Origin: Patellaria atrata CBS 101060
Taxonomy: Eukaryota
Length of the DNA stretch: 64,000 nucleotides
Direction of reading: 5' to 3'
NCBI GenBank assembly: GCA_010093705.1
Contig: MU006103.1
Span: 310,001-374,000 of the forward strand
Position numbers and translations under genes: made by a program. The notes under the pieces are model-generated. The model was not told the DNA's origin, searched no databases, and worked only from the letters and a program-made list of their open reading frames with translations. Positions 1 through 64,000 of the stretch are shown here, in pieces (positions within the stretch are counted from its first letter, which is position 1; each line of letters starts with the position of its first letter).

Positions 1-361
1 CCAAAATCGCAAGAATGGTCTCACTGCTGAGCTACGGGACCCACTCCAAGCTCTTCTTCAACAGGCACGCGCCTTGATTACAACTCGGGCGAATTCGTAC
101 ATTCCTAAGGAGCTTACCATCGAACTCTTCTGTGGTGACATTATCTTCGATCCGCACCTTCATACCGTGCATGGAAATTTCGAACTTGGACGTCTGGTAT
201 CCTATGATCAATGGCCAGCATCCGCGGAACCATCCCGCAAGGGACCGTATGGTTCTACCGGTCTTTACGGTAAGGACGACGAAGAAGTTGTCTTCGAGCG
301 CGTCCACGAGGACGAATTCCTCAACGGTATGCGTAAAAACTGGGTGTCAATCTTTTCTTGA
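1..361 (+). CDS. 3' end of a gene truncated by the window edge (hypothetical protein)
   Basis: Frame is open from position 2 (QNRKNGLTAELRDPLQALLQQARALITTRANSY...) to TGA at 359-361, with coding-like codon usage. Family not recognised. Confidence 0.5.
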   Translation, partial: QNRKNGLTAELRDPLQALLQQARALITTRANSYIPKELTIELFCGDIIFDPHLHTVHGNFELGRLVSYDQWPASAEPSRKGPYGSTGLYGKDDEEVVFERVHEDEFLNGMRKNWVSIFS

Positions 362-1829
362 AGAATTTATGATACCCCTTAACCAACATTTTGTGGCGTT
401 ATTTGGATCCAAAAGCATGTGGCTACTGGGATCGTTATCTTTGTCTAAAATCTGCTGATTAAAAAAAAGGGTTTAACGGGACATGAATCACGAATCTCCT
501 TGTTCCTTCACCTAAATACCACATTTCCGACACGGCCATAGTGTGGGCTTGTCTTTCAACGAATTTCCAGGGCATGGGATGGATCCGGCGTTTATCTCTT
601 GGGGTTTCAAACCCTATTATCAGCTGCACCGGTATTGTTGTCGATTTTCTTCTCTTTGGAGTTTCTCTGCTATGTAAATAATCTACCAAAAGGAATTGAG
701 GGCGGAGTTATTAGCAGTCAGTAGGATACTGCAAGCAGCTCCCTCATGGCCTAGGGTTAGGCTCACACCATTCTAGCAGTTGAATGGTAATCAATGTAAT
801 CATAATCCATATCTACCTCTCTTGAGTGAGTTATGTGCTTTGCTGTTTCCATGTTTTTCCCCCCCACGCCCCCCTCTTGACCCTCTTTCCATCAAAGATA
901 AACAGTTGCTATTTTGGTAGCGGCCCAAGAGAAAGGGACACGCCAGTTATCGGGCCAAAGTATATCAGAGGCCTGATTTGGCCACTTTCTACTTTCTAAA
1001 ACTTTCAAATTAAGGTACGGAGCGGGCGCATGCATCGTTGGCTTAGAAGCTCAACGGACATGGAGGGGTGGTGGGAGGTTTGATAAAGAGGGCGTGAAAT
1101 TTATTGGAACTAGAGCTAGATGTAGATATCGTGGTAGGTTATAGTGCTTGCCAATGCCTTGTATACTACATGCAGCTCGATCTCGGAGTCAAGCTGTAAT
1201 TCACGTGGGCGCAGCAAATCACAACTTGCATGCCCCATGCTACACCACCACCGCGATCGAACACATTGATGGACAATAGACAGGGCTTCGTAAATCGCAA
1301 TAATACGATTACACACGGCTCGGGCGTTGAGAAAGACCGATTTCGTACGGCGCTTTCTCAGCAGTGTTTATTTTGATGGTAAATCAAGTGCGGAATAGCT
1401 CCAGTATAGAGATTTCGTAAGGTATTGGTGTTGTCAAAGTCGGAATATGTGAATTTGTAAGGATTTGTTAAGCACCCTGGCATCACGCACGTTGCGGCGC
1501 ATCTCTGCGGTACATCTGCACGCGGGGGATACACCTTTCCTAGTATGGCTAAATGTGGGGCTCCGAGGATGCATAGAGGCCAAAGATGGACATCGGATGA
1601 ATGTCGCGATGATATCAATGCCGGAGTGCTGCTACATACACTTCACCTAGAACTCGACCAGCTCTTATCAAGGAGGAGGGGTAGAGGGAGCTATATATGG
1701 CTTTGTTCTCCCCTCCCTCAATTGCTTTCCCTTGTTGTCTTCATAGTGTCCTCACATCAATTGATCAGGTCTTCTTATTTTCTTAAATCACTTCAGTCAT
1801 AAAAGCATTCAGTATCTCGAACAGACAAA

Positions 1830-2846
1830 ATGGCCCCGAAAATCGCCATCGTTTATGTATGTTGCTTTCTAGCTTCAACTGGTCCAGTCATTTTCCTCCG
1901 CATACTCTTTTTGCTCTTGTAGAGCATGGGGCGTACCTTGGAACCACTGGTTCAGACTACTCAATTGGTTCAAACAGTGCTGATTGGGTTCCTTAGTACT
2001 CCATGTATGGCCATGTAGCCACATTGGCCCAAGCAGAGAAGAAGGGCATCGAGGAGGCTGGTGGAACTGTTGATCTGTTCCAGTATGTATCTCCATATCA
2101 CTTCCTACATACACAATTACTACCCCTATTATCCCACAAACCCTCTATCTCAACCCAGCCTTTTGCTCTCCATACCACCATTTGATCGATCATATGAATT
2201 ATTTTCTAAACCTCTCTCATGATCAAGAAAAAATCCGGCCCTTTCTCACTAATCTCGGGCTCAAACGACTAACATACTTTCTATAGAGTCGCCGAGACCC
2301 TCCCAGATGAAGTCCTAGCAAAGATGCACGCTCCCCCGAAAGATCCCAACATCAAGACCCTCACAGACCCCGCCCAAATCGAAGAATACGACGCCTTCCT
2401 TTTCGGGATCCCGACCCGTTACGGCAACTTCTCCGCCCAGTTCAAGACCTTCTGGGACAGAACCGGCGGACAGTGGCAAAAGGGCTCCTACTGGGGTAAG
2501 TACGCCGGTTTGTTCATCAGCACCGGTACCTTGGGCGGTGGTCAAGAGAGCACCGCCATCGCCGCCATGAGCACTTTGGCCCATCATGGCTTCATTTACG
2601 TGCCGTTGGGGTACAAGAACACTTTTGCCATCCTTGCGGATGTGTCTGAGGTCAGGGGTGGTTCGCCGTGGGGCGCGGGTACTTTCTCGGTATGAATTCG
2701 TTTGGGAGTCGGTGGGGTTTGCGGTATGCTGATTTATTTTCGTTCAGGCTGCTGATGGGTCACGCCAGCCAAGTGAGAAGGAGCTTGAGCTTGCTAGAAT
2801 TCAGGGCAAGTGTTTCTACGAGACTGTCAGTAAGGTCAACTTTTGA
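1830..2846 (+). CDS. Flavodoxin-like NAD(P)H:quinone oxidoreductase (WrbA/Pst2/Ycp4 family, Alt a 7-like), 204 aa, 4 exons
   Basis: Exons 1830-1856, 1997-2082, 2287-2689, 2748-2846, all introns GT-AG. Protein [16 protein letters not shown]...[15 protein letters not shown]...[12 protein letters not shown]...[24 protein letters not shown] carries the diagnostic WrbA motifs. Confidence 0.95.
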
Positions 2847-3017
2847 CTAGATACTGGGCCGGCGAAGGAAGTCAGGGCTCAGAAGAATGCTGAGGACGGG
2901 GCTCATCTGAGGACTGTGAAGGAAGAGCGAGCGTCTGGTGAGAATGAAGAGGAGGAGAAGAAGAAGAAGGATAAAGAGGGTTTCTGTGGGTTACCTAGTA
3001 AGTGTATCGTACTATGA
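2844..3017 (+). other. Putative stop-codon readthrough extension (TGA CTA G) encoding a C-terminal CaaX tail
   Basis: TGA 2844-2846 is followed by CTAG and 56 sense codons to TGA 3015-3017, ending KKKKDKEGFCGLPSKCIVL. Confidence 0.7.
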
Positions 3018-4581
3018 AGGTAGTAAATATAGAGGAAAAAGAAGAAAGTACATTTACTGAACCCTGGGTTCGCTTGTCAAATCTGGTTATTACTGATGTC
3101 CACCGCCTGGGGTAATCGTTTAGCCTCTAGCCCTCAGATATCCTCCTGGAGCATTTTCGAATTCTCAAATCACTGTACGTGTACCCTAGATGCACTTACC
3201 ATCTCCATTGTCGGGATGAGTCGACTATTTTCTAGTAGATGAATGCGCGTATAGCTGGAACCATAACTTACAGTCTATCTATTTGTACAATCCACATCTC
3301 CCGTACAATTATGATCGATTATACCCCACTCCCTCCGTAGACTCGGCCGCTTTCAGCTTCCACGCACATTATCGTCATTAGACGTGTTCGTGTGGGATGC
3401 AGGAAGTCAGGAAAGGGACTCAGGAGTCTAATCTTGAATGTTGCGATTTGGAACAAGATGTGTTGGAGAAAGGTAAGGTAGTTTCCACCTCAGTTCTACT
3501 GACCGCAACCATGCACTCAACCTTACCCAACCCAGCCTCCAGTAACTAATCAATTCGACCTCCAAAAAACAAAAGGTCGATCACACTAGATAGAACACTA
3601 AGCAACGAAACTAAAATTGTACCAAAAAAAAAAAAGAAAACGATGAAGCAAAAAATCGAACCCAGGCCACTTAGCTCATATGAGCTATATGTGCGACAGC
3701 ACTGCAGGTAGACGAGGTACCTGCCTACTCGGCCACACGACCCCGGGTTGGATGAGGGAGGAGGAAGTTCGAGGCGCTTATGATTTGGTTGCTGAGAATG
3801 GGGTATTGGGTGTTTGTATTTCCACCTTCGAGTGTCCCGAACCCAAAAAAAGGGGGGAGGGTGGGTTTTATGCCGTCTCCCACACACCACCCGGCTGTCC
3901 TGACACTGGACACGCTCAGTCCACCCTCCTTGCCGTCCGAAATCTCTCTATCCAAACCACGCTTTCCTGCAACTTCTTTGCACCATTCTCCACGCAAACC
4001 CCTAGATCCAGCTCCACAAAACCAGATGGACGTGTGACCGGGTCAGCCGCGCTCAAACGATTAGGACTTGCGTCGTTCATGTACAGTACCTAACGAAGCA
4101 CGTGAGACCTGGCCCGGCGATTCCAGTCATCTGCGTAGACTTGCGCACCGGGCTCCAAGCACGGATGAAGAACGAACCCCTCATTCCTCTTCCCTCGTTT
4201 CCAGCGGTTCGTGGTGAGTTCCTAAGGGTATGTTCAGGCGTTTTCGCATCTACCTTCCCTCTTCCATCTTCTTTTGTTCTTTTCTCGTGGGAAGGGAGGA
4301 GGATGGGTAGCTGTCCATCCGGTTATCTAGTTTGCTCTATCGAACTCATCTCCTTACTAGTATCACACATGGATAACATCGCGGCAAACATCCATTTACC
4401 ATCTCCACCATCCCCATCCCTACCCTGCCCCCCACAAAAAAAAATCTCCCCCATGTCCCCGTGTAAAGTGTACCGGAGTACCACCGACTTGGAAACTCAG
4501 ATAAGGGCGAGGTATACGGCCGATAGCGGATAGTAGACGACTATCGTATAAACTGTTAATTCACTATGCTCAAACATAAGA

Positions 4582-4691
4582 NNNNNNNNNNNNNNNNNNN
4601 NNNNNNNNNNNNNNNNNNNNNNNNNNNNNNNNNNNNNNNNNNNNNNNNNNNNNNNNNNNNNNNNNNNNNNNNNNNNNNNNNNNNNNNNNNN
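4582..4691. other. Assembly gap (110 N) abutting a poly-G run
   Basis: N run followed directly by GGGGGGGGG and a G/A-rich tract. Confidence 0.99.
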
Positions 4692-5001
4692 GGGGGGGGG
4701 CTGAGGGGTGTGCTGGATGGGGCATGGGTTGTATGAGGGGAGGGGAGGAGTTAGGGAGGAGTGGAGAGAGAGTAAACGGGAGAAATGGATCATACGGGAG
4801 AAACCAAGTATATGATACAGCTTTGTAGGGGATGAACTGCGGTGGACTAAAGCAAGTAACTAACTTGGCAGTAAGATAAGTGAACTTGATGAGGAAGAGG
4901 GAACGGTGTAAAGAGTCGAGTCTGAAGTGCTGAGTGAGGGGATGGTGGGGAAATTGCTGACTCTTTGGAAGGAGTGAATCATAGAATCGATCAAAGTGGA
5001 T

Positions 5002-5050
5002 GGGAGATGTGGACTGTACGGGAGATGTGGATTGTACGGGAGACGTGGAC
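5002..5050. repeat. Short tandem repeat, 18-bp unit GGGAGATGTGGACTGTAC, about 2.7 copies
   Basis: Units at 5002-5019, 5020-5037 and partial 5038-5050. Confidence 0.85.
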
Positions 5051-8000
5051 ATCTCGTGCGATCAATTGACCTCGTTCTCAACAAAGTCCCCTATTGCGGG
5101 AATAGAACTGCCTCTTTCTGTCATAAGTACAGCTTAACGGGGTGATGGAATAGGTGGGTCATCTAGGTTAATTCTTCTGCTGATAGCGCTGAGTGTGTAT
5201 AATTGATCTGGACTGATTCAGGGTTGGGTTTGGGCCAAGTGGGTGCTGTAAGGTGGAAGATAAGAGGTATAGAAAAGAGTCTTGCCGTCGTGGGATACGG
5301 AGGATCAGAGGGGGTTAAGATGTTGGCTGGGAGTCTTAAACGTTAGAGATCTGATGAATATCTATAGGTGTATCGGTGTGAAGGGTAGAATGGTGCCCAA
5401 AAACTAGATGTGACAATGTGGAATGAGGTGATGGAGTTGAACGTATAATGCTGTGCTTGTCTATTTATCCGATTAAGAGGACTATTATAATTGAGAAGAT
5501 GTTCTGAAGTATTTCAAGTAGCGTAGTACTAAAACGTATTTGCGTGAGCCACCCTAAAGGTCTGCTTGTATCCAAGATTCAAAAGGCAGGCAATGATGAT
5601 CCATACTCTCTTTCCTCATGTCTATATTCAAACCGCTTCATACTAAACGAGGTTTGAGATACCACTTATCTTGTTATTTTAAAGGGTGGACATACTACAT
5701 TGCCAAACTCCAACGTATCGAGCAGACTTTCTTGATTCGGCTTTACTCGCGACTTTAACATCCGTTGGGACACAAGAGACGTATGAAACTATACATAGTA
5801 CCAAGATCAGCTTGGAGGTATGGCGGCGTACATCTGTCCGCATTAAATCCTCTAGGAGCGAAGTGTATGGTACCAGTTCAGGTCACCGAAAAAGACATCA
5901 GTTTAGTTCGATGAGATAATTGTTGGACAGTAACAGTATAAGGATCGTGATGGACAAACTACAAGTACTATAGGTATCATCTGGTTAAAAGGACTCTGCA
6001 GCTTCGCCTACAAAAAAAGTGAGTTTGGTCGGGGAAACACTCTCAGAAATGATCCTACAGCTCGGGGGAAAAGCGAGATTGGGGCGGTTTCCGCGAGGAA
6101 CTGATGGCGCTGCATCCGATGGGCTATTAGGTTTCTCAACAAGACAGAACCTGACCGCTGGTAGTGACCCTTTCTGAAGTTGTCTGCAAGACGTGCATAT
6201 TCGGTTGTTCACATGGCTTTTTCTAGATAATGAAGATCGCCCACCTCAATAGGAAAAGAAGCTGTTTTTCAAAATATATTGAGTAAAAGTACCGGATATA
6301 GATGAGGCATTCGATAAACACAACTATCTTCTGCGCCCCTCACATGGATTGCCGGTGTCCATGCATACTTGAGAGCCAGACCGAGGACAAAAGGCAGAAC
6401 CAAGACTGGAATTGTGATTGATATGGCAACTGTGCATAGATGAAGCAAAAGATCAACGTATAGGAATATCTTCCAGTTACACAGCACTACTAGTACAAAA
6501 TTGAGTGTGAGTGCATTCTTGTAGGCCAGTAGCCGCAGTTCAAAGTCGGTCGCCTAAAGACCGCAGCTGTTAGCGATACCGTGACCTGCAATCCAACTGC
6601 TTGAGGCGCAGAAGGGGAAAATGAATGAAGAAAGAATAATAACCAAAACGAGAGAGAGCCGCGAATAGATGGAGAGTTGAAAATCATCTCATTTACTGTA
6701 TCTTGATCTATCCTTTTCAACATACATTCAAAAACGGCAGTTATACCAAGTGCTCCTGTAGAACTATGTGACCACGTCAAAAGTGTCAAAGTACGCGGTT
6801 AGGAACATCATCACCTACGCGTCTCCTCAACGGTTGTATCCATTTAGAACATAGTTACCGTTCCTTTGACTACCGATGCCCGGGTTAAGGATTTTGAACG
6901 ATTGGAGAAATGCTGATCGAACTGTTCTTCATCAGCAGGAACACGCCAGCCCTACTATACACCTGCTTGGCAACATAACCCTACCCTTTGTATGATTTCG
7001 CTACCTTACAAGGTTATGAGAAAGCCACGCCACGCAAGCAATACGTAATTTAAGCTTGAATCTTCGCTTTCCCAAAAAGCAAATGCGATGGATAATATAA
7101 TAAGAGTTGAAGTGGGACGTAAGTGAGTTTATCCTCCTGATAGCGACTTCTGAGATTGCGTCACCAGAAGTTCGAGGGGATTAAGGATCACAAATCGTGA
7201 TATTGTAAGATACGGAATAGAAGACACCTCACAGATGATCAACGCCACAGTATTGCGGCTGGATCGGGACCTCGGTGACTTCGCTTACTGTATACTGGTA
7301 AGCCGAAATTCACCAATATCATGTACAACCCTAGCTGCTTTCGTGCGTCAATAAGATATCCCTACTTGTATCAAGCGTTGGAGGATTCTTTCCCAGTAGA
7401 CTTTTAGTAGTAGTGCTATATGATATGTAAAGATGGCCCCAAAAGTACGAGGTACTTAGCTTGTACTCCGCAGTAGCTCTGCGGGCACCGCCGCGTTAGC
7501 CAGGGGGAGAAAGGGAAGAGTCATCAACTCCGTACGGAACTAATGATGAAGATGCCACATCTGTTCAAGTTGGTAAAGACAATTGGAGCAAATTAGCTCG
7601 AATATAGTCTTTATGCGCGGGATAAGTCGTGGTACAGGTGATGAATGAATGGATGCTCGGTAATGGCTGGATCGGACTTTGGTTTTGAAATGGACAAGAG
7701 ACGACAAGGAAGTCGGGTCAAGAGGAAGTTTACAATTGCTCCGTAGAGAGCGAGAGAAACGTTCTGGCGCCTGTGGAGGCCGGTAGTTCGGTGCAATGAG
7801 TGGTGACTCTGATGAAAGTACGTATCCTTCTGGCCCCCAACTTGGCGTCCGGTGAAACTGAAAAGGGAAAAGCGCTATTGCGACTGTCACTTTTGACACC
7901 GCCGCCCGCGCTGCTGAAAGGGCGTTGTCTGCTGCACTTTTGTGCTGGAAAAGGGCGGAGAGAGAATTCCTCCATCGTTCCATGAAACAGTTTGAATATC

Positions 8001-9035
8001 GAACGGTCGGGTGCAGATCAATTGCATGGCAATAAGGAAGTTGATTATGAATTACACTAACCATTCTCCTCAAGCATCTGGATGAAGCCGAATTGATGCA
8101 AGACGCCCTCCTTGGGCAGACTGATAATGATCTTTTGATGAGATGATGAAAGTAGGGTCGGCGTCGCTTTTGTGTCCTTTTGAGTATGAAGGCGAGCGGG
8201 CAGTGCTGATGAGATTGATTAGTTTTCTAACGGCAAGAACCCTTGTAGGAGGATTCTCATGAACACACGAACTCTTGATGACATGATCAAGGACAATATC
8301 CTCAGGGCAGGAGTAGTTAGTTGTTTGCCCTTGCCCTTGTTGGATATCGTGGGGCTTTGCGGACTGAGCCCCTATTGGATAACCGGCCAGGCAACAGCGA
8401 AACGCGACCCATGTACCCTTTCGAACCTCACTTCGCCATCACAGCCTCGAACCGTCAAAACCATCTCTCCATCCACCACCTCTTCCACTCCTCTACTCTA
8501 TACAACACAAACAAGGACAACTTTCGTCGACCTGCTTCGTCACCGTTGCAATTTCTGTCTCACCGTTTACCATACGACCTAATTAAGGGTCATTAAACTC
8601 TCTAATTCCCCCAAATCTATTAGCAGCGGGGGAGGGTCTAACACTGCCCTCTTATACTGATCACGACCCAAGTACGCCCTCCTCACCATTCTTCTGATCC
8701 ATTCTGCCGCCTTGTCGCTTTATCATCTTCATTTTGATCAAATCTTTTTGGAAACTCGCCGCTTCTCAATCTGGACCTCGACATCTCACCTCTGTATCTC
8801 TCATGAGACCCTGATTACCGATCCTCTTCAAGACGCAAACCTCCCTTAGGTCCATTGATTGTTTGGTCCAGGTCATTGGTCACGAAGGCGTCTTGGATGA
8901 CCAGTTTCTAATCAAGTGTCGGGAGAGATCAGACGAAACATCCCGACCTTAACTCTTCGAACGCCGAGTCCGTATCTTCGCTGCTGCCGAAACTGGATAT
9001 ACACTATCACTTTGATCAGTCCGGTCATAATTTGG

Positions 9036-9110
9036 GTGAGTCACATCCCGGCCAGTGCTGGACCACTCTGCTGGAATAGAAGCTAATCGTCTGGTTGCTC
9101 GCCCTCCCAG
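9036..9110 (+). other. 5'-UTR intron of the ACE1/SltA gene
   Basis: GTGAGT donor at 9036, GCTAAT branch site at about 9082, CAG acceptor at 9110, 29 nt before the ATG. Confidence 0.65.
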
Positions 9111-9139
9111 ATCCCACATAAACTCGAGTCCTCCCGACC

Positions 9140-11740
9140 ATGTCTTTCACTCAGACTCATCCCCGCCGTCGCCCTCAAAAGCCATCCACCTCCCCCACAG
9201 CATCACCGTCCCTACCTACTCGCGACTTCAACCTTCGTAAGGGGAACACATTCCATAACCCCACAAACGTGTCGACAGATCTATGTGATCCCCTCACCGA
9301 CACTGCATACATGCCCAGGCGATCACCAACCTGCCCAAAGTCATTGGAAGACTTACTCACCGACGCCAGCGAGCGACGTGTGACTAGCTTCCTGAAAGAC
9401 TTCGACAAGACCTTCAACAGACTGCCGTCGGACAAGAACACAAATATACTGAATGACCGAGAGGTCCTTCCTGTCCCCAGCTTCCTCCTTGACAACCACA
9501 CTGTCGCGGACCCTGATCCTATGGACATTGATGACAAGAAACGGATCGTAGAGGACCATCACCACCAATCAGACTCTGGCCTTGGCTCAAGCATTGGCGA
9601 ATCCCGGGAAGGTATAAATGTTGCTGCCTTGAGTCCTGATACTCTTGCTAACCCACTATCAGACGAGAACAGTGGTGTCCGTTCCCAATACTCACACCTC
9701 ACCTCTTCACAGTCCGCCATCACCAAATCATACTCTTCCCTAGGAAGTTCTGCAACATCAAACAAACTTGGACTAAGTGACCATGCTATCAAGCAAATAA
9801 GGAGACATATAATCAAGCCTATCCTCAAGGAAGAGGGTCTGAAAGAATTCCATCCTTTGATCCAGGACGTTCCCGCCCGTATCGGACAAAAGAATATACT
9901 AAATCTCCGTGATCTCGAAAAGACATTGATATTCCTAGCTCCTGTAAGTTCTGGTAACTGTGCTTCTGAGAGTGCACTTACTTATTCTATTTCGCTCCAA
10001 CTAAAGTCAATCTCTGCGACAACTGCTTCTTATCTCAACTTTTGCCGTTTATCGATCTACTGCATCCAATCGACAGTCCCGCATCTCAGCGAACGAGACC
10101 AGCGTCTGCCGACCGACCGACCCTACTCGACTAACTACTTCCTCGACCTTGTTGAACAGATTCGCCGATACGCAGCAATAATGGCTGCCACTAGAGAAAA
10201 AGAAGCTGCGGGAGAACCCCTAGATGACATGGACTACTCTCGGTATGTCTACCCAAACCTCAGTCTCCGGTATTCTTGGTTCAAAAGCCCGCGTTCATTA
10301 CACCTTGATGAGGCTATGAGTCACTTCACTTCACTTAGACCCCCAAGCCCTGTTCGCACTTTTACTTCACTTAAAACTCCGCCATCTGTCCGAACTTTCA
10401 CTTATACTTTGTCGAACAAACGATTCCTTCGCTTTGTCTTCCGAAACAAACGGCCACTTACATATATATATAGTGATGAGAAAATAATTCTTCGAGGTGG
10501 CCTCAGCCACAACGGCAAACCAATGCAACTTGTCCGTGAGAAGCGAGACGGCAAAGAAGTCACCATCGCTACCGACGGCGAGTTGGCGAAGATGACGACC
10601 AAGTTCTCGCCCAAGAGGGGCCACGAAGAGATTGACACCGACGACGATGTTGCCATGCGATCCATGGCTCGAAGACGCAAATCCGATAAGCCGGGAGATG
10701 TAATACACGTATGTCGCGACTGCAAGAAAGAATTCAAACGTCCCTGCGATCTCACTAAACACGAAAAGACACATTCTCGACCATGGAAGTGTTCTGACGT
10801 GAAGTGCAAGTACCACGACCTCGGATGGCCAACTGAGAAGGAAAGGGACCGTCATTTCAACGACAAGCACGCGTCTTCTGCACCTCAATATAAGTGCTTG
10901 TATGAGCCCTGCAACTATGCTTCGAAGCGCGAGTCGAACTGCAAACAGCACATGGAGAAAGCCCACGGCTGGGAGTACGTTAGGTCGAAGAGTAACGGTC
11001 GCAAGAAGGCAACTGGTCAAACCGCTACACCCCAAACTCCGTCTACGCCGCTCATTGCGACTCCTGCCTCCGCAATGATGCCTACTCCCGTAACCCCGTT
11101 CCTACCCTCTCCCTCGGTCCACGCTTATCCGGACTTTGATCTCGGTCGTTATGGTTATACTCCTGCTATGAGTGTAGCTGAATACAACAATGATTATCGT
11201 CGCGAGTCCATTACTACGGCTGGCAGTGCAATGACTTACTCATCTTCTCATTCGCCAGATCAACCAACATACCTTGAGGACGCAGTCACACCTGAAGAGA
11301 CCGATTTCAACCACAATGTTGATCTCGTCTTCGACCCTGACTATAGTCTCACTGCCAACTTTCAACAACCAACACCGGCCTTGAGCGCCAACCAAGACGG
11401 CCTTGTCGACTTCAATCAATTCCCCGTCAACACCAATTTCACCAACGATGTTGTCCCTCATCTATCCCCTACAGCACACCCGGATGTCACCCTTTTCTCC
11501 CCTCCAATGGGAAACCTTCCCGTTGACGAGACATTTGGTGACTTTATACCCGACTCGAATTATCGACCAACGAGCGATTTCACATTGTTCGATTCCTCCA
11601 GTAATACGCTTGGACTCACGAACGATAACCTCAACCTCTTCAATTGGAACAACATCGGTGGTCAGTTCGACCCCACCATGCAATTCCCAAACCTGGATCA
11701 TGATGATGACATGATGATGGGCATAAATGGTCAACACTGA
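9140..11740 (+). CDS. sltA: C2H2 zinc-finger transcription factor, ACE1/SltA(StzA) orthologue
   Basis: Three fingers (CRDCKKEFKRPCDLTKHEKTH, CSDVKCKYHDLGWPTEKERDRHFNDKH, CLYEPCNYASKRESNCKQHMEKAHGW) plus the LRKGNTFH and LRDLEKTLIFLAP family motifs. Probable introns 9612-9662, 9944-10006, 10243-10473. Confidence 0.93.
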   Translation: MSFTQTHPRRRPQKPSTSPTASPSLPTRDFNLRKGNTFHNPTNVSTDLCDPLTDTAYMPRRSPTCPKSLEDLLTDASERRVTSFLKDFDKTFNRLPSDKNTNILNDREVLPVPSFLLDNHTVADPDPMDIDDKKRIVEDHHHQSDSGLGSSIGESREGINVAALSPDTLANPLSDENSGVRSQYSHLTSSQSAITKSYSSLGSSATSNKLGLSDHAIKQIRRHIIKPILKEEGLKEFHPLIQDVPARIGQKNILNLRDLEKTLIFLAPVSSGNCASESALTYSISLQLKSISATTASYLNFCRLSIYCIQSTVPHLSERDQRLPTDRPYSTNYFLDLVEQIRRYAAIMAATREKEAAGEPLDDMDYSRYVYPNLSLRYSWFKSPRSLHLDEAMSHFTSLRPPSPVRTFTSLKTPPSVRTFTYTLSNKRFLRFVFRNKRPLTYIYSDEKIILRGGLSHNGKPMQLVREKRDGKEVTIATDGELAKMTTKFSPKRGHEEIDTDDDVAMRSMARRRKSDKPGDVIHVCRDCKKEFKRPCDLTKHEKTHSRPWKCSDVKCKYHDLGWPTEKERDRHFNDKHASSAPQYKCLYEPCNYASKRESNCKQHMEKAHGWEYVRSKSNGRKKATGQTATPQTPSTPLIATPASAMMPTPVTPFLPSPSVHAYPDFDLGRYGYTPAMSVAEYNNDYRRESITTAGSAMTYSSSHSPDQPTYLEDAVTPEETDFNHNVDLVFDPDYSLTANFQQPTPALSANQDGLVDFNQFPVNTNFTNDVVPHLSPTAHPDVTLFSPPMGNLPVDETFGDFIPDSNYRPTSDFTLFDSSSNTLGLTNDNLNLFNWNNIGGQFDPTMQFPNLDHDDDMMMGINGQH

Positions 11741-13134
11741 TCGTTCCACTAAATGATTCGAGCATCTCATCTCTTGTCTCCTTTTCTTCCATTTCCTTCC
11801 ACGCATTATGTCGTGTCGAGGTTGTTCTTTGCATGATTTGTTAGCGATTTTAGCGCCTTTGGGTGATTTTTTGATGACGATGATGATGGCAGGGTAAAGT
11901 TTGAGCAAAACGTGGATCCGGTTAAGTTAACGAGAGTGTTTGAATCTCAAATTGGACAAGTCGGTTGTGGGGTTTGTTAGATACCCCGATATATACCAGA
12001 AAATCCAGCGGAAAAAACATGTCTCCTCTTTCATGTTCTCTTTCTTGCTTTGGAGTCTGTTCGGGTTTGGTTTCTTCGCTCCGTTTCATTTCGGGAATGA
12101 TTCGCTCTTCCCGCAGCATGTATAGTAGATAGGATACGAGCTTGGGTTATCTGAGCACTTGGCAATATCATATGGTATGAAGAATGGAAATTATCTACCC
12201 GATGAAACTTTGTTCTTCACAATCATTCCTTTTAAGGTGCCTTTCATTGTGTAGTGTATAGGTCGTGGACCTTTGCCCGTTGAAGTGATGTGTCCTTTCC
12301 TTATTCTGGACGAGGTAACCACGGCTCTCATTGTAGCTTCCCCGTGGGCCTCCACAAGTTTATCCCCTTCTCTCTACCACTAAGGTATTTCGTCATGTAA
12401 GGGACTTCGACGGAATCAAAACCTACCATACCGTATCGTGTAGTCATAAGTCGGTGTAAACGGACCTCGATGCGGTATACTAACCACGTTTTTCACTGAA
12501 GAACACCAGGATTACCTCTCCATCCAGACGAATGGTTGCCCGAGGTTTTGTGTACGTATTGTGCCTCATTCTCACAGGTCACAAAGAACAAGACAGCACT
12601 CCCTCCGGTCAAGACAGCAGTCAAGCGGGTTATTGCGTACACTCCATTGGTGCACCTCGTTTAACCCAACACGAAGTAGTCACGTCCTAATGATGCTATT
12701 GAGCCAGACATGTAATTCGAGAGACTTGGGACGTGGAAGATTATAAGTTAGGAACGCTCTTGCTCCCATCCACACAATTTCAAACTTTTGTCCTCAAAAC
12801 CTGTTCCGTGCTACTCGAAATTTTCGAGAGAATCATACACGAGTATTTCACTAAGTTTCTTTCTTCCCCCTATTTTCAAGGACTGGAGGTCAATTCAAGT
12901 TTACAGATCACTTATAACCATTCTCGCTTTCTATACCGACATTCCTGGTTAATTAACATTTCCGTGTCACCTGTATGATCCTTCTCCTGGTTTTCGTACT
13001 TCCACCTGGTCCCTAGTCACTTCCTTTGTCAAATCACAACTGTACCTTCTCATCAGGATATCCTACATTTGTGGACAGTACCACCTTGTTTAGTTAACAT
13101 TCATCTTCTCAAATTCCGAACTAACCGAGACGAA

Positions 13135-13686
13135 ATGTCGTACTACAACTCGTCTCATATCTCACAAAAGCGGGAGAACATTGCTGTACGGACTCCTCTT
13201 CCTCAACTTACACCATCAGAATCCAGCTTGCCACTCGATAATCCAAGAGATCTTCAGGATATAATCACCGCATTACCACCCCTCAGGCGTTGCTCGAATT
13301 TCCCAACAACCCAGGAGACCGAACGTACATCCATACATACCCAGCAAGCGCCTCAGTCCCCCGTCTCATCTGTCGATACAGCGATGGAGTCCGCTGGTTC
13401 ATGGCCGCGTACCTCAGAGGAAGCGTATGAACGCCACATTCGGCCTGAGAAATGGTACTCTCGCACGACTGTGTCATCCCACTTGGAGATAGTGGAAGGC
13501 TCCACGACGACGTTGGAACAGCCCCGTACGGGATCGTGGGCGTCTAACAGTACCTCATGGTACGATTCGCTGCAGCCTCGAAGACGGCTCGGCAGCTGGG
13601 GATCGAGCATTGGGACAGCAGTCAAGTGGGTGGGACGAAGAGTTAGCTTTGGGAAAATGAAGGAGGTAATCGAGGCTATGGGATAA
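13135..13686 (+). CDS. Hypothetical intronless Ser/Thr-rich protein, about 183 aa
   Basis: ATG 13135 follows a pyrimidine-rich leader and is open to TAA 13686. No domain recognised. Confidence 0.45.
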   Translation: MSYYNSSHISQKRENIAVRTPLPQLTPSESSLPLDNPRDLQDIITALPPLRRCSNFPTTQETERTSIHTQQAPQSPVSSVDTAMESAGSWPRTSEEAYERHIRPEKWYSRTTVSSHLEIVEGSTTTLEQPRTGSWASNSTSWYDSLQPRRRLGSWGSSIGTAVKWVGRRVSFGKMKEVIEAMG

Positions 13687-14525
13687 GGGATGTAGCGTCA
13701 CCGTTAACCGACAATAGAATTCGAAGGACCAAGCATGACACATTACACCGGAGAGCCCAATCCTGTATCTGGACGGATACCGTTCTGAACTTCTGGAGTG
13801 CGATATGATTGCTTTACGGTACATACCTATGTCCATATGTTATGCTGAGCAGGTGATAGTACTTGGTAAGAATTTCTTTCCTCTCACAGGGTTGTCTAGT
13901 TCTCCTGACTGATACATCAATAGGACAGAACAAAACCATATGGGAAGGCTATTGGTAGATGGTTAAACTGGAAACGGGAATTAGAGACTGGGTACGAGCA
14001 TGAATGATGGCCCGTTATGATGGGATTCATCAAATACATTGACAGGGACGAAGAAGTTGCTCAGTCTTTCTTGATAACAACAGAGTAACTTGCGTACACT
14101 ATGTATGAGAACAAATAATATCAAGATAACAATCGCTACTACTTCTGCCCCATGAATCCCATTGTACTTGTGACGGAGAAATGCCCGTCCGATTACTCAG
14201 TCCAAGTGTGCTGTACAGATATATTAGTGGATAGATTTAGCTTGTTCATAGACTATTAAAGTTCTTTGTATTGAGTTTTGAGGTGTATGCGCGGTACAGC
14301 CTGTACGCTCGAGGACATTAATCTGGTGTACGACTTCGACGGGGAGCTGCTGCGAAAATTAGTTTGCTTGCTAAAAGGTGGAGTACTAGAGCTCGATGGG
14401 AGCGAATGAAAGGTTTGCAATTCTTCTAAGCGCGAGATCACATGTGCGCGCGTTACCGCGTCAGGGTCTGTGCTACATGCCCTACATTCTAACCTTTCAA
14501 CTGCACAATAAGAAGGGAATACAGC

Positions 14526-17146
14526 ATGCTGCAAACACAGAGCCCAGCGAAGCATAATCAAATACTTGGACAGTCAATCAAACATCCCAAGTCCCCGGAT
14601 TTCGGCGACATTAATGACTTTACTGTACCTCCCGCCAAACGCCTTAAACGAAACGACACGATTGACGACGATGAGCCTGTACCATCTTCACCTCGACCGC
14701 ACCCTCGGCAGATCCCAGGCTCTGATGCGGAAACCGAAATTGAGGATACCTCTCGGGTTGAAAATGCACAGAAGACGGATATTGAAACCGCCCTACCACC
14801 GGTAACGATTGACCAGGAAGCCATTGATGACTATGAGGTAAATGTCTGGACAGACCGAACTACAGAGAGACTTATTATGTCCCATGAAGAGAGAATGATT
14901 AGAAGATCTGAAAGAAAGCGGGGTTCTATATACGTCGACGCATTCAATTTGGCATTAAATACGGTACTGGAAGAAGAAAGCCACTTATTTGACAAAGCTG
15001 AGATGAAGGTTTTCGAAATATGGAGAGGACTAGATTACGAAACTCAATATTTGTGAGATTCCAGTAGATTCAGCGAACATATGAGTACTGAAAGTGGTAT
15101 AGATACGTTCGATTGTTTCTCCGAAAGACTTCGGCATGGCATAGGATTAATTCTCTTGGTTACGAAAATGACATAGGATACATGGGACAGGCCATAGCTG
15201 TTCTCCAAACGACTCGCAAGCTTCCCGTTTCTCTCACAGACGCAGATGACAATCCTGGCGAGCTAGAAGCACCAAAAGGTACTTCGCTTGAGGCAACCTT
15301 CAGATTTGCTGACAAGTCTGAAGAGGAAATTACGTCTCTTGAGGAGGCATCATCTCTGCTGAAGCTGGATGAACTCAAGGTTCTTGCGAAAGAAGCCAAG
15401 GTACAGGGAAGGAACAAAGCGGAGTTACTCAAAGCTTTACAGAACCATAGCAGGAGACAGTCCGGATTGGGTTGGGTTTGTCTTCGAAGGTCAGATACCG
15501 AGAGCTCGACACGTTCTACAGGTACCGCAAGAGAGGACTTTGAGGAGTCAATTAAAGATCAAAATCCTACACAGGAGAACCGAGACGACTATTTTATCCG
15601 TAAAATCATGCATGATATTACTGGACGTTGTATAAGACTTTCTCTTGCGCCTCTCAAGCTGTTCGAACGAGTTCATCTTGTATTTTATCGTTCTACTGAA
15701 TGGACCGAAAAGTCTCTGACCACAATCATTCTAGCTCAGATAGCGCGGCGTAACTTTCCAGAGTTTATAGTCTCCAGATCTGCCAATATATTCCCATCCC
15801 GAAGTCTGTTGCTCGAATTTGAGGCCGCTGTACGAACTCAGTTCCGGGTAGACAACATTCTCGAATTCAATGGACCGCCTTCACCAGCGCAATTACAGGA
15901 GATACTTGATATTTGCGACGAGGTATATCCTCGATGGAGGGCGCTCCTGAAAGAAGAACAGCAAAAGGAGGACGATGTTTATGAAAGTGGTGAGGGTGCA
16001 TATTTGCGTAGACTGTCACCAGCGTGGGTATACACACGTGTCTTACACAAAGGTACATCTATACATGCCAAACTTAAAAATTATAAGAAGGAGCACAAAC
16101 TTTTAGATGAGCTCCTTGCGCAGGGTCTGTTCCACGCCTCTCGTCGTGGAGCGTGGTATCAACGTAAAGCACTTTTAGAAGAACACTACATGCCTGCCCT
16201 GACACCAGCGGAGAACAGGAGCGATGACATGCAAGGGAAGTATTGGAGAAAAATTGCTTTACAGACATGTGAGGTAGGTTTGGAAGATAATCTTGTACAC
16301 ATTATATATCATTACGATCTTCAGAAGCGCGTTACGAAACTTGAAAAATCGCTCAAGATTCCAAAGCGGGCACAACACGATTTCGGCCACGTACGGTTAA
16401 CGAAACCTTCCGAAGTTACGATTGAAGGAACAAGAGTTGAGATGGACACGAGTTCTAAATCGGGACTTGGGCGTAGGAACAGCTCCCCACATCCAAACAG
16501 AAGGGGTGCGAAAACTATCTGGCTTGACCCTCTGGAAGACGAGGCAGAATGCAGTGTAGAAGCAATGTGCTTGTCACATTACAGATCCCAAGGCTGGAAA
16601 GGGTATCATTGTGAAGGTAGCATCGTTCGGACCTTGTTTGGTTACCTCTTTTACGACGTTCTCTTCACATATATCCCGAATGTCTTTCAAACTCCTTACC
16701 AAACTTGTCCGTTAGATTTACACACCGATGCGTTCTATCCGAGTAGACTCTCGGAAATCAACCACCGTCTTGCTGAGATAGCGAACGGGGAAGCAGAGAC
16801 GATCATCAAGAGAGTCTGGGATGAGCATGCAGAAAGAAAAACCTGCATTGTTGGATTGGACTGGACGTATGCGCTTGAAGACCTATTGGAGATCGTCAGG
16901 TTGTTTGACGGTCAAGCTCTAGGTACTATCTGCAAGGTAATAGCACAAGATTATGGGCAACGAGGTGGTGGAGTACCGGACCTGTTCCTTTGGCATATGG
17001 AAAGGAGAGAAATCATGTTTGCTGAGGTGAAGAGTGAGAATGACCGGTTGAGTGATACACAGAGGCTTTGGATACATGTGTTGACCGGTGCGGGGATTAG
17101 GGTTGAACTGTGCAATGCTGTTGCAAAGAAGGTTATACATAGGTAA
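14526..17146 (+). CDS. fan1: Fanconi-associated nuclease 1 (SAP-like, TPR and VRR-NUC domains)
   Basis: Intron 15053-15102 restores YLYVRLFLRK. C-terminal VRR-NUC motifs GWKGYHCEG, GGVPDLFLW, FAEVKSENDRLSDTQRLW. Start codon uncertain. Confidence 0.93.
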
Positions 17147-17472
17147 CACAGTCTCAATTGGAGATTTTCAACCTCTGAAGCTACTTGGTGTCGTGGCATA
17201 AGGTAAACACTTTGTGCGTTGTTACTAAAGTGATCTTTCAGTTAAAGTCTAAGAACAGCCTGCAACTAGGTACGTCACTCCAACTTCTATAATCCACGCA
17301 TTGTCTCTGTATTACCCCCGCTTATGGTTCTTCGAGTCCTATACTTATATCCCATTCTACTGCAGATCACCAAATACATGCTTGCGTGAGAGAATCCTAC
17401 AGGCGCTTTAGATTGAAAAGACTCCCTCCATCAACGTCACAACTTTAGTACTGTCGAGCATTATCCTTTCCG

Positions 17473-17871
17473 ATGGCCTCCGTTATATCAGCAAATGTCT
17501 GTTACAAGCTTGTTTTCTTCGTACCTTCCGCCTCTTTGAATACTTGCAAAACAGCCATGATTGCTGCAGGTGCAGGTCGCTTCCCGGGACCAGGTAGTTA
17601 TACCGAATGTTGTTGGACAACTACAGGTACAGGGCAATTCCGTCCAGGAGACGCTGCAAAGCCACATATCGGAGCTTTGGGTCAACTAGAACAGGTTGAA
17701 GAGGTGAGAGTTGAAACTCTGTGTGTTGGCGAGGAAGTTGCTAGAGAGGCAGTTAATGCATTGAAGAAGTGAGTTTTGTCGTTGATATGGTTTCATTGGT
17801 CTAATGATTTGTTTAGAGCTCATCCGTATGAGGAATCGGCGTATGAAATGTACAAGCTGGAGGATTTCTAA
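17473..17871 (+). CDS. Small NIF3/YqfO-type PII/CutA-like domain protein
   Basis: YKLVFFVP...AAGAGRFPGPGSYTECCW..GTGQFRPG..A.PHIG.....EQVEEVRVE. Intron 17769-17816 gives the hallmark AHPYEE.AYE, stop 17869-17871. Confidence 0.88.
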
Positions 17872-18033
17872 ACCTGGATATTGCAGTGTTTAGGCCAACC
17901 ATACTGTAGCGGTGACCTTGGTTGGAAGTTCTGACTCTTCAACCACATGTGTATCAACCATCCATAATCTTTCTATACTTCCGTTAATATCTCCCTATCC
18001 TTTTGCGACTAGCACAGTAGATACAGAGTTGCA

Positions 18034-19206
18034 ATGGCTACATCGAATATTTCATTACTTTCCCTCCCAAAGGATATTCTCATCGCTCTCCCAGAATACC
18101 TCCACGACATCGAAGATTTCAAAAATATCTCCTCGACCTGCCGCGCCCTGCGTTCCCTTTTCTCCAAAACGCACCCGTCAACGATATTCCACCTCGCCGT
18201 CGCCGCCAGCCGGATCTTCTTCCGTCCATCCCCCGAATTCCTCGTCGCAGCCGTGTCCCGCGAACTAGGCGACTGGGCCAGACAATCCCCGACCAACGCT
18301 GCCCTCCTCAAAGCAACACTCAAAGAAGGCAACCAAGGCCTCCTCTCCCTCGCCCTTAAACACACGCCCGGCATCAGCATGTCCCGCGTCCGCGCCCTCC
18401 ACATCCTCCGTTTCTCAGCCATCAACCCCACCGCCGACCTGATCGACAAATGCGTCGGAAAGCAATGGTACGCAACCCCCAACTTCTGGACCGGCGGCGT
18501 CGACGACGCTTACACCATCTACGCTGACCCGGACCTCGGCGTCTTCCACCTCGCGACCTACGGCGGCCTCTTCGCGGGGGATTTCGACATCTTCCTCGAC
18601 CCGGCGCTCCCACCCGAGGAGAAAGAAGCGCGGATGCTGGGCGTCGATACGAGGCTCGAGTTCGTCAAATACTGCATCCCGGACGCCATTTGTATCGAGG
18701 GCTTGGACGCGGCGAACGATATCAGAGACGACTCCGCCTTCCTCGATCCCCGCCGCAATGTCGACCCCGTAGGCCCGTACGCCGCTTTTGCCGCGCTGGG
18801 GGAGGGGTATGGACAGGGCTTTGATTTTAGGACGCAGAACCAACTCGCGCTCTTGCATACGTTGCGCAGTCGGCGCTTCCGCCACCCGTGGAAGGCCGTC
18901 AGGGACCTCGTGGGCGGGGACTTCGAGGAGGAGCGCAGTCTGGCGCGTGGGCGGGAGGAGGATCTGCTGGGGTGGCGGCAGGAAGTTTGGGAGGCTATTG
19001 TTCTCACGCAGGGGCTGGAGGGGTTGGGGATGCTGTGGGGGGCCGTGGAGAACTGGAGGGGACGGTTGGAGGAGTGGAGGCGGAGGGTGCAGGGGTTAGA
19101 TGCCATGCCGCGGAGGGTTGAGGTCGGGTGGCAACATACGTGGGAGTATCCGCTGCTGAGGGGCGATTTGAGGGTTGTTACCAGTGGGCATGTTCTTGGG
19201 ACTTAG
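18034..19206 (+). CDS. F-box-like domain protein, 390 aa, intronless
   Basis: N-terminal SLLSLPKDILIALPEYLHDIEDFKNISSTCRALR fits an F-box pattern. Long ORF with strong codon bias. Confidence 0.8.
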   Translation: MATSNISLLSLPKDILIALPEYLHDIEDFKNISSTCRALRSLFSKTHPSTIFHLAVAASRIFFRPSPEFLVAAVSRELGDWARQSPTNAALLKATLKEGNQGLLSLALKHTPGISMSRVRALHILRFSAINPTADLIDKCVGKQWYATPNFWTGGVDDAYTIYADPDLGVFHLATYGGLFAGDFDIFLDPALPPEEKEARMLGVDTRLEFVKYCIPDAICIEGLDAANDIRDDSAFLDPRRNVDPVGPYAAFAALGEGYGQGFDFRTQNQLALLHTLRSRRFRHPWKAVRDLVGGDFEEERSLARGREEDLLGWRQEVWEAIVLTQGLEGLGMLWGAVENWRGRLEEWRRRVQGLDAMPRRVEVGWQHTWEYPLLRGDLRVVTSGHVLGT

Positions 19207-19380
19207 GGGGTTATCCTTTTTCTTGGCGGTGAGGGGGATAAGGGGATCTGATATGGCGGAGACATCTTCGGTACGGTAATTGAGCGGTAGACGGCTTCAT
19301 GTCCCATCGAAAATCTGGTTCAATCCTAAAGTAGCAACCCCAGGGATCGGTGCCAGCTTGACAGAAAGATCTGCTTGACA

Positions 19381-19400
19381 TAACTTAACTTAACTTAACT
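19381..19400. repeat. (TAACT)4 microsatellite
   Basis: taacttaacttaacttaact. Confidence 0.8.
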
Positions 19401-19800
19401 ACCCGTGATCAGCAGGACCGCTCTGCCTATCGCAACCTTAACTCCCACACCAACCAGCTAATAGCTTCCCCGTCAATTTCGCCCTCGGTCGGGTCGGATG
19501 TGGGTTATTTGTTACTCGAGGGAGTGCACAGTACGGAGATTTTGGTCGTGATGGCGTTGCGAAGTCAAGACTTCGATGAAAACTAGAGGGAAGCTCGAGA
19601 ATTGGGGAAGTCTGGTCTTTTCTTTAGTATATCGATATGAACTCGATTGCGAACGAGTTTGAGGTGAGACCGAGAGTTTCGATCGAAACTTCTTATTTCA
19701 AGTCGGGAATAGGGGGTTATTGATACCGTTTCGCACGCCATCACTTCCACGCTCACGAGAAAACATAAGATAAATAAACCATTTATTATCCTAACAATCA

Positions 19801-22229
19801 TCACTCCTTCGCCTCATCCCCATCCTGTCTCCCCCGTTCCCTCTCCACATCCTCCCTCTTCAAAATCCTAATCTTTCCTCCCTCCCCTCCCTCCCCTCCC
19901 TCCTTCCCCTCCCTCCCCTCCTTAACCCGTTCCTCCCAGCGCTCTCCCAAACTCCTATCCCAACTGCTGGGATCAACGCCCAAAATACCGCCGACATTAT
20001 TCCTATCGCCCGGAACGCTAAACTCGCGAAAAGCGTAACGCCACTCATTGAGAAAACCGCGGACGGCCTTACCGACCTTGTCCTTGCCGTTTTTGGAGTG
20101 GTGGCCTGTGCCCGTGATGGCGTAGAGGGGGCGCGGGGAGGACTGGTGGGTGAGGAGGATGGAGGAAAGGTAGGTTACTGCTTCTTCGGGGTGGAGGCCT
20201 GAGCGTGGGGTGTTAGTATAGGTTGGAATATTCTTTATGAATCTTGTATGGTGGATGATGGTTGCGAAAGTTGACATACCATGTAAATCGACGTATAGTT
20301 CACGCGCATTCGGTCCTTGATCCTTATTCCGCTCTTCGTAAAGGCAGCGCGCGGCTTCGCGGTGAGCTTCACGCATGAGGTTGTTCTCAGCTTGGCCGCG
20401 GAGACTGAGCGCTTTGGCGGCACGGGAGTCGTTGCGGTTCCAGGCTTGAGCGGCACTGACTTCAACATCAGCATTCCAGTTGATATTATGATGTAATCAC
20501 AATCACTTACCTTTGTAAGAACTTGTTCCTCAACCCACCGTGCTTGAAGGCCTCTTGTCTCGCTTTCAAATATTGCTTGTTAGCACCCTCACCAGTCTCA
20601 AGCCAAGGCACGTGTTCGGGAGCCGGAATAGCTAATGCGGCAGTGCTGTTTTCTCGGCTTCCCGAAAAGCCCTTGACAGCTTTAATACCTTTGCGCAATT
20701 GAGCAGGACTCGGAGAAGGAGACTGGCGCACAAGGTCTGCTAAAGTTCCTGGAATACTACTGTTTTCTTTGTGAGCGTGGCCATGCCCTCCTCGTTTGCC
20801 GTGATGTCTCTTTCCGCCTTTACTTGCGGCAAGTGAAGAGAGCGAAGGGAACACTTCATTATCATCGACCGGGGGAATTGAAGGAGTCGGAGCTCTCGAA
20901 GTATGGCGGCTGGTAGGCCTGGAATGAGGACGGCTGGATATATTAGGGGTGAACACTCTATTCGGAGTGAGACCTGGTGGAGGGGCGACGGGACCACTTG
21001 ATCCATATAATTGCTCGAGAGGTGTCAATTCCTGAGAACCCGGACTTGACCATGAATTATTGTTTAGAGGCGAGTTTAGACTCGGGAAAGACTCGTAGTC
21101 CTGCAATTGAAAATTCGGTTGCACTGTCTGTGTCGGAGGAGTTGATGCACCCTCGATCATCATACGGGCCATTAGTGTGGATGGATCGTGAGAGAACATG
21201 CAAGTTTCACCCGCTAGGCAATTGCCCATCATCCAATATCTGAACAGGTTAGCATTCAAATGAAACCAAGTAAAACCGGAACAATACTCACTTGCAGACG
21301 GTCTTACTAGGATCATGGCTGAACCTGCAGTCTGCACGAGCACAGTGGCCCGTTGATAGCCAATATTTACACAACACGTTGGTTTTCGCCTGACTAACAG
21401 GAGTCGCAGGTCTAAAGGCCGGACTCATGGATTTGCCCACTACAAAGGTCTTCTCTTGTTCTGCAATGCTAGCTGGCAAAGATGAGGGATCGAAGCCCTG
21501 ACCATTCATTAGTTCCATAATCGTAGCACTCAGATCATATGCATTGGATTCCAAAGCTTTCTCTATATCTTCATTGGACCGCTCGTCACGAAGTATAGAA
21601 CGTAGCATATCGTAAGGACTCATGTCGGCCGTGTATGGTTGTACCCATTCTGCGGCTGCACCGTTAAGTGTCCCATCTCCAGCGAATGAGGATGAAGCAT
21701 TGCTGGCAGTGTCATCATTGACCAGCCAATCAACGTTGTCACTACCATAGTCTCCGTATATTTCTGGAGTTGGATGCGGAGACTCGCTGAATTCGTAGGC
21801 ATTCAAACTAGGACTATGTGGAATATGCGGTGTCGAAAACGTAGGTCGCGGAGAAGGTCTAGGTGAGGTAAAGGGAGAGGCGGTCGAGGACTTAGCCCGG
21901 ACGAAGCCTGGGGGTGCAACCCCAAAACCAGGAGGGGGGGCAATTGTTCGAGGAGAAGATGCTAGAGGTGTAGGAGCTCGTGCGACCTGCCATGGAGCGG
22001 GCGATGGGCGTCTAATGACCGTAACTCGACTCGGTGGCGGGGACGTGGATGGAGTTGCTGAACCGCGATATCTCCATAACGCATCAAGGACGGCATTCTC
22101 AAGAGCTTTGCCGGTGAGTTGCGTCTCTTTCTGTATAATTTCCTCCAGCTTCTCAGGCTTATCATCCTCTTCTATCTTCTCATCCTGCAACACCGGGAGA
22201 CAAATGTCGAAAATGTCGTCAGACAACAT
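19801..22229 (-). CDS. CCCH zinc-finger, DUF1771 and Smr domain protein
   Basis: Exons 22229-21292, 21239-20511, 20455-20280, 20198-19801. Two CCCH fingers (CKYWLSTGHCARADCRFSHD, CKYWMMGNCLAGETCMFSHD), AAQAWNRND..AAKALS.RG, and Smr motifs VDLHGLHPEEAV...YAITGTGHHS. Confidence 0.92.
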
Positions 22230-23461
22230 GGCCGCGACAGGCGTGAGATGGTAAGGCTTGGGGCGGCTGAAGGAGGATTGTCAGGATAGTGTTAAGGTAT
22301 AGAGAAGATATCGTATGGATCTAGTAGTGAATCGCGGTCCCCTTGGCACGTCATTCGTAGTTTCGGATCTTTGTTTGAGGAGATAGTCAAATAGTAGAGT
22401 TGGAAAGGACGGTGGGTGAGGTGGTAGGAAGGGGGTGGCATGCAACAGCTAGGTAAGTGAAGGTCCAGTCACAACGGCTAACTGCTTAAGTCCGAAAACG
22501 AGTGCTTAACAAAGGGTTGCGTGCATTGTCGATAGTAGAAATTGATATAAGTATATAAATAGATAGATGGGGTGTACGAGGTTGATCAAACCCGCCAAAA
22601 GATACGGACCTTGGGAGTTCAGGTGTCAGCGTCCAGCTGTGGTCCCCTTGGTCAATCACTTTTTAGATACCTAATCCAGCCCTACACAAGCGGCATCGTT
22701 ATTATTGTGGGGATATGGGGAAAGACCCAGCCCTGAGCGGCGACATTTTAGACGGAGAAGCCTTGAGACCAAACAAGCTCATCCTTCCAAAGTCATATAC
22801 TCTATGGTCTCAGGAGACTTGGGCGAGTTCGCAATATTTCACATTGCAGTATCAATTGGTGTCCCAAAGTATCAACTCATCAGCACGCCCCTGGTAGAAG
22901 GTACTATAGAAGCTGACTGGACATTTATCCTGGTAAATGCCAATACTGTCTCCAACATACATTCGATGTGGCCTACTATATACTTGCGTAATACTTGGTT
23001 CTACAACACTGGGAACGTATTCGTCTGTGTATTGAATAACTCGACTCACGGCTGCTGCTCCATACAGTATGTGTCGCACGATGGTAAGCAAATACGTATA
23101 AAGGCGGCGTCGGATAATCTTTTCTAATTCTATCAAAACATCCGCTCCAACTATGGAAATTTATAAAGTCTTAAAAGTACATCCTGCTGAAACGACATAG
23201 CTGTAGCTGGAAATAGGACAGCCATATTTTGGTCCCACTACTCTTGGGTGGTATCATGCAAAACTCCCAATCCCATATCATTATCCCCCGCCACCCTATA
23301 ACCAATTCACCTGCTTATATCTAACGAGCAAGCGGAATCGCCTGTAAATGCAATCCAACCGTAAGGGTTGGATAAGTACTATAAACCCGGCTTCGTCATG
23401 CGTCCTAACTCCCGTGGTATCTCGTACAGCCATTGAAAGGAAAAAACGTAGGTGATAAAGA

Positions 23462-26400
23462 CTAGTGATGAAGAAGATTATGTAACGAAGGACTGGCGCT
23501 GGCACCAGGGTTATTGATATTGTTGTCGCGGGGAGTCGATGGTCGATTGTCGACTGCACCCGGAGCTGGACTACCGTGATGTGCGCCGTAGAATTGATGA
23601 TGTTGCGGTGGTCCTGTGTAGGGGCTTTCAGTTTGTCGAACCGGATGAGCTGGTCCGGGGTATGTGGGTGAATGTAAAGCTACGTGTGGGGAATTTAGCC
23701 CGTTCGTATGCCCAGCAACCGGATTTGTAGTTGGAAGATGCAGAGGCGGTGGATTGTAAGGTGGGTGATAGGGCGACCTGATTACGCCACCTTGAACGGG
23801 GGGAACAGCAGGTGCTGGAATAAACCCGTTTGAGGGTGGGTGGGGGTGCAATGGATGATCGTGAAATACCTGGGGTGGAGGTATATGTGGATGTGGTTGG
23901 GCATGGAGTGGCACTCCATTAGCCAACGGGGGTGGGGGAGGTGGTGCCCATCCTGAAGCAACTTGCGCTAAATGTGGAGGGCCATGAGGTGCTGGAGTTG
24001 TAGCAGGCATCCATGGTTGAGCTTGAGGTAACTGGCGAGATGGGGACCGAGAGAGTGGTGGCCCTTCCGTTAGACGTGACTCGGACCGCTGAACTTCTGG
24101 AGGAGGTGGAGTCGGATCTGGATTCCGCATTTTCTTCCAGTGGCATTTGTTACATTGGACTGAGTCAGCTCTATCAGATGTCGTGTCTCCGTCTACGGCA
24201 GAGAGCGCAGCTGAGGCAACAGCAGCTGCGGATCTTGTGCCATTCACACTATTGGTAAGGTCAATCGTTTGGGTCTCTGAACTTTGAATGATAGCGTTCT
24301 CCGACGGTACATTGTTGGGTGTCCCGTTGCTCAGGTGAGCCTCATCTGACGGTCGAATCGACCCCTTTGAAGTTTTGACAGTATCAATCGGCCACCATTT
24401 TGGACTGACGTCAATGTTGCATGTAGCACAAACACGTTTCTGTGCTTTAGTCGCGCCGTGAGATCCTCCATCTTGGTCTTCTAACTTTACAGTCACTCCT
24501 ACTGAGGAATTGCGCGAAGCTCTTGTTGGTATCCCTGACATAGTCGTTGTGGAAACGCGGCGATTACCGGTCGCTACTACTGGAGCAGTAGCAGCTTTGA
24601 TACATTGATCGACTAAGTTTGCTTTGCGAACAGTTCCAGTCAATGTCAGGTCTGCTTGCTTATATTCCATGGCGTATAGTTGCAAAACAATGAGTTGCGA
24701 GTCCTCCACAATTTCGTTCAGCGGATGCACTATAGTCTTTGGTGAATGTTCCCTGCAGAATATTACCGGTGCTAACGATCCAGTCTCTGGATTCGGACCG
24801 CCCAAAGTATACGTGTTGATAACGTCGCGCCGTGAGCTCTTCACTGGTGATACATCGAACCCAAGTGTATAGCCAGCGTTATGAGCACATGCGACATGAA
24901 CAGGCGCGTGGCAGGAGTGACAGTTGACACATGCACCATTATTAGTTTTGCAGACCTTGCAAATTGCTTCGTATCGAGACAAAGGGATTGATGCTCGGCC
25001 GATTCCTTCAACAACTTCCAAAGCTTTAGCATTACTAAACTTTGGTTCGGGATGAAAGAGGGCGCAAAGCACGTGAACCCAGTTGTTATCGGCTGTTCGT
25101 TTCAAGGCCTCACGTGGGACTTCAGATCGACCTTTGTCACGTTGTCCGTGTCGATAGTCCTCGAGGAATTTGATGGCCAGCTCTTTCTCGAGTCTCTCCT
25201 TTTCCCTTTCCCTGTCGGTCTTCTTCTTATGAGAGATTTTCGGTGGTTCAACAAGTTCTTGATCTGTATGTTTAACAGGGCAAAGGACACACTCGTATCG
25301 CTATAAATAGTTAGCATAACGGATTCTTTAGAGGGTGGAAACGCTTTCTTACATATGAACTAAACTCCTTCTTATCATTACGACACGCATCGCAGATCCA
25401 TTTATTACCTCGAGGTGGATCTATAGAACCATAACAAGATCGGTGAACAGTGAGTTTGCAGTGATTACAAGTAACCATTTGATCGGTTGGAGGTTCAAGA
25501 TAGTCACAAACAGCGCAAGGTAATTGCTTAAACTTTGGCTGCTGAGGTACGATTGGGGGTGTAGGTGGTCTAGGAGGGGGTGCAGGTTTCTTCTTCGGTT
25601 CAACGGGAACAGGTGGAGGTTGCAACGGCTCTTTCTCCTTTTCAACGGTGGCCTTTGCTCTCTTCTTTGGTGGTTCCTGTATAGCAGCGACAACTGTAGG
25701 GGGTGTTGGAGGAGAGTCGTTGGTAATGCCCATTGCGGCCGCTTCATTGGCGGCCGCCCACTCATTTCTAAGCTCCTGGTCAATCCTCCTTTTCAAACCC
25801 CTACCTCCAGTCTGGGACATCTTCCGAACTGCTTCATCTGGCTCTTCCCATTCCACAGCGTATTTTCTCCACAATCGTGCGCAGCGTTGACAAAGAGCTA
25901 CCCACATTTTGTCTTTGCTATTAGCACGACCATCAGGAGAGACTGTAGTTCCAGGAGCTACACCAGGAGCCCGCCGCCATTGACGTGAATGTCGAGTAAA
26001 GCAAAATTTGCATTGGAAGCCCCGTTTTAATGCGACAGCCTTTTCGTTATCAAACGCAGAATCGTCTTGATCATCTGCGATACTATCCAGCAATTTTCCC
26101 GTTGTATTGGATTCCACTTTCTTTCTGGTTCCTCTACGACCACCATACGAACCCCATACTTCCCTTCCTTTTGGAGTTTTCTTCCATAGATAATAGTATC
26201 TTACGATGTCTGCATGTGAGACGGTTTTAACGTGAAGACGTACGCTACGTAACTCGGATCCGTATTTAGCAACGCCTTCTTCAAATCTCTTCTGCTCCTC
26301 CTTGGTGAGTTCCGGTTCCCGCAAGTCTTTGCGCCTGTCGACCTTCTTGAGCAGTTTGAGAGCTTTTTCAGCGTCATAGTGGTTGTCGTAGAGTAATTGA

Positions 26401-28685
26401 ACAGCTTTATCAAGGAAATTAGTGTGCCACGCGTCCACGTGTATAACATCCCCAGCAATCACTTTTGCCTTCTGCATGTAAGCATCTACAAGCGCCTCAT
26501 CAGCAAGCGGCCGGTCGTCCTCCCCTCTAGAAGAATAAACTCCTTTTGGAGGCATTTTGAAAAGCAATTTCGCAGTATTCTGATTATCGTTGTTTGAATG
26601 GTCGTCACCCCGTCGCACATATCCAGGAGGCTCATCCTGGACCCACTTTGGCCTCTTTGCGCGTTCTGCTCTGTCTGCTTCGAGTGCTGCAATGGTCTCT
26701 TTAGAAAGTTTCGCGTCCTTCTTGTGGCTTGTTGATTTGATGTAACGTTTCTTGATCTCCGCTGGTTTGACGAGTTCTACTGGTCTACCTGGCCATTGCG
26801 ATACGTTCGCTTGGTGTCTAGGTCCCAAACGAGAGCTTGCGCGCGGGTAAATGGCACGGTCATCATATTGAAGGGCATCTTCCACCCGACAATGGATTCC
26901 GAGATATCTCATCGGCCACATCTTTGCAATCGCGATCTCCGCTTGAGTACCGGCGTGTCCTTCCCCGTCTGTAATAGACTCGGCTGGAGTGGGAGCGGTC
27001 GTTTCTGCGTTTGCACCAGAATCGTCCTCCTCCTCTTCGGGAAATTCTTCATCGTCCTCATTTGCTGCCTCACCGATTATTGGTGTACGTCTGGCCTCCA
27101 GTTTGCGCTCCTGCGCTCTGCTGCATGGTCCGCACGCCCAAGCAAACCCTCGAGAGGGCTTTTTGAGGAGAGGGGGTTTGACGCAGTTCATATGGTATGT
27201 CATAGAACAAACGGCACATTCAACAGAATCATTCCTGAACGAATATGTTAGTCAAGTTATTCCCTGGAATGAGTTATAGCCATCACTTACGTGGCACAAT
27301 AGCCTGTGCATCGCTTACAGGATTTGACTTCACTCGTCAGCTCTTTGCCACGCCCCGCCTCTACGACCACAAATTTCCATCGCTCATCAAGCGCTCTTTT
27401 AACCTTCTCAGGGACATTGATAACCTGCTTAGTAGGGATCACATCGTACCAACGATGAATGAAACGATCATGAACCTGATTGAACCAAAAGGAATCACGT
27501 TGCTTGCGATACTCTTCAAGGTCATCTATTTCACTGCGGTGAACAATTTGACATTTCCCACGAAGCGAGGTAATTGGACATATGTCGGAGTGCATCGTTC
27601 CGTAGACAAGACGAGAGTCATTATTATACCGTTGAACATCCCTAGGCCTGTAGAACCAATTTACGCGTAATGAATCTACCCGGGATTTTGAATTGTCGCT
27701 GTCGGTATGGATGAATTCCATTACCCGACAGAGATAGTAGGGCTCCCCAGGTGGCTCGCAAACAAGGTAGATATTGTCTTCAGAACTGTTAGTTACTCTA
27801 TCTTCACCCAGATAAATTCGTGATATACAGCTATTGCATGAAAATCATCGATTATAATGCTATACTTGAGGGGCTTAAACGTTACTTACCATTTATTGAT
27901 ATAACGGTTCCATCATCAGCGACTAGTTTTCCATCTTTGTTAAGAATTGCTCCAGTGTGCTCATAAGTAAGCATGTCCGACTCTCGCGAGGATTGCATAT
28001 GGTTGGTGGCGGTTGTTCTTCGAGTTACGGCCTGATTTGCGGGCGAGGCAACCGAAGAAGCCCCATTGCTATGAGCAATCGCCGCAGCCTTGCGCTTTTT
28101 GGATGGTGGTGGTGCAACATTAGTGTTGGGATTTGCTGAAAATGTGGATGTTCCTGGAATAAAAACCTCTTTCGCAGCTGATGAGTTGGCAGCGTTCCAG
28201 TTACCGGTATTTGCGGTCGCTGTTTTTTTCAAATTGCCACTCGTAGCCTGACCACTCTCCCCACCGTGAGAACTTTGTCTACCCTGTGATGCGGAGGTAG
28301 CGTTCTGATGTGTCGAACTGCCGTTGCCTAAGGTGGGTGTTGTCATTTCAAAATCCATCTCCGTATCTTCAGCATAATTAGGCCGAGAGGTGCCAGGTCG
28401 ATTTCTCGAGCGAGTTCCATAGGGAACAACTTCAACGGCCGAAGCGTTCGAGGAAGTAGATGTCGTGGTGGTCATAGGCTGTGACCGTGGCTGATTATCG
28501 TGCGGGTCTGGCTGGTGCAGAGTGGGCTCGGGAGGATTTGATCTTAATGTCTCCATAGTCGGGTCGCCGCGCACAATTAATCGCGGTGTGGGGATTGAAA
28601 CAAAGGTGTTGGAGGGGGATGTTGCAGGAGGATGTTGAGGAGGAAGTGTATGCCCTGGAAGTTGAATTCGGTACGCGCCATTCAC
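23462..28685 (-). CDS. snt2: BAH/PHD/ELM2/SANT chromatin protein, Snt2 orthologue
   Basis: BAH (DNIYLVCEPPGEPYYL..VNWFYRPRD), PHD (CKRCTGYC..C..YHMNCVKPPL..FAWACGPC), ELM2/SANT (RLGPRHQA; FEEGVAKYGSEL) and C-terminal PHD/ePHD. Introns 27778-27889, 27235-27290, 25301-25352. The start may be a downstream ATG. Confidence 0.92.
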
Positions 28686-30131
28686 TCATGCATACCTAAC
28701 GGTCGAGGCGCGCCTGAATGGTATGGAGTCTATAGACGCGCGGATGGAATAAGGCCCCGTTCAAGTTAGAAGGGGAGATGGATTACAAAGGAAATAGAAA
28801 GAGTTGGAGTAATCCAGCTTGGTTAGGTAGGAAGAGAATTTCTTATGGAGTGTATGGCAGAGGGAATGGGCGGTTGAGACGGGAGGGCCTTGACAGATGG
28901 AAGTGCCAAGACAGACGCCAATCACCCTTGAACCCTCATCCCACGACTGTTAACTGTAATAGTGTACAGTACAAACATAATGGTCCCGTGAACGTCTATC
29001 TACTGGATATATGAACAAAGTATTTGCCTCATGCACGGATCCCGACAACTGTTCACTTACGCAGTTTTACAGTTATATATACTTCAAGAGAATGGATGGT
29101 ATAAGTGGTCAACTCCACACTTACCGTTACAGTACATTCTAATGAGGGTATCTCACCCAAAGTCCACAAGCCTTGGGTCATACCTTACTCTCCCTGGGGC
29201 TAGGCTAACCAACCTAACCTGGACATGAATACAGTAATCTATACGCCGAGATTTATAGAGAGGCTATCGTACTGTATTGAATTTGTCCAACCAACATTTT
29301 CAAGTCTTACCTTAGTGGTACCTTTCGTAATATTTGACTGGTCAAAATTTGAACGAGAACGGTGCTCGGAAGATACTCTATCAATCTTGGAGGGTACTCT
29401 AAGGTCCCGGGTGACGCAGAAAAGCATTTCTATGAACAATTTTCTGTATCCCCTAGATTTGACGTTGTTCTTCTACCCTAGACTACTTGGAACCCCTAGG
29501 ATTCATCGTGTGCTGCGGGACAACGCCTTGGACACCAACAGTTTAGGAAGATCCTGGTGACTTAACTCCTAAGGTAGCCATCGATTCAAATTGGTAGATC
29601 CTGATAATTCGACTTTTCGGCATCTTGTTCGATGATACTCTACCCGAGAAAGGGATGCCATCTTTAAAAAGAAGACATGACCAGAACCTACAGTTCTGAG
29701 ATTTTCTACCTGCGATTTTCTGTGGAGGGTCCCAAATTCATATACCAGCATTTTAACCATCTCGTAAGCTGGGACGGAAATCTGGAACGAACCTCGGTGG
29801 TAGTTGCCGTAGCTTGTCCTGCCGTCGTGGCCATTAGCTGGAACAATAGGTTTTTCCATTGCCGAAGTAAAACCCCCGGTTGCTGAATAAGCCCTACCCT
29901 GCATTGTTCCTGTCGGGCCGAGGCGAGCGGTATTCTTGATAAGACTTATACGTGCCAACTCGATGCTTTTAATGTGTATTATCAATTCTATTACTGCTTA
30001 GAAACGAGAGATGTACATATGGAGAATAACTTTTCCCAAGCCAAATTCCTTGTCGCATTTTTCACGTACATCAGATGAAAGAAATCACTTACCTTAGGCC
30101 AAGCTGTAGAATCTCACAGCACCTAGCCCGC

Positions 30132-31843
30132 CTATTCGAAACTCATCTTCTTGCCCTTGAAATCACCAAAACCTCCACGATTGGTGGTTCCACCACGTCC
30201 TCCGCGACCTCCACCACGGCCACCGCGATCTCCACCGCGTCCGCGGCCACCGAAACCTCCGCGTCCACGTGCACCACGATCGTTGAAACCTCCACGTCCA
30301 CGTCCACGTCCACCCCCATTGTCTGAACGTCCAGGCGCGAAATCAAGGCGGAGAGGACGACCTGCAATAGTGGTTCCAGCAGCGCCCTCAATAGCAGCAG
30401 TTGCCTCTTCGATGCTGCTGAATTCGACATAACCGAATCCCTTTGGAGCGCCAGAGTTAATGTCAGTTGGAAGACTAACGCGGTTGATAGTTCCATAGGT
30501 AGAAAATGTTTCGCTCAACATATCAGGCGTAGCATCGAAGGAGATATTGCCGATGAATAAAGTGGAAGATGGCTCGCTTCGGGAATCACCGAATTTGCTG
30601 GCACGTTGATTTCCACGCTCCTTCGGCGTATCAGACTTCGGCTGGCTAAAATCGACGTTCAACTCACGACCGTCAAGGTGAGATCCTTTCTTCTCTTTCA
30701 GAGCTTTAGCAGCATCTTCGGCATTTGCAAATTCGACATAACCAAATCCCTTAGACCTGCCGCTGTCACGGTCGGTGATGATACGGCAGCCTACGATTTC
30801 TCCAAAAGGCTCAAACTCTCGTGCCAACCATTCTTCGTCAATATTCCAACTCAAGTTTCCAACGAAGAGGTTGGCTGACGCATTCGCAGGGGTGCTGGCA
30901 TCAACCTTGCTCTTCTTTGCTGCCGCAGGAGTCTCCGGTTCTGCCTTTCGCTTCTTGGAAGGTGCTTCTTCCTCGCTCTCCTCGGAAGAAGAATCATCCG
31001 AGGAATCGGAGCCATCAGAGTCATCCGAAGAGCTCTGCAATCCGTTAGTAAATAATCAAACAATGAAAGTGGGGTTGGATGTCAACTAACGGCTTCTTGC
31101 TTAGCAGCTTTCGCTTTACCATTGACAACCTTTGTCTCCTTGGCAGCTTTGGTTCTTGGAGCATCATCCTCAGAGTCACCCTCGGAGCTATCATCGCTGC
31201 TATCATCACTGTCATCGCTACTATCACCGGCACCCGATTTATCGGCGGAGACGGCTTTAGCAGGAGTCTCTTCGTCAGAATCTGAGGAACTGTCTGAGGA
31301 GCTGTCTGAATCAGCAGCTTTAGCAGTGCCGCTGGCCTTGGTAGCAATAGCCTTAGCAGCGTCGGTAACCTTATTAGCGACAGCTTTCGCAGCACCGTTG
31401 ACCTTGGTAGCAACTGTTTCTTCGGCCTCGGAATCGTCCGAATCGCTACTATCAGAATCATACTCACTGTCACTGGAGGAGCTTGAATCATCCTTAGCAG
31501 TCTTAACAGTTCCGTTGGCCTTTGGTTGCTCTACTTTCTTGACATCTTTCTCGTCCTCACTGCTGTCGGAGCTTACACTGGTGTCATCATCTTCGCTATC
31601 ATCCGAAGATGATTCAGGCTCGGGTGTTGGTGCTTTCTTGACCTTCTTAGATTTCTTATCCTCCTTCTTTGCGATAGTTTTGGCCACTTCTTTGCTCTTA
31701 GCCTTAGGTGTTTGTGTTGGCTTGTTGACGCGGCCTTCTTTTACGCTCGAAAGAACATCTTTGGAGACTTGAGTTTTGGGAACAGCAGCAACGCCGTTCG
31801 CCTTGCTGGATGAAGACTTCTTTGTGTCTTTTGATTTACCCAT
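30132..31843 (-). CDS. nsr1: Nucleolin-like nucleolar protein Nsr1/Gar2
   Basis: Lys-rich and Ser/Asp acidic N-terminus, two RRMs (LFVGNL...KGFGYVEF; LFIGNI...KGFGYVEF), RGG/GAR tail ending GDFKGKKMSFE. Intron 31035-31090. Confidence 0.93.
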
Positions 31844-32498
31844 TTGGTAATGTTTCTTTAGTCTATTAATGAAATGGTTAGCACTTTACACACTAACAAA
31901 AGAGGGAATTGATGCGTGGTAACTAAAAGAGCGCTCCAGCGAGGTGAAAGCGTGACTAAGTACGAGAGCTGTCCGTCTCAGGACGCAATCGGAAGATCAA
32001 GTATAGAGTCGTTGTGAAGCGTCAATGCTTCAAGCCCTCAGCGATGCCTTTGAAAAAAAGCGGCAAGCCCTCAGATCTCGAGTGCTGCTTTGATAGCAGT
32101 GCCCACAAGTCAACAAGCCCACAATGCGAGGATATTCAAGGCACCGTGTTCCCACAAGAAGCCGAGAAATCAAAGCAACAAATGTCTCAAAAAGCCCACT
32201 TGAAGCCCACTGACCACAGAATGCTTTGGATTCGCTCACGCTTTAAAGCGAAGCGATTGCCCACAGGAACTAGGAAGAGCCGACGAACCCACTGATGAAG
32301 TATTTGCTTTATGTTATGCTCACAGATCGAATAGATCGATTATAATGCCCACAGTAATGCGAAAATCTCGCGCGAATGTTTTAAGGCTGTTAAAAGAGTG
32401 CAGTGAATTGAGGTGGCGGAATAGAAAAAGTTCTGAGGTTGAGCAAAGTTTTATGCAGGAAGTGGGCCGGCAACTGGAGCTTGGGCCAACCCACCAGC

Positions 32499-32511
32499 AA
32501 TTTTTTTTTCA
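32499..32511 (-). promoter_or_regulatory. RRPE-like element upstream of nsr1
   Basis: Minus strand reads TGAAAAAAAAATT, similar to the ribosome-biogenesis RRPE motif, in the nsr1/alg6 divergent intergenic region. Confidence 0.35.
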
Positions 32512-32753
32512 CCGCCTTGACGGAGCTTGGCTCGAACGCCCACGCGCGCCAAGATTACTTTGAGTGAACGACACCCGTGATCGCTTACAGCTATCTACCT
32601 TTAGGTTGTAACATGAATTTGTAGTCCATTTTTCTACGACTCGCCTGTGCTATTCTCAATACAGACTCAATTTCTTGATAGTATTTGGTCTTATGAGAGC
32701 TTATAGTGAAACCGCCTTGGCGATATGATTGGGATGGTCACGACGCCGTAAAG

Positions 32754-34634
32754 ATGGCATCTCAACAGTCTCATAAACCTAGGAGACGAAAGAGAGTCGA
32801 GGATGGTGCTTCAACACATTCCAATCATGGCGCCATCATTAGTACTTCCAGGTCCAAGAATCCAGAGCCAGCTTTTCCATTAGTCGCTTTCCTTTGGCCA
32901 ACGAAAGGTACAGTCTCGCAATGGGTGGTACTACCGCTCATTCTTATGGCCGTAGGATTGTTCAGGTGGACCACAGGACTTTGGGGATACTCTGGTATGA
33001 GCCTCAAAGAATGTTGCGCGAATCGAGTTAATCCAATTGCAGGTTTCCAAACCCCTCCGATGCATGGAGATTTCGAGGCGCAGAGGCATTGGATGGAATT
33101 AACCATTCATTTACCATTGTCACAATGGTATTTTCATGAACTGGAATGGTGGGGCTTGGATTATCCCCCTCTGACTGCTTACCATAGCTGGATATTGGGC
33201 AAAATGTAAGACTCAAAAGATCTACTTGACGATGGAGCCAACTAACTGAAATCATGAAGAGGGAACTTTATCAATCCAAACTGGTTCGCTCTTCATACAT
33301 CTCGCGGGATTGATGATCCAACACTTAAGGTCTTCATGCGTGCTACGGTGTTCGTTTCCGAATATCTTACATATACTCCTGCTGTGATCATTTTCCTCCG
33401 CCGATATACTCGATTACAGAGTGTAAACACATGGGAAGCATCAATTGCCCTAGTAGCGATCTTGATGCAACCCGGAACCATCCTAATCGACCACGGGCAT
33501 TTCCAGTATAACACTGTCATGCTAGGATTTATGGTAGCTAGCATGTCCAGTGTGTTGGCCGGAAGACCATGGTGGGGTGCTGCTTTCTTCGTTGCTTCTC
33601 TTGGATTCAAGCAGATGGCATTGTTCTACGCCCCAGCAGTATTTTCATACCTCCTAGGCATATGCATATTTCCGCGGATAAACGTTGTGCGCTTCCTGGT
33701 CATTGGATTTACTACCGTTCTTTCCTTCGCCGTATTATTCGCACCCCTACTTTTGGGAGCGGTATATGATTCATACCGCGGCATACCTTACCAATCTTTA
33801 ATTCAACCACCGCTTTTGCAAGGACTGTCATTCCCTTTGAACGAAAAGTCATTGTATTATCCGATACTCTTACAGTTGACCCAGACTATTCATCGGATCT
33901 TCCCCTTCGCAAGGGGACTATTCGAGGACAAAGTGGCTAACTTCTGGTGTGCGCTTCACACATTTCATAAGCTTCACCACTATTCGGGCGCTCTTGTACA
34001 GCGTGCGGCTCTCCTTGCTACTTTAACCGCCATACTACCACCATGCGTCATCTTCTTCTTTAAACCTCATAAAGAGCTAATACCTCTAGCGTTTTCAGCG
34101 TGTTCGTGGGGCTTCTTCCTATTTTCATACCAAGTTCATGAGAAGAATGTTCTTCTTCCACTCTTGCCTATGACTCTACTTCTTGGGGGAGAAGGCGGTC
34201 TTCTACCATCTACTCGCGCATGGGTCGGTTTTGCGAACCTGCTTGGGGTCTGGACAATGTTCCCTCTCCTCAAACGAGATCAATTAACGGTACCTTACTA
34301 CGTTATTAGTCTTCTTTGGGCGTATCTCCTGGGACTACCACCCGTATCTTTATCGGCATATCATGAAGGCTTAGAAGGAGGTCTCAATCTCGCGACTAAA
34401 ATACTTCATGTGAACTTTTATCTCGTCATGGGGGTATGGCATGTGATGGAAGCTCTTGTTTCGCCCCCTACAAATAAACCAGACTTGTGGGTCGTGGGAA
34501 ATGTTCTTGTTGGTGCTGCTGGGTTTAGTATATGCTATCTATGGTGTCTCTGGACACTTTCAATTAAAAGTGGCGTTATAGCTGGGATCTGGACGCAGAG
34601 GGATGAACGGAAGGTTAAACTAAAAGAAAAGTAA
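32754..34634 (+). CDS. alg6: Dolichyl-P-Glc:Man9GlcNAc2-PP-dolichol alpha-1,3-glucosyltransferase
   Basis: PPMHGDFEAQRHWME, WGLDYPPLTAYHSW, LIDHGHFQYN, FPFARGLFEDKVANFWC, SYQVHEK. Introns 32995-33042 and 33206-33259. C-terminal KxKxx ER-retrieval motif. Confidence 0.96.
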
Positions 34635-35467
34635 CTTTGTCAGCAGACCATGGATACCCATTTCATTTCTCGATTTCTATCTTCGGTGTCATAATAAGGC
34701 AGTAGCATTTCCTTAAGTCTATACAAGTAGAGAGGGGTAGTTTTTTACATGTTGTATCTTATAGTGCATAATACTCGTACAAAACCCGACTTCATCAAAG
34801 TGCTGTTGCTCGAAACGCCTTATCCATGCAACCAATGGGGACATGTCTCAATATAAATAGTCCTGCTCGTCCGCTCCAAGGTCTATATGTTGAATCCGTA
34901 ACCAGCCATACAGCTCTTATACTGCGATACTAAGTCTTTGCATTCTAATTGCGCGTTATCGCTTGTGGAGAAGAGCATGCACTCGTCGCGTTTAGACTTT
35001 TCTTCTTTGCAGACACAGCAAGGCTACCGAATGTCAGCGGCCCATCTTGTGTCTGCAGTTTCTAGGGTAGGGGGAATTTGTACCTTTGGTCTTTCTGTGC
35101 TGGTGCCCGCGGACTTGAGGTCGGCGCCCAAGTTGGCAGCTGTTGCGGTTTCTAATAGATGGTCAGCTTCCCTGTCAATTCGACAAGCTGATGAATACTA
35201 ACTAGATGCCATTGCGCTCATTGTGAATGTGTATGATGTGGAAGAGGTTTGAGTCGAGGGCGAAAGTTGTAGATTAATAATTGCGGAAGCTTGAGGGAAG
35301 CCGAAGATGATGCAGGGACGGGCTTGGCACAGCGATTTCCATGCCAATAACGAAATTGCCCCTCCAAACATTTCCCCACAACCATTACCGAATAACTAGT
35401 TCTTTTACTGCACACCATTAGTGTTCTACGATCAACTCAAACATAGCTTCTTAAGAATAGAAGTGCA

Positions 35468-36740
35468 ATGGCAACTACAAAGGTCTTCTCTCTCGAGGGA
35501 AAGGGATTGAAGCTGGACACAGCAGGAGACATCGAGCCGCATATTGCAGCCTTGAAAGCTAATGACGATGTGGAGGAAATACACTTTCTAGGAAATACTC
35601 TCGGTATCGGGGCATGCGAAGCTCTCGCGGAAGTTCTTAAAACGAAAAAGAAACTTCGAGTATGTCCACCATCCGTTTTCACCTGTCTATCCTTACTAAC
35701 CTATCTAGCACGCCAACTTTGCCGATATCTTCACAGCCCGCCTCCTCTCCGAAATTCCTCTTGCTCTACAAGCCCTCGTCGACGCCCTCGTAACTTTACC
35801 GGATCTAAACACTGTCAATTTGTCTGACAACGCTTTCGGTCTCAACACATCAGCACCTCTCGTCTCCTTCCTCTCCCAGCATGTTCCGCTCCAACACCTT
35901 ATCCTCAACAACAACGGTCTAGGTCCCGAGGCCGGCACACTTGTTGCCGATGCTCTGGTCTCTCTTGCCGCGAAGAAGATTGCTGCTGGGCCCAATACAC
36001 CAAAGTTAGAGACTGTTATCTGCGGACGCAATAGGCTAGAGAACGGCTCAATGAAGGCGTGGGCAAGAGCTTATGCGGCACATAATGGTGTTAAGGAGAT
36101 CAAAATGGTGCAGAACGGTATCAGACAGGAGGGCATCACGCACCTTCTCCAGGAAGGCCTAAATCACGCGAAGGACATTCAAGTGCTGGATCTTCAGGAT
36201 AACACGTTCACCGCAACAGGTGCTCGTGCCCTCGCGGACGTCGTCCCAACATGGCCTAAGCTCAAGGAACTGGGTGTCGGAGATTGTCTGTTGGGCGCAC
36301 GGGGTGGAGTCATGCTGGGTAATGCCTTAGAAAAGGGAGAAAATCCAGAGCTTGAAGTTTTAAGACTTCAGTACAACGATATCGATATCAAGGGTGTGAA
36401 AGGAATTGCTGCTGGCCTATCTAAAGTACCAAAACTCCGCAGAGTAGAACTCAATGGGAACAAATTCAGCGAGGAGGACGATGCAGTGGACAAGATCAGG
36501 GATACCTTAGTCGAACGTCGAGACGATGCGGGAATCTCAGCGGAGGATGGGGAGGAGACTTGGGGACTCGATGAGCTGGATGAATTGGATGATGAGAGTG
36601 ATGATGAGGATAAAGAGGAGGAAGACGAGAAGGAGACAGTGCTGAAGAGGGCAGATGAAGCTGAGGATGAGAAGGTCGCACAGAAACAGGATAAGGGTGT
36701 CGATGAGTTGGCCAATCTTTTGGGGAAGACGTCGGTATAG
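35468..36740 (+). CDS. rna1: Ran GTPase-activating protein (LRR plus acidic tail)
   Basis: GNTLG..AC, ADIFTARL, LSDNAFG, CGRNRLENG, QNGIR, LDLQDNTFT, acidic C-terminus. Intron 35660-35708. Confidence 0.95.
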
Positions 36741-37347
36741 TGTTCTAATGATAAGTTGGATGGTAGGAAAGTTGTTGCATGGACTGTAACGATTGGAGTG
36801 AGGTTATTGCATCTTTTGGTTGCGTATTAGCGAGATTGAAGAGTATATAGAAATTTAAAATGATAGAAGAACAGCGGAAGAGCCAAGTTTTACCTCACGA
36901 CTAGCGGTCTGTGTAGAACCCTAATCGACACTCTCCTCTATTCCGATAGACGTACACCGTCCTTTGAACTAATTGACCGGTATATCAGGCCGAGGCCTAT
37001 AACGAGCATCCTATACTGTACGGTACAGGCACTGTACGGCCTTTGAACCACCTTTTCGAGCCTTTTACGAGATTGCCTATTAGTGTGGAGTGATGAATTC
37101 GACCGGTAGGGAGTGCCGTGAAGTTAACTGTACCAGAGTATTACCGATACACTCCCGGTTAGTTGAAAAATGGGAGGTAATTAGGGCGTGAACATAGACC
37201 GAGGCTTTATCTCAACTATGTCATCATTCCAGATCATCAAACCTTGCCTTAATATTACCATCAGGTCTAAAAAATGGTAAACAATCATTGTGAAATTCTA
37301 CAGATGTAAACTCCACTCGAGTGATCCTAAAACACCCCCAAGTGTGA

Positions 37348-37596
37348 CTAACAGACTCCTCCAGTAATCTTACAGATGGCTTTTGAGATTGCGTCCCAGA
37401 AGCCCCGTTTCACGAGTATTTCCCCGTTTGTGTCCAGCTCTTCAATATCGGCGGCATAGGTAGTATAAGTAACGGGCTCACTGTCGATATTGCTGGAGAC
37501 AGAAACGCTGTCGCCAGTTGAGGCAAATTGAAGACGGGGGCCAGCAAGGACGCCGGCGGCTGTTGAGAGAATTATGATGGTGTTGGTGAGACGCAT
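37348..37596 (-). CDS. Small secreted prepropeptide (82 aa): signal, acidic pro-region, KR, 18-aa peptide with two Cys
   Basis: MRLTNTIIILSTAAGVLA|GPR...DIEELDTNGEILVKR|GFWDAISKAICKITGGVC*. ATG in a strong context (CACAATG). Intronless. Confidence 0.8.
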   Translation of the reverse strand: MRLTNTIIILSTAAGVLAGPRLQFASTGDSVSVSSNIDSEPVTYTTYAADIEELDTNGEILVKRGFWDAISKAICKITGGVC

Positions 37597-38252
37597 TGTG
37601 GATGATTGTTAAGAAATATTGTGTGATATTTGATTTTCTGCTTTTTCTTTTAGAGAAGATGCGGCTCAGGGGGGGTGGGAGGGCGCTAAGAGAAATATAA
37701 AGGGCCATGTTGTGTGACAAAGAGTGAGTTCAATGTAATTTAGGATGAAAACAACAAAGAAGAGAGGTTAAAGGATAACCATAAAGAACCGATACTTGTC
37801 CTAGCATACAAAGAAGCATTGTCTCGGTGGCCACAAGCTCTTATGTAAGTCTATAGTGTCCCGTCTTATAGAGCACGTACACAACGAGTATGGATAAGAT
37901 GTATAACAACCGACAAGTGCGAAACCTGACTGTGAGAGGATCTATAATCAATGATTGTACATGAGCCTTGGTTAAAATACGACAGTAGTCTTAGTATAAA
38001 TCTTTCGATACCGATATGTAATAATGGATTCTTGTGTGCGGGTTAGCATGAAATTGTGCGGATGACTTTCATTTATGAGAGACGGATAGTTCGTAGATTG
38101 CGAGAGGACAGCAATCAAGTTTTGAATCATATCTATGCTAAACATTATCCAGTACGACTATACATGAATGTTAATTAGAATGTCGATAATTGACGTGGGA
38201 TTGAAGGCGGTTCAGGATTTTAAGGGGTTAGCTAATCAGAGCTACGCAGCAG

Positions 38253-38489
38253 CAGGAGTCGACAAAATTCGTGGGACAGACCATTGCACCACCAAAACTC
38301 ACTGATTAAACCACAAAATCCCATAGAATACTAGAATTAAAATAGTTAATATTATTCTCTTTTTACTGAATTATATCCTAGATAGATTTTATTAATTCAA
38401 TAATTAGTTTTCGTGGTGTTATTATGGTTTTTTATACCTTCACATAAGTTAGTATAGTAAAAGCGTCCCACGAATTTTGTTGACCCCTG
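38253..38489. mobile_element. MITE-like non-autonomous DNA transposon, 237 bp, with 25-bp terminal inverted repeats
   Basis: Left CAGGAGTCGACAAAATTCGTGGGAC (38253-38277) versus reverse complement of 38465-38489, CAGGGGTCAACAAAATTCGTGGGAC: 23/25 identical. AT-rich non-coding interior. No clean TSD. Confidence 0.7.
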
Positions 38490-38678
38490 GTGAAGCCGGT
38501 GAGCTACCGTGATAAAGCCAGTGCCAAGACTAAATTTTCTAGAGCGCATCCCCGTCATCCTACACGTTCTCTCCCTAGTTTTATCAACTATCAAAAGATA
38601 TTCAATTCACACAATCCATCATCATACCTTCCTCTCAACTCTTTGCATCACGTTGTTCTCTAGAATTATCTCTTCATC

Positions 38679-39790
38679 ATGTTCGTCATCATTCTGCTTT
38701 CACCATTGGAACTAGGCTAATGCGATATGCAGGTATCTGCTTCGGCGCGCCGCCTTCAAGGTTATCTCTTCGCAACCTCAGTCTTTCCTCCCAAAAACCC
38801 GTTCCATCACAACTGTCACTAAACAAACCTTCCATCAGAGACAGCAATGGGCTGTGTCGCCTTTGCAAAGGCGGTTCGCCTCAGAGGACGCCGCCAGGGA
38901 GGAGGCAAAACTGAGTGAAGACCAAGTTGGTGATGAGACGGTCCCTTCCGAAGAATCATCTAAGAATCACGCTACGGTCGACTCTTTGATCAATAGCGCT
39001 AGGCAGACTGCATCTGAAGCGGCGGATGCGATCTCAGCCACCTCTCAGGGTGTAGCGGAAAGTGCAAGAAATGCCGGTGCTGCTACTAGTTTTTCTAGAT
39101 CCCAATCGACAGCACCCAGCATTGTGCAACCGAGTGACTGTACCCTTTACGTCGGCAACCTGTTCTTCGAAGTTACTGCAGATACTCTGAAGCGAGAGTT
39201 TGGACAATTTGGACCGATCAAGTATACTAAGATCATCTACGATCCAAGAGGGCTAAGCAAGGGGTAGGCTTTACGTATCCTGTTGATTGACCTTAATACT
39301 GAGACTAACACTTGGTTGTAGGTTCGGATATGTTGAGTTCGAGAATAAGGAGGACGCTGCGAAGGCGCTTGAGCGTTTGAATCAGCAAATCTTTGAAGGT
39401 CGCCGCATGACAGTTCAATACCACAAGAGGTCTGAAAGGTCTGAAACGCGCGGGGTTCCAAAATATGAGAGAAAGCCAACTGAACCTTCGAAGACACTTT
39501 TCATTGGAAACATGTCGTTTGAAATGTCTGACAAGGACTTGAACGATTTGTTCAGAGAAATCCGTAACGTATTAGACGTAAGAGTTGCAATCGATAGACG
39601 AACTGGTCAACCAAGGGGTTTCGCACACGCAGACTTCATCGACGTTGCTAGCGCTGAGAGGGCTAAAGAACTGTTGAATGACAAAGAGATCTATGGCAGG
39701 AGATTGAGAGTTGACTTTGGAAAGAGAAGTGCCCGGGAACCTGGAACTGATGGTGCTCCTCAACAAGACACTGGAAGTACACCTCAGTAA
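38679..39790 (+). CDS. Two-RRM RNA-binding protein with a predicted mitochondrial presequence
   Basis: Start codon AT|G split by intron 38681-38732 gives MYLLRRAAFKVISS...LQRRFAS. RRM1 LYVGNL...KGFGYVEF (intron 39264-39321), RRM2 LFIGNM...RGFAHADF. Confidence 0.85.
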
Positions 39791-40327
39791 GAAGTCAAGC
39801 ATGCTCATCTGCATAGCTTCATAGTTAGATCGAGTCGACCCCAGACTTCTGCTCTTTGAATCTATGCGAGCAATCACTTGACTCCATCATATTTCTTCTC
39901 TGTGTTACTGGCCACTTTGTTCTTTGTTGATTTCTTGAAAAATCTTTTCTGCGGTTTCATATTGTGTACATAACGGTTGTAACAATAATAGTTAGATGGA
40001 TATACATACGGCGTTGTCTAATCGCCACTCATGCTTATTATTTGTAGAGTCTCCTGACTATCCACTGATGATGACCCTCCACAACTTCTTGACGTTTCAT
40101 TATTGTTCGGCTCGAAAATGCACTGATTGAAAGATCCAAATCATGTGGCGGAGACGCCTTCTGTTATCCCGAAAGAACGCTGTGCCTCGGGATTTTTAGC
40201 CCCACCACCAACCAAATAGAAGCTCTTGACTAATCCGCTATTTCACCCTCTCCTGCAACTTTACAGTAAACAACTTCTTACTTGACTCCACCTTCTGCCT
40301 TCCTTTACACTTCATATATTATCTGTT

Positions 40328-42314
40328 ATGAGCTTTCTAGGAGGAGCAGAATGCTCCACGGCTGGCAACCCACTCAGCCAATTCACCAAGCATGTTCAGG
40401 ATGACAAAACGTTACAGAGAGACCGGCTGGCCGGTCGCAGTCCTGGCGGTATGCAAGAGAGCGTTAGATCACAGAATATGAGTCCAGCTCAGGATCAGGT
40501 CATTTTTCTAGCACCCTAGTACCATGTCATAGTAGCTAATGAATTGGTGTTAGATGATGGACCAGTTCCTACAACAGTCCGGCCAGTTACCACAAGGACC
40601 AGCGTCACCATTCGCCATGGAACAGATGAGACGAGAATTAGAAAGAGCACAACATAGCGGGTCTCCGAACTGGGCTGCGGAGTTCGAACCTGGGGTTGAA
40701 GGTCCCGCGAGGATGGAAACCGCTTTCCGACAGATGCCCCAGAACGCCAAAGCTGGATTCACTCCCGAACAGTTTGCTATGTTCCAACGTAACCAACAAG
40801 AAGCGCGCAGTGGTGCTGCGAGCCCACAAACTATGAGTGGGTACCAACGTCCCATGAACTACAGTATGGGCATGGGTGGTATGGGTGTGGGATACGGAAT
40901 GGGTATGGGAATGATGCAGCGACCATATAGCGATATTAGTTTTCAGCAGCCCATGCAAGCAGAAGGCAAAGGCAAAGGACGTATGGTCGAACTCGACGAT
41001 AAAGACTGGGAGGCACAATTCAAGGAGCTCGAATCAACTGAAAAGGACGCCGAGAAGTTAGACGAGGAAGCGAATAAGGCGATGGAAGCAGAGCTCGAGG
41101 ATATAGACAGGTCAGTCCCTTCTGAGAGAGATCAATTCGGGAATTTTGAGGATATTTGGAGGAGCATTCAAGCTGAAACGGCCAATGCTAGACATCTCGT
41201 CGAAGAAGAACATATGCTGGATCCCATGCATATGGGCGATCTTGGGGATTGGGAAGGCTTCGATGGCATCAGAACGCACAGCGATTTTCAAGACCCCCAG
41301 ATAGGTGACTATTTATTCGAAGAACAGAACCTATTCAGTGACATCACAAATCCATTCGAGGAAGGAATGAAGATAATGCGGGAGGGCGGTAACCTCTCCT
41401 TAGCAGCTCTTGCCTTTGAGGCTGCGGTTCAAAAAGACCCGAATCATGTAGAAGCATGGACAAAACTTGGTGCTGCCCAGGCGCAAAATGAAAAGGAATC
41501 TCCGGCGATACGGGCTTTGGAACAATCACTCAAGATCGACCCCTCTAATCTCGAAGCACTTATGGGTCTTGCAGTATCGTATACGAACGAAGGCTACGAT
41601 AGCACCGCTTACCGAACCCTTGAGCGTTGGGTAGCTACCAAATACCCCCAACTAATTACAACACCTCTCTCCTCTCCAGAAGAGGTCGGTTTCACAGATC
41701 GACATGCTCTACACGAGAAAGTGACCAACCTCTTCATCGAAGCTGCGCAACTCTCACCCTCCGGCGAGCATATGGATCCAGACGTCCAAGTCGGGCTCGG
41801 TGTTCTCTTTTATGGAGCGGAACAGTATGATAAAGCCGTCGATTGTTTTGGTGCCGCGCTCGCATCGACGGAATCAGGTACCACAAACCAACAAGACCAA
41901 ATACATCTTCTTTGGAACAGATTAGGGGCCACTCTCGCAAATTCGGGTCGTTCAGAAGAAGCGATAGATGCATATGAACGCGCTCTTTCTATCCGTCCTA
42001 ACTTCGTCCGCGCCCGTTATAACCTTGGTGTTTCGTGTATCAACATCGGTTGCTTTGCTGAAGCGGCGCAACATTTACTCGGGGCTCTCGCCATGCACAA
42101 AGTTGTAGAGCGAGAAGGCCGAGAACGCGCAAAGGAGGTTGTTGGCGATGGTGTCAATGATGCAGAGCTGGATAGGATTGTTCAGCAGAATCAAAGCACT
42201 AATTTGTTCGATACTTTGCGAAGGGTCTTTAGCCAGATGGGTAGGAGGGATCTATCCGAATTAGTAGGTCCCGATATGGATATTAACAGATTTAGAGGGG
42301 AGTTTGAGTTTTAG
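40328..42314 (+). CDS. pex5: Peroxisomal PTS1 receptor
   Basis: N-terminal MSFLGGAECSTAGNPLSQF (conserved Cys), WxxxF motifs (WAAEF, WEAQF, WEGF-like), TPR domain (LWNRLGATLANSGRSEEAI; FVRARYNLGVSCINIG). Intron 40499-40553. Confidence 0.97.
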
Positions 42315-42556
42315 GAAGGAAATGTCAGAGAAGTTGTATAGCACATGATAGGCGTTGCATTGCTGGTGTTCGTCTATTGGAATATGTGATGAGTTCTGAT
42401 TTGGGCACTCTCAGGTTAGGGTGGAATGAGGAATATTTATGAACCCTAGACTTATCTACTTCCCTACAATGGGAGTGTAAACTGACGTAATCATTCATTT
42501 ACCTTGAAACACACATATTAAAGATATCCCCTAGTAACGAGGGAACTCGTTTTCCA

Positions 42557-43012
42557 TCAAACCAGAAATACGAGATACCATCCCCATAATACCTCATGTA
42601 CAAGTACAATGATCCAAAACTCAAACTGATACGAAACTTTGCTAGTCTTATGTTGAAAGATATACTGAGCGAGCAAAGCTCCCGGCCAGCCTCCTGCGAG
42701 TTCCGTCATGTGCAATGTACGTTCTGGCACCCTCCACTCTCCTCTCGGAGCAGCAACTCTGTCTTTGCGGTATACGACGATTGCTATAATACTCCAGAAG
42801 AGATACACCCATATGGGCCACTTTACACCGTAATGGTACCACAGGCGAACCATGCCGGCGAGCGGTAGACATAACGAGAGAAGCTTCGTCCCGAAGGTGC
42901 GTCGTTGGTGGGCTAGGACGACTTGACGGCGGTTTTGCTTGGGTGCTTCTACGGGTTTGCGTTTGGGACGGGAGGGTCTGGTTAGAGGCTTTGAGGTGTT
43001 CATTTTCTTCAT
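42557..43012 (-). CDS. DUF1294 family membrane protein
   Basis: D+.AA.RGEWRVPERTLH..ELAGGWPGALLAQYIFQHKTSK.SYQ matches the DUF1294 signature, with hydrophobic segments. Confidence 0.85.
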   Translation of the reverse strand: MKKMNTSKPLTRPSRPKRKPVEAPKQNRRQVVLAHQRRTFGTKLLSLCLPLAGMVRLWYHYGVKWPIWVYLFWSIIAIVVYRKDRVAAPRGEWRVPERTLHMTELAGGWPGALLAQYIFQHKTSKVSYQFEFWIIVLVHEVLWGWYLVFLV

Positions 43013-44247
43013 TACTCGTGATAGTGTTATTTGTATAAGTAGGAACTATAGAATCATGATATGCGGAAGCCCGGTGTCGGAGATCTGGAAGTCTGGATTC
43101 ATGCAGTCTCGTAGAAAGTTATGAGTTCTACGGTGGAACTAAGGTAGGTAGGCCGAGTTAAGAGCGTACATTCCCCTAAAATGAGTTTATTTGAGTGACT
43201 TAATCGTATGTACACATTTCCTTGTATTGTAGCGCTGAAGTTAACTCTCCAATCAGGGTGATGAGCTGCGTTGGATCTCCACTGCTGTATATGTGGGAGA
43301 GAGGTTTATGGACGAAGCCGGTTGGTGGGGGACGTACATTTGAATAGTGAGACGCATGTAGTAGACGCGGGAGACAATACTGTAAGGAGTATAACTGTGA
43401 GGAGTAGCTGTACAGTTACATACGTAGCTTGTGCAGCTCATCTTGTACCCCACTCGCCACCAGTGATAACAATACGATGAATGGGCAGAAAGGTCCCCCT
43501 TGGTCGTACCCCGTGCCTTGCTCAAGTCGCTTGTAACTTGCTCGTGGACCAAATACAGCCGGATGACAATAAGATGCGTGCCACTTTGTAAGACCAGGTC
43601 ATCTGTTATACTTTTAGTATGGTCGATAATCCGTAAATGGCCACTCAGATGAGGCACCTCCCTTTGTTTCCCCACACTTTCATAAATACTCAACAATCAA
43701 CAATAGATATCTAAATGTTCGAGAGAGAAGAGGACTCGTTGTTTTTTACTGAAGAGTTTGATCTTGAAGGGTCTTCTCGGGAGCTAATTCTCTTGTAAGT
43801 TTGATGTTGTTGATAGGGCTGGTATCGTTTATTAGTTCCATCATATCGGCGGTCATAGCCCGTTTAGCCCCTTACTAGACGCCTAAACAACCCACCAGAT
43901 CCCTTCATAGCATCACCACCTCACAGCCATACTACTGTAAGCGCACCTGACGCCATCTCATTCCTTCCCAGCACTTTGTACCGCTACTCCCACTACGGCC
44001 TCAACTTTTCATTCATTTGTTTTCTCTTCAACTTCTCCATTTCTACCTCTTTTCTCGCCCTCAGAACTGGGATCTCTGATACCACCAAAGCACTAATCGA
44101 CTCGACCCCAAACTTAGGTACCTTATCACCCCGCGGCCTCACTAGTGCCCACTATCGTCGTCAATCGTCACGTCAGCCGCACGAGGTCAACGGAATACCA
44201 TAAAATAGACGTTTGATGAAAGAGAATTAGTGACGGAAACCATCGCG

Positions 44248-45573
44248 ATGCAGTCCACTCATACAAGTGACAGTTCAACTCAAAGTCCACACGCTTTGCG
44301 ACCTCAGGTTCATGTCCTACAGGCATCTCTTCCTCCACCTTTCAGATCAAGGTCGGAAGGTAAGTTGTAACTTGATACTTGGACTATTTTTTAGATGGTA
44401 TTCTAAGTGTAATCCCTAGACTCATGGATAGAAGTCTCCTCACGTCCCTCGTCTTCTTCCCTTTCATCTGCGGCTGAAGATATTGTTACAACTGGTTTAC
44501 GTGTACAACATGATTCCAATGCTCGTCGACGGAGACGAACTCGGGATGGGAGTCTCTCGCACTTACGCCGCGAGACTCATGGGTCCTGTGCCCCTGGTAG
44601 TAGTCAAGATGAATATGAGGAAAGTGAAAGCGATGCTGACCGCTTGATGACGTCGTCCAACGAAGGACTACATCTTTCCCCTTTGGAATCCCGCAAACCG
44701 GTACAATACGCGTCATCAGAAAGCAATTCTGTGACTGGAGAATATGAGGAGGATGATGAAGACGAAAACTCAACAGCGGTCGAGTTTCCGCGAAGTGCGG
44801 GACCCCCTGGTCCTTTCACACCGCAACCACACGCCTTCTCACACCCTTCCTCCAACCCTATTAACAGACCTCAAGTTCAGCATTCATCAGGCTCATATTT
44901 CAACCATAACCATCGACCAACAAATAAAGCGTCTTCCCAACGTCACTCTTATCCCTCACACCAACCGAACCATAACCCCTATAACGCCATATCTCCCTCC
45001 TACCAAGCAGATCACGACGCCGCTTTACGAGCCAGTCTCTCCACCCTACTTTCCTGCGCGGCCGCCGCCCGCAGCCTTCCCAAGTCGAACAGACAAGGCG
45101 CTCCCACGCTAACGACACCCTCTAACCGCCTTGACCCCACCTCTCTGGGCATGGTCCCTGAGTCCGTCGCTCTAGGAGCGGCTCCCACCACCCGCCTTAC
45201 TTCTCCCCCAACCAACCCCTCATCCCGCAGCACCAGCCACGAACAGGGCAAGCGGAAAGCAGCAGCAACCCGCAGTAGCAGCAAAGAACGCCGCGTGCTG
45301 CAGAAGAAAGTCCGTGGCAGTTATATCGGGCAAAACACCGAGGAGATCAGTCCAACGCTGCTGACGTGGGTCGTGAGTGCGGGCGTTGTGGTGCTAGTGA
45401 GTGCTCTTAGTTTCTCGGCGGGATATGTTATTGGGAAGGAGACAGGTAGGAGTGAGGTGTTGGGCGTAGCAGGGGGAACGGTGGAGGCGGGGAGCTGTGC
45501 TAGGGAAGCGGGAAGAGGGTTGGGATTGAAGAGGTTGAGGTTTGGAAGTGGAACGGGGAATGTGAGGGTTTAG
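44248..45573 (+). CDS. Uncharacterised disordered protein with a C-terminal transmembrane anchor, about 421 aa
   Basis: Exon 44248-44359, intron 44360-44419, exon 44420-45573 in frame. Blocks DSWIEVSSRPSSSSLSS, DIVTTGLRV, PFTPQP, DHDAALRASLSTLLSCAAAAR and TM TLLTWVVSAGVVVLVSALSFSAGYVIG. Confidence 0.82.
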
Positions 45574-46727
45574 AAGTTATCACCACTGTTGCTATACACT
45601 ATGGGATAATAGTTGACGGTGATGTGGATTGGAAGCGATGTTATGACCATGAGTTGGTGGGAGGGAATGCTTTGTGTTTTTAGGGGCGTTTGGGGAAAAT
45701 GTGGTCATAGGTGATGGGTTATGATTATGATTCCCTGTAGTGGGTGTTGCTTACGCTCTAATCTTATATATGGATGGGTTTTATACTATAGTAACTTAGC
45801 TATAACGATGATATAATAATCTAGTTCTGATGGATGAGAAGACTCTTTTGCTAATTGTTTATGTGTATATACAGTATCAGGGATGACAGTCATTTCCCTC
45901 TGAGTAAGTATTTTTCTATGTCCCTTCCTTACCGTGATCTTAGTTATACCGGGCCGCTTTCGAAAGGGCTTTGTACGAGTACCTTACCTCTTCTCCTTTT
46001 CCAACACACATTTGCAAAAGGGATAGACGACAAAGGGGTTCGCTGGGACTGAAAAGCGCTGAATGAGAACGAAATTAAGGAAATGTTGCTGGTGCCGGTT
46101 AGCTGGGCTCACCGGAGTCGAGGTCTTTTGCAATAAAGCCATCAGATGGATTATTGGCACGGTTGGATTCAACACGCCGCAAATCAGAACCAACTTGAAA
46201 CGGTTATTCCGATCAGCACCGACCAAAGGAACCCGGCTCAGGGATGTTACTTTTAGTTAGATCTCAGTCACACCTCACCTCTCAAAGACTTAAAGAGCAC
46301 CTCATCCCTTAATTTCTCCTTCTCGTTTGCAATACTTTCTTTGAGGTATAGTGGGCGTTTGGTTTAAGATACGGTGCGTGTGTTTTCCTTCTTGTATGTA
46401 AAGTTCTCAAAAAGCTTCCTGGATGTTTGGCTCAAGATATGGTGTGTATAAAGTCGATTTAGTCGGTCTACACACAACACTTTTTTTTTCCTTTCAACTT
46501 TTCATTTTGTGCTTTTTTTTTCTTTCTCTCTTTTAAGACAAGTTTCTGACTGATGAGTAGACAACGTTTCATCTCCATATTGTTCTCACCGTGCCGCAAT
46601 TGCTTCCTACCTTGCAGTTCTCCTAGGTTCAACATTAGCAGTTACTGTTCTAAACAGTCGCAGTTCTGTCTGTGTTCAAACTCTATTGCAAATAGTGTGA
46701 TTGAAAAGGGGTGTAAAGCTTACCAAG

Positions 46728-48102
46728 ATGAGATTCGATCATGTCTTCGAGGAGAAAACTTAGGACGTCTTTATTCGCTGGATACGAGTTCTTATGCGAA
46801 CGAAACCAGGACCAGAGTATCCAGCTATGCGGCTCGCAGAGAAATATCGGGATGTGAAAGTAGAAGGTGCTTGTCGTTGTGCAAATGGAGCCTTCAATGT
46901 ATGCTACAGGGTTAAGTGTAAAGATGGATTCGAAGCTATCGTTCGATTTACTGTCCTGGGACATACCAAGCTTCGGACAGAGTAAGTCACAAACGAGATT
47001 GATGCGTCATGAAATATCTGTGCCAATATACGTCAATGCCGGTCCCCGAAGTTCTCGGGGCTGGTATTTGTTGCATGGGACCTTATTTTGTCATGCCTTT
47101 CCTTGACGGACGTATCGCGTCGACAATGCTCAAGGACCCGAATCATGAGGGTCGTCACGTTCTAAATCCAAACATACCTGATGTGATTCTCAGAAGGGCG
47201 TATTTGGAAATGGCCAAAATACTCCTGGAACTCTCTAGGCCAGGATTTCAAGCAATTGGTGTATTTGAGTTTGAAAAAGAAGGTTTCGCGGTTACCAAAA
47301 GACCTCTGACATTTGAGATGAATCAATGGCAAACTGAATCCAATATTCGCCTTGAGGCCCTACCAGCCGGACCGTTTCGATCAGCTACCGATTACTTTGT
47401 AATGTTAGCGAACCTGCATTTTTATAACTCCAGCAACAGCATAACGATGCTGTCATCAACGAAGAAGATTGCCGCAAAAAGTATATTGCCCGCTGTCTAT
47501 TCCGTAAAATTGCTCGGGAAATCTCAACAAAGCATCGGGACGGCACATTTCGACTGTACTGGGACGATCTCCGTCCCTCCAACGTTCTTGTTGATATGCA
47601 TAACCTCCGTATGACGGGTGTTATCGATTGGGAATTCACATACGTGGTACCCGCCGAGTTTATGTACGCAGCGCCCTGGTGGCTTTTACTAAAAAGTCCA
47701 CAGGGCTGGGATGCAGACCTTAATGTTTTATTAGACCATTACAAGCCACGACTTCGTCTCTTTCTCTCGGCTCTTCGTGAATGCGAGGATAAGGGAATTA
47801 AAGAAGGAGATGGTCCGCTAGCAGATTCACTACGTTTATCTACACGCATGGAGCAGTCGCTCGATTTAGGTCTGTTTTGGTTTTGTGTGGCCGTAAGGCA
47901 CAGTTCAATGCTAGACGAGGTCTATTTGACCTTCCTTGACAAGTTGTATCACGGTCCTTTGACTTCAATAAACGACCGAATCCAACTTTTGAGTGAGGAG
48001 GAGAGAGACAACCTTGAGGAATTTGTCCGCGCCAAGATGGAACAAGATAAGGAGTCACATTTAGATGATCATTATCCTATTGACAAGTTGCTGGATCTCT
48101 GA
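46728..48102 (+). pseudogene. Disrupted phosphotransferase (APH/choline kinase-like) family gene
   Basis: Motifs GAFNVCYRV, MPVPEVLG, KRPLTF.MN, NDAV..EEDCRKKYIARCLFRKI, DDLRPSNVLV, GVIDWEF, PWWLLL lie in different frames. In-frame TAA at 46983-46985 and frameshifts near 46775, 47005 and 47425, with no intron signals to rescue them. Confidence 0.8.
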
Positions 48103-50126
48103 CCTTTCACACTCTAAATTTTTCAAGTATTAGCTCTACTATGACAAAGAACAACACCTTGGGAGGTAAGTCCCACTGCTGATTTTCTCCATTTTATTCA
48201 AAACATAGATCTAGGTAAGTCCGACATGTTATACCCTTTAGATGTCTTAGCGTCAAAACATCCTAGGTTCTACAGTGCAACTATCAGGATGTTGGTATCT
48301 GCGAATGTATGCTAGAGATTGAAGATCAGAATATTACAATCAGCTTGACCTGGCCGAGACCAAGAACAGGAAAATAACAATTGTACAATACTGTACATGC
48401 AATAGCAACGGATTCTTGGTCGATGTCTGTTCACTGACATCAGCAACACGATCTCTTGGGAAATCGTAAGAAGTCGAGTATGCTCTATACCCTTGATCGT
48501 TCACCTCACTGTCGTAATATTTTTATCACGTCAACACGGGTCCCTACAGATATGGAGACCATTCGGGTATTGCTACAAGCAGTTACCAACGGCATTCTCT
48601 CGGGGAATTTTATGGAGGAGATATGATCATGCGGTATTTCTCACGTAGTTCGAAAAAGAGCGGACTCATGGTGCTACCAACCCAGATCTCAGAGGGGAGT
48701 AAAGTGAGTGCTATTTCCGAATAAGATCCCCAATTCCAATGTACTTTTACAGTAGGGTGTCCGTCACCATAATGTCGAAACTAAGGATGATCTCTTTATG
48801 AGCATTAATTTTGGTATGGGACAGTACTACCTATAGTATTTCTACTGCAGGCCAAAAGCGCCAGTCACACTTGGAAAATCCAAAGGAACAACAAAGCTGT
48901 TCTAATCCCCTGCGTCAGCGATAGCGTACCTAGCAGGTCATGTATTTCAAACATGCGGTCGCTCAAGAAGAAATATATATAGGTACTGTAGTTCTCGAGG
49001 TACATTAGCGAAGTGGGCGCACGCAGACCGGGACAAGGGAAAGCCAATAAGAATGGTAAGTTAGGATACGATTGCGAGTGTCTGTGCTAGGGAATGGATT
49101 AAAGAATCGGCAGTAGATATTGTGTCAGACTAACACTAGAATGACGAAACGGGAGAGAATTTGCCCTATTCTATCGAGTCATAAGCATAGGAGGTGTTTT
49201 ATAGACGATTGATGTGGAGCGAACAGACCTACCCGGTATCGAGGAACGATAAGGTATCAATGGGATCCAACACACCCGCCGCCAATCATCCTTCGGCACG
49301 GCCCGCGTCGAACTGGAACTGCAACCGGAAGCAGAACTACCGTACAGTACAGACCTCAGAGTGTCTTATTACACCTCAAGTAGTTTCGATCAACCTGTCG
49401 ATCTCGAGCTCTAGTACAACCTCCAGGAGTCTCCTTGCTCCACTACTCCTCTTTCTGCATTTCTGGGCCTGCACAATCAATATCTGCCGTTGCAGTGCAG
49501 AAGTCCCCTCCAATCCCGTCTCCCCGTTTCTATGTACCGCGCATGTACAGTGTCTATACCTAGGGCTTCATTCCCCGTTCTCGCAGCACATTTCTACTAG
49601 ATATCGCTCATGGGTGTGCGTTCCCAAGCAGAACATCCATCCACTTTCGTACCGTTACCTCCGTCCCAAACTTCAAACCTGCTTTCCCCGCCCCCACAGC
49701 TTCCCGTAACAGAAATATCCGACACCTGTACACTCCATGCCTCAAGCATGTGCCAGACGTCGGTACCGGGTCTCTCTAACCCACCGTGCGCCAAAGAGGT
49801 GCGTGTTCAGTCGAAAGGACGAGTCAAAAGGTAGGTAAGGTATAGGGGACCTGGCATTTCGGTTACTATATTGAACATGACCATACATCATGCGGCAAGT
49901 TTTTCTGGTCCCTGGGACGGGCCCGAGTGGAAAATGGACAGCCTCTTAAGCATATAGAAATGCTCACCTGCATCCTCGCGGACGGGAGGAACCTTCTACT
50001 TCGAAGTTTGTTGATCCTTTGGCGTCATATCGGAGTTCTGCCTTGCTCTGCTTCGAGTCCGTGGTTTGTGAGTTGCTCGTTCTTCGATCTGTTGTCTCTG
50101 AAATTGTATACCTTCTTCTGGCTAAG

Positions 50127-51433
50127 ATGGATCAATTGACGGAGGAAGGTCGACGATGCTTTGTCGCGACGGTGGTTGGTTGTTCTATAGCTACCGTCTC
50201 GGTGGCCCTACGATTCGTATCGGAGAGGATGGTAGGGAAAGGGATACATCTGGATGACTACTTAATAGCATTCGCTCTTATGTGTTATCTAGCAGCCTCT
50301 GGATCAGTATTCTGGGGTAAATCGAAGCCTATATCCTCTTCTCTACCTCTTGCTACTGACATATCATCAGGTCTCTTCGCCGGCGGTGGAGGTAAAGAAA
50401 TGGTCGATTTCCTCAAGGACCATTCCCCCGAAAGCCAAAAACAGATGATAATAACCCTAAAGGTAACCCCCCACCCCCCAAATCAACACATTCAAACCAT
50501 AGAATCTCTCTCACACACACACACACCCAGTCCGTCTTCATCCGCTTCAACATCTACCTCCCCGCCATCGAAGCAATCAAACTCAGCATCCTCTTCTTCT
50601 ACCGCCGCATCTTCAGCACCCAAAACTACCAACGCGCCTCGGCGGCACTCATTATTATCAGCCTCGCCTGGTGGCTGACGGTGCAGGTCCGCTCCCTCTG
50701 GGTTTGCCGCCCCATGCACCTCTTCTGGGCTCCCGGCGGCGTCGTCAGCGGGAACTGCTCCAAATTCAACCTGCACTTCTTCCTCGCCGGCCTGTTCGAA
50801 ACCCTGATCGATGTCGGGATCTTGGTGCTGCCGATCAGGAGTATTCTGCGGACGCAGTTGCCCACGCGGACGAGGATCACATTAGCGTGTATTTTTGCCT
50901 TGGGGGGCTTGTACGTCTTTTCCCTCTTTCTCTTACCCTCATCACCATGCTAGAGAACCCCACATTAACACTGGGCACACAGCGTGATCATAACCAACAT
51001 CCTCCGCCTCGCCTGGGCCTTCAACCCGCACAACAACGCCATGTTCTTCGGCCGCGTCCAGTTCTGGGCCGACATCCACCTCAGCACCACCTTCCTCTGC
51101 GCCTGCATCCCGCTCTACCGGCCTCTCGCCCGCCGCTGCCTCCGTGTCGGCGATCTGCTGTCTTCGCACTTTCGCTCTAAGTCTGCTGCGTATAGGTCTC
51201 AGTCTCGGTCTCGGTCTCAACCGATGGGGATCGGGTTGGGGGATGTTCCTGGGATGGGGGCGAAGGAGAGGGGGCCTTATAGTCCGCTGCGGGGGGCTAG
51301 TGAGGGGCGGTTGCGGGAGGGGAGTGGAGGGAGCGGGAGTGGGAGTGTCACGCTGGCGGGGGAGGAGGTGGACGGGATTGAGATCACGAGGGAGAGGGAG
51401 GGGGATAAGGAGTGGGCGGGTAGGTACGTGTAG
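50127..51433 (+). CDS. Pth11-like (fungal rhodopsin-domain) integral membrane protein without CFEM
   Basis: ALRF...LDDYLI, IKLSILFFYRRIF, CRPMHLFW...C, D..IL.LPI..I...QLP...+I.L..IFALG. Introns 50317-50370, 50463-50530, 50911-50982. Confidence 0.88.
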
Positions 51434-51671
51434 GGTGAGAATTTCTCAGGCAGAAAAGGTTGGGGGAGGGGGAGGGGAAAGGGGAGGGGGTGTGTTTGTA
51501 AATACGGCGCGGCTTTTCCTTTCTTCCAATGGAGAAAGACGGAGATACCCTAATGAGACATCATTCGTTCAACGGTACGGTCAGTCCTGACGGTGTTGAG
51601 ACCATGTAATGTCTGATACAACGCCCATAAACACAAATGGAGCACCACCTCTCCCTCCTTCCCTCCCTTCT

Positions 51672-51703
51672 TTCCTTCCTTCCTTCCTTCCTTCCTTCCT
51701 TCC
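51672..51703. repeat. (TTCC)8 microsatellite within a polypyrimidine tract
   Basis: ttccttccttcc... read directly. Confidence 0.9.
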
Positions 51704-52710
51704 CCCCATCTCCCTCCCTACTTATCCAACTACTACTGGAACACCAAAACCACCCTAAAACCCGACGAAACCCCTCACTTGAGCAGCAGACCGACATCTC
51801 TCTGTTGTTCACCTCCCTCCATGGACGCCTTTTCCGTCCGTACCGTCCAAAACCATTATATGATATCCGCACAGAACAGACGAGAGAGTTCGCGACGAGA
51901 GTGTGGTAGAACTACCTCACTACCTTCATGAGGTTGATGGTCGGGACGCATCGGATGGAGACGGTCTTGTTTAAGATTGATAGGCGTGACGAAGGGGGGA
52001 GGTGCTGAGGGTTCCGACTGGGACTTGTTATGGTACTGTACTGTGGGTTGAGATAAGTCTATCTCACGATGCGAAATGGGAGATAGCCGGTACGAGAATG
52101 GAGAGCGACAAGGAAAGAATTATGTTTCTATAGTAACATTCACGAAAGCGAATGGTAGGTTACATCTCCAACAAAAAAAAAAAAAAGAAAAAAGGAAAGG
52201 ACACCGCCTGAGCGTGCGAATAAGAGATCTAGAACACACCATCCCCAAAGAACGATCTTCCTCTTTTCCCCTTCTTGCGGACAGTTCGCCAAGACAAGGA
52301 GCTAAAGCGATGAGATGATTGATGAAATACAATCTTGGCTTTTCTCATGTGCGAACCGTGGTTAAGGCAAGAAGTAAAAGTGATAGGAAGACGTCCGATC
52401 TTCGGAGACAATGAAGTGAAATTGGAAGGACTCGGGCCAAATAAATTCATCCTTCTTGTATAGCCCCTAAGTAATGTGCACTCATACAAACATAAGAAGT
52501 GGAAATTGAAACAACCCCTCGCTTTTTCCCCCCCTCACATCCTCTCCCAGCTCTTTCACCGTAAAGTACAATTTCAGTCCCCGGACCTACACCAGCTAAA
52601 CCGTCTTAACTGCTCTTTCTTCCTTGCGCTACTATGCCGTAGGGAGTCCCTCGTCTTTCTTCTCCAGCACTCTTTCGGACTCCCATCCTCCGGCGGCGCC
52701 ATCTCGGCTC

Positions 52711-53959
52711 TTAAAATTCGGCAGTGCCATTGCCGTTGTGGTGGCCGACAGCATACCCAAACGGCCCGTCGCCGTGATCGTTGCCATCCATCTCGCTCAG
52801 TAATTGGTGGTTGGCTGATTCCGCTGCATGTGGTGGCTGGCCGTAGGGCGGGGCGGTGGTGGCATTTGCTGCATTGCCTGTGCTGCTCCCGGGATCGCCG
52901 GGGACAGCGTTGGGGTCGGATTTTGAAAGGTAGATAGCAGGCCCGCCGGGTTGCTTGTTCTGATTTGCGAGGAGGGTCTCGTGCCACCAATCAATACCAA
53001 TAGTTCAGATATACGTCTTTGGCCAAATATCGGCAACAAAGGAGATGACGGAGTAGAAGGGGGTGAGAGGAAAGGGGAAGGGGCAAATGGGTGGCTTACT
53101 TCGCGATATCGGGACAAATAGATTTTTAGTGCTTCCCCGTAATTCTCGAAACCGAGTGAAGCCATGGCGAAGAGAATATCCTCGCCATTCACTGTCTTCC
53201 GTTTCTCTTGTTGACATTTCTCCGAAGCTGAGGTTTGATGTAGTTAGTTTCCAATCATGTCATTGGCCGAAAAATGAAATGATTCCATTGGATGAAACTC
53301 ACCTTCGCTTGTGATGAAGGAGATAAACTCGCTCACGCATTCCTGCATACATTCTTTTGCTTCCTTCGCGATCTTGGCGTTGTCCGGGAGTGCCATCTTC
53401 ATAATGCGTGCAACTGGAGCAAAATTTCGAATGTTAGCATCTGAGATTGACTGATCTCTTGAGCCACGAGGCCCGTTTTGTTCAGGGGGAGAATCAGATT
53501 GTGGCGATCTTGAAGACGACATGATGCAGGTCACCCGTTTTTGAACTACTGCGGCGCAGATTATAGAAACGAAAGAGATTGATTCGACAGCAAGACAAAC
53601 AAGAGACGCGCGGGAAAGGACTGAATGTGCAGTTTACAGGATGATGGCCAACCACGTCCATGCGTGAGCATGCAGGTGGTGGGATCAAAAATGCGCACAA
53701 ATCAAATCGAAAGGAAGGGTACATTATGGAAAAAGACGCACCATTTGCAATTGGTAGCCTTAGAAGGTATCAGTTCATGCTACTTGTGGGCTTGAAAGCG
53801 GGGGCTGACTTACCATCTGTCCTGCTCCTTTACTTCGAATTCGTACGTGTTAGCTTGCGCTTGTGTATCCTGACCTTCTCTGTCCATATGCGGCTCCGAA
53901 TCCTCAGGTGAATTGAGTGCAGGTTCCACATCTCCCTTCTTCGGGGGGGTGGCCGCCAT
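52711..53959 (-). CDS. hapC: CCAAT-binding complex subunit HapC/Hap3 (NF-YB)
   Basis: Exons 53959-53814, 53758-53742 (17 nt), 53413-53303, 53227-53100, and a last exon from about 52977 or 52959 to 52711. Protein [70 protein letters not shown]. Last acceptor uncertain. Confidence 0.95.
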
Positions 53960-54674
53960 GTTGTATTCGGCCGATTGCAGCCACTACGGTGCCGCGTATC
54001 CCCTGTGTGAGTTGTCTTTTTGCCAGACGATTCGCTGTTCTTGCCACGTCAACTGCTAAGATGATGGAGCTGGTGGACCTTGGAAGGGCTTAGAGGGGCC
54101 GGATATGCGACCTTAGATGAGAAACAGTCTAGCCGGTGTCGTGGAACTTGAGCTTGGATGGGTACCTTGTGGAAGTGGTACGGGGTATGGCTAACCGTAT
54201 GCCAGGAAAGGATTTTCTGATGCAAGTTACTCTTAGCACTAAAAAGCCGTAGTATGTCTACACGTACAATGGTATATGCAGATACGTATGGAAATGATCA
54301 AGCTCGGGCTTCTAGGTGCTTGCTGCTGCTGCAGGCTTGCGTGAAAACTAATGACATGTTATCTAACGGGCCCCAAACAAGTGGCAGAAGTTTAAAGGGA
54401 GCCCTTAAAGATCAAGGCTTTCCTCATACAGTTGGCCGTTCTGCGATACCTCAGATACGCGATTCTCCCACAACCCTCCTCCAGACCTTTCCCTTGCCTT
54501 GGGATTTTCTCGACTCGGCACACGTTACCTACTGCTTCGCCGTAAGCCTTGACACGCTGCACAGAGTAGACAGTCAACTTTGACGGCGCAGTTCCGAAAG
54601 TGAGACTAGGTTATAGACTGCAGTATGCAGCCCGGCGCGGGATGATGGGGAACAAGACTAACTTTCTGTGAGGG

Positions 54675-54766
54675 TGACGATGATGACGATGATGATGATG
54701 ATGATGATTATGCTGATGATGCTGATGATGCTGATGATACTGATGATGCTGATGATGCTGATGATG
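54675..54766. repeat. Compound trinucleotide repeat (GAT)n / (GCTGATGAT)n
   Basis: About 30 GAT-type triplets with a 9-nt higher-order unit, about 0.7 kb upstream of hapC. Confidence 0.9.
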
Positions 54767-57269
54767 TGGTGATGGATGATGGAGGTGCGGATATTCTTTC
54801 CAGTTGGTGTGAAATGGAAAGAACAACGCAGCACAACAAGTGCAGGGACAGGATTCAAGAAGTTACTGCGGTCTGATCTGTGACAACGGTAACGTCCACG
54901 TCCAGCCGACTGATGATCCAGCCAGATTTGCACACACAGTTACAACCCGAATTCAAGAGAGACCGCTGCCCAATTGAACGCCACGCTCACGGTGAAGCTT
55001 GAGAGCGAGAGCACGAGAAGGCGCGTCTTCGCGCGTAGCTGTCGATTCTATTGCTCTTGATGAGTACTTCTAGCCTATCCTCGCGTCTGTCACCGATCAA
55101 TCACGAGACAAGCTTACACCGTCGCGATTGATTTATCTCCCAAAGCTCGTCAGAACTCTGGAAGATGTGCCAGCGACGTTGGAGCTATCCGCCCGCCTCG
55201 GTTGAAGGACAAGGAGCTAAAAAGATGCTGGGGCAAAGTTCCGTTGTTGGACCTCAAAGGACAAGGCCGCGACAGGGTGTGAATGCTAGAGTGGAAAATG
55301 GAATAAAAAAAATAATTCGCAGGTTAAAGGACCAGTAAAAGAACACGTCGAGGTGCAGAATGCTGATTAGTTTGCGTTTTTAAAGAAGCTGTCGCCTCCA
55401 ATAAGAGGGGAAGCTGGGCTGAAAAAAGACTCCCAGTCACTTCCCAGGCGCCTCCATTTTAGGCTTTTCTCCTCTCTCAGCTTCCCAGCTACGTTATGTA
55501 GGAGTACTTGTACCGGTACCTACCAACTGTGCCGTTACCGTACTGTATGTACCTATCCCACCTGTCTCGGTCAGCAGTGGAGAGCAGGCCTCCCCAGGAT
55601 ACCGGTACGAACAAAGAGAGACAGTATTATTACCGGAGAAGGTGGTGTACCACTGTACAGTAGACACAGTAAAAGGCAAGAGAGGGCTCATCCACCAGCG
55701 TGATCGCAAGAGCGTGTATAGAAAACATGTTTGGGGTGCAAGCAATGTCATATTGCTTTTTCTCTGCAGTCGAACACTATCTTGCCCACTCACTATTGGT
55801 CATCCTTATAATGTAATGCCATGTACAGTACTGTAAAAGGGTGGCCGACTATATATGCAGTAACGAAGTTCCATTTGGGAACAAAGAACGGCAGTTCCTC
55901 AATATCGATCTCACCCCCCACCTCACATGTCTTCAGCTTGTTGTCCTATACTATGTTGCTGTACCGCTCTGTTGTCATCCCTCAAGGCGGAGATGGATCT
56001 GCAAGTCGAACATGGTCCATGGCTGTCTCCGTGTCTTGTTGATGAAGTACCGCCAGCTACTCTATCCGAAGAACGCAGCTTTTCCCGTTAATGCGTTGTC
56101 AAAGTCGTGCGCATCATCAAGCTCCTAGAATTAGAGCAAGTTTAGAACCGATTACACGACTTCTAGACAGCTAGACCCCAGCTGCTCGTCATCGAAAGTA
56201 CTTCTCCTCTACCACATTGAACGGGGCTCTCTCTTGGAACTGCGAAGCGTTGTGTTGCCTCCAAAGCGTTGCTGACAAGGTAGTGACCGCGTCGTAGCAC
56301 TTCCGCTGTTGTTCGACATGACGTTGAAGCAGCCAGTCATGAGAGAAGACCTACTGGTCGTACCTGACTTCGCGGCTCGAGGATAGGTATCCTATGAGCT
56401 TCTTGTCCACATCCGTGGGATCCGCCCTATATTATTATTGCGCGAAAACTAGGCGTCGATCTCCGCTTGAGCACCCTGACGACGCCAACTCATCTTTTCC
56501 CCCGTCACGTTTGGCACTCCTCGGTTGCTGTATGCTTACTGTTCTCTGCTCGGTAGACACTCATACTAAGATCTCGAAAGCATTTTGGTGTTATGTATGG
56601 TGTTGGCATTGTACAGCTGACAACTGGGGACCATGTTCAAATCAAACTTATAGTAACTTATTAGGAGATGGGAAAGCATAGTTGTAGCGTCCCCAAGCCA
56701 CACCCTCCTCAGCCTTGTAAAAGGTTACCGTCCTCACTTAAATGACTACTTCCCGCTGCTGCTGGTTATTTAGAGTTTATGCATGCGAGAACTCAGCATA
56801 TGATGGCATAGCTAGGAATGAAACCGCAGTCAGGGATCATGGAAGATAGATCGAAGCATGGGGGTAGTTCTGCGGTAAAACAGCTGTCTAATCCATCCTA
56901 CTCTATGACACACATGATGCATGCCAAATCAACGATATCAGGTATGTACAGCGCACCTCCTGCACGCTCCTGATTAGCGTTATTACACCTCCTTTACCTT
57001 GAGCAGTTAGCATCTCCAAAGCGGTTCATTTTTCTATCGAGTAGAAATCTGTTCCGTCATTTCCTCGTGTCTGACTGTCCAAGGAAGATAGAACTTATCA
57101 CATGCCCGTGACAGAAGCATTCTCTTAGTCTTCGCTTTATCCCCGATTTATGCTCCTTGGGGATTTCCTATGCTATTTGAACATAGCTAGTGGGTTCTTA
57201 CGCTTCTATAGCCGCTAGGGATCATTTCCGCTCTGAGACAACAGGTTCGAAAGCTCATCAGATATTGTC

Positions 57270-57926
57270 TTACTGTTGTACGACCTGGACGTTGTTCTTC
57301 TTCTGTGGTTGGTAGTGTGTGAGCATGTGAGTCCTTACAGACGCCTAACAGATCCTCTACCCGGCCGCAGAGTGATACGGGAAGATACGTACCTTCCACT
57401 TTTCCATCTCGTCCTGCTTGGTCTTGTACTGCTTGAGAAGATCATCAAGTACCTTCTTGAGTCCATCCGAGTTTGTCTTCAACGCTGGTACTACATCTTT
57501 AACTGATCTTTCAACTAGAACGCCGTTTATCATGCGAAAGCATTTTCGATCTTGTGGGAGCGGTTCAAGAGTCTCAAGAACGAGCCTGTCAGCCAAAGCG
57601 TAAGCATAGATCCGTGTTAAATTTCAAGATAGACTAATGGGGCTATGGGATAATTTGAACGGGTGAGACGGTGTGCATTCGGAGTGACTTTGAGAAATAT
57701 GGAAACCGTGTAATTGAATGGGGGTTTGAATGGCGTACTTGTGTTCCTCCGCCTCTTGTTCGACGTCTCCAATCTTCTGAGCGATTTGTTGCAAAGTATT
57801 CTTGTAATTGGAGTATTGAAGTTGTAGTTCTGTAAGAAGTTCAAATGGTTAGGAAGTCCGTATACCATAATGCTTCTCATGCTGACCTTGTTGCCTCTTG
57901 GCGGAGACCTGCTGTTGCTCAGCCAT
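57270..57926 (-). CDS. gim4: Prefoldin subunit 2
   Basis: Exons 57926-57887, 57829-57739, 57585-57393, 57302-57270. QKIGDVEQEAEEHKLVLETL...RKCFRMINGVLVERSVKDVVPALK...WKKKNNVQVVQQ. Confidence 0.93.
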
Positions 57927-58168
57927 GAGGACGGGAAAGAAGTTTGTGTGTCTTCTGTTGGCGCGAAGCAGGAATCTCGTCCAGAGCTTGGCTGTGATTG
58001 TGGACAACCTGAGCGGAACAGTACCGCGCCTAGTTCTAGATATTGCCACCTGGAAGCTAAGCTTGACCACCTCACTTCAGTGTTTACTGTGTCTCAAGCT
58101 CCATTATATCAACAATCGGACGTTGGAATAAGGTCAACCAGGATTATTACTTGCAGACTATCCTCAAG

Positions 58169-58508
58169 ATGCATCCGCATTTACATACAAAGGACAATAT
58201 GGGTGAGAGCCAATCCAGACTCTACAACTCCGAAGACACTCCGCTGAAAGGCGGCTCAACGTCTTTACCTTTACGATACTTGAGCTAATGTATACTCAGC
58301 CTGTGAGGAAGTCATGGCCGCATTGGACGAATGTCACGCACGCGGATTCCTTTGGAGATGCATGGGGATGTGTAACACGGCGAAACATAATGTCAACATG
58401 TGCTTACGAGCGGAGCGTCTAGAGAGAACGAGGAAGAATCGTGAAGCAGCTAAGATCAAGAATGCTGAGATTAGAAAGATCTGGGCGGAAATTGATGAAA
58501 ACTCATGA
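58169..58508 (+). CDS. cmc2: Twin CX9C cytochrome c oxidase assembly protein (Cmc1-like family)
   Basis: [24 protein letters not shown]...GMCNTAKHNVNMCLRAER. Intron 58203-58299. Divergent from prefoldin 2 across 242 bp. Confidence 0.92.
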
Positions 58509-59198
58509 GCGCTCCTAAAACTGGCTCCTGTATTGAGATATTGGCGCTGGTTGACTGAATGAACCACGGTGGCATGCGAACAGGCGTAATTGAGGTATGA
58601 CTATTATAGAGTATGTCGTCTTTTTTTCCTATTCCCCCATCTCCTTCCATAGTTTCGAAAGATTGAGTGCATCTATCTCCGACCAAGTCCTAATCATCCT
58701 AGCCCGCAGTCTCAAAGATAGTAGAGCACTTTAGTGCGCAATAATTGCACACCTGAATTGTTCGAACCTAAACTTAGCTATCCCGCTTAATATACAGATC
58801 TTAGCGTAGTACAACAATGTATTAGAAAAAGGGTATTGGACGTAACCGTGAAATTCATCGAAATATAGGAGGCGATAAAATTTAACCATGCGCTATTCTG
58901 TGTTTCGAGGATGCTTTTGATAATCAAAAATGGTGAAGCAAAAGAGTTACCGTGACTTGAAATGTTGTGTGTGGTCAATGACCAAATAATAATTTCCCAA
59001 ATTTCCTTGCAGTTAGAAAAACAATCGAACACTCTTCAAATTCTACAACACACATTCCTCGAAAAAGATTTTCTCCATTTATCCATAACGTATCTGAAGA
59101 ACGATCAACGTCGGTCATTTACGTCTTCTTTTGACTTACTGTGCCTCCTTTTTGTCTCCACCTCAAAATTCTCTGCAGATTCATCTTGATATCAAGCT

Positions 59199-61126
59199 AT
59201 GAATTCAGATCAAGGTCCCTCTCGCAGAGATATCTGCAAGGGTAAAGCAAAAGAAGAGACCTCCTGTGTCGCCTGTCTGGATCAACTACCTCCAGCTGAT
59301 CTAGTCGCATTACGTTGCCATCCAAATCCACATTATTACTGTAGCGTGTGTATTACGGTCCTTTTCCAAAAGTCTCTCGCCAATAGAGCGCAACCTCCGC
59401 CACGCTGTTGCAGACGTGATATCGAAATAGATGAAGTACGACATCTCCTTAGCGCAGACATTGTCAAGGCATATGAAGACAAGACTATTGAATATTCGAC
59501 GCCTAATCCCACCTACTGCTTCCGAAGGGAGTGCTCACATTTCATCCGTCCGGACCGAATCCGTCTTGGTGTCGGAGTGTGCTCAGCCTGCAAAGTTAAG
59601 ACTTGCACAAACTGTAAGCAAGAAGAGCATAATGGACCATGCCTTGAGAACCAAGAGACTAAAGCGGTCATGCGATACGCGACAAAGAGAGGTTGGAAGA
59701 GGTGTTATAACTGCCGTAACCTTGTGGAGTTGAGTCAAGGTTGCAATCATATGGAGTATGCATGTTGAATAACTGTTAGAAGTCGAGGATAGTGTTGACG
59801 TGAAATAGGTGCATCTGCGGAGCCGAATTCTGCTATAAATGCGGTTCCCCTTGGAATAACTGTTCGTGTAGAACTCCTGTAGAGCAGCATTTTCGGATCA
59901 GAATGAGGGAGGACATCGTCCGACTGAATCAAGAAGCGGCAGTACGCAACCCACGGCGCATCCCCTTACCCGTATATCAACGTGCGCTTCGGGATCTCGA
60001 GGAAATGAACCGCAATATAGAATTAGAAGAGGCCCATGCGCTCAGAGATCAAACCGAAGCACGACCTCCCACCGAAGCAGCCACTCGATTGCAAGAAATT
60101 AATCGCCGTGTGAATCGGTTATTTAACTACTCCACGCGGAATCCAACCCTTGAACGTCGTGGAGAAGCATCCGGCGAACCCGAAAGGTTGTTGAACGAAA
60201 ATAGACTTCCCGACCAAAGGTCCATTCCTGAACGCAGCACAAACCCATTCCTACGTGCCCGGCAATGGTTAATGAGGGATGTTGCCAGGACCACAGGACC
60301 TCATGAGCAATTTCCCATTAATAGGAGATCCCATGAAGGAAATCTTCCCTCGACGCCGCGTTTTCCCCAATTAAATCCGCCCCAATTAATCCCGACAGCT
60401 CCAGAGTTCGAGAGACCCGGACAACGCGGTGGACAGATCTATAATGAGCTCACACCTGAATACAGGCGCAATTTCGAACGTCAAGTTACAGGCGGACGAC
60501 GCCTGGAACTGGCGATGGAACGAGAAAGGGATCGATCTCGACAGCTTGGTGAACAGGGAGAGGCTTCAACTAGAAGGACAGCGCCCTTGGGGCCTACGGC
60601 ACCGCAAGGGCCACCAAACTCGCGCAGATCTACATCGTCGCGCGTACCCACTAATCCGTCGAACGTGTCTACCGTCCCGGCGTGGGTATACACTAATCCA
60701 CCTGGCGTCAACCATGAGTGGAATATTCACCCGAACTCAACGACTGCCCCTGAACGTTCTAGGAGGGTTCCAACGCCTGGTCCGGCAGTTGAACAGAACA
60801 GAGATCACAATGGCTGCAATCATATATGGGAGGAGTTACCGGAAGCTGTGGGTTTGATCATGACTTGCGAGAGAGTCGACTGTAACGCGCGTCAGTTCGC
60901 GCAATGCCTCAGATGTCGCGAAAGGGTGTGCGCATGGTGTAACTTGCGTCGCCATTTACTACCTACCACTGCTGAACAGCGGGCTGCCCGTCGGGCTGAA
61001 TGTCAAATTCAGGTTGAAAGCGATAGGGAGCTTCTACGCCGGAGGGAGCATGACCTGGAGAGGATGCGTGGGAGTGTGCGTACCCTTCAAATGGAGCAAG
61101 GAGAACCGGAAGATGATGTTGAATGA
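59199..61126 (+). CDS. RBR (RING-IBR-RING) E3 ubiquitin ligase-like protein
   Basis: RING1 CVACLD..C...HYYCSVC..PPRCC, IBR YC....CS.FI...C..C...TC..CK..EH..PC, RING2 RCYNC..LVEL..GCNHMECICGAEFCYKC after intron 59756-59808, and a C-terminal Cys cluster. Confidence 0.9.
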
Positions 61127-61238
61127 GATGGGTTGGCACATGCAATTAAGTATTAGCCGGACCCATTTGGAGCAAGGAGGGACAGCATGATCTTGAGTAG
61201 AATGGGCCAACATATGTGATCAAGCATTAGCTGGACCC
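61092..61238. repeat. Degenerate tandem duplication of about 76 bp spanning the RBR stop codon
   Basis: TGGAGCAAGGAG...ATGAT.TTGA...ATGGG...CA.ATG..AT.AAG.ATTAGC.GGACCC at 61092-61164 and 61168-61238. Confidence 0.75.
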
Positions 61239-62669
61239 TCCGTCATCGATTAAGGTAGATAGGAGTGCTTGTAAAATAGCGATAATGATACCTCATCTAT
61301 CTTCATACTATGCGTACTAAGATCACGTATGATTTGCCAATCAGCCTCTCTGCTTATATTCTACACTCCCTCTTAGGAACTCCCACTTGACCAGTCAATC
61401 AAACGAGGTCTCAGAACAAAGGACTTAGAATAATATATATGTAAGCGTAGAGGATTCATCATACTCTTGTAATACGGATAATATCCCATTCATACCTTCC
61501 TCTATCCAGACACCAAGCGTACAGTAGAACTAAATCCTACAACCAATCTTATAAAGCCCTTCGGCTATACCGTCAAAGCGAGCAAGCAATCTAAATAACC
61601 TTGACTTGTACAAAGTATAAACTATATGAAGCACAGAGGTTGATGAACACGCGACACCATACGTTCTAATGCGAAAGAAACAGCAAAGATACAGTGACTG
61701 AAAGCGTGCATAGTGACGAACGCTGATACCCGTTTTACCGTCCAAACCTTGTACTCTGAGAGTGTAGTATGTGTACTGTAGAATAGTCGAGAGGAGAGGG
61801 GACGCTCTTGTGAGATTGTGGATAACTGAATATAGTCGCTTGATTTTTTTATCTATCTATCGAAGGAATTTCTATATATACTAAAGAGCTACTGAGAGTC
61901 GTTGAGATATCTGTTGAGATAGTGGAGTCCGTTGAGGACGAAATAAACAATTGTTGAAGAGAGACTTTTTCGTGCTCCATGCTACTCTGTGGTTGACATC
62001 TGACAGATAGTTGATAGATCCACCAAAGGACCCATACTTCAACAGTACCCATGGTCGCCAATAGCACCAATACTCCAACAGCGCCACCATCTAACAATAC
62101 TTAACTTATAAGTCGGAGCCGAGCACTTAGCTCTGAAAACCTCCAACATAAGGCTTGGGAGATCAGCCGTCTGACAGCTCTTCATTCTATCAGAACCAGC
62201 CAGTTTGGTATAAGTCGTCAATTTGAAGGTTGCTTTTACTGAACTGTATAGACAATTGAAAGGTCGCAATGGTAAGGTACAAGTTCATCGGTATACTATT
62301 ATCTGCACAGAGAGAGTACTGTACAGCAACGAAGGATCGTCCCATCATGCTTGAGTGGGATATTTAGGATGACGTTCTGGATGTAGGTATGTTTAAATCA
62401 TACATTTCGAACTGGAAGATATACAAGGTCAAATAGGTTAAAACATGTTGCTCATACTCGAGAGACAATGTAATGGTAAGATATTCCGACCTTGCTTGAG
62501 ATGATGTTGTTATTAAGGTAATTACCCAAAACGGACATAGCCTGGAGGGGAACAGCTGTCCCATCATCCTCACATGCCCCTTCCTCCATCCCCCACGCAA
62601 AAAGTCCTCACTCACCAGCGAATCCTAAACTACAACCCTCCAAACCCACAGTACTACTCCCCTCTCACA

Positions 62670-63883
62670 ATGGAGCTCGCCCAATTCGACAACGACCCGA
62701 ACCTCTACCTCTTCACCTCCCTCACCGCCGGCTCCTCTCACATCGTCACGGCAACCTCGCGCATAGAAACGATCCTAAAAGCAAACCGCATCCCCTTCAC
62801 CTATAAAGATACCGCGACCGATGAGCTCGCGAAGAAGCTCTTCCAGCGACGTGGCGCGAAGAAGAAGCTGCCCTTGCTCGTCAGGCAGGGTTACGTCATT
62901 GCGGTATGTGCTCCTAATTCCACGACGCAAAACCGGGGGGGAAAGGGGGCATGGTGTATGGAGGCTAATTTACATTGGGAGTTTTCTAGGATCTAGAAGA
63001 GGTAGAGGATTGGAACGAGATGGATGAAATAGAGGAAAACCTCGGCGATGTGCCTGGCGCGGGGACTATCCCTATGTCCACCGCGCCCACGCCCGCCGCA
63101 TCTTCCACATCCACGCCCGTAAAACAGGCTTCTGCACCGCCGAAACCGAAGGAGGAAGACTCGAAGGCTCTGCCTATGCGGCAGTTGGCCTCTGAGGCTG
63201 CGTCCGTCGCTACAGCGAAGAAGAACGCGGCGGCTGCGGCCCTGAAGCAGACGACGGCTTCTACGATAAGTTCTACGGCAAAGTCTACGGGTAGTACATC
63301 TACAGGTGCATCAATGGGGGAGGAGTCATCTACGTCCTCCACCGCTGCCAAACCTGAGGTTCCACCACCTGCTCAAGCTAGCCCTTCCGGCCCAGCGAAG
63401 ACACATAGAGGGTCGAGTATCAGTTTGGCAAGCGAGGAGGAGATAAAAGCGATTGAGAAAGCGACTGCAATACCTGAGGAGGATGAGGAAGACGAAGAGG
63501 ATGAGGAAAGCGAGGAGGATGAGGAAGACGAGGAGGATGAGGAAGACGAGGAGGATGAGGAAGACGAGGAGGATGAGGACAAGGGAAAGGTCAAACCGGC
63601 GGTACCAGCCACATCCAATGCGGAGAAAGCAGCTGAGGTCAAGCCGGTCACTGAACTGGATGACAAGGGAACGAGTAATTCAGAAGCGAAGAAAAAGCAT
63701 ATGGCAGAAAATGAAGACGAGGACGAAGAGAACGAAGGGGACGATGATGATGATGATAGTGAAGAGGAAGAAAGTGATGAGAGTGACGAAGACCTAACAG
63801 CCATTACATCAAAGATGCCTACAGCAATTGAGACTCAGGGAGCTAAGGAGCCTGAAAATGCAGGAGTTAGTGTAGAGGACTAA
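62670..63883 (+). CDS. SH3BGR/glutaredoxin-like (thioredoxin-fold) protein with a long acidic tail
   Basis: LYLFTSLTAGSSHIVTATSRIETILKANRIPF...D.ATDE.A++LF.RR...KLP.LV+.G...DLEEVEDWNE. Intron 62904-62989. Glu/Asp tracts, including 18-nt GAGGAGGATGAGGAAGAC-type repeats at about 63476-63580. Confidence 0.85.
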
Positions 63884-64000
63884 TTAATTTGTATTATGTG
63901 ATTGAAGATATCCATAAAGCGTAAACTATGAATTTTTATTCTCGATATGACATTGCCCGTGTGCTCATTATCATGCTACCACAAGCTATGTACGGTAAAG

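Follow-up and report, generated by a model that had tools for sequence, protein, structure and literature searches.

Functional stop codon readthrough in fungi is known almost solely for peroxisomal targeting. Programmed readthrough at UGA followed by CU(A)(G) yields, in both fungi and animals, isoforms with a cryptic PTS1 (Stiebler 2014, PMC4207609; Schueren 2014, PMC4359377), a class of cryptic peroxisomal isoforms also treated by Freitag 2012 (as cited by PMC9549241 and PMC3840789). UGA-CU suffices for readthrough in Ustilago (PMC4207609), and in Neurospora the highest ribosome density past stop codons is reported at UGA-C (PMC12790415). Readthrough and splicing have been reported to interchange as routes to cryptic PTS1 signals (PMC9549241). 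Other sorting signals are also found behind stop codons. Drosophila Syx17 has a prenylation signal, predicted to be of the farnesyltransferase type, behind a read-through stop (Dunn 2013, PMC3840789), and human extensions were screened for prenylation sites in the study of Schueren 2014, with PTS1 being the signal pursued (PMC4359377). In yeasts with unduplicated IDP2/IDP3 genes, recoding reaches a cryptic 3′ sorting signal, which became fixed in one paralogue after duplication (Yanagida 2015, PMC4526572). Finally, A-to-I stop-loss editing produces C-terminal extensions from one gene without duplication (PMC13123824).

A second body of work concerns flavodoxin-like quinone reductases at membranes. 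Candida Ycp4 carries an extension of roughly 90 amino acids with a CAAX end, and flavodoxin-like proteins counter lipid peroxidation at the plasma membrane (PMC4556627). Yeast Ycp4 is palmitoylated, Pst2 and Rfs1 are likewise seen at the plasma membrane, and the mechanism that recruits flavodoxin-like proteins there has been called unknown (bioRxiv 2023.04.27.538084). Because Pst2 and Rfs1 are found there too, a lipid anchor is not the sole route to the yeast plasma membrane.

Here we describe a quinone reductase gene on the + strand of a 64,000-nucleotide stretch of Patellaria atrata DNA (the window) that works like the cryptic PTS1 readthrough group yet is no member of it. Both have the same stop context, and in both an abundant metabolic enzyme has a C-terminal sorting signal, putative in the reductase, hidden past its stop codon; in the PTS1 group, and apparently for the reductase too, readthrough and alternative splicing interchange among fungi. 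The reductase differs in having a CaaX box with a second cysteine, an extension that is 44-99 amino acids long in relatives, a conserved end motif and a context that reaches to about +10. It belongs to the same enzyme family as Ycp4 and Pst2/Rfs1/Pst1/Pst3 of Saccharomyces and Candida, but in the yeasts the tailed form is a paralogue of its own, its extension encoded within the main ORF, whereas here one gene would give both forms, split by a stop codon. Syx17, the nearest precedent in the literature searched, is a single predicted case, in an animal SNARE (PMC3840789). The IDP2/IDP3 system combines a frameshift with PTS1, in contrast to readthrough or an intron combined with CaaX (PMC4526572). 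Stop-loss editing, unlike the reductase system, is UAG-biased and specific to the sexual stage, and adds poorly conserved, destabilising tails (PMC13123824).

Results

A WrbA/Pst2-type quinone reductase gene with an open frame behind its stop

The gene comprises four exons on the + strand. Exon 1 (1830..1856) starts with the ATG at 1830 and is followed by exon 2 (1997..2082), by exon 3 (2287..2689), which holds the core of the WrbA domain, and by exon 4, the coding part of which (2748..2843; 2748-2846 with the TGA) encodes the last helix and the KVNF end. The intervening introns, at 1857-1996 (GTATGT..CTGAT..TAG), 2083-2286 (GTATGT..CTAAC..TAG) and 2690-2747 (GTATGA..CTGAT..CAG), are all of the GT-AG type with CTRAY branch sites. 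Splicing yields a 204-amino acid WrbA/Pst2-type quinone reductase identical to P0123, an NCBI entry for a benzoquinone reductase of Patellaria atrata that is 204 amino acids long, without the tail, and has Dothideomycetes as its nearest neighbours on the tree. P0123 scores 202.5 bits with TIGR01755 (curated cut-off 132.5) and 211.5 with NF002999 (curated cut-off 141). Compared by sequence with solved structures, the enzyme matches yeast Pst2 best, over its full length (5MP4, residues 3-201, E 2e-77), and also matches E. coli WrbA (E 6e-53). WrbA family enzymes are tetramers, and on the basis of the family the enzyme would be expected to bind FMN and to reduce quinones in two-electron steps.

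The preliminary description had placed the KVNF end of the 204-amino acid ORF before a TGA at 2844-2846 and a following CTAG, and all of these coordinates hold. Contigs from two public runs have no differing letter between 1600 and 3400; both runs come from one sample, probably of DNA and perhaps the source of the window itself, hence their agreement gives no independent support.

Past the TGA, 56 further sense codons follow in frame before the next stop, a TGA at 3015-3017, and the CaaX box and upstream cysteine that had been claimed for this frame are present as described. The readthrough extension has the C terminus KEGFCGLPSKCIVL, and the open frame ends GFCGLPSKCIVL, the last residues being C-G-L-P-S-K-CIVL. 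The extension begins with a charged, low-complexity linker of 44 codons (2847..2978, + strand), which is under purifying selection at the protein level (see below). This is followed by a conserved G-(P/F)-C-G-L-P-x-K motif (2979..3002, +), also present in longer database homologues, in which the cysteine at 2985-2987 (+) is a candidate palmitoylation site, and by the CaaX box CIVL with the second stop (3003..3017, +). Translated in six frames, the window contains 5409 stop-to-stop segments, 21 of which begin with TGACTA, nine end in a loose CaaX and one in a strict CaaX. A TGACTA start and a CaaX end are combined in one segment of the 5409, namely the reductase tail.

The stop and the open frame are conserved in metagenome loci selected by their tails

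Metagenome contigs were scanned for the tail pattern only, with no TGA-CT in the pattern, which gave at least 117 loci; as these were selected by their tails, orthologues lacking a tail are not countable in this set, and as the listed loci are related to one another, the counts below are of non-independent events. The enzyme's end was located in 106 of the 117 listed loci and was unmatched in 11 (L011, L023, L030, L052, L053, L074, L077, L097, L101, L107 and L112); in L002 and L020 the stop was placed by hand, with a short intron before the last codons. TGA-CT followed by an open in-frame tail is found in 94 of the 106 scorable listed loci, 92 of them without intron signals and two with. A further seven have intron signals without TGA-CT, four (L024, L027, L063 and L066) have open in-frame tails without TGA-CT or obvious intron signals, and L031 has TGA-CT but is shifted out of frame by a single base in a run of G. 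Clustering at 80% identity gives 76 clusters, of which 67 have TGA-CT in frame. The joint conservation of TGA-CT, open frame and terminal CaaX, proposed as a check in the preliminary description, is thus seen in 94/106 listed loci and 67/76 clusters, with the CaaX cysteine itself fixed by the scan pattern in these loci, unlike in the protein homologues found through the enzyme core.

A locus without the stop was found in 0 of the 106 scorable listed loci: the tail is never contiguous with the enzyme, as it would be in a Ycp4-type paralogue. Because no scorable locus lacks the stop, the TGA is no nonsense allele, an explanation that had been raised at the outset. On a quick tree of 48 of the 76 cluster representatives and 29 named proteins, in which the outgroup does not form one clean branch, the neighbours of the loci are Dothideo-, Eurotio-, Leotio-, Lecanoro-, Geoglosso- and Sordariomycete proteins. 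Eight intron-free contigs (1.0-1.3 kb) with the full 203-204-amino acid ORF all retain TGA-CT and the tail. These are taken to be mRNA-derived because they are without introns; they are compatible with minor splicing or editing, because contigs drop rare variants.

The conserved context extends to about +10

The stop and its surroundings in the window's gene, TGA CTA GAT (2844..2852, + strand), are of the leaky type, to be compared with a family consensus of TGA CT(A/G/C) NAT G. The published UGA then CU(A)(G) is present as TGA CTAG (2844-2850); the NAT codon after CTA is also present, and the consensus G at +10 is absent. Among the 67 listed TGA-CT cluster representatives, the codon that follows TGA is CTA in 46, CTG in 13, CTC in seven and CTT in one. 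Within the 60 bases 5′ of TGA, only 8 of the 74 codons for Leu are CTA, which argues that the constraint after the stop acts on nucleotides. The second codon is NAT in 52 and NAC in none of the 67, against a tail background of 206 to 135, and 63 have G at +10. At the second stops of the same representatives, which serve as a control (TAG 27, TGA 21, TAA 19), CT comes next in 1/67. The conserved context extends beyond the published UGA-CUAG, to about +10.

None of three possible explanations, an RNA fold, pairing with the tail or a conserved second ORF, accounts for this extended context in the 67 listed representatives. RNA structure 3′ of the stop was rejected both for the window's gene (z = +1.25) and for its relatives (mean z = -0.14, with six of the 67 below -2). 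Pairing of +4..+11 with the Pro-Cys-Gly codons of the tail was likewise rejected, as the free positions pair in 27, 30 and 48 of 67. An out-of-frame ATG at +8 is found in 51/67, opening an ORF of 4 to 102 codons; given this variable length and the absence of the ATG in the window's gene, there is no conserved second ORF.

These features also bear on A-to-I editing, which could change UGA to UGG (Trp) at some developmental stage and which we consider highly improbable. Stop-loss editing is common in the sexual stages of Sordariomycetes (PMC13123824), and the related loci L027 and L066 have TAG with an open tail. However, such editing favours UAG (PMC13123824) and a hairpin loop; the stop here is TGA in 94/106 listed loci, in a known readthrough context, and has no stable local fold around it. 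The pattern is, moreover, spread over neighbours from all six classes named above, and the eight intron-free contigs read TGA.

The tail evolves as coding sequence

The linker lies outside the selection imposed by the search pattern, and the pairs used for dN/dS were picked by nucleotide identity. The linker dN/dS is 0.31 (bootstrap 0.23-0.42; 21 non-overlapping pairs), near the value of 0.26 for the end of the enzyme, as compared with 1.13 and 1.41 for the same DNA in the other two frames and 0.79-1.14 for the 3′ UTR (20 pairs). The synonymous-biased substitution past the stop that had been proposed as a check is therefore found; the still lower value for the motif, 0.058, is biased by the search pattern. 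Linker differences by codon position number 119, 105 and 218 of 946. Gaps are multiples of three in 36/67 cases in the tail vs 30/142 in the UTR. Only 13 and 3 of the 67 listed representatives have an open tail in the other two frames, and 16% of shuffled linkers are open. We regard it as very likely that the tail is translated.

The same data weigh on the idea that the TGA is a sequencing error or a strain-specific nonsense allele, or that the tail is a dead 3′ UTR relic. A contiguous long protein is annotated in many databases, as such a reading would have it, but the stop is kept in every scorable listed locus, 98 of the 120 near-length homologues listed have 200-208 amino acids, with none of those ending in the tail, and the tail evolves in a coding-like manner. 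We consider this explanation highly improbable.

Database homologues are split between short and long forms

Searching for longer relatives with exon 3 as the query gave 430 matches, of which 120 were listed. Although these were found through the enzyme core, 84 of the 120 listed end in C-x-x-x, and 83 of the 120 have G-(P/S/F)-C-G-L-P-x-K-C-x-x-x, or something very near it, as their C terminus. Sources of the long forms include Alternaria, Aspergillus, Penicillium, Botrytis, Fusarium, Colletotrichum, Podospora and lichens. In Aspergillus nidulans, AN0297 is listed as the orthologue. The position at which enzyme and tail are joined differs across the annotated long proteins, which suggests that gene finders placed introns so as to skip the stop. 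Orthologues are thus filed either as proteins of ~204 amino acids or as proteins of 236-280 amino acids with differing junctions, a split in annotation that the hidden stop would explain.

A tail profile built from 50 of the 76 cluster representatives together with the window, and compared with 1.84 billion proteins, gave 78 matches. All end in C-x-x-x and nearly all are fragments of 38-115 amino acids; they are unnamed, and nearly all share the end motif. Three of them show W at the position of the stop.

The end of the tail resembles a lipidation signal

Under the classical CaaX rules, X = Leu directs geranylgeranylation, and M, S or Q farnesylation. In the 67 listed representatives a2 is always I, V or L, whereas the residue at X varies: L (30), M (15), S (13), Q (five) or another (four). 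A cysteine six residues before the CaaX cysteine is constant, relatives included. The geranylgeranylation claimed in the preliminary description fits CIVL in the window's gene, but judging by the residue at X, which is L in only 30/67, it does not hold for the family as a whole; because X differs (L, M, S, Q), the type of prenyl group would vary among relatives. The claimed polybasic patch is not borne out, since the KKKKDK run lies among acidic residues and the 10 residues before G-F-C hold five K/R and five D/E. The equivalent stretch has a net charge of zero or below in 60/67 relatives and of at least +2 in 3/67. A polybasic second membrane signal was accordingly rejected, being net neutral in the window's gene and not conserved. 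The PTS1 consensus is SKL-type, and in a by-eye comparison no PTS1 tripeptide is seen at the end of the extension, which is CIVL here and C-x-x-x in all relatives.

The tail could be translated by readthrough and yet carry no lipid, acting as a binding, metal or disulfide site or in turnover. In keeping with this, a1 is often non-aliphatic (S 18, D 10, T 10 and E 7 of the 67 listed representatives), and a polar or acidic a1 may lower prenylation or alter processing; the linker is long and of low complexity, and tails added by stop-loss in Fusarium can act as destabilising elements (PMC13123824). Against it, the C-x-x-x end is shared by all 78 tail-profile matches, and beyond the invariant I/V/L at a2, 63/67 listed representatives have L, M, S or Q at X. 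Candida has a separate gene for a CAAX-ended flavodoxin-like protein (PMC4556627), and the anchor that keeps Aspergillus RasA at the plasma membrane consists of CaaX and nearby palmitoylated cysteines (PMC5879109). A tail without a lipid anchor thus appears very unlikely.

An intron appears to take the place of the stop context in a sister group

Nine listed loci, mostly from Sordariomycetes, have GGTGCG before the stop, so that a GTGCGT donor lies 5 nt before it. The branch site is GCTAAY in eight of these and GCTGAG in one, and an in-frame AG, mostly GAAG, follows 11-14 bases on, defining predicted introns of 63-98 nt whose removal would take out the stop. In the other 93 TGA-CT listed loci, GT occurs at the donor place in none and GCTAAY in two. 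TGA-CT is lost in seven of the nine intron loci, four of which are off frame unless spliced, and such loss is expected if the context serves readthrough; the remaining two, L058 and L073, have both the intron signals and TGA-CT. The tree includes eight of the intron loci, seven of which group within a Sordariomycete branch (SH-aLRT 93), and L054 lies elsewhere. Neurospora (NCU02948) may also use the intron.

Two JGI proteins of 250 amino acids, P0072 and P0323 (from contigs of 1058 and 1289 nt), run unbroken from the enzyme to the CaaX box and match the junction predicted for L034. In P0321 and P0322, which belong to the same cluster, the tail is called alone, with intron-derived residues in front. 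P0072/P0323 and P0321/P0322 would then represent spliced and unspliced forms. The simplest reading of these sequences is that the pair of short and long isoforms was conserved while the mechanism that produces it switched. The preliminary description had treated splicing only as a rival to readthrough: it is indeed rare in the TGA-CT loci, but appears to be the route to the tail in the Sordariomycete group.

The window's own gene might likewise reach the tail by minor alternative splicing of a stop-spanning intron. Besides the nine loci and the P0072 and P0323 junction, in which this route looks real, a possible weak in-frame intron of 96 nt can be drawn at 2830..2925 (+ strand), with a GTAAGG donor that matches at 5 of 6 positions, a non-consensus CTGAG branch site upstream and an AAG acceptor, and a second 96-nt candidate lies at 2826-2921 (+); both depend on a loosened branch-site rule. 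The base before TGA yields GTGACT, itself a 5-of-6 donor match, in 31/65 TGA-CT representatives, and 83 of the 120 longer homologues listed run through to the tail motif with no stop before it. However, when the branch site must be CTRAY and the donor must match at 5 of 6 positions, an in-frame intron is found in 2/65 TGA-CT representatives as compared with 7/8 of the intron group, and the window has none; loose splice rules raise the former count to at most 10/65. The junctions of the long proteins lie at many places and are probably inventions of gene finders, and the stop is kept in 8/8 intron-free full-length contigs. Splicing also leaves the fixed TGA-CT and the in-frame codons right after the stop unaccounted for. 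Two shorter introns suggested earlier, 2830-2850 (21 nt) and 2830-2871 (42 nt, no CTRAY), were rejected as too short or without a branch site. Stop-spanning splicing in the window's gene is therefore unlikely.

Discussion

The gene structure, the stop context, the open frame, their conservation, the coding-type tail and the retention of the stop in relatives' intron-free contigs are shown by the sequences and support a model in which readthrough programmed at the UGA supplies a quinone reductase with an anchor that is prenylated and probably palmitoylated. Judged from sequence, we consider this model likely. Most ribosomes would end at the UGA at 2844 and release the 204-amino acid soluble quinone reductase. 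At the leaky UGA-CUAG a minority would insert an amino acid at UGA and continue for 56 codons, giving a 261-amino acid protein that comprises the enzyme, a flexible linker and the C-G-L-P-x-K-CaaX end. The CaaX cysteine would then be prenylated; a geranylgeranyl group is predicted in Patellaria atrata because X is Leu, and a farnesyl group where relatives carry M, S or Q instead. Palmitoylation, which is probable for the upstream cysteine, would complete a two-lipid anchor of the Ras type. Long subunits could tether the enzyme to the plasma membrane, probably in mixed oligomers with short subunits, where it would reduce ubiquinone and limit lipid peroxidation, as is thought for such enzymes. 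In this model we infer readthrough and its rate, the lipidation, the mixed oligomers, the location and the physiological role.

A wider proposal, which we advance tentatively and hold to be somewhat less probable than its contrary, is that readthrough provides filamentous ascomycetes with a standing lipid-anchor switch for a major antioxidant enzyme, in which selection acts on how much of the enzyme is anchored relative to how much is soluble. That ratio would be encoded by a leaky UGA of extended context (UGA CUN NAU G), by a weakly spliced replacement intron in Sordariomycetes, where intermediates hold both, and by duplication in yeasts (Ycp4 vs Pst2). By analogy, IDP2/IDP3 could be a model for how Pst2 and Ycp4 relate to the reductase gene. 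If the proposal is true, termination fidelity, shifting with stress or time of day, would tune the protection of membranes against lipid peroxidation.

A literature search, outside which most subscription papers fell, returned no account of a lipid anchor added to such an enzyme by readthrough, and a term search of the supplements to PMC4207609, PMC13123824 and PMC2441463 found no mention of one in their searchable text. If the model is correct, the reductase would be a deeply conserved case of lipid anchoring by functional readthrough in fungi. A readthrough anchor would also offer a testable answer to how flavodoxin-like proteins reach the plasma membrane. The apparent replacement of readthrough by a retained intron in one lineage would provide a natural experiment on how a minor isoform is encoded. 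In past localisation work, tagging the C terminus at the annotated stop would presumably have eliminated the long form.

Sequence Context of the Stop Codon

Conservation around the leaky-type stop of the quinone reductase gene extends beyond TGA-CT to TGA CTN NAT G in the 67 representatives of the 80%-identity clusters; at the corresponding place in the window (2844–2854), the gene has the NAT but lacks the G. Among these representatives, the codon following CTN is NAT rather than NAC (52 versus 0), and the +10 base is G in 63 of 67. Neither structure nor a second open reading frame accounts for the conservation of this extended context in the window and the 67 representatives.

Some metagenome loci, picked by tail pattern alone, carry a different stop context ahead of an open, in-frame CaaX tail: TAG in L027 and L066, where the tail runs for 105–106 codons, TAA CTC in L024, and TGA TCG CAT GG in L063. 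These tails may be reached through leak signals of another kind, through editing, or by way of introns that escaped recognition.

Predicted Introns Spanning the Stop

In nine of the 117 tail-picked loci listed (L017, L034, L038, L054, L058, L072, L073, L078 and L105), a predicted intron crosses the stop region, with a weak donor, GTGCGT, and in most cases a non-consensus acceptor, AAG. Depending on the locus, this intron replaces or accompanies the TGA-CT context, the two sets of signals occurring together in L058 and L073; the intron of L054 may be a separate gain. A G precedes TGACT in 31 of 65 TGA-CT representatives, forming a donor-like GTGACT that could act as a seed of stop-spanning introns. 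In L002 and L020, a short additional intron lies ahead of the last three codons, immediately 5′ of the TGA-CTA stop.

Among the 78 proteins matching the tail profile, P0277 (220 aa) is the sole long match without a reductase domain, and looks like a chimeric call.

Remainder of the Window

The long open reading frames at 9122–11740, 18013–19206, 44413–45573 and 59804–61126 have no Pfam match at 1e-5. The Pfam-assigned neighbours of the quinone reductase gene (15092–17146, 23462–27251, 33258–34634, 35709–36740 and 40554–42314) are ordinary, comprising a FAN1-type nuclease, a PHD-finger protein, an Alg6/Alg8 glycosyltransferase, and LRR and TPR proteins. An N-filled assembly gap (4582–4691) lies 1.6 kb 3′ of the reductase gene.

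Follow-up and report, generated by a model that had tools for sequence, protein, structure and literature searches.

Here we describe a small, probable gene on the minus strand of the analysed window, a stretch of 64,000 nucleotides from Patellaria atrata CBS 101060 (contig MU006103.1). Its 82-aa open frame, confirmed by translating 37596-37348 (-), is as described by an earlier reading made from the letters of the DNA (the sequence-only reading). The anatomy of the encoded protein and the chance controls, together with its codon use and its start context, provide good support for a prepropeptide that is secreted and processed by Kex2 to release a helix-loop peptide. In our best reading, to which we assign a probability of roughly 0.5, the released product is secreted, carries a weak positive charge (+1) and acts on membranes in defence.

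The features of the precursor and of its surroundings are collected in Table 1. The first 18 residues are signal-like (mean KD 1.39, Asp and Glu absent) and pass a crude rule for signal peptides, the first cut allowed by this rule lying after residue 15. Since the earlier cut is thus also permitted, placing the cut after residue 18 is a judgement, which was guided by the common signal-cleavage pattern of a cut between A and xP. The 18-aa signal ending in VLA that had been proposed therefore holds as a signal-like N-terminus, its exact end being a matter of judgement. Likewise, the proposed pro-region of 46 residues with eight Asp/Glu is recovered with its acidic count, its length being made up of 44 residues plus the KR pair (pI 4.1 for the 46 residues including KR). 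The KR within LVKR is the sole KR of the whole precursor and fits the extended Kex2 motif (P1 Arg, P2 Lys, P4 Leu) as defined in passages of PMC8528282. The genome holds one kexin-type P-domain gene (contig C20), in agreement with processing by Kex2; one 18-mer follows the KR, as had been proposed. AlphaFold modelled the whole precursor at low confidence (pLDDT 50.2) with a helix at residues 64-78. The frame carries the hallmarks of the Kex2-processed pro-domain secreted proteins (K2PP), namely a signal peptide, an unstructured pro-domain and a KR/RR or LxxR motif, as judged from the sequence, the crude signal rule and the low-confidence model.

Table 1. Features of the precursor gene and its surroundings (positions in the window)
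Feature	Position	Strand	Remarks
Putative signal peptide, residues 1-18	37543..37596	-	Arg2, uncharged hydrophobic core, V-L-A then G-P
Acidic pro-region, Ser/Thr-rich, 44 aa, 8 Asp/Glu, Cys-free	37411..37542	-	Low-confidence AlphaFold region, pLDDT 47-51
LVKR, Kex2-type site (P1 Arg, P2 Lys, P4 Leu)	37405..37416	-	Motif match
Predicted mature 18-mer GFWDAISKAICKITGGVC	37351..37404	-	Amphipathic helix at about residues 1-13 and putative Cys11-Cys18 8-residue terminal loop
Stop codon TAG	37348..37350	-	Immediately 3' of the Cys18 codon
Donor-like GTAAGA	37368..37373	-	Within the Cys11 codon; weak acceptors
Putative core promoter and 5' leader	37597..37700	-	TATAT at 37699; A-rich, G-poor leader; from sequence alone
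Neighbouring LRR protein gene, acidic tail	35468..36740	+	LRR_6 Pfam match; tail to tail with the peptide gene
Neighbouring RRM protein gene	38690..39790 (start approximate)	+	RRM_1 Pfam match; divergent from the peptide gene

When the last 30 residues were modelled by AlphaFold with no alignment, the helix ended at mature residue 13 (mean pLDDT 83.7); Foldseek returned 0 matches with this 30-aa model. On a 100-degree wheel, F2, W3, I6, A9, I10, I13 and V17 fall on the hydrophobic half of the 18-mer and G1, D4, K8, C11, K12 and G15 on the opposite face, which bears out the two faces assigned previously (F2/W3/I6/I10/I13 versus D4/K8/K12). The hydrophobic moment of mature residues 1-13 (muH 0.68) is maximal at 100 degrees and was reached by 0.9% of 20,000 shuffles (p 0.009), by 0.16% of 62,246 windows taken from long frames in a 600-kb genome sample and by 0/219 post-KR windows in a 600-kb genome sample. 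Mean hydrophobicity of the 18-mer is 0.66, and its net charge was computed as about +1 at pH 6, matching the earlier estimate, with +0.8 at pH 7 and +1.8 at pH 4. The two Cys residues are placed as needed for the eight-residue loop Cys11-Cys18 that had been proposed; the disulfide itself we infer, and neither AlphaFold output reports one. For the oxidised 18-mer, a monoisotopic mass of 1865.92 ([M+2H]2+ 933.97) was computed.

Neighbouring genes and introns of the locus are of fungal type. The LRR neighbour, which we take to be RanGAP/Rna1, and the RRM gene are accompanied by genes for Alg6, a TPR protein and a second RRM protein close by; the TPR gene is in tail-to-tail orientation with a gene for a DUF1294 family protein (42557-43012, minus strand). 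In two public runs from one sample, positions 33000-43000 are contained in single contigs (32 and 14 kb) with zero differences, so the stretch is neither an assembly error nor a foreign insert; both runs are probably of DNA and are possibly the assembly's own source, so that their support is not independent. A look for RNA runs carrying the stretch found none listed. The last 60 nt upstream of the ATG comprise 30 A and 3 G. An out-of-frame 76-aa ORF (37708-37478, minus strand) opens with an ATG in good context 112 nt upstream and overlaps the first 40 precursor codons; it has a poor codon score (-0.10) and no Pfam match, and should it be transcribed along with the precursor, it would serve as an overlapping, repressive uORF. 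Further upstream, about 650 nt from the peptide ATG, an AT-rich core of 187 nt is flanked by 28-nt inverted repeats (89% complementary). This element (38250-38492), which looks like a MITE relic from its repeat structure, was found as a sole copy in a genome search, and GAGCTAC occurs on both of its flanks, not flush with the repeat arms. A 13-nt inverted repeat pair (36831-36843 and 37438-37450), with one arm in the pro-region and the other near the neighbour's 3' end, is probably due to chance.

The precursor layout was evaluated by scoring ATG frames of 50-130 aa for a signal, KR, an acidic spacer, an amphipathic start and a terminal two-Cys ring. With strict cut-offs, the layout occurred 0 times among 450,982 frames in 166 Mb of order-4 Markov DNA; 689 of these frames had signal plus KR, among which 8 were acidic, 31 amphipathic and 3 ringed, and none combined an acidic spacer with an amphipathic start or a ring. 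The same cut-offs selected 0/1,582 frames in a sample of the real genome (600 kb in 60 stretches, about 2% of the genome). As the strict cut-offs had been set knowing the query, the test was repeated with loose ones, these also having been chosen with the query known. In this case, 9/331,817 frames passed in 94 Mb of a non-coding model, which corresponds to about 2.75 per genome by chance, and 1/2,347 frames passed in the real 600-kb sample. The layout evidence is therefore strong, yet threshold-dependent.

Two measures that are separate from the layout tests, codon score and start context, each gave p about 0.04. Compared with 428 null ORFs, which are short frames lying outside long ORFs, the ORF has a codon score within the top 4%; relative to 575 coding pieces, its score sits at the 65th percentile. 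Its start context, CACAATG, is of a CA type that 3.7% of the 428 null ORFs share. However, the codon test is weak, because the mature segment by itself is neutral (-0.007) and one antisense frame of the same DNA, despite 3 stops, scores as high as the ORF (0.125); the latter is explained by antisense shadows in the training set. From its sequence features, the locus is probably a real, unspliced gene for a secreted precursor.

The peptide gene is an orphan in the collections searched. Pfam yielded 0 families for the precursor and three sub-pieces, Rfam yielded 0 matches, a word-index protein search produced no homologue at near, longer or shorter lengths, and the ESM Atlas was uninformative, with no usable match (recognition 2180). 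Sequence matches in the PDB were at chance level, and frog peptides were absent among them. Exhaustive phmmer returned 6 matches, which were all discarded as long proteins built of repeats (Ig, ankyrin-like, helical repeats) that reach their scores by adding up many weak stretches, as judged by Pfam scans (6/6) and sequence inspection (4/6). A metagenome match (L037) lies opposite a long bacterial-type ORF and a viral match (L108) within a long phage-like frame, both being spurious, and 36/36 prokaryotic pattern matches lacked the precursor layout. This blank says little on other fungi, since the collections are mainly prokaryotic and the neighbouring proteins are absent by exact look-up (0/3 proteins present, including the two neighbours as single-exon pieces). 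The paralogues that the sequence-only reading had thought worth seeking did not appear: protein, DNA and pattern searches of the genome returned the locus alone, which was also the single match with the layout among 29 to the spacing pattern and among 4 to KRG-x-WD.

Likeness to frog peptides had been noted before, the gene having been compared with ranid precursors of Rana-box peptides. In this comparison, precursor layout (with the signal assigned by the crude rule only), amphipathic helix (computed and predicted) and putative terminal ring stand, whereas the ring comprises eight residues and not the canonical 6-7 given for the Rana box in passages of PMC10812557. The ranatuerin-2 ending CKITGC given earlier has to be corrected, as the frog rings printed in the source passages end CKITGGC (PMC10812557, PMC9774241). 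According to passages of PMC10812557, ranatuerin-2-AW (charge +3, MIC 32 uM) begins GFMD, ends CKITGGC and is made from a precursor with a 22-aa signal, a 17-aa acidic spacer and KR; three further frog peptides ending CKITGGC appear in passages of PMC9774241. The fungal peptide begins GFWD and ends CKITGGVC. Judged by these sequences, the frog likeness is real and closer than previously stated: shared with ranid helix-loop AMPs are the order of signal, acidic spacer, KR and single C-terminal peptide, the GFxD start, the amphipathic helix and CKITGG opening the terminal loop. However, the fungal peptide has 18 residues versus 29-30, a ring of 8 versus 6-7 and a charge of +1 versus +3 or +4; its precursor has a fungal-type signal and a spacer of 44 aa versus 17 in the ranid peptide; and its gene lies in a continuous fungal contig and has no Pfam or sequence match to ranid AMPs. 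The frog profile PF08023 yielded 0 candidates in the genome. On account of the 8-residue ring, the fungal signal peptide and the missing profile match, the product is not a member of the ranid Rana-box AMPs (ranatuerin-2, brevinin, nigrocin). Frog contamination or transfer was rejected in view of the uniform single contigs across the flanking fungal genes and the lack of a match to the frog signal profile, and we read the likeness as convergence. For the five residues following Cys11, the probability at fixed positions, given the residue frequencies of the genome, is 6e-7. This value is suggestive only, because it has to be scaled up for the number of frog ring motifs and for the post-hoc choice. 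A further relative in design is aurein 1.2, a 13-aa frog AMP with +1 charge and an MIC of 16 uM (passages of PMC6695355 and PMC10011193). It shares the short amphipathic helix, G1, D4, I6 and K8 at equal positions and the +1 charge, but is amidated and Cys-free. Thus, a charge of +1 does not exclude activity.

Peptides from other sources share parts of this design. Thanatin, an insect AMP whose C-terminus forms a disulfide loop of 8 residues (Cys11-Cys18) that includes Thr-Gly (passages of PMC4410394 and PMC7596191), provides a precedent for a Rana-box-like terminal ring of eight residues outside frogs, but is a +6 beta-hairpin with a dissimilar N-terminus. Fungal defensin precursors consist of a signal, an acidic propeptide, a basic convertase site and one mature peptide (passages of PMC4165938), and because they share this arrangement the precursor layout is not specifically frog-like. 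Their products are, however, multi-disulfide proteins of about 40 aa with a CS-alpha-beta fold, whereas here two Cys are found in 18 residues and Pfam gave no match. Fungal defensins have six Cys. Candidalysins, the products of Ece1, are amphipathic helical lytic fungal peptides and likewise Kex2-released (passages of PMC8787473 and PMC9769878), but are 31 aa long and derive from a multi-peptide precursor in Candida, and sequence similarity was not detected. A terminal disulfide is not known from candidalysins, and the peptide carries a putative one (Table 1). A dikaritin was excluded: passages of PMC7329392 list an adjacent DUF3328/UstYa gene and a Tyr in the core as features of these RiPPs, whereas none of the 9 UstYa matches in the genome lies on the contig of the locus (C15) and the 18-mer has no Tyr. 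The nine UstYa/DUF3328 matches are located on C8 (511379-515360, with two genes close together), C2, C6, C13 and C32; by sequence, these are candidate dikaritin loci that are unrelated to the peptide.

In our proposed mode of action, the prepropeptide made from the single-exon gene would enter the ER by its signal peptide, where Cys11 and Cys18 could oxidise, while the acidic spacer, by analogy, may neutralise the peptide and keep it inactive in transit. Kex2 in the Golgi would cleave after LVKR, where its motif is present, and the 18-residue peptide would be secreted. At a membrane, residues 1-13 are expected to form an amphipathic helix at the interface with Phe, Trp and Ile buried, in keeping with the computed moment and the predicted fold, and the small disulfide loop would cap this helix. 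At sufficient surface density the peptide might make the membranes of competitors, microbial or grazing, permeable by disturbing their bilayer. A charge of +1 to +2 together with high hydrophobicity leads us to expect modest potency with a bias to Gram-positive or fungal membranes, and acid pH may help activity. For the convergent membrane-active peptide postulated by the sequence-only reading, the anatomy of a secreted precursor and the frog likeness hold up, whereas membrane or antimicrobial activity is presumed, the charge is only +1 and homologues were not found. Several points stand against a defence role. The charge is lower than the +3 of ranatuerin-2-AW, no homologue or paralogue was found by which conservation could be gauged, and the gene is present in single copy, whereas AMP genes often occur as diversified families. 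In addition, the Cys11 codon contains a donor-like site, the precursor ATG is preceded by an out-of-frame one in good context, chance alone is expected to produce the relaxed layout a few times per genome, and the evidence from the codon test is weak. Moreover, passages of PMC9769878 describe synthetic KEP-derived peptides of Coprinopsis as being without antibacterial activity.

The alternative that the locus is a non-functional frame, i.e. a chance or decayed intergenic ORF whose AMP-like look was picked post hoc, is improbable. It would agree with the orphan status in every search and with the chance rate under relaxed criteria, but is at odds with the strict layout being absent from 166 Mb of simulated DNA, with the even number of Cys residues, all in the mature part, and with codon score and start context, which lie outside the layout tests. 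Moreover, the five relaxed matches in real DNA that combine acidic and amphipathic parts lack, in our judgement, a clean signal, a CACA-type start and a Gly-aromatic mature start. Very improbable is a real gene that is spliced at 37373, giving a 13-residue one-Cys helix (possibly a disulfide-linked dimer) or another C-terminus. The GTAAGA site could be joined to AAG acceptors with a CTGAT-type branch 126 or 131 nt on, or to a CAG with CTAAC 246 nt on. However, AAG acceptors are a minor class, in contrast to the canonical signals in the intron of the neighbouring RanGAP gene, and the unspliced frame stops exactly after the second Cys.

If the peptide is made as predicted, it could have another function. 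The signalling or effector role that had been named as an alternative is retained as a rival, albeit a rather unlikely one: a secreted peptide with a signalling function, be it pheromone-like, developmental or effector-like, would act via a receptor, with the helix docking to the membrane and the loop as recognition element. The ring matches the C-x3-G-x2-C motif of Cys-type alpha-pheromones in size and Gly position (passages of PMC6339444), and signal peptide and Kex2 site are likewise shared with these pheromones and other KEPs (passages of PMC6339444 and PMC7329392). Low charge and single copy fit such a role, as does a report, in passages of PMC8528282, that Kex2 pro-domains occur in about 30% of 120 effectors from plant pathogens. 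Furthermore, three patterns, two of them motif-based, detected no repeat-type precursor of a Cys alpha-pheromone elsewhere in the whole genome, so that the pheromone role is not shown to be taken and a signalling role may still be filled by this gene; these patterns are narrow, however, and a pheromone gene that is divergent could escape them, or be interrupted or missing. Unlike the alpha-pheromones described in passages of PMC6339444, the precursor has one KR, one core and no repeat inside the ORF, and its KR is followed by GF rather than by XA/XP Ste13 dipeptides. There is also no aromatic residue ahead of the first Cys and no GQ, and the long amphipathic N-terminal part, an extension of 10 residues, would be unusual. 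With a still lower probability, the product is a surface-active structural peptide resembling the Rep1 repellents of Ustilago, which would coat aerial hyphae or spores or lower surface tension. Rep1 peptides are amphipathic products of Kex2 cleavage that assemble into surface fibrils (passages of PMC8528282, PMC6339444 and PMC9769878), and the 18-mer is hydrophobic and nearly neutral, but Rep1 is a multi-repeat precursor as compared to one short peptide here, and the source passages mention no terminal disulfide for Rep1.

A fungal peptide of the helix-loop or Rana-box-like type did not turn up in the full-text literature covered, with subscription journals outside this scope; related cores might be listed in the KEP catalogues of PMC6339444 and PMC7329392, even though entry there requires repeats. 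Fungal ribosomal antimicrobials in the literature searched are mostly Cys-rich folded proteins, the short helical lytic ones being the candidalysins. We tentatively propose, while considering it somewhat doubtful, that a filamentous fungus independently evolved a frog-type helix-loop AMP, in which the precursor layout, the GFxD start and the CKITGG loop have converged. If true, the gene would be the first of a class of single-core fungal AMP genes of <100 aa that would escape both repeat-based KEP surveys and ordinary gene callers, and a signal followed by an acidic spacer, LxKR and a Gly-aromatic amphipathic core would provide a search template for genes without repeats. It would also represent, beside thanatin, a cross-kingdom convergence on the Rana-box design, and the predicted peptide, if real, would represent a chemical weapon of a kind new to fungi.
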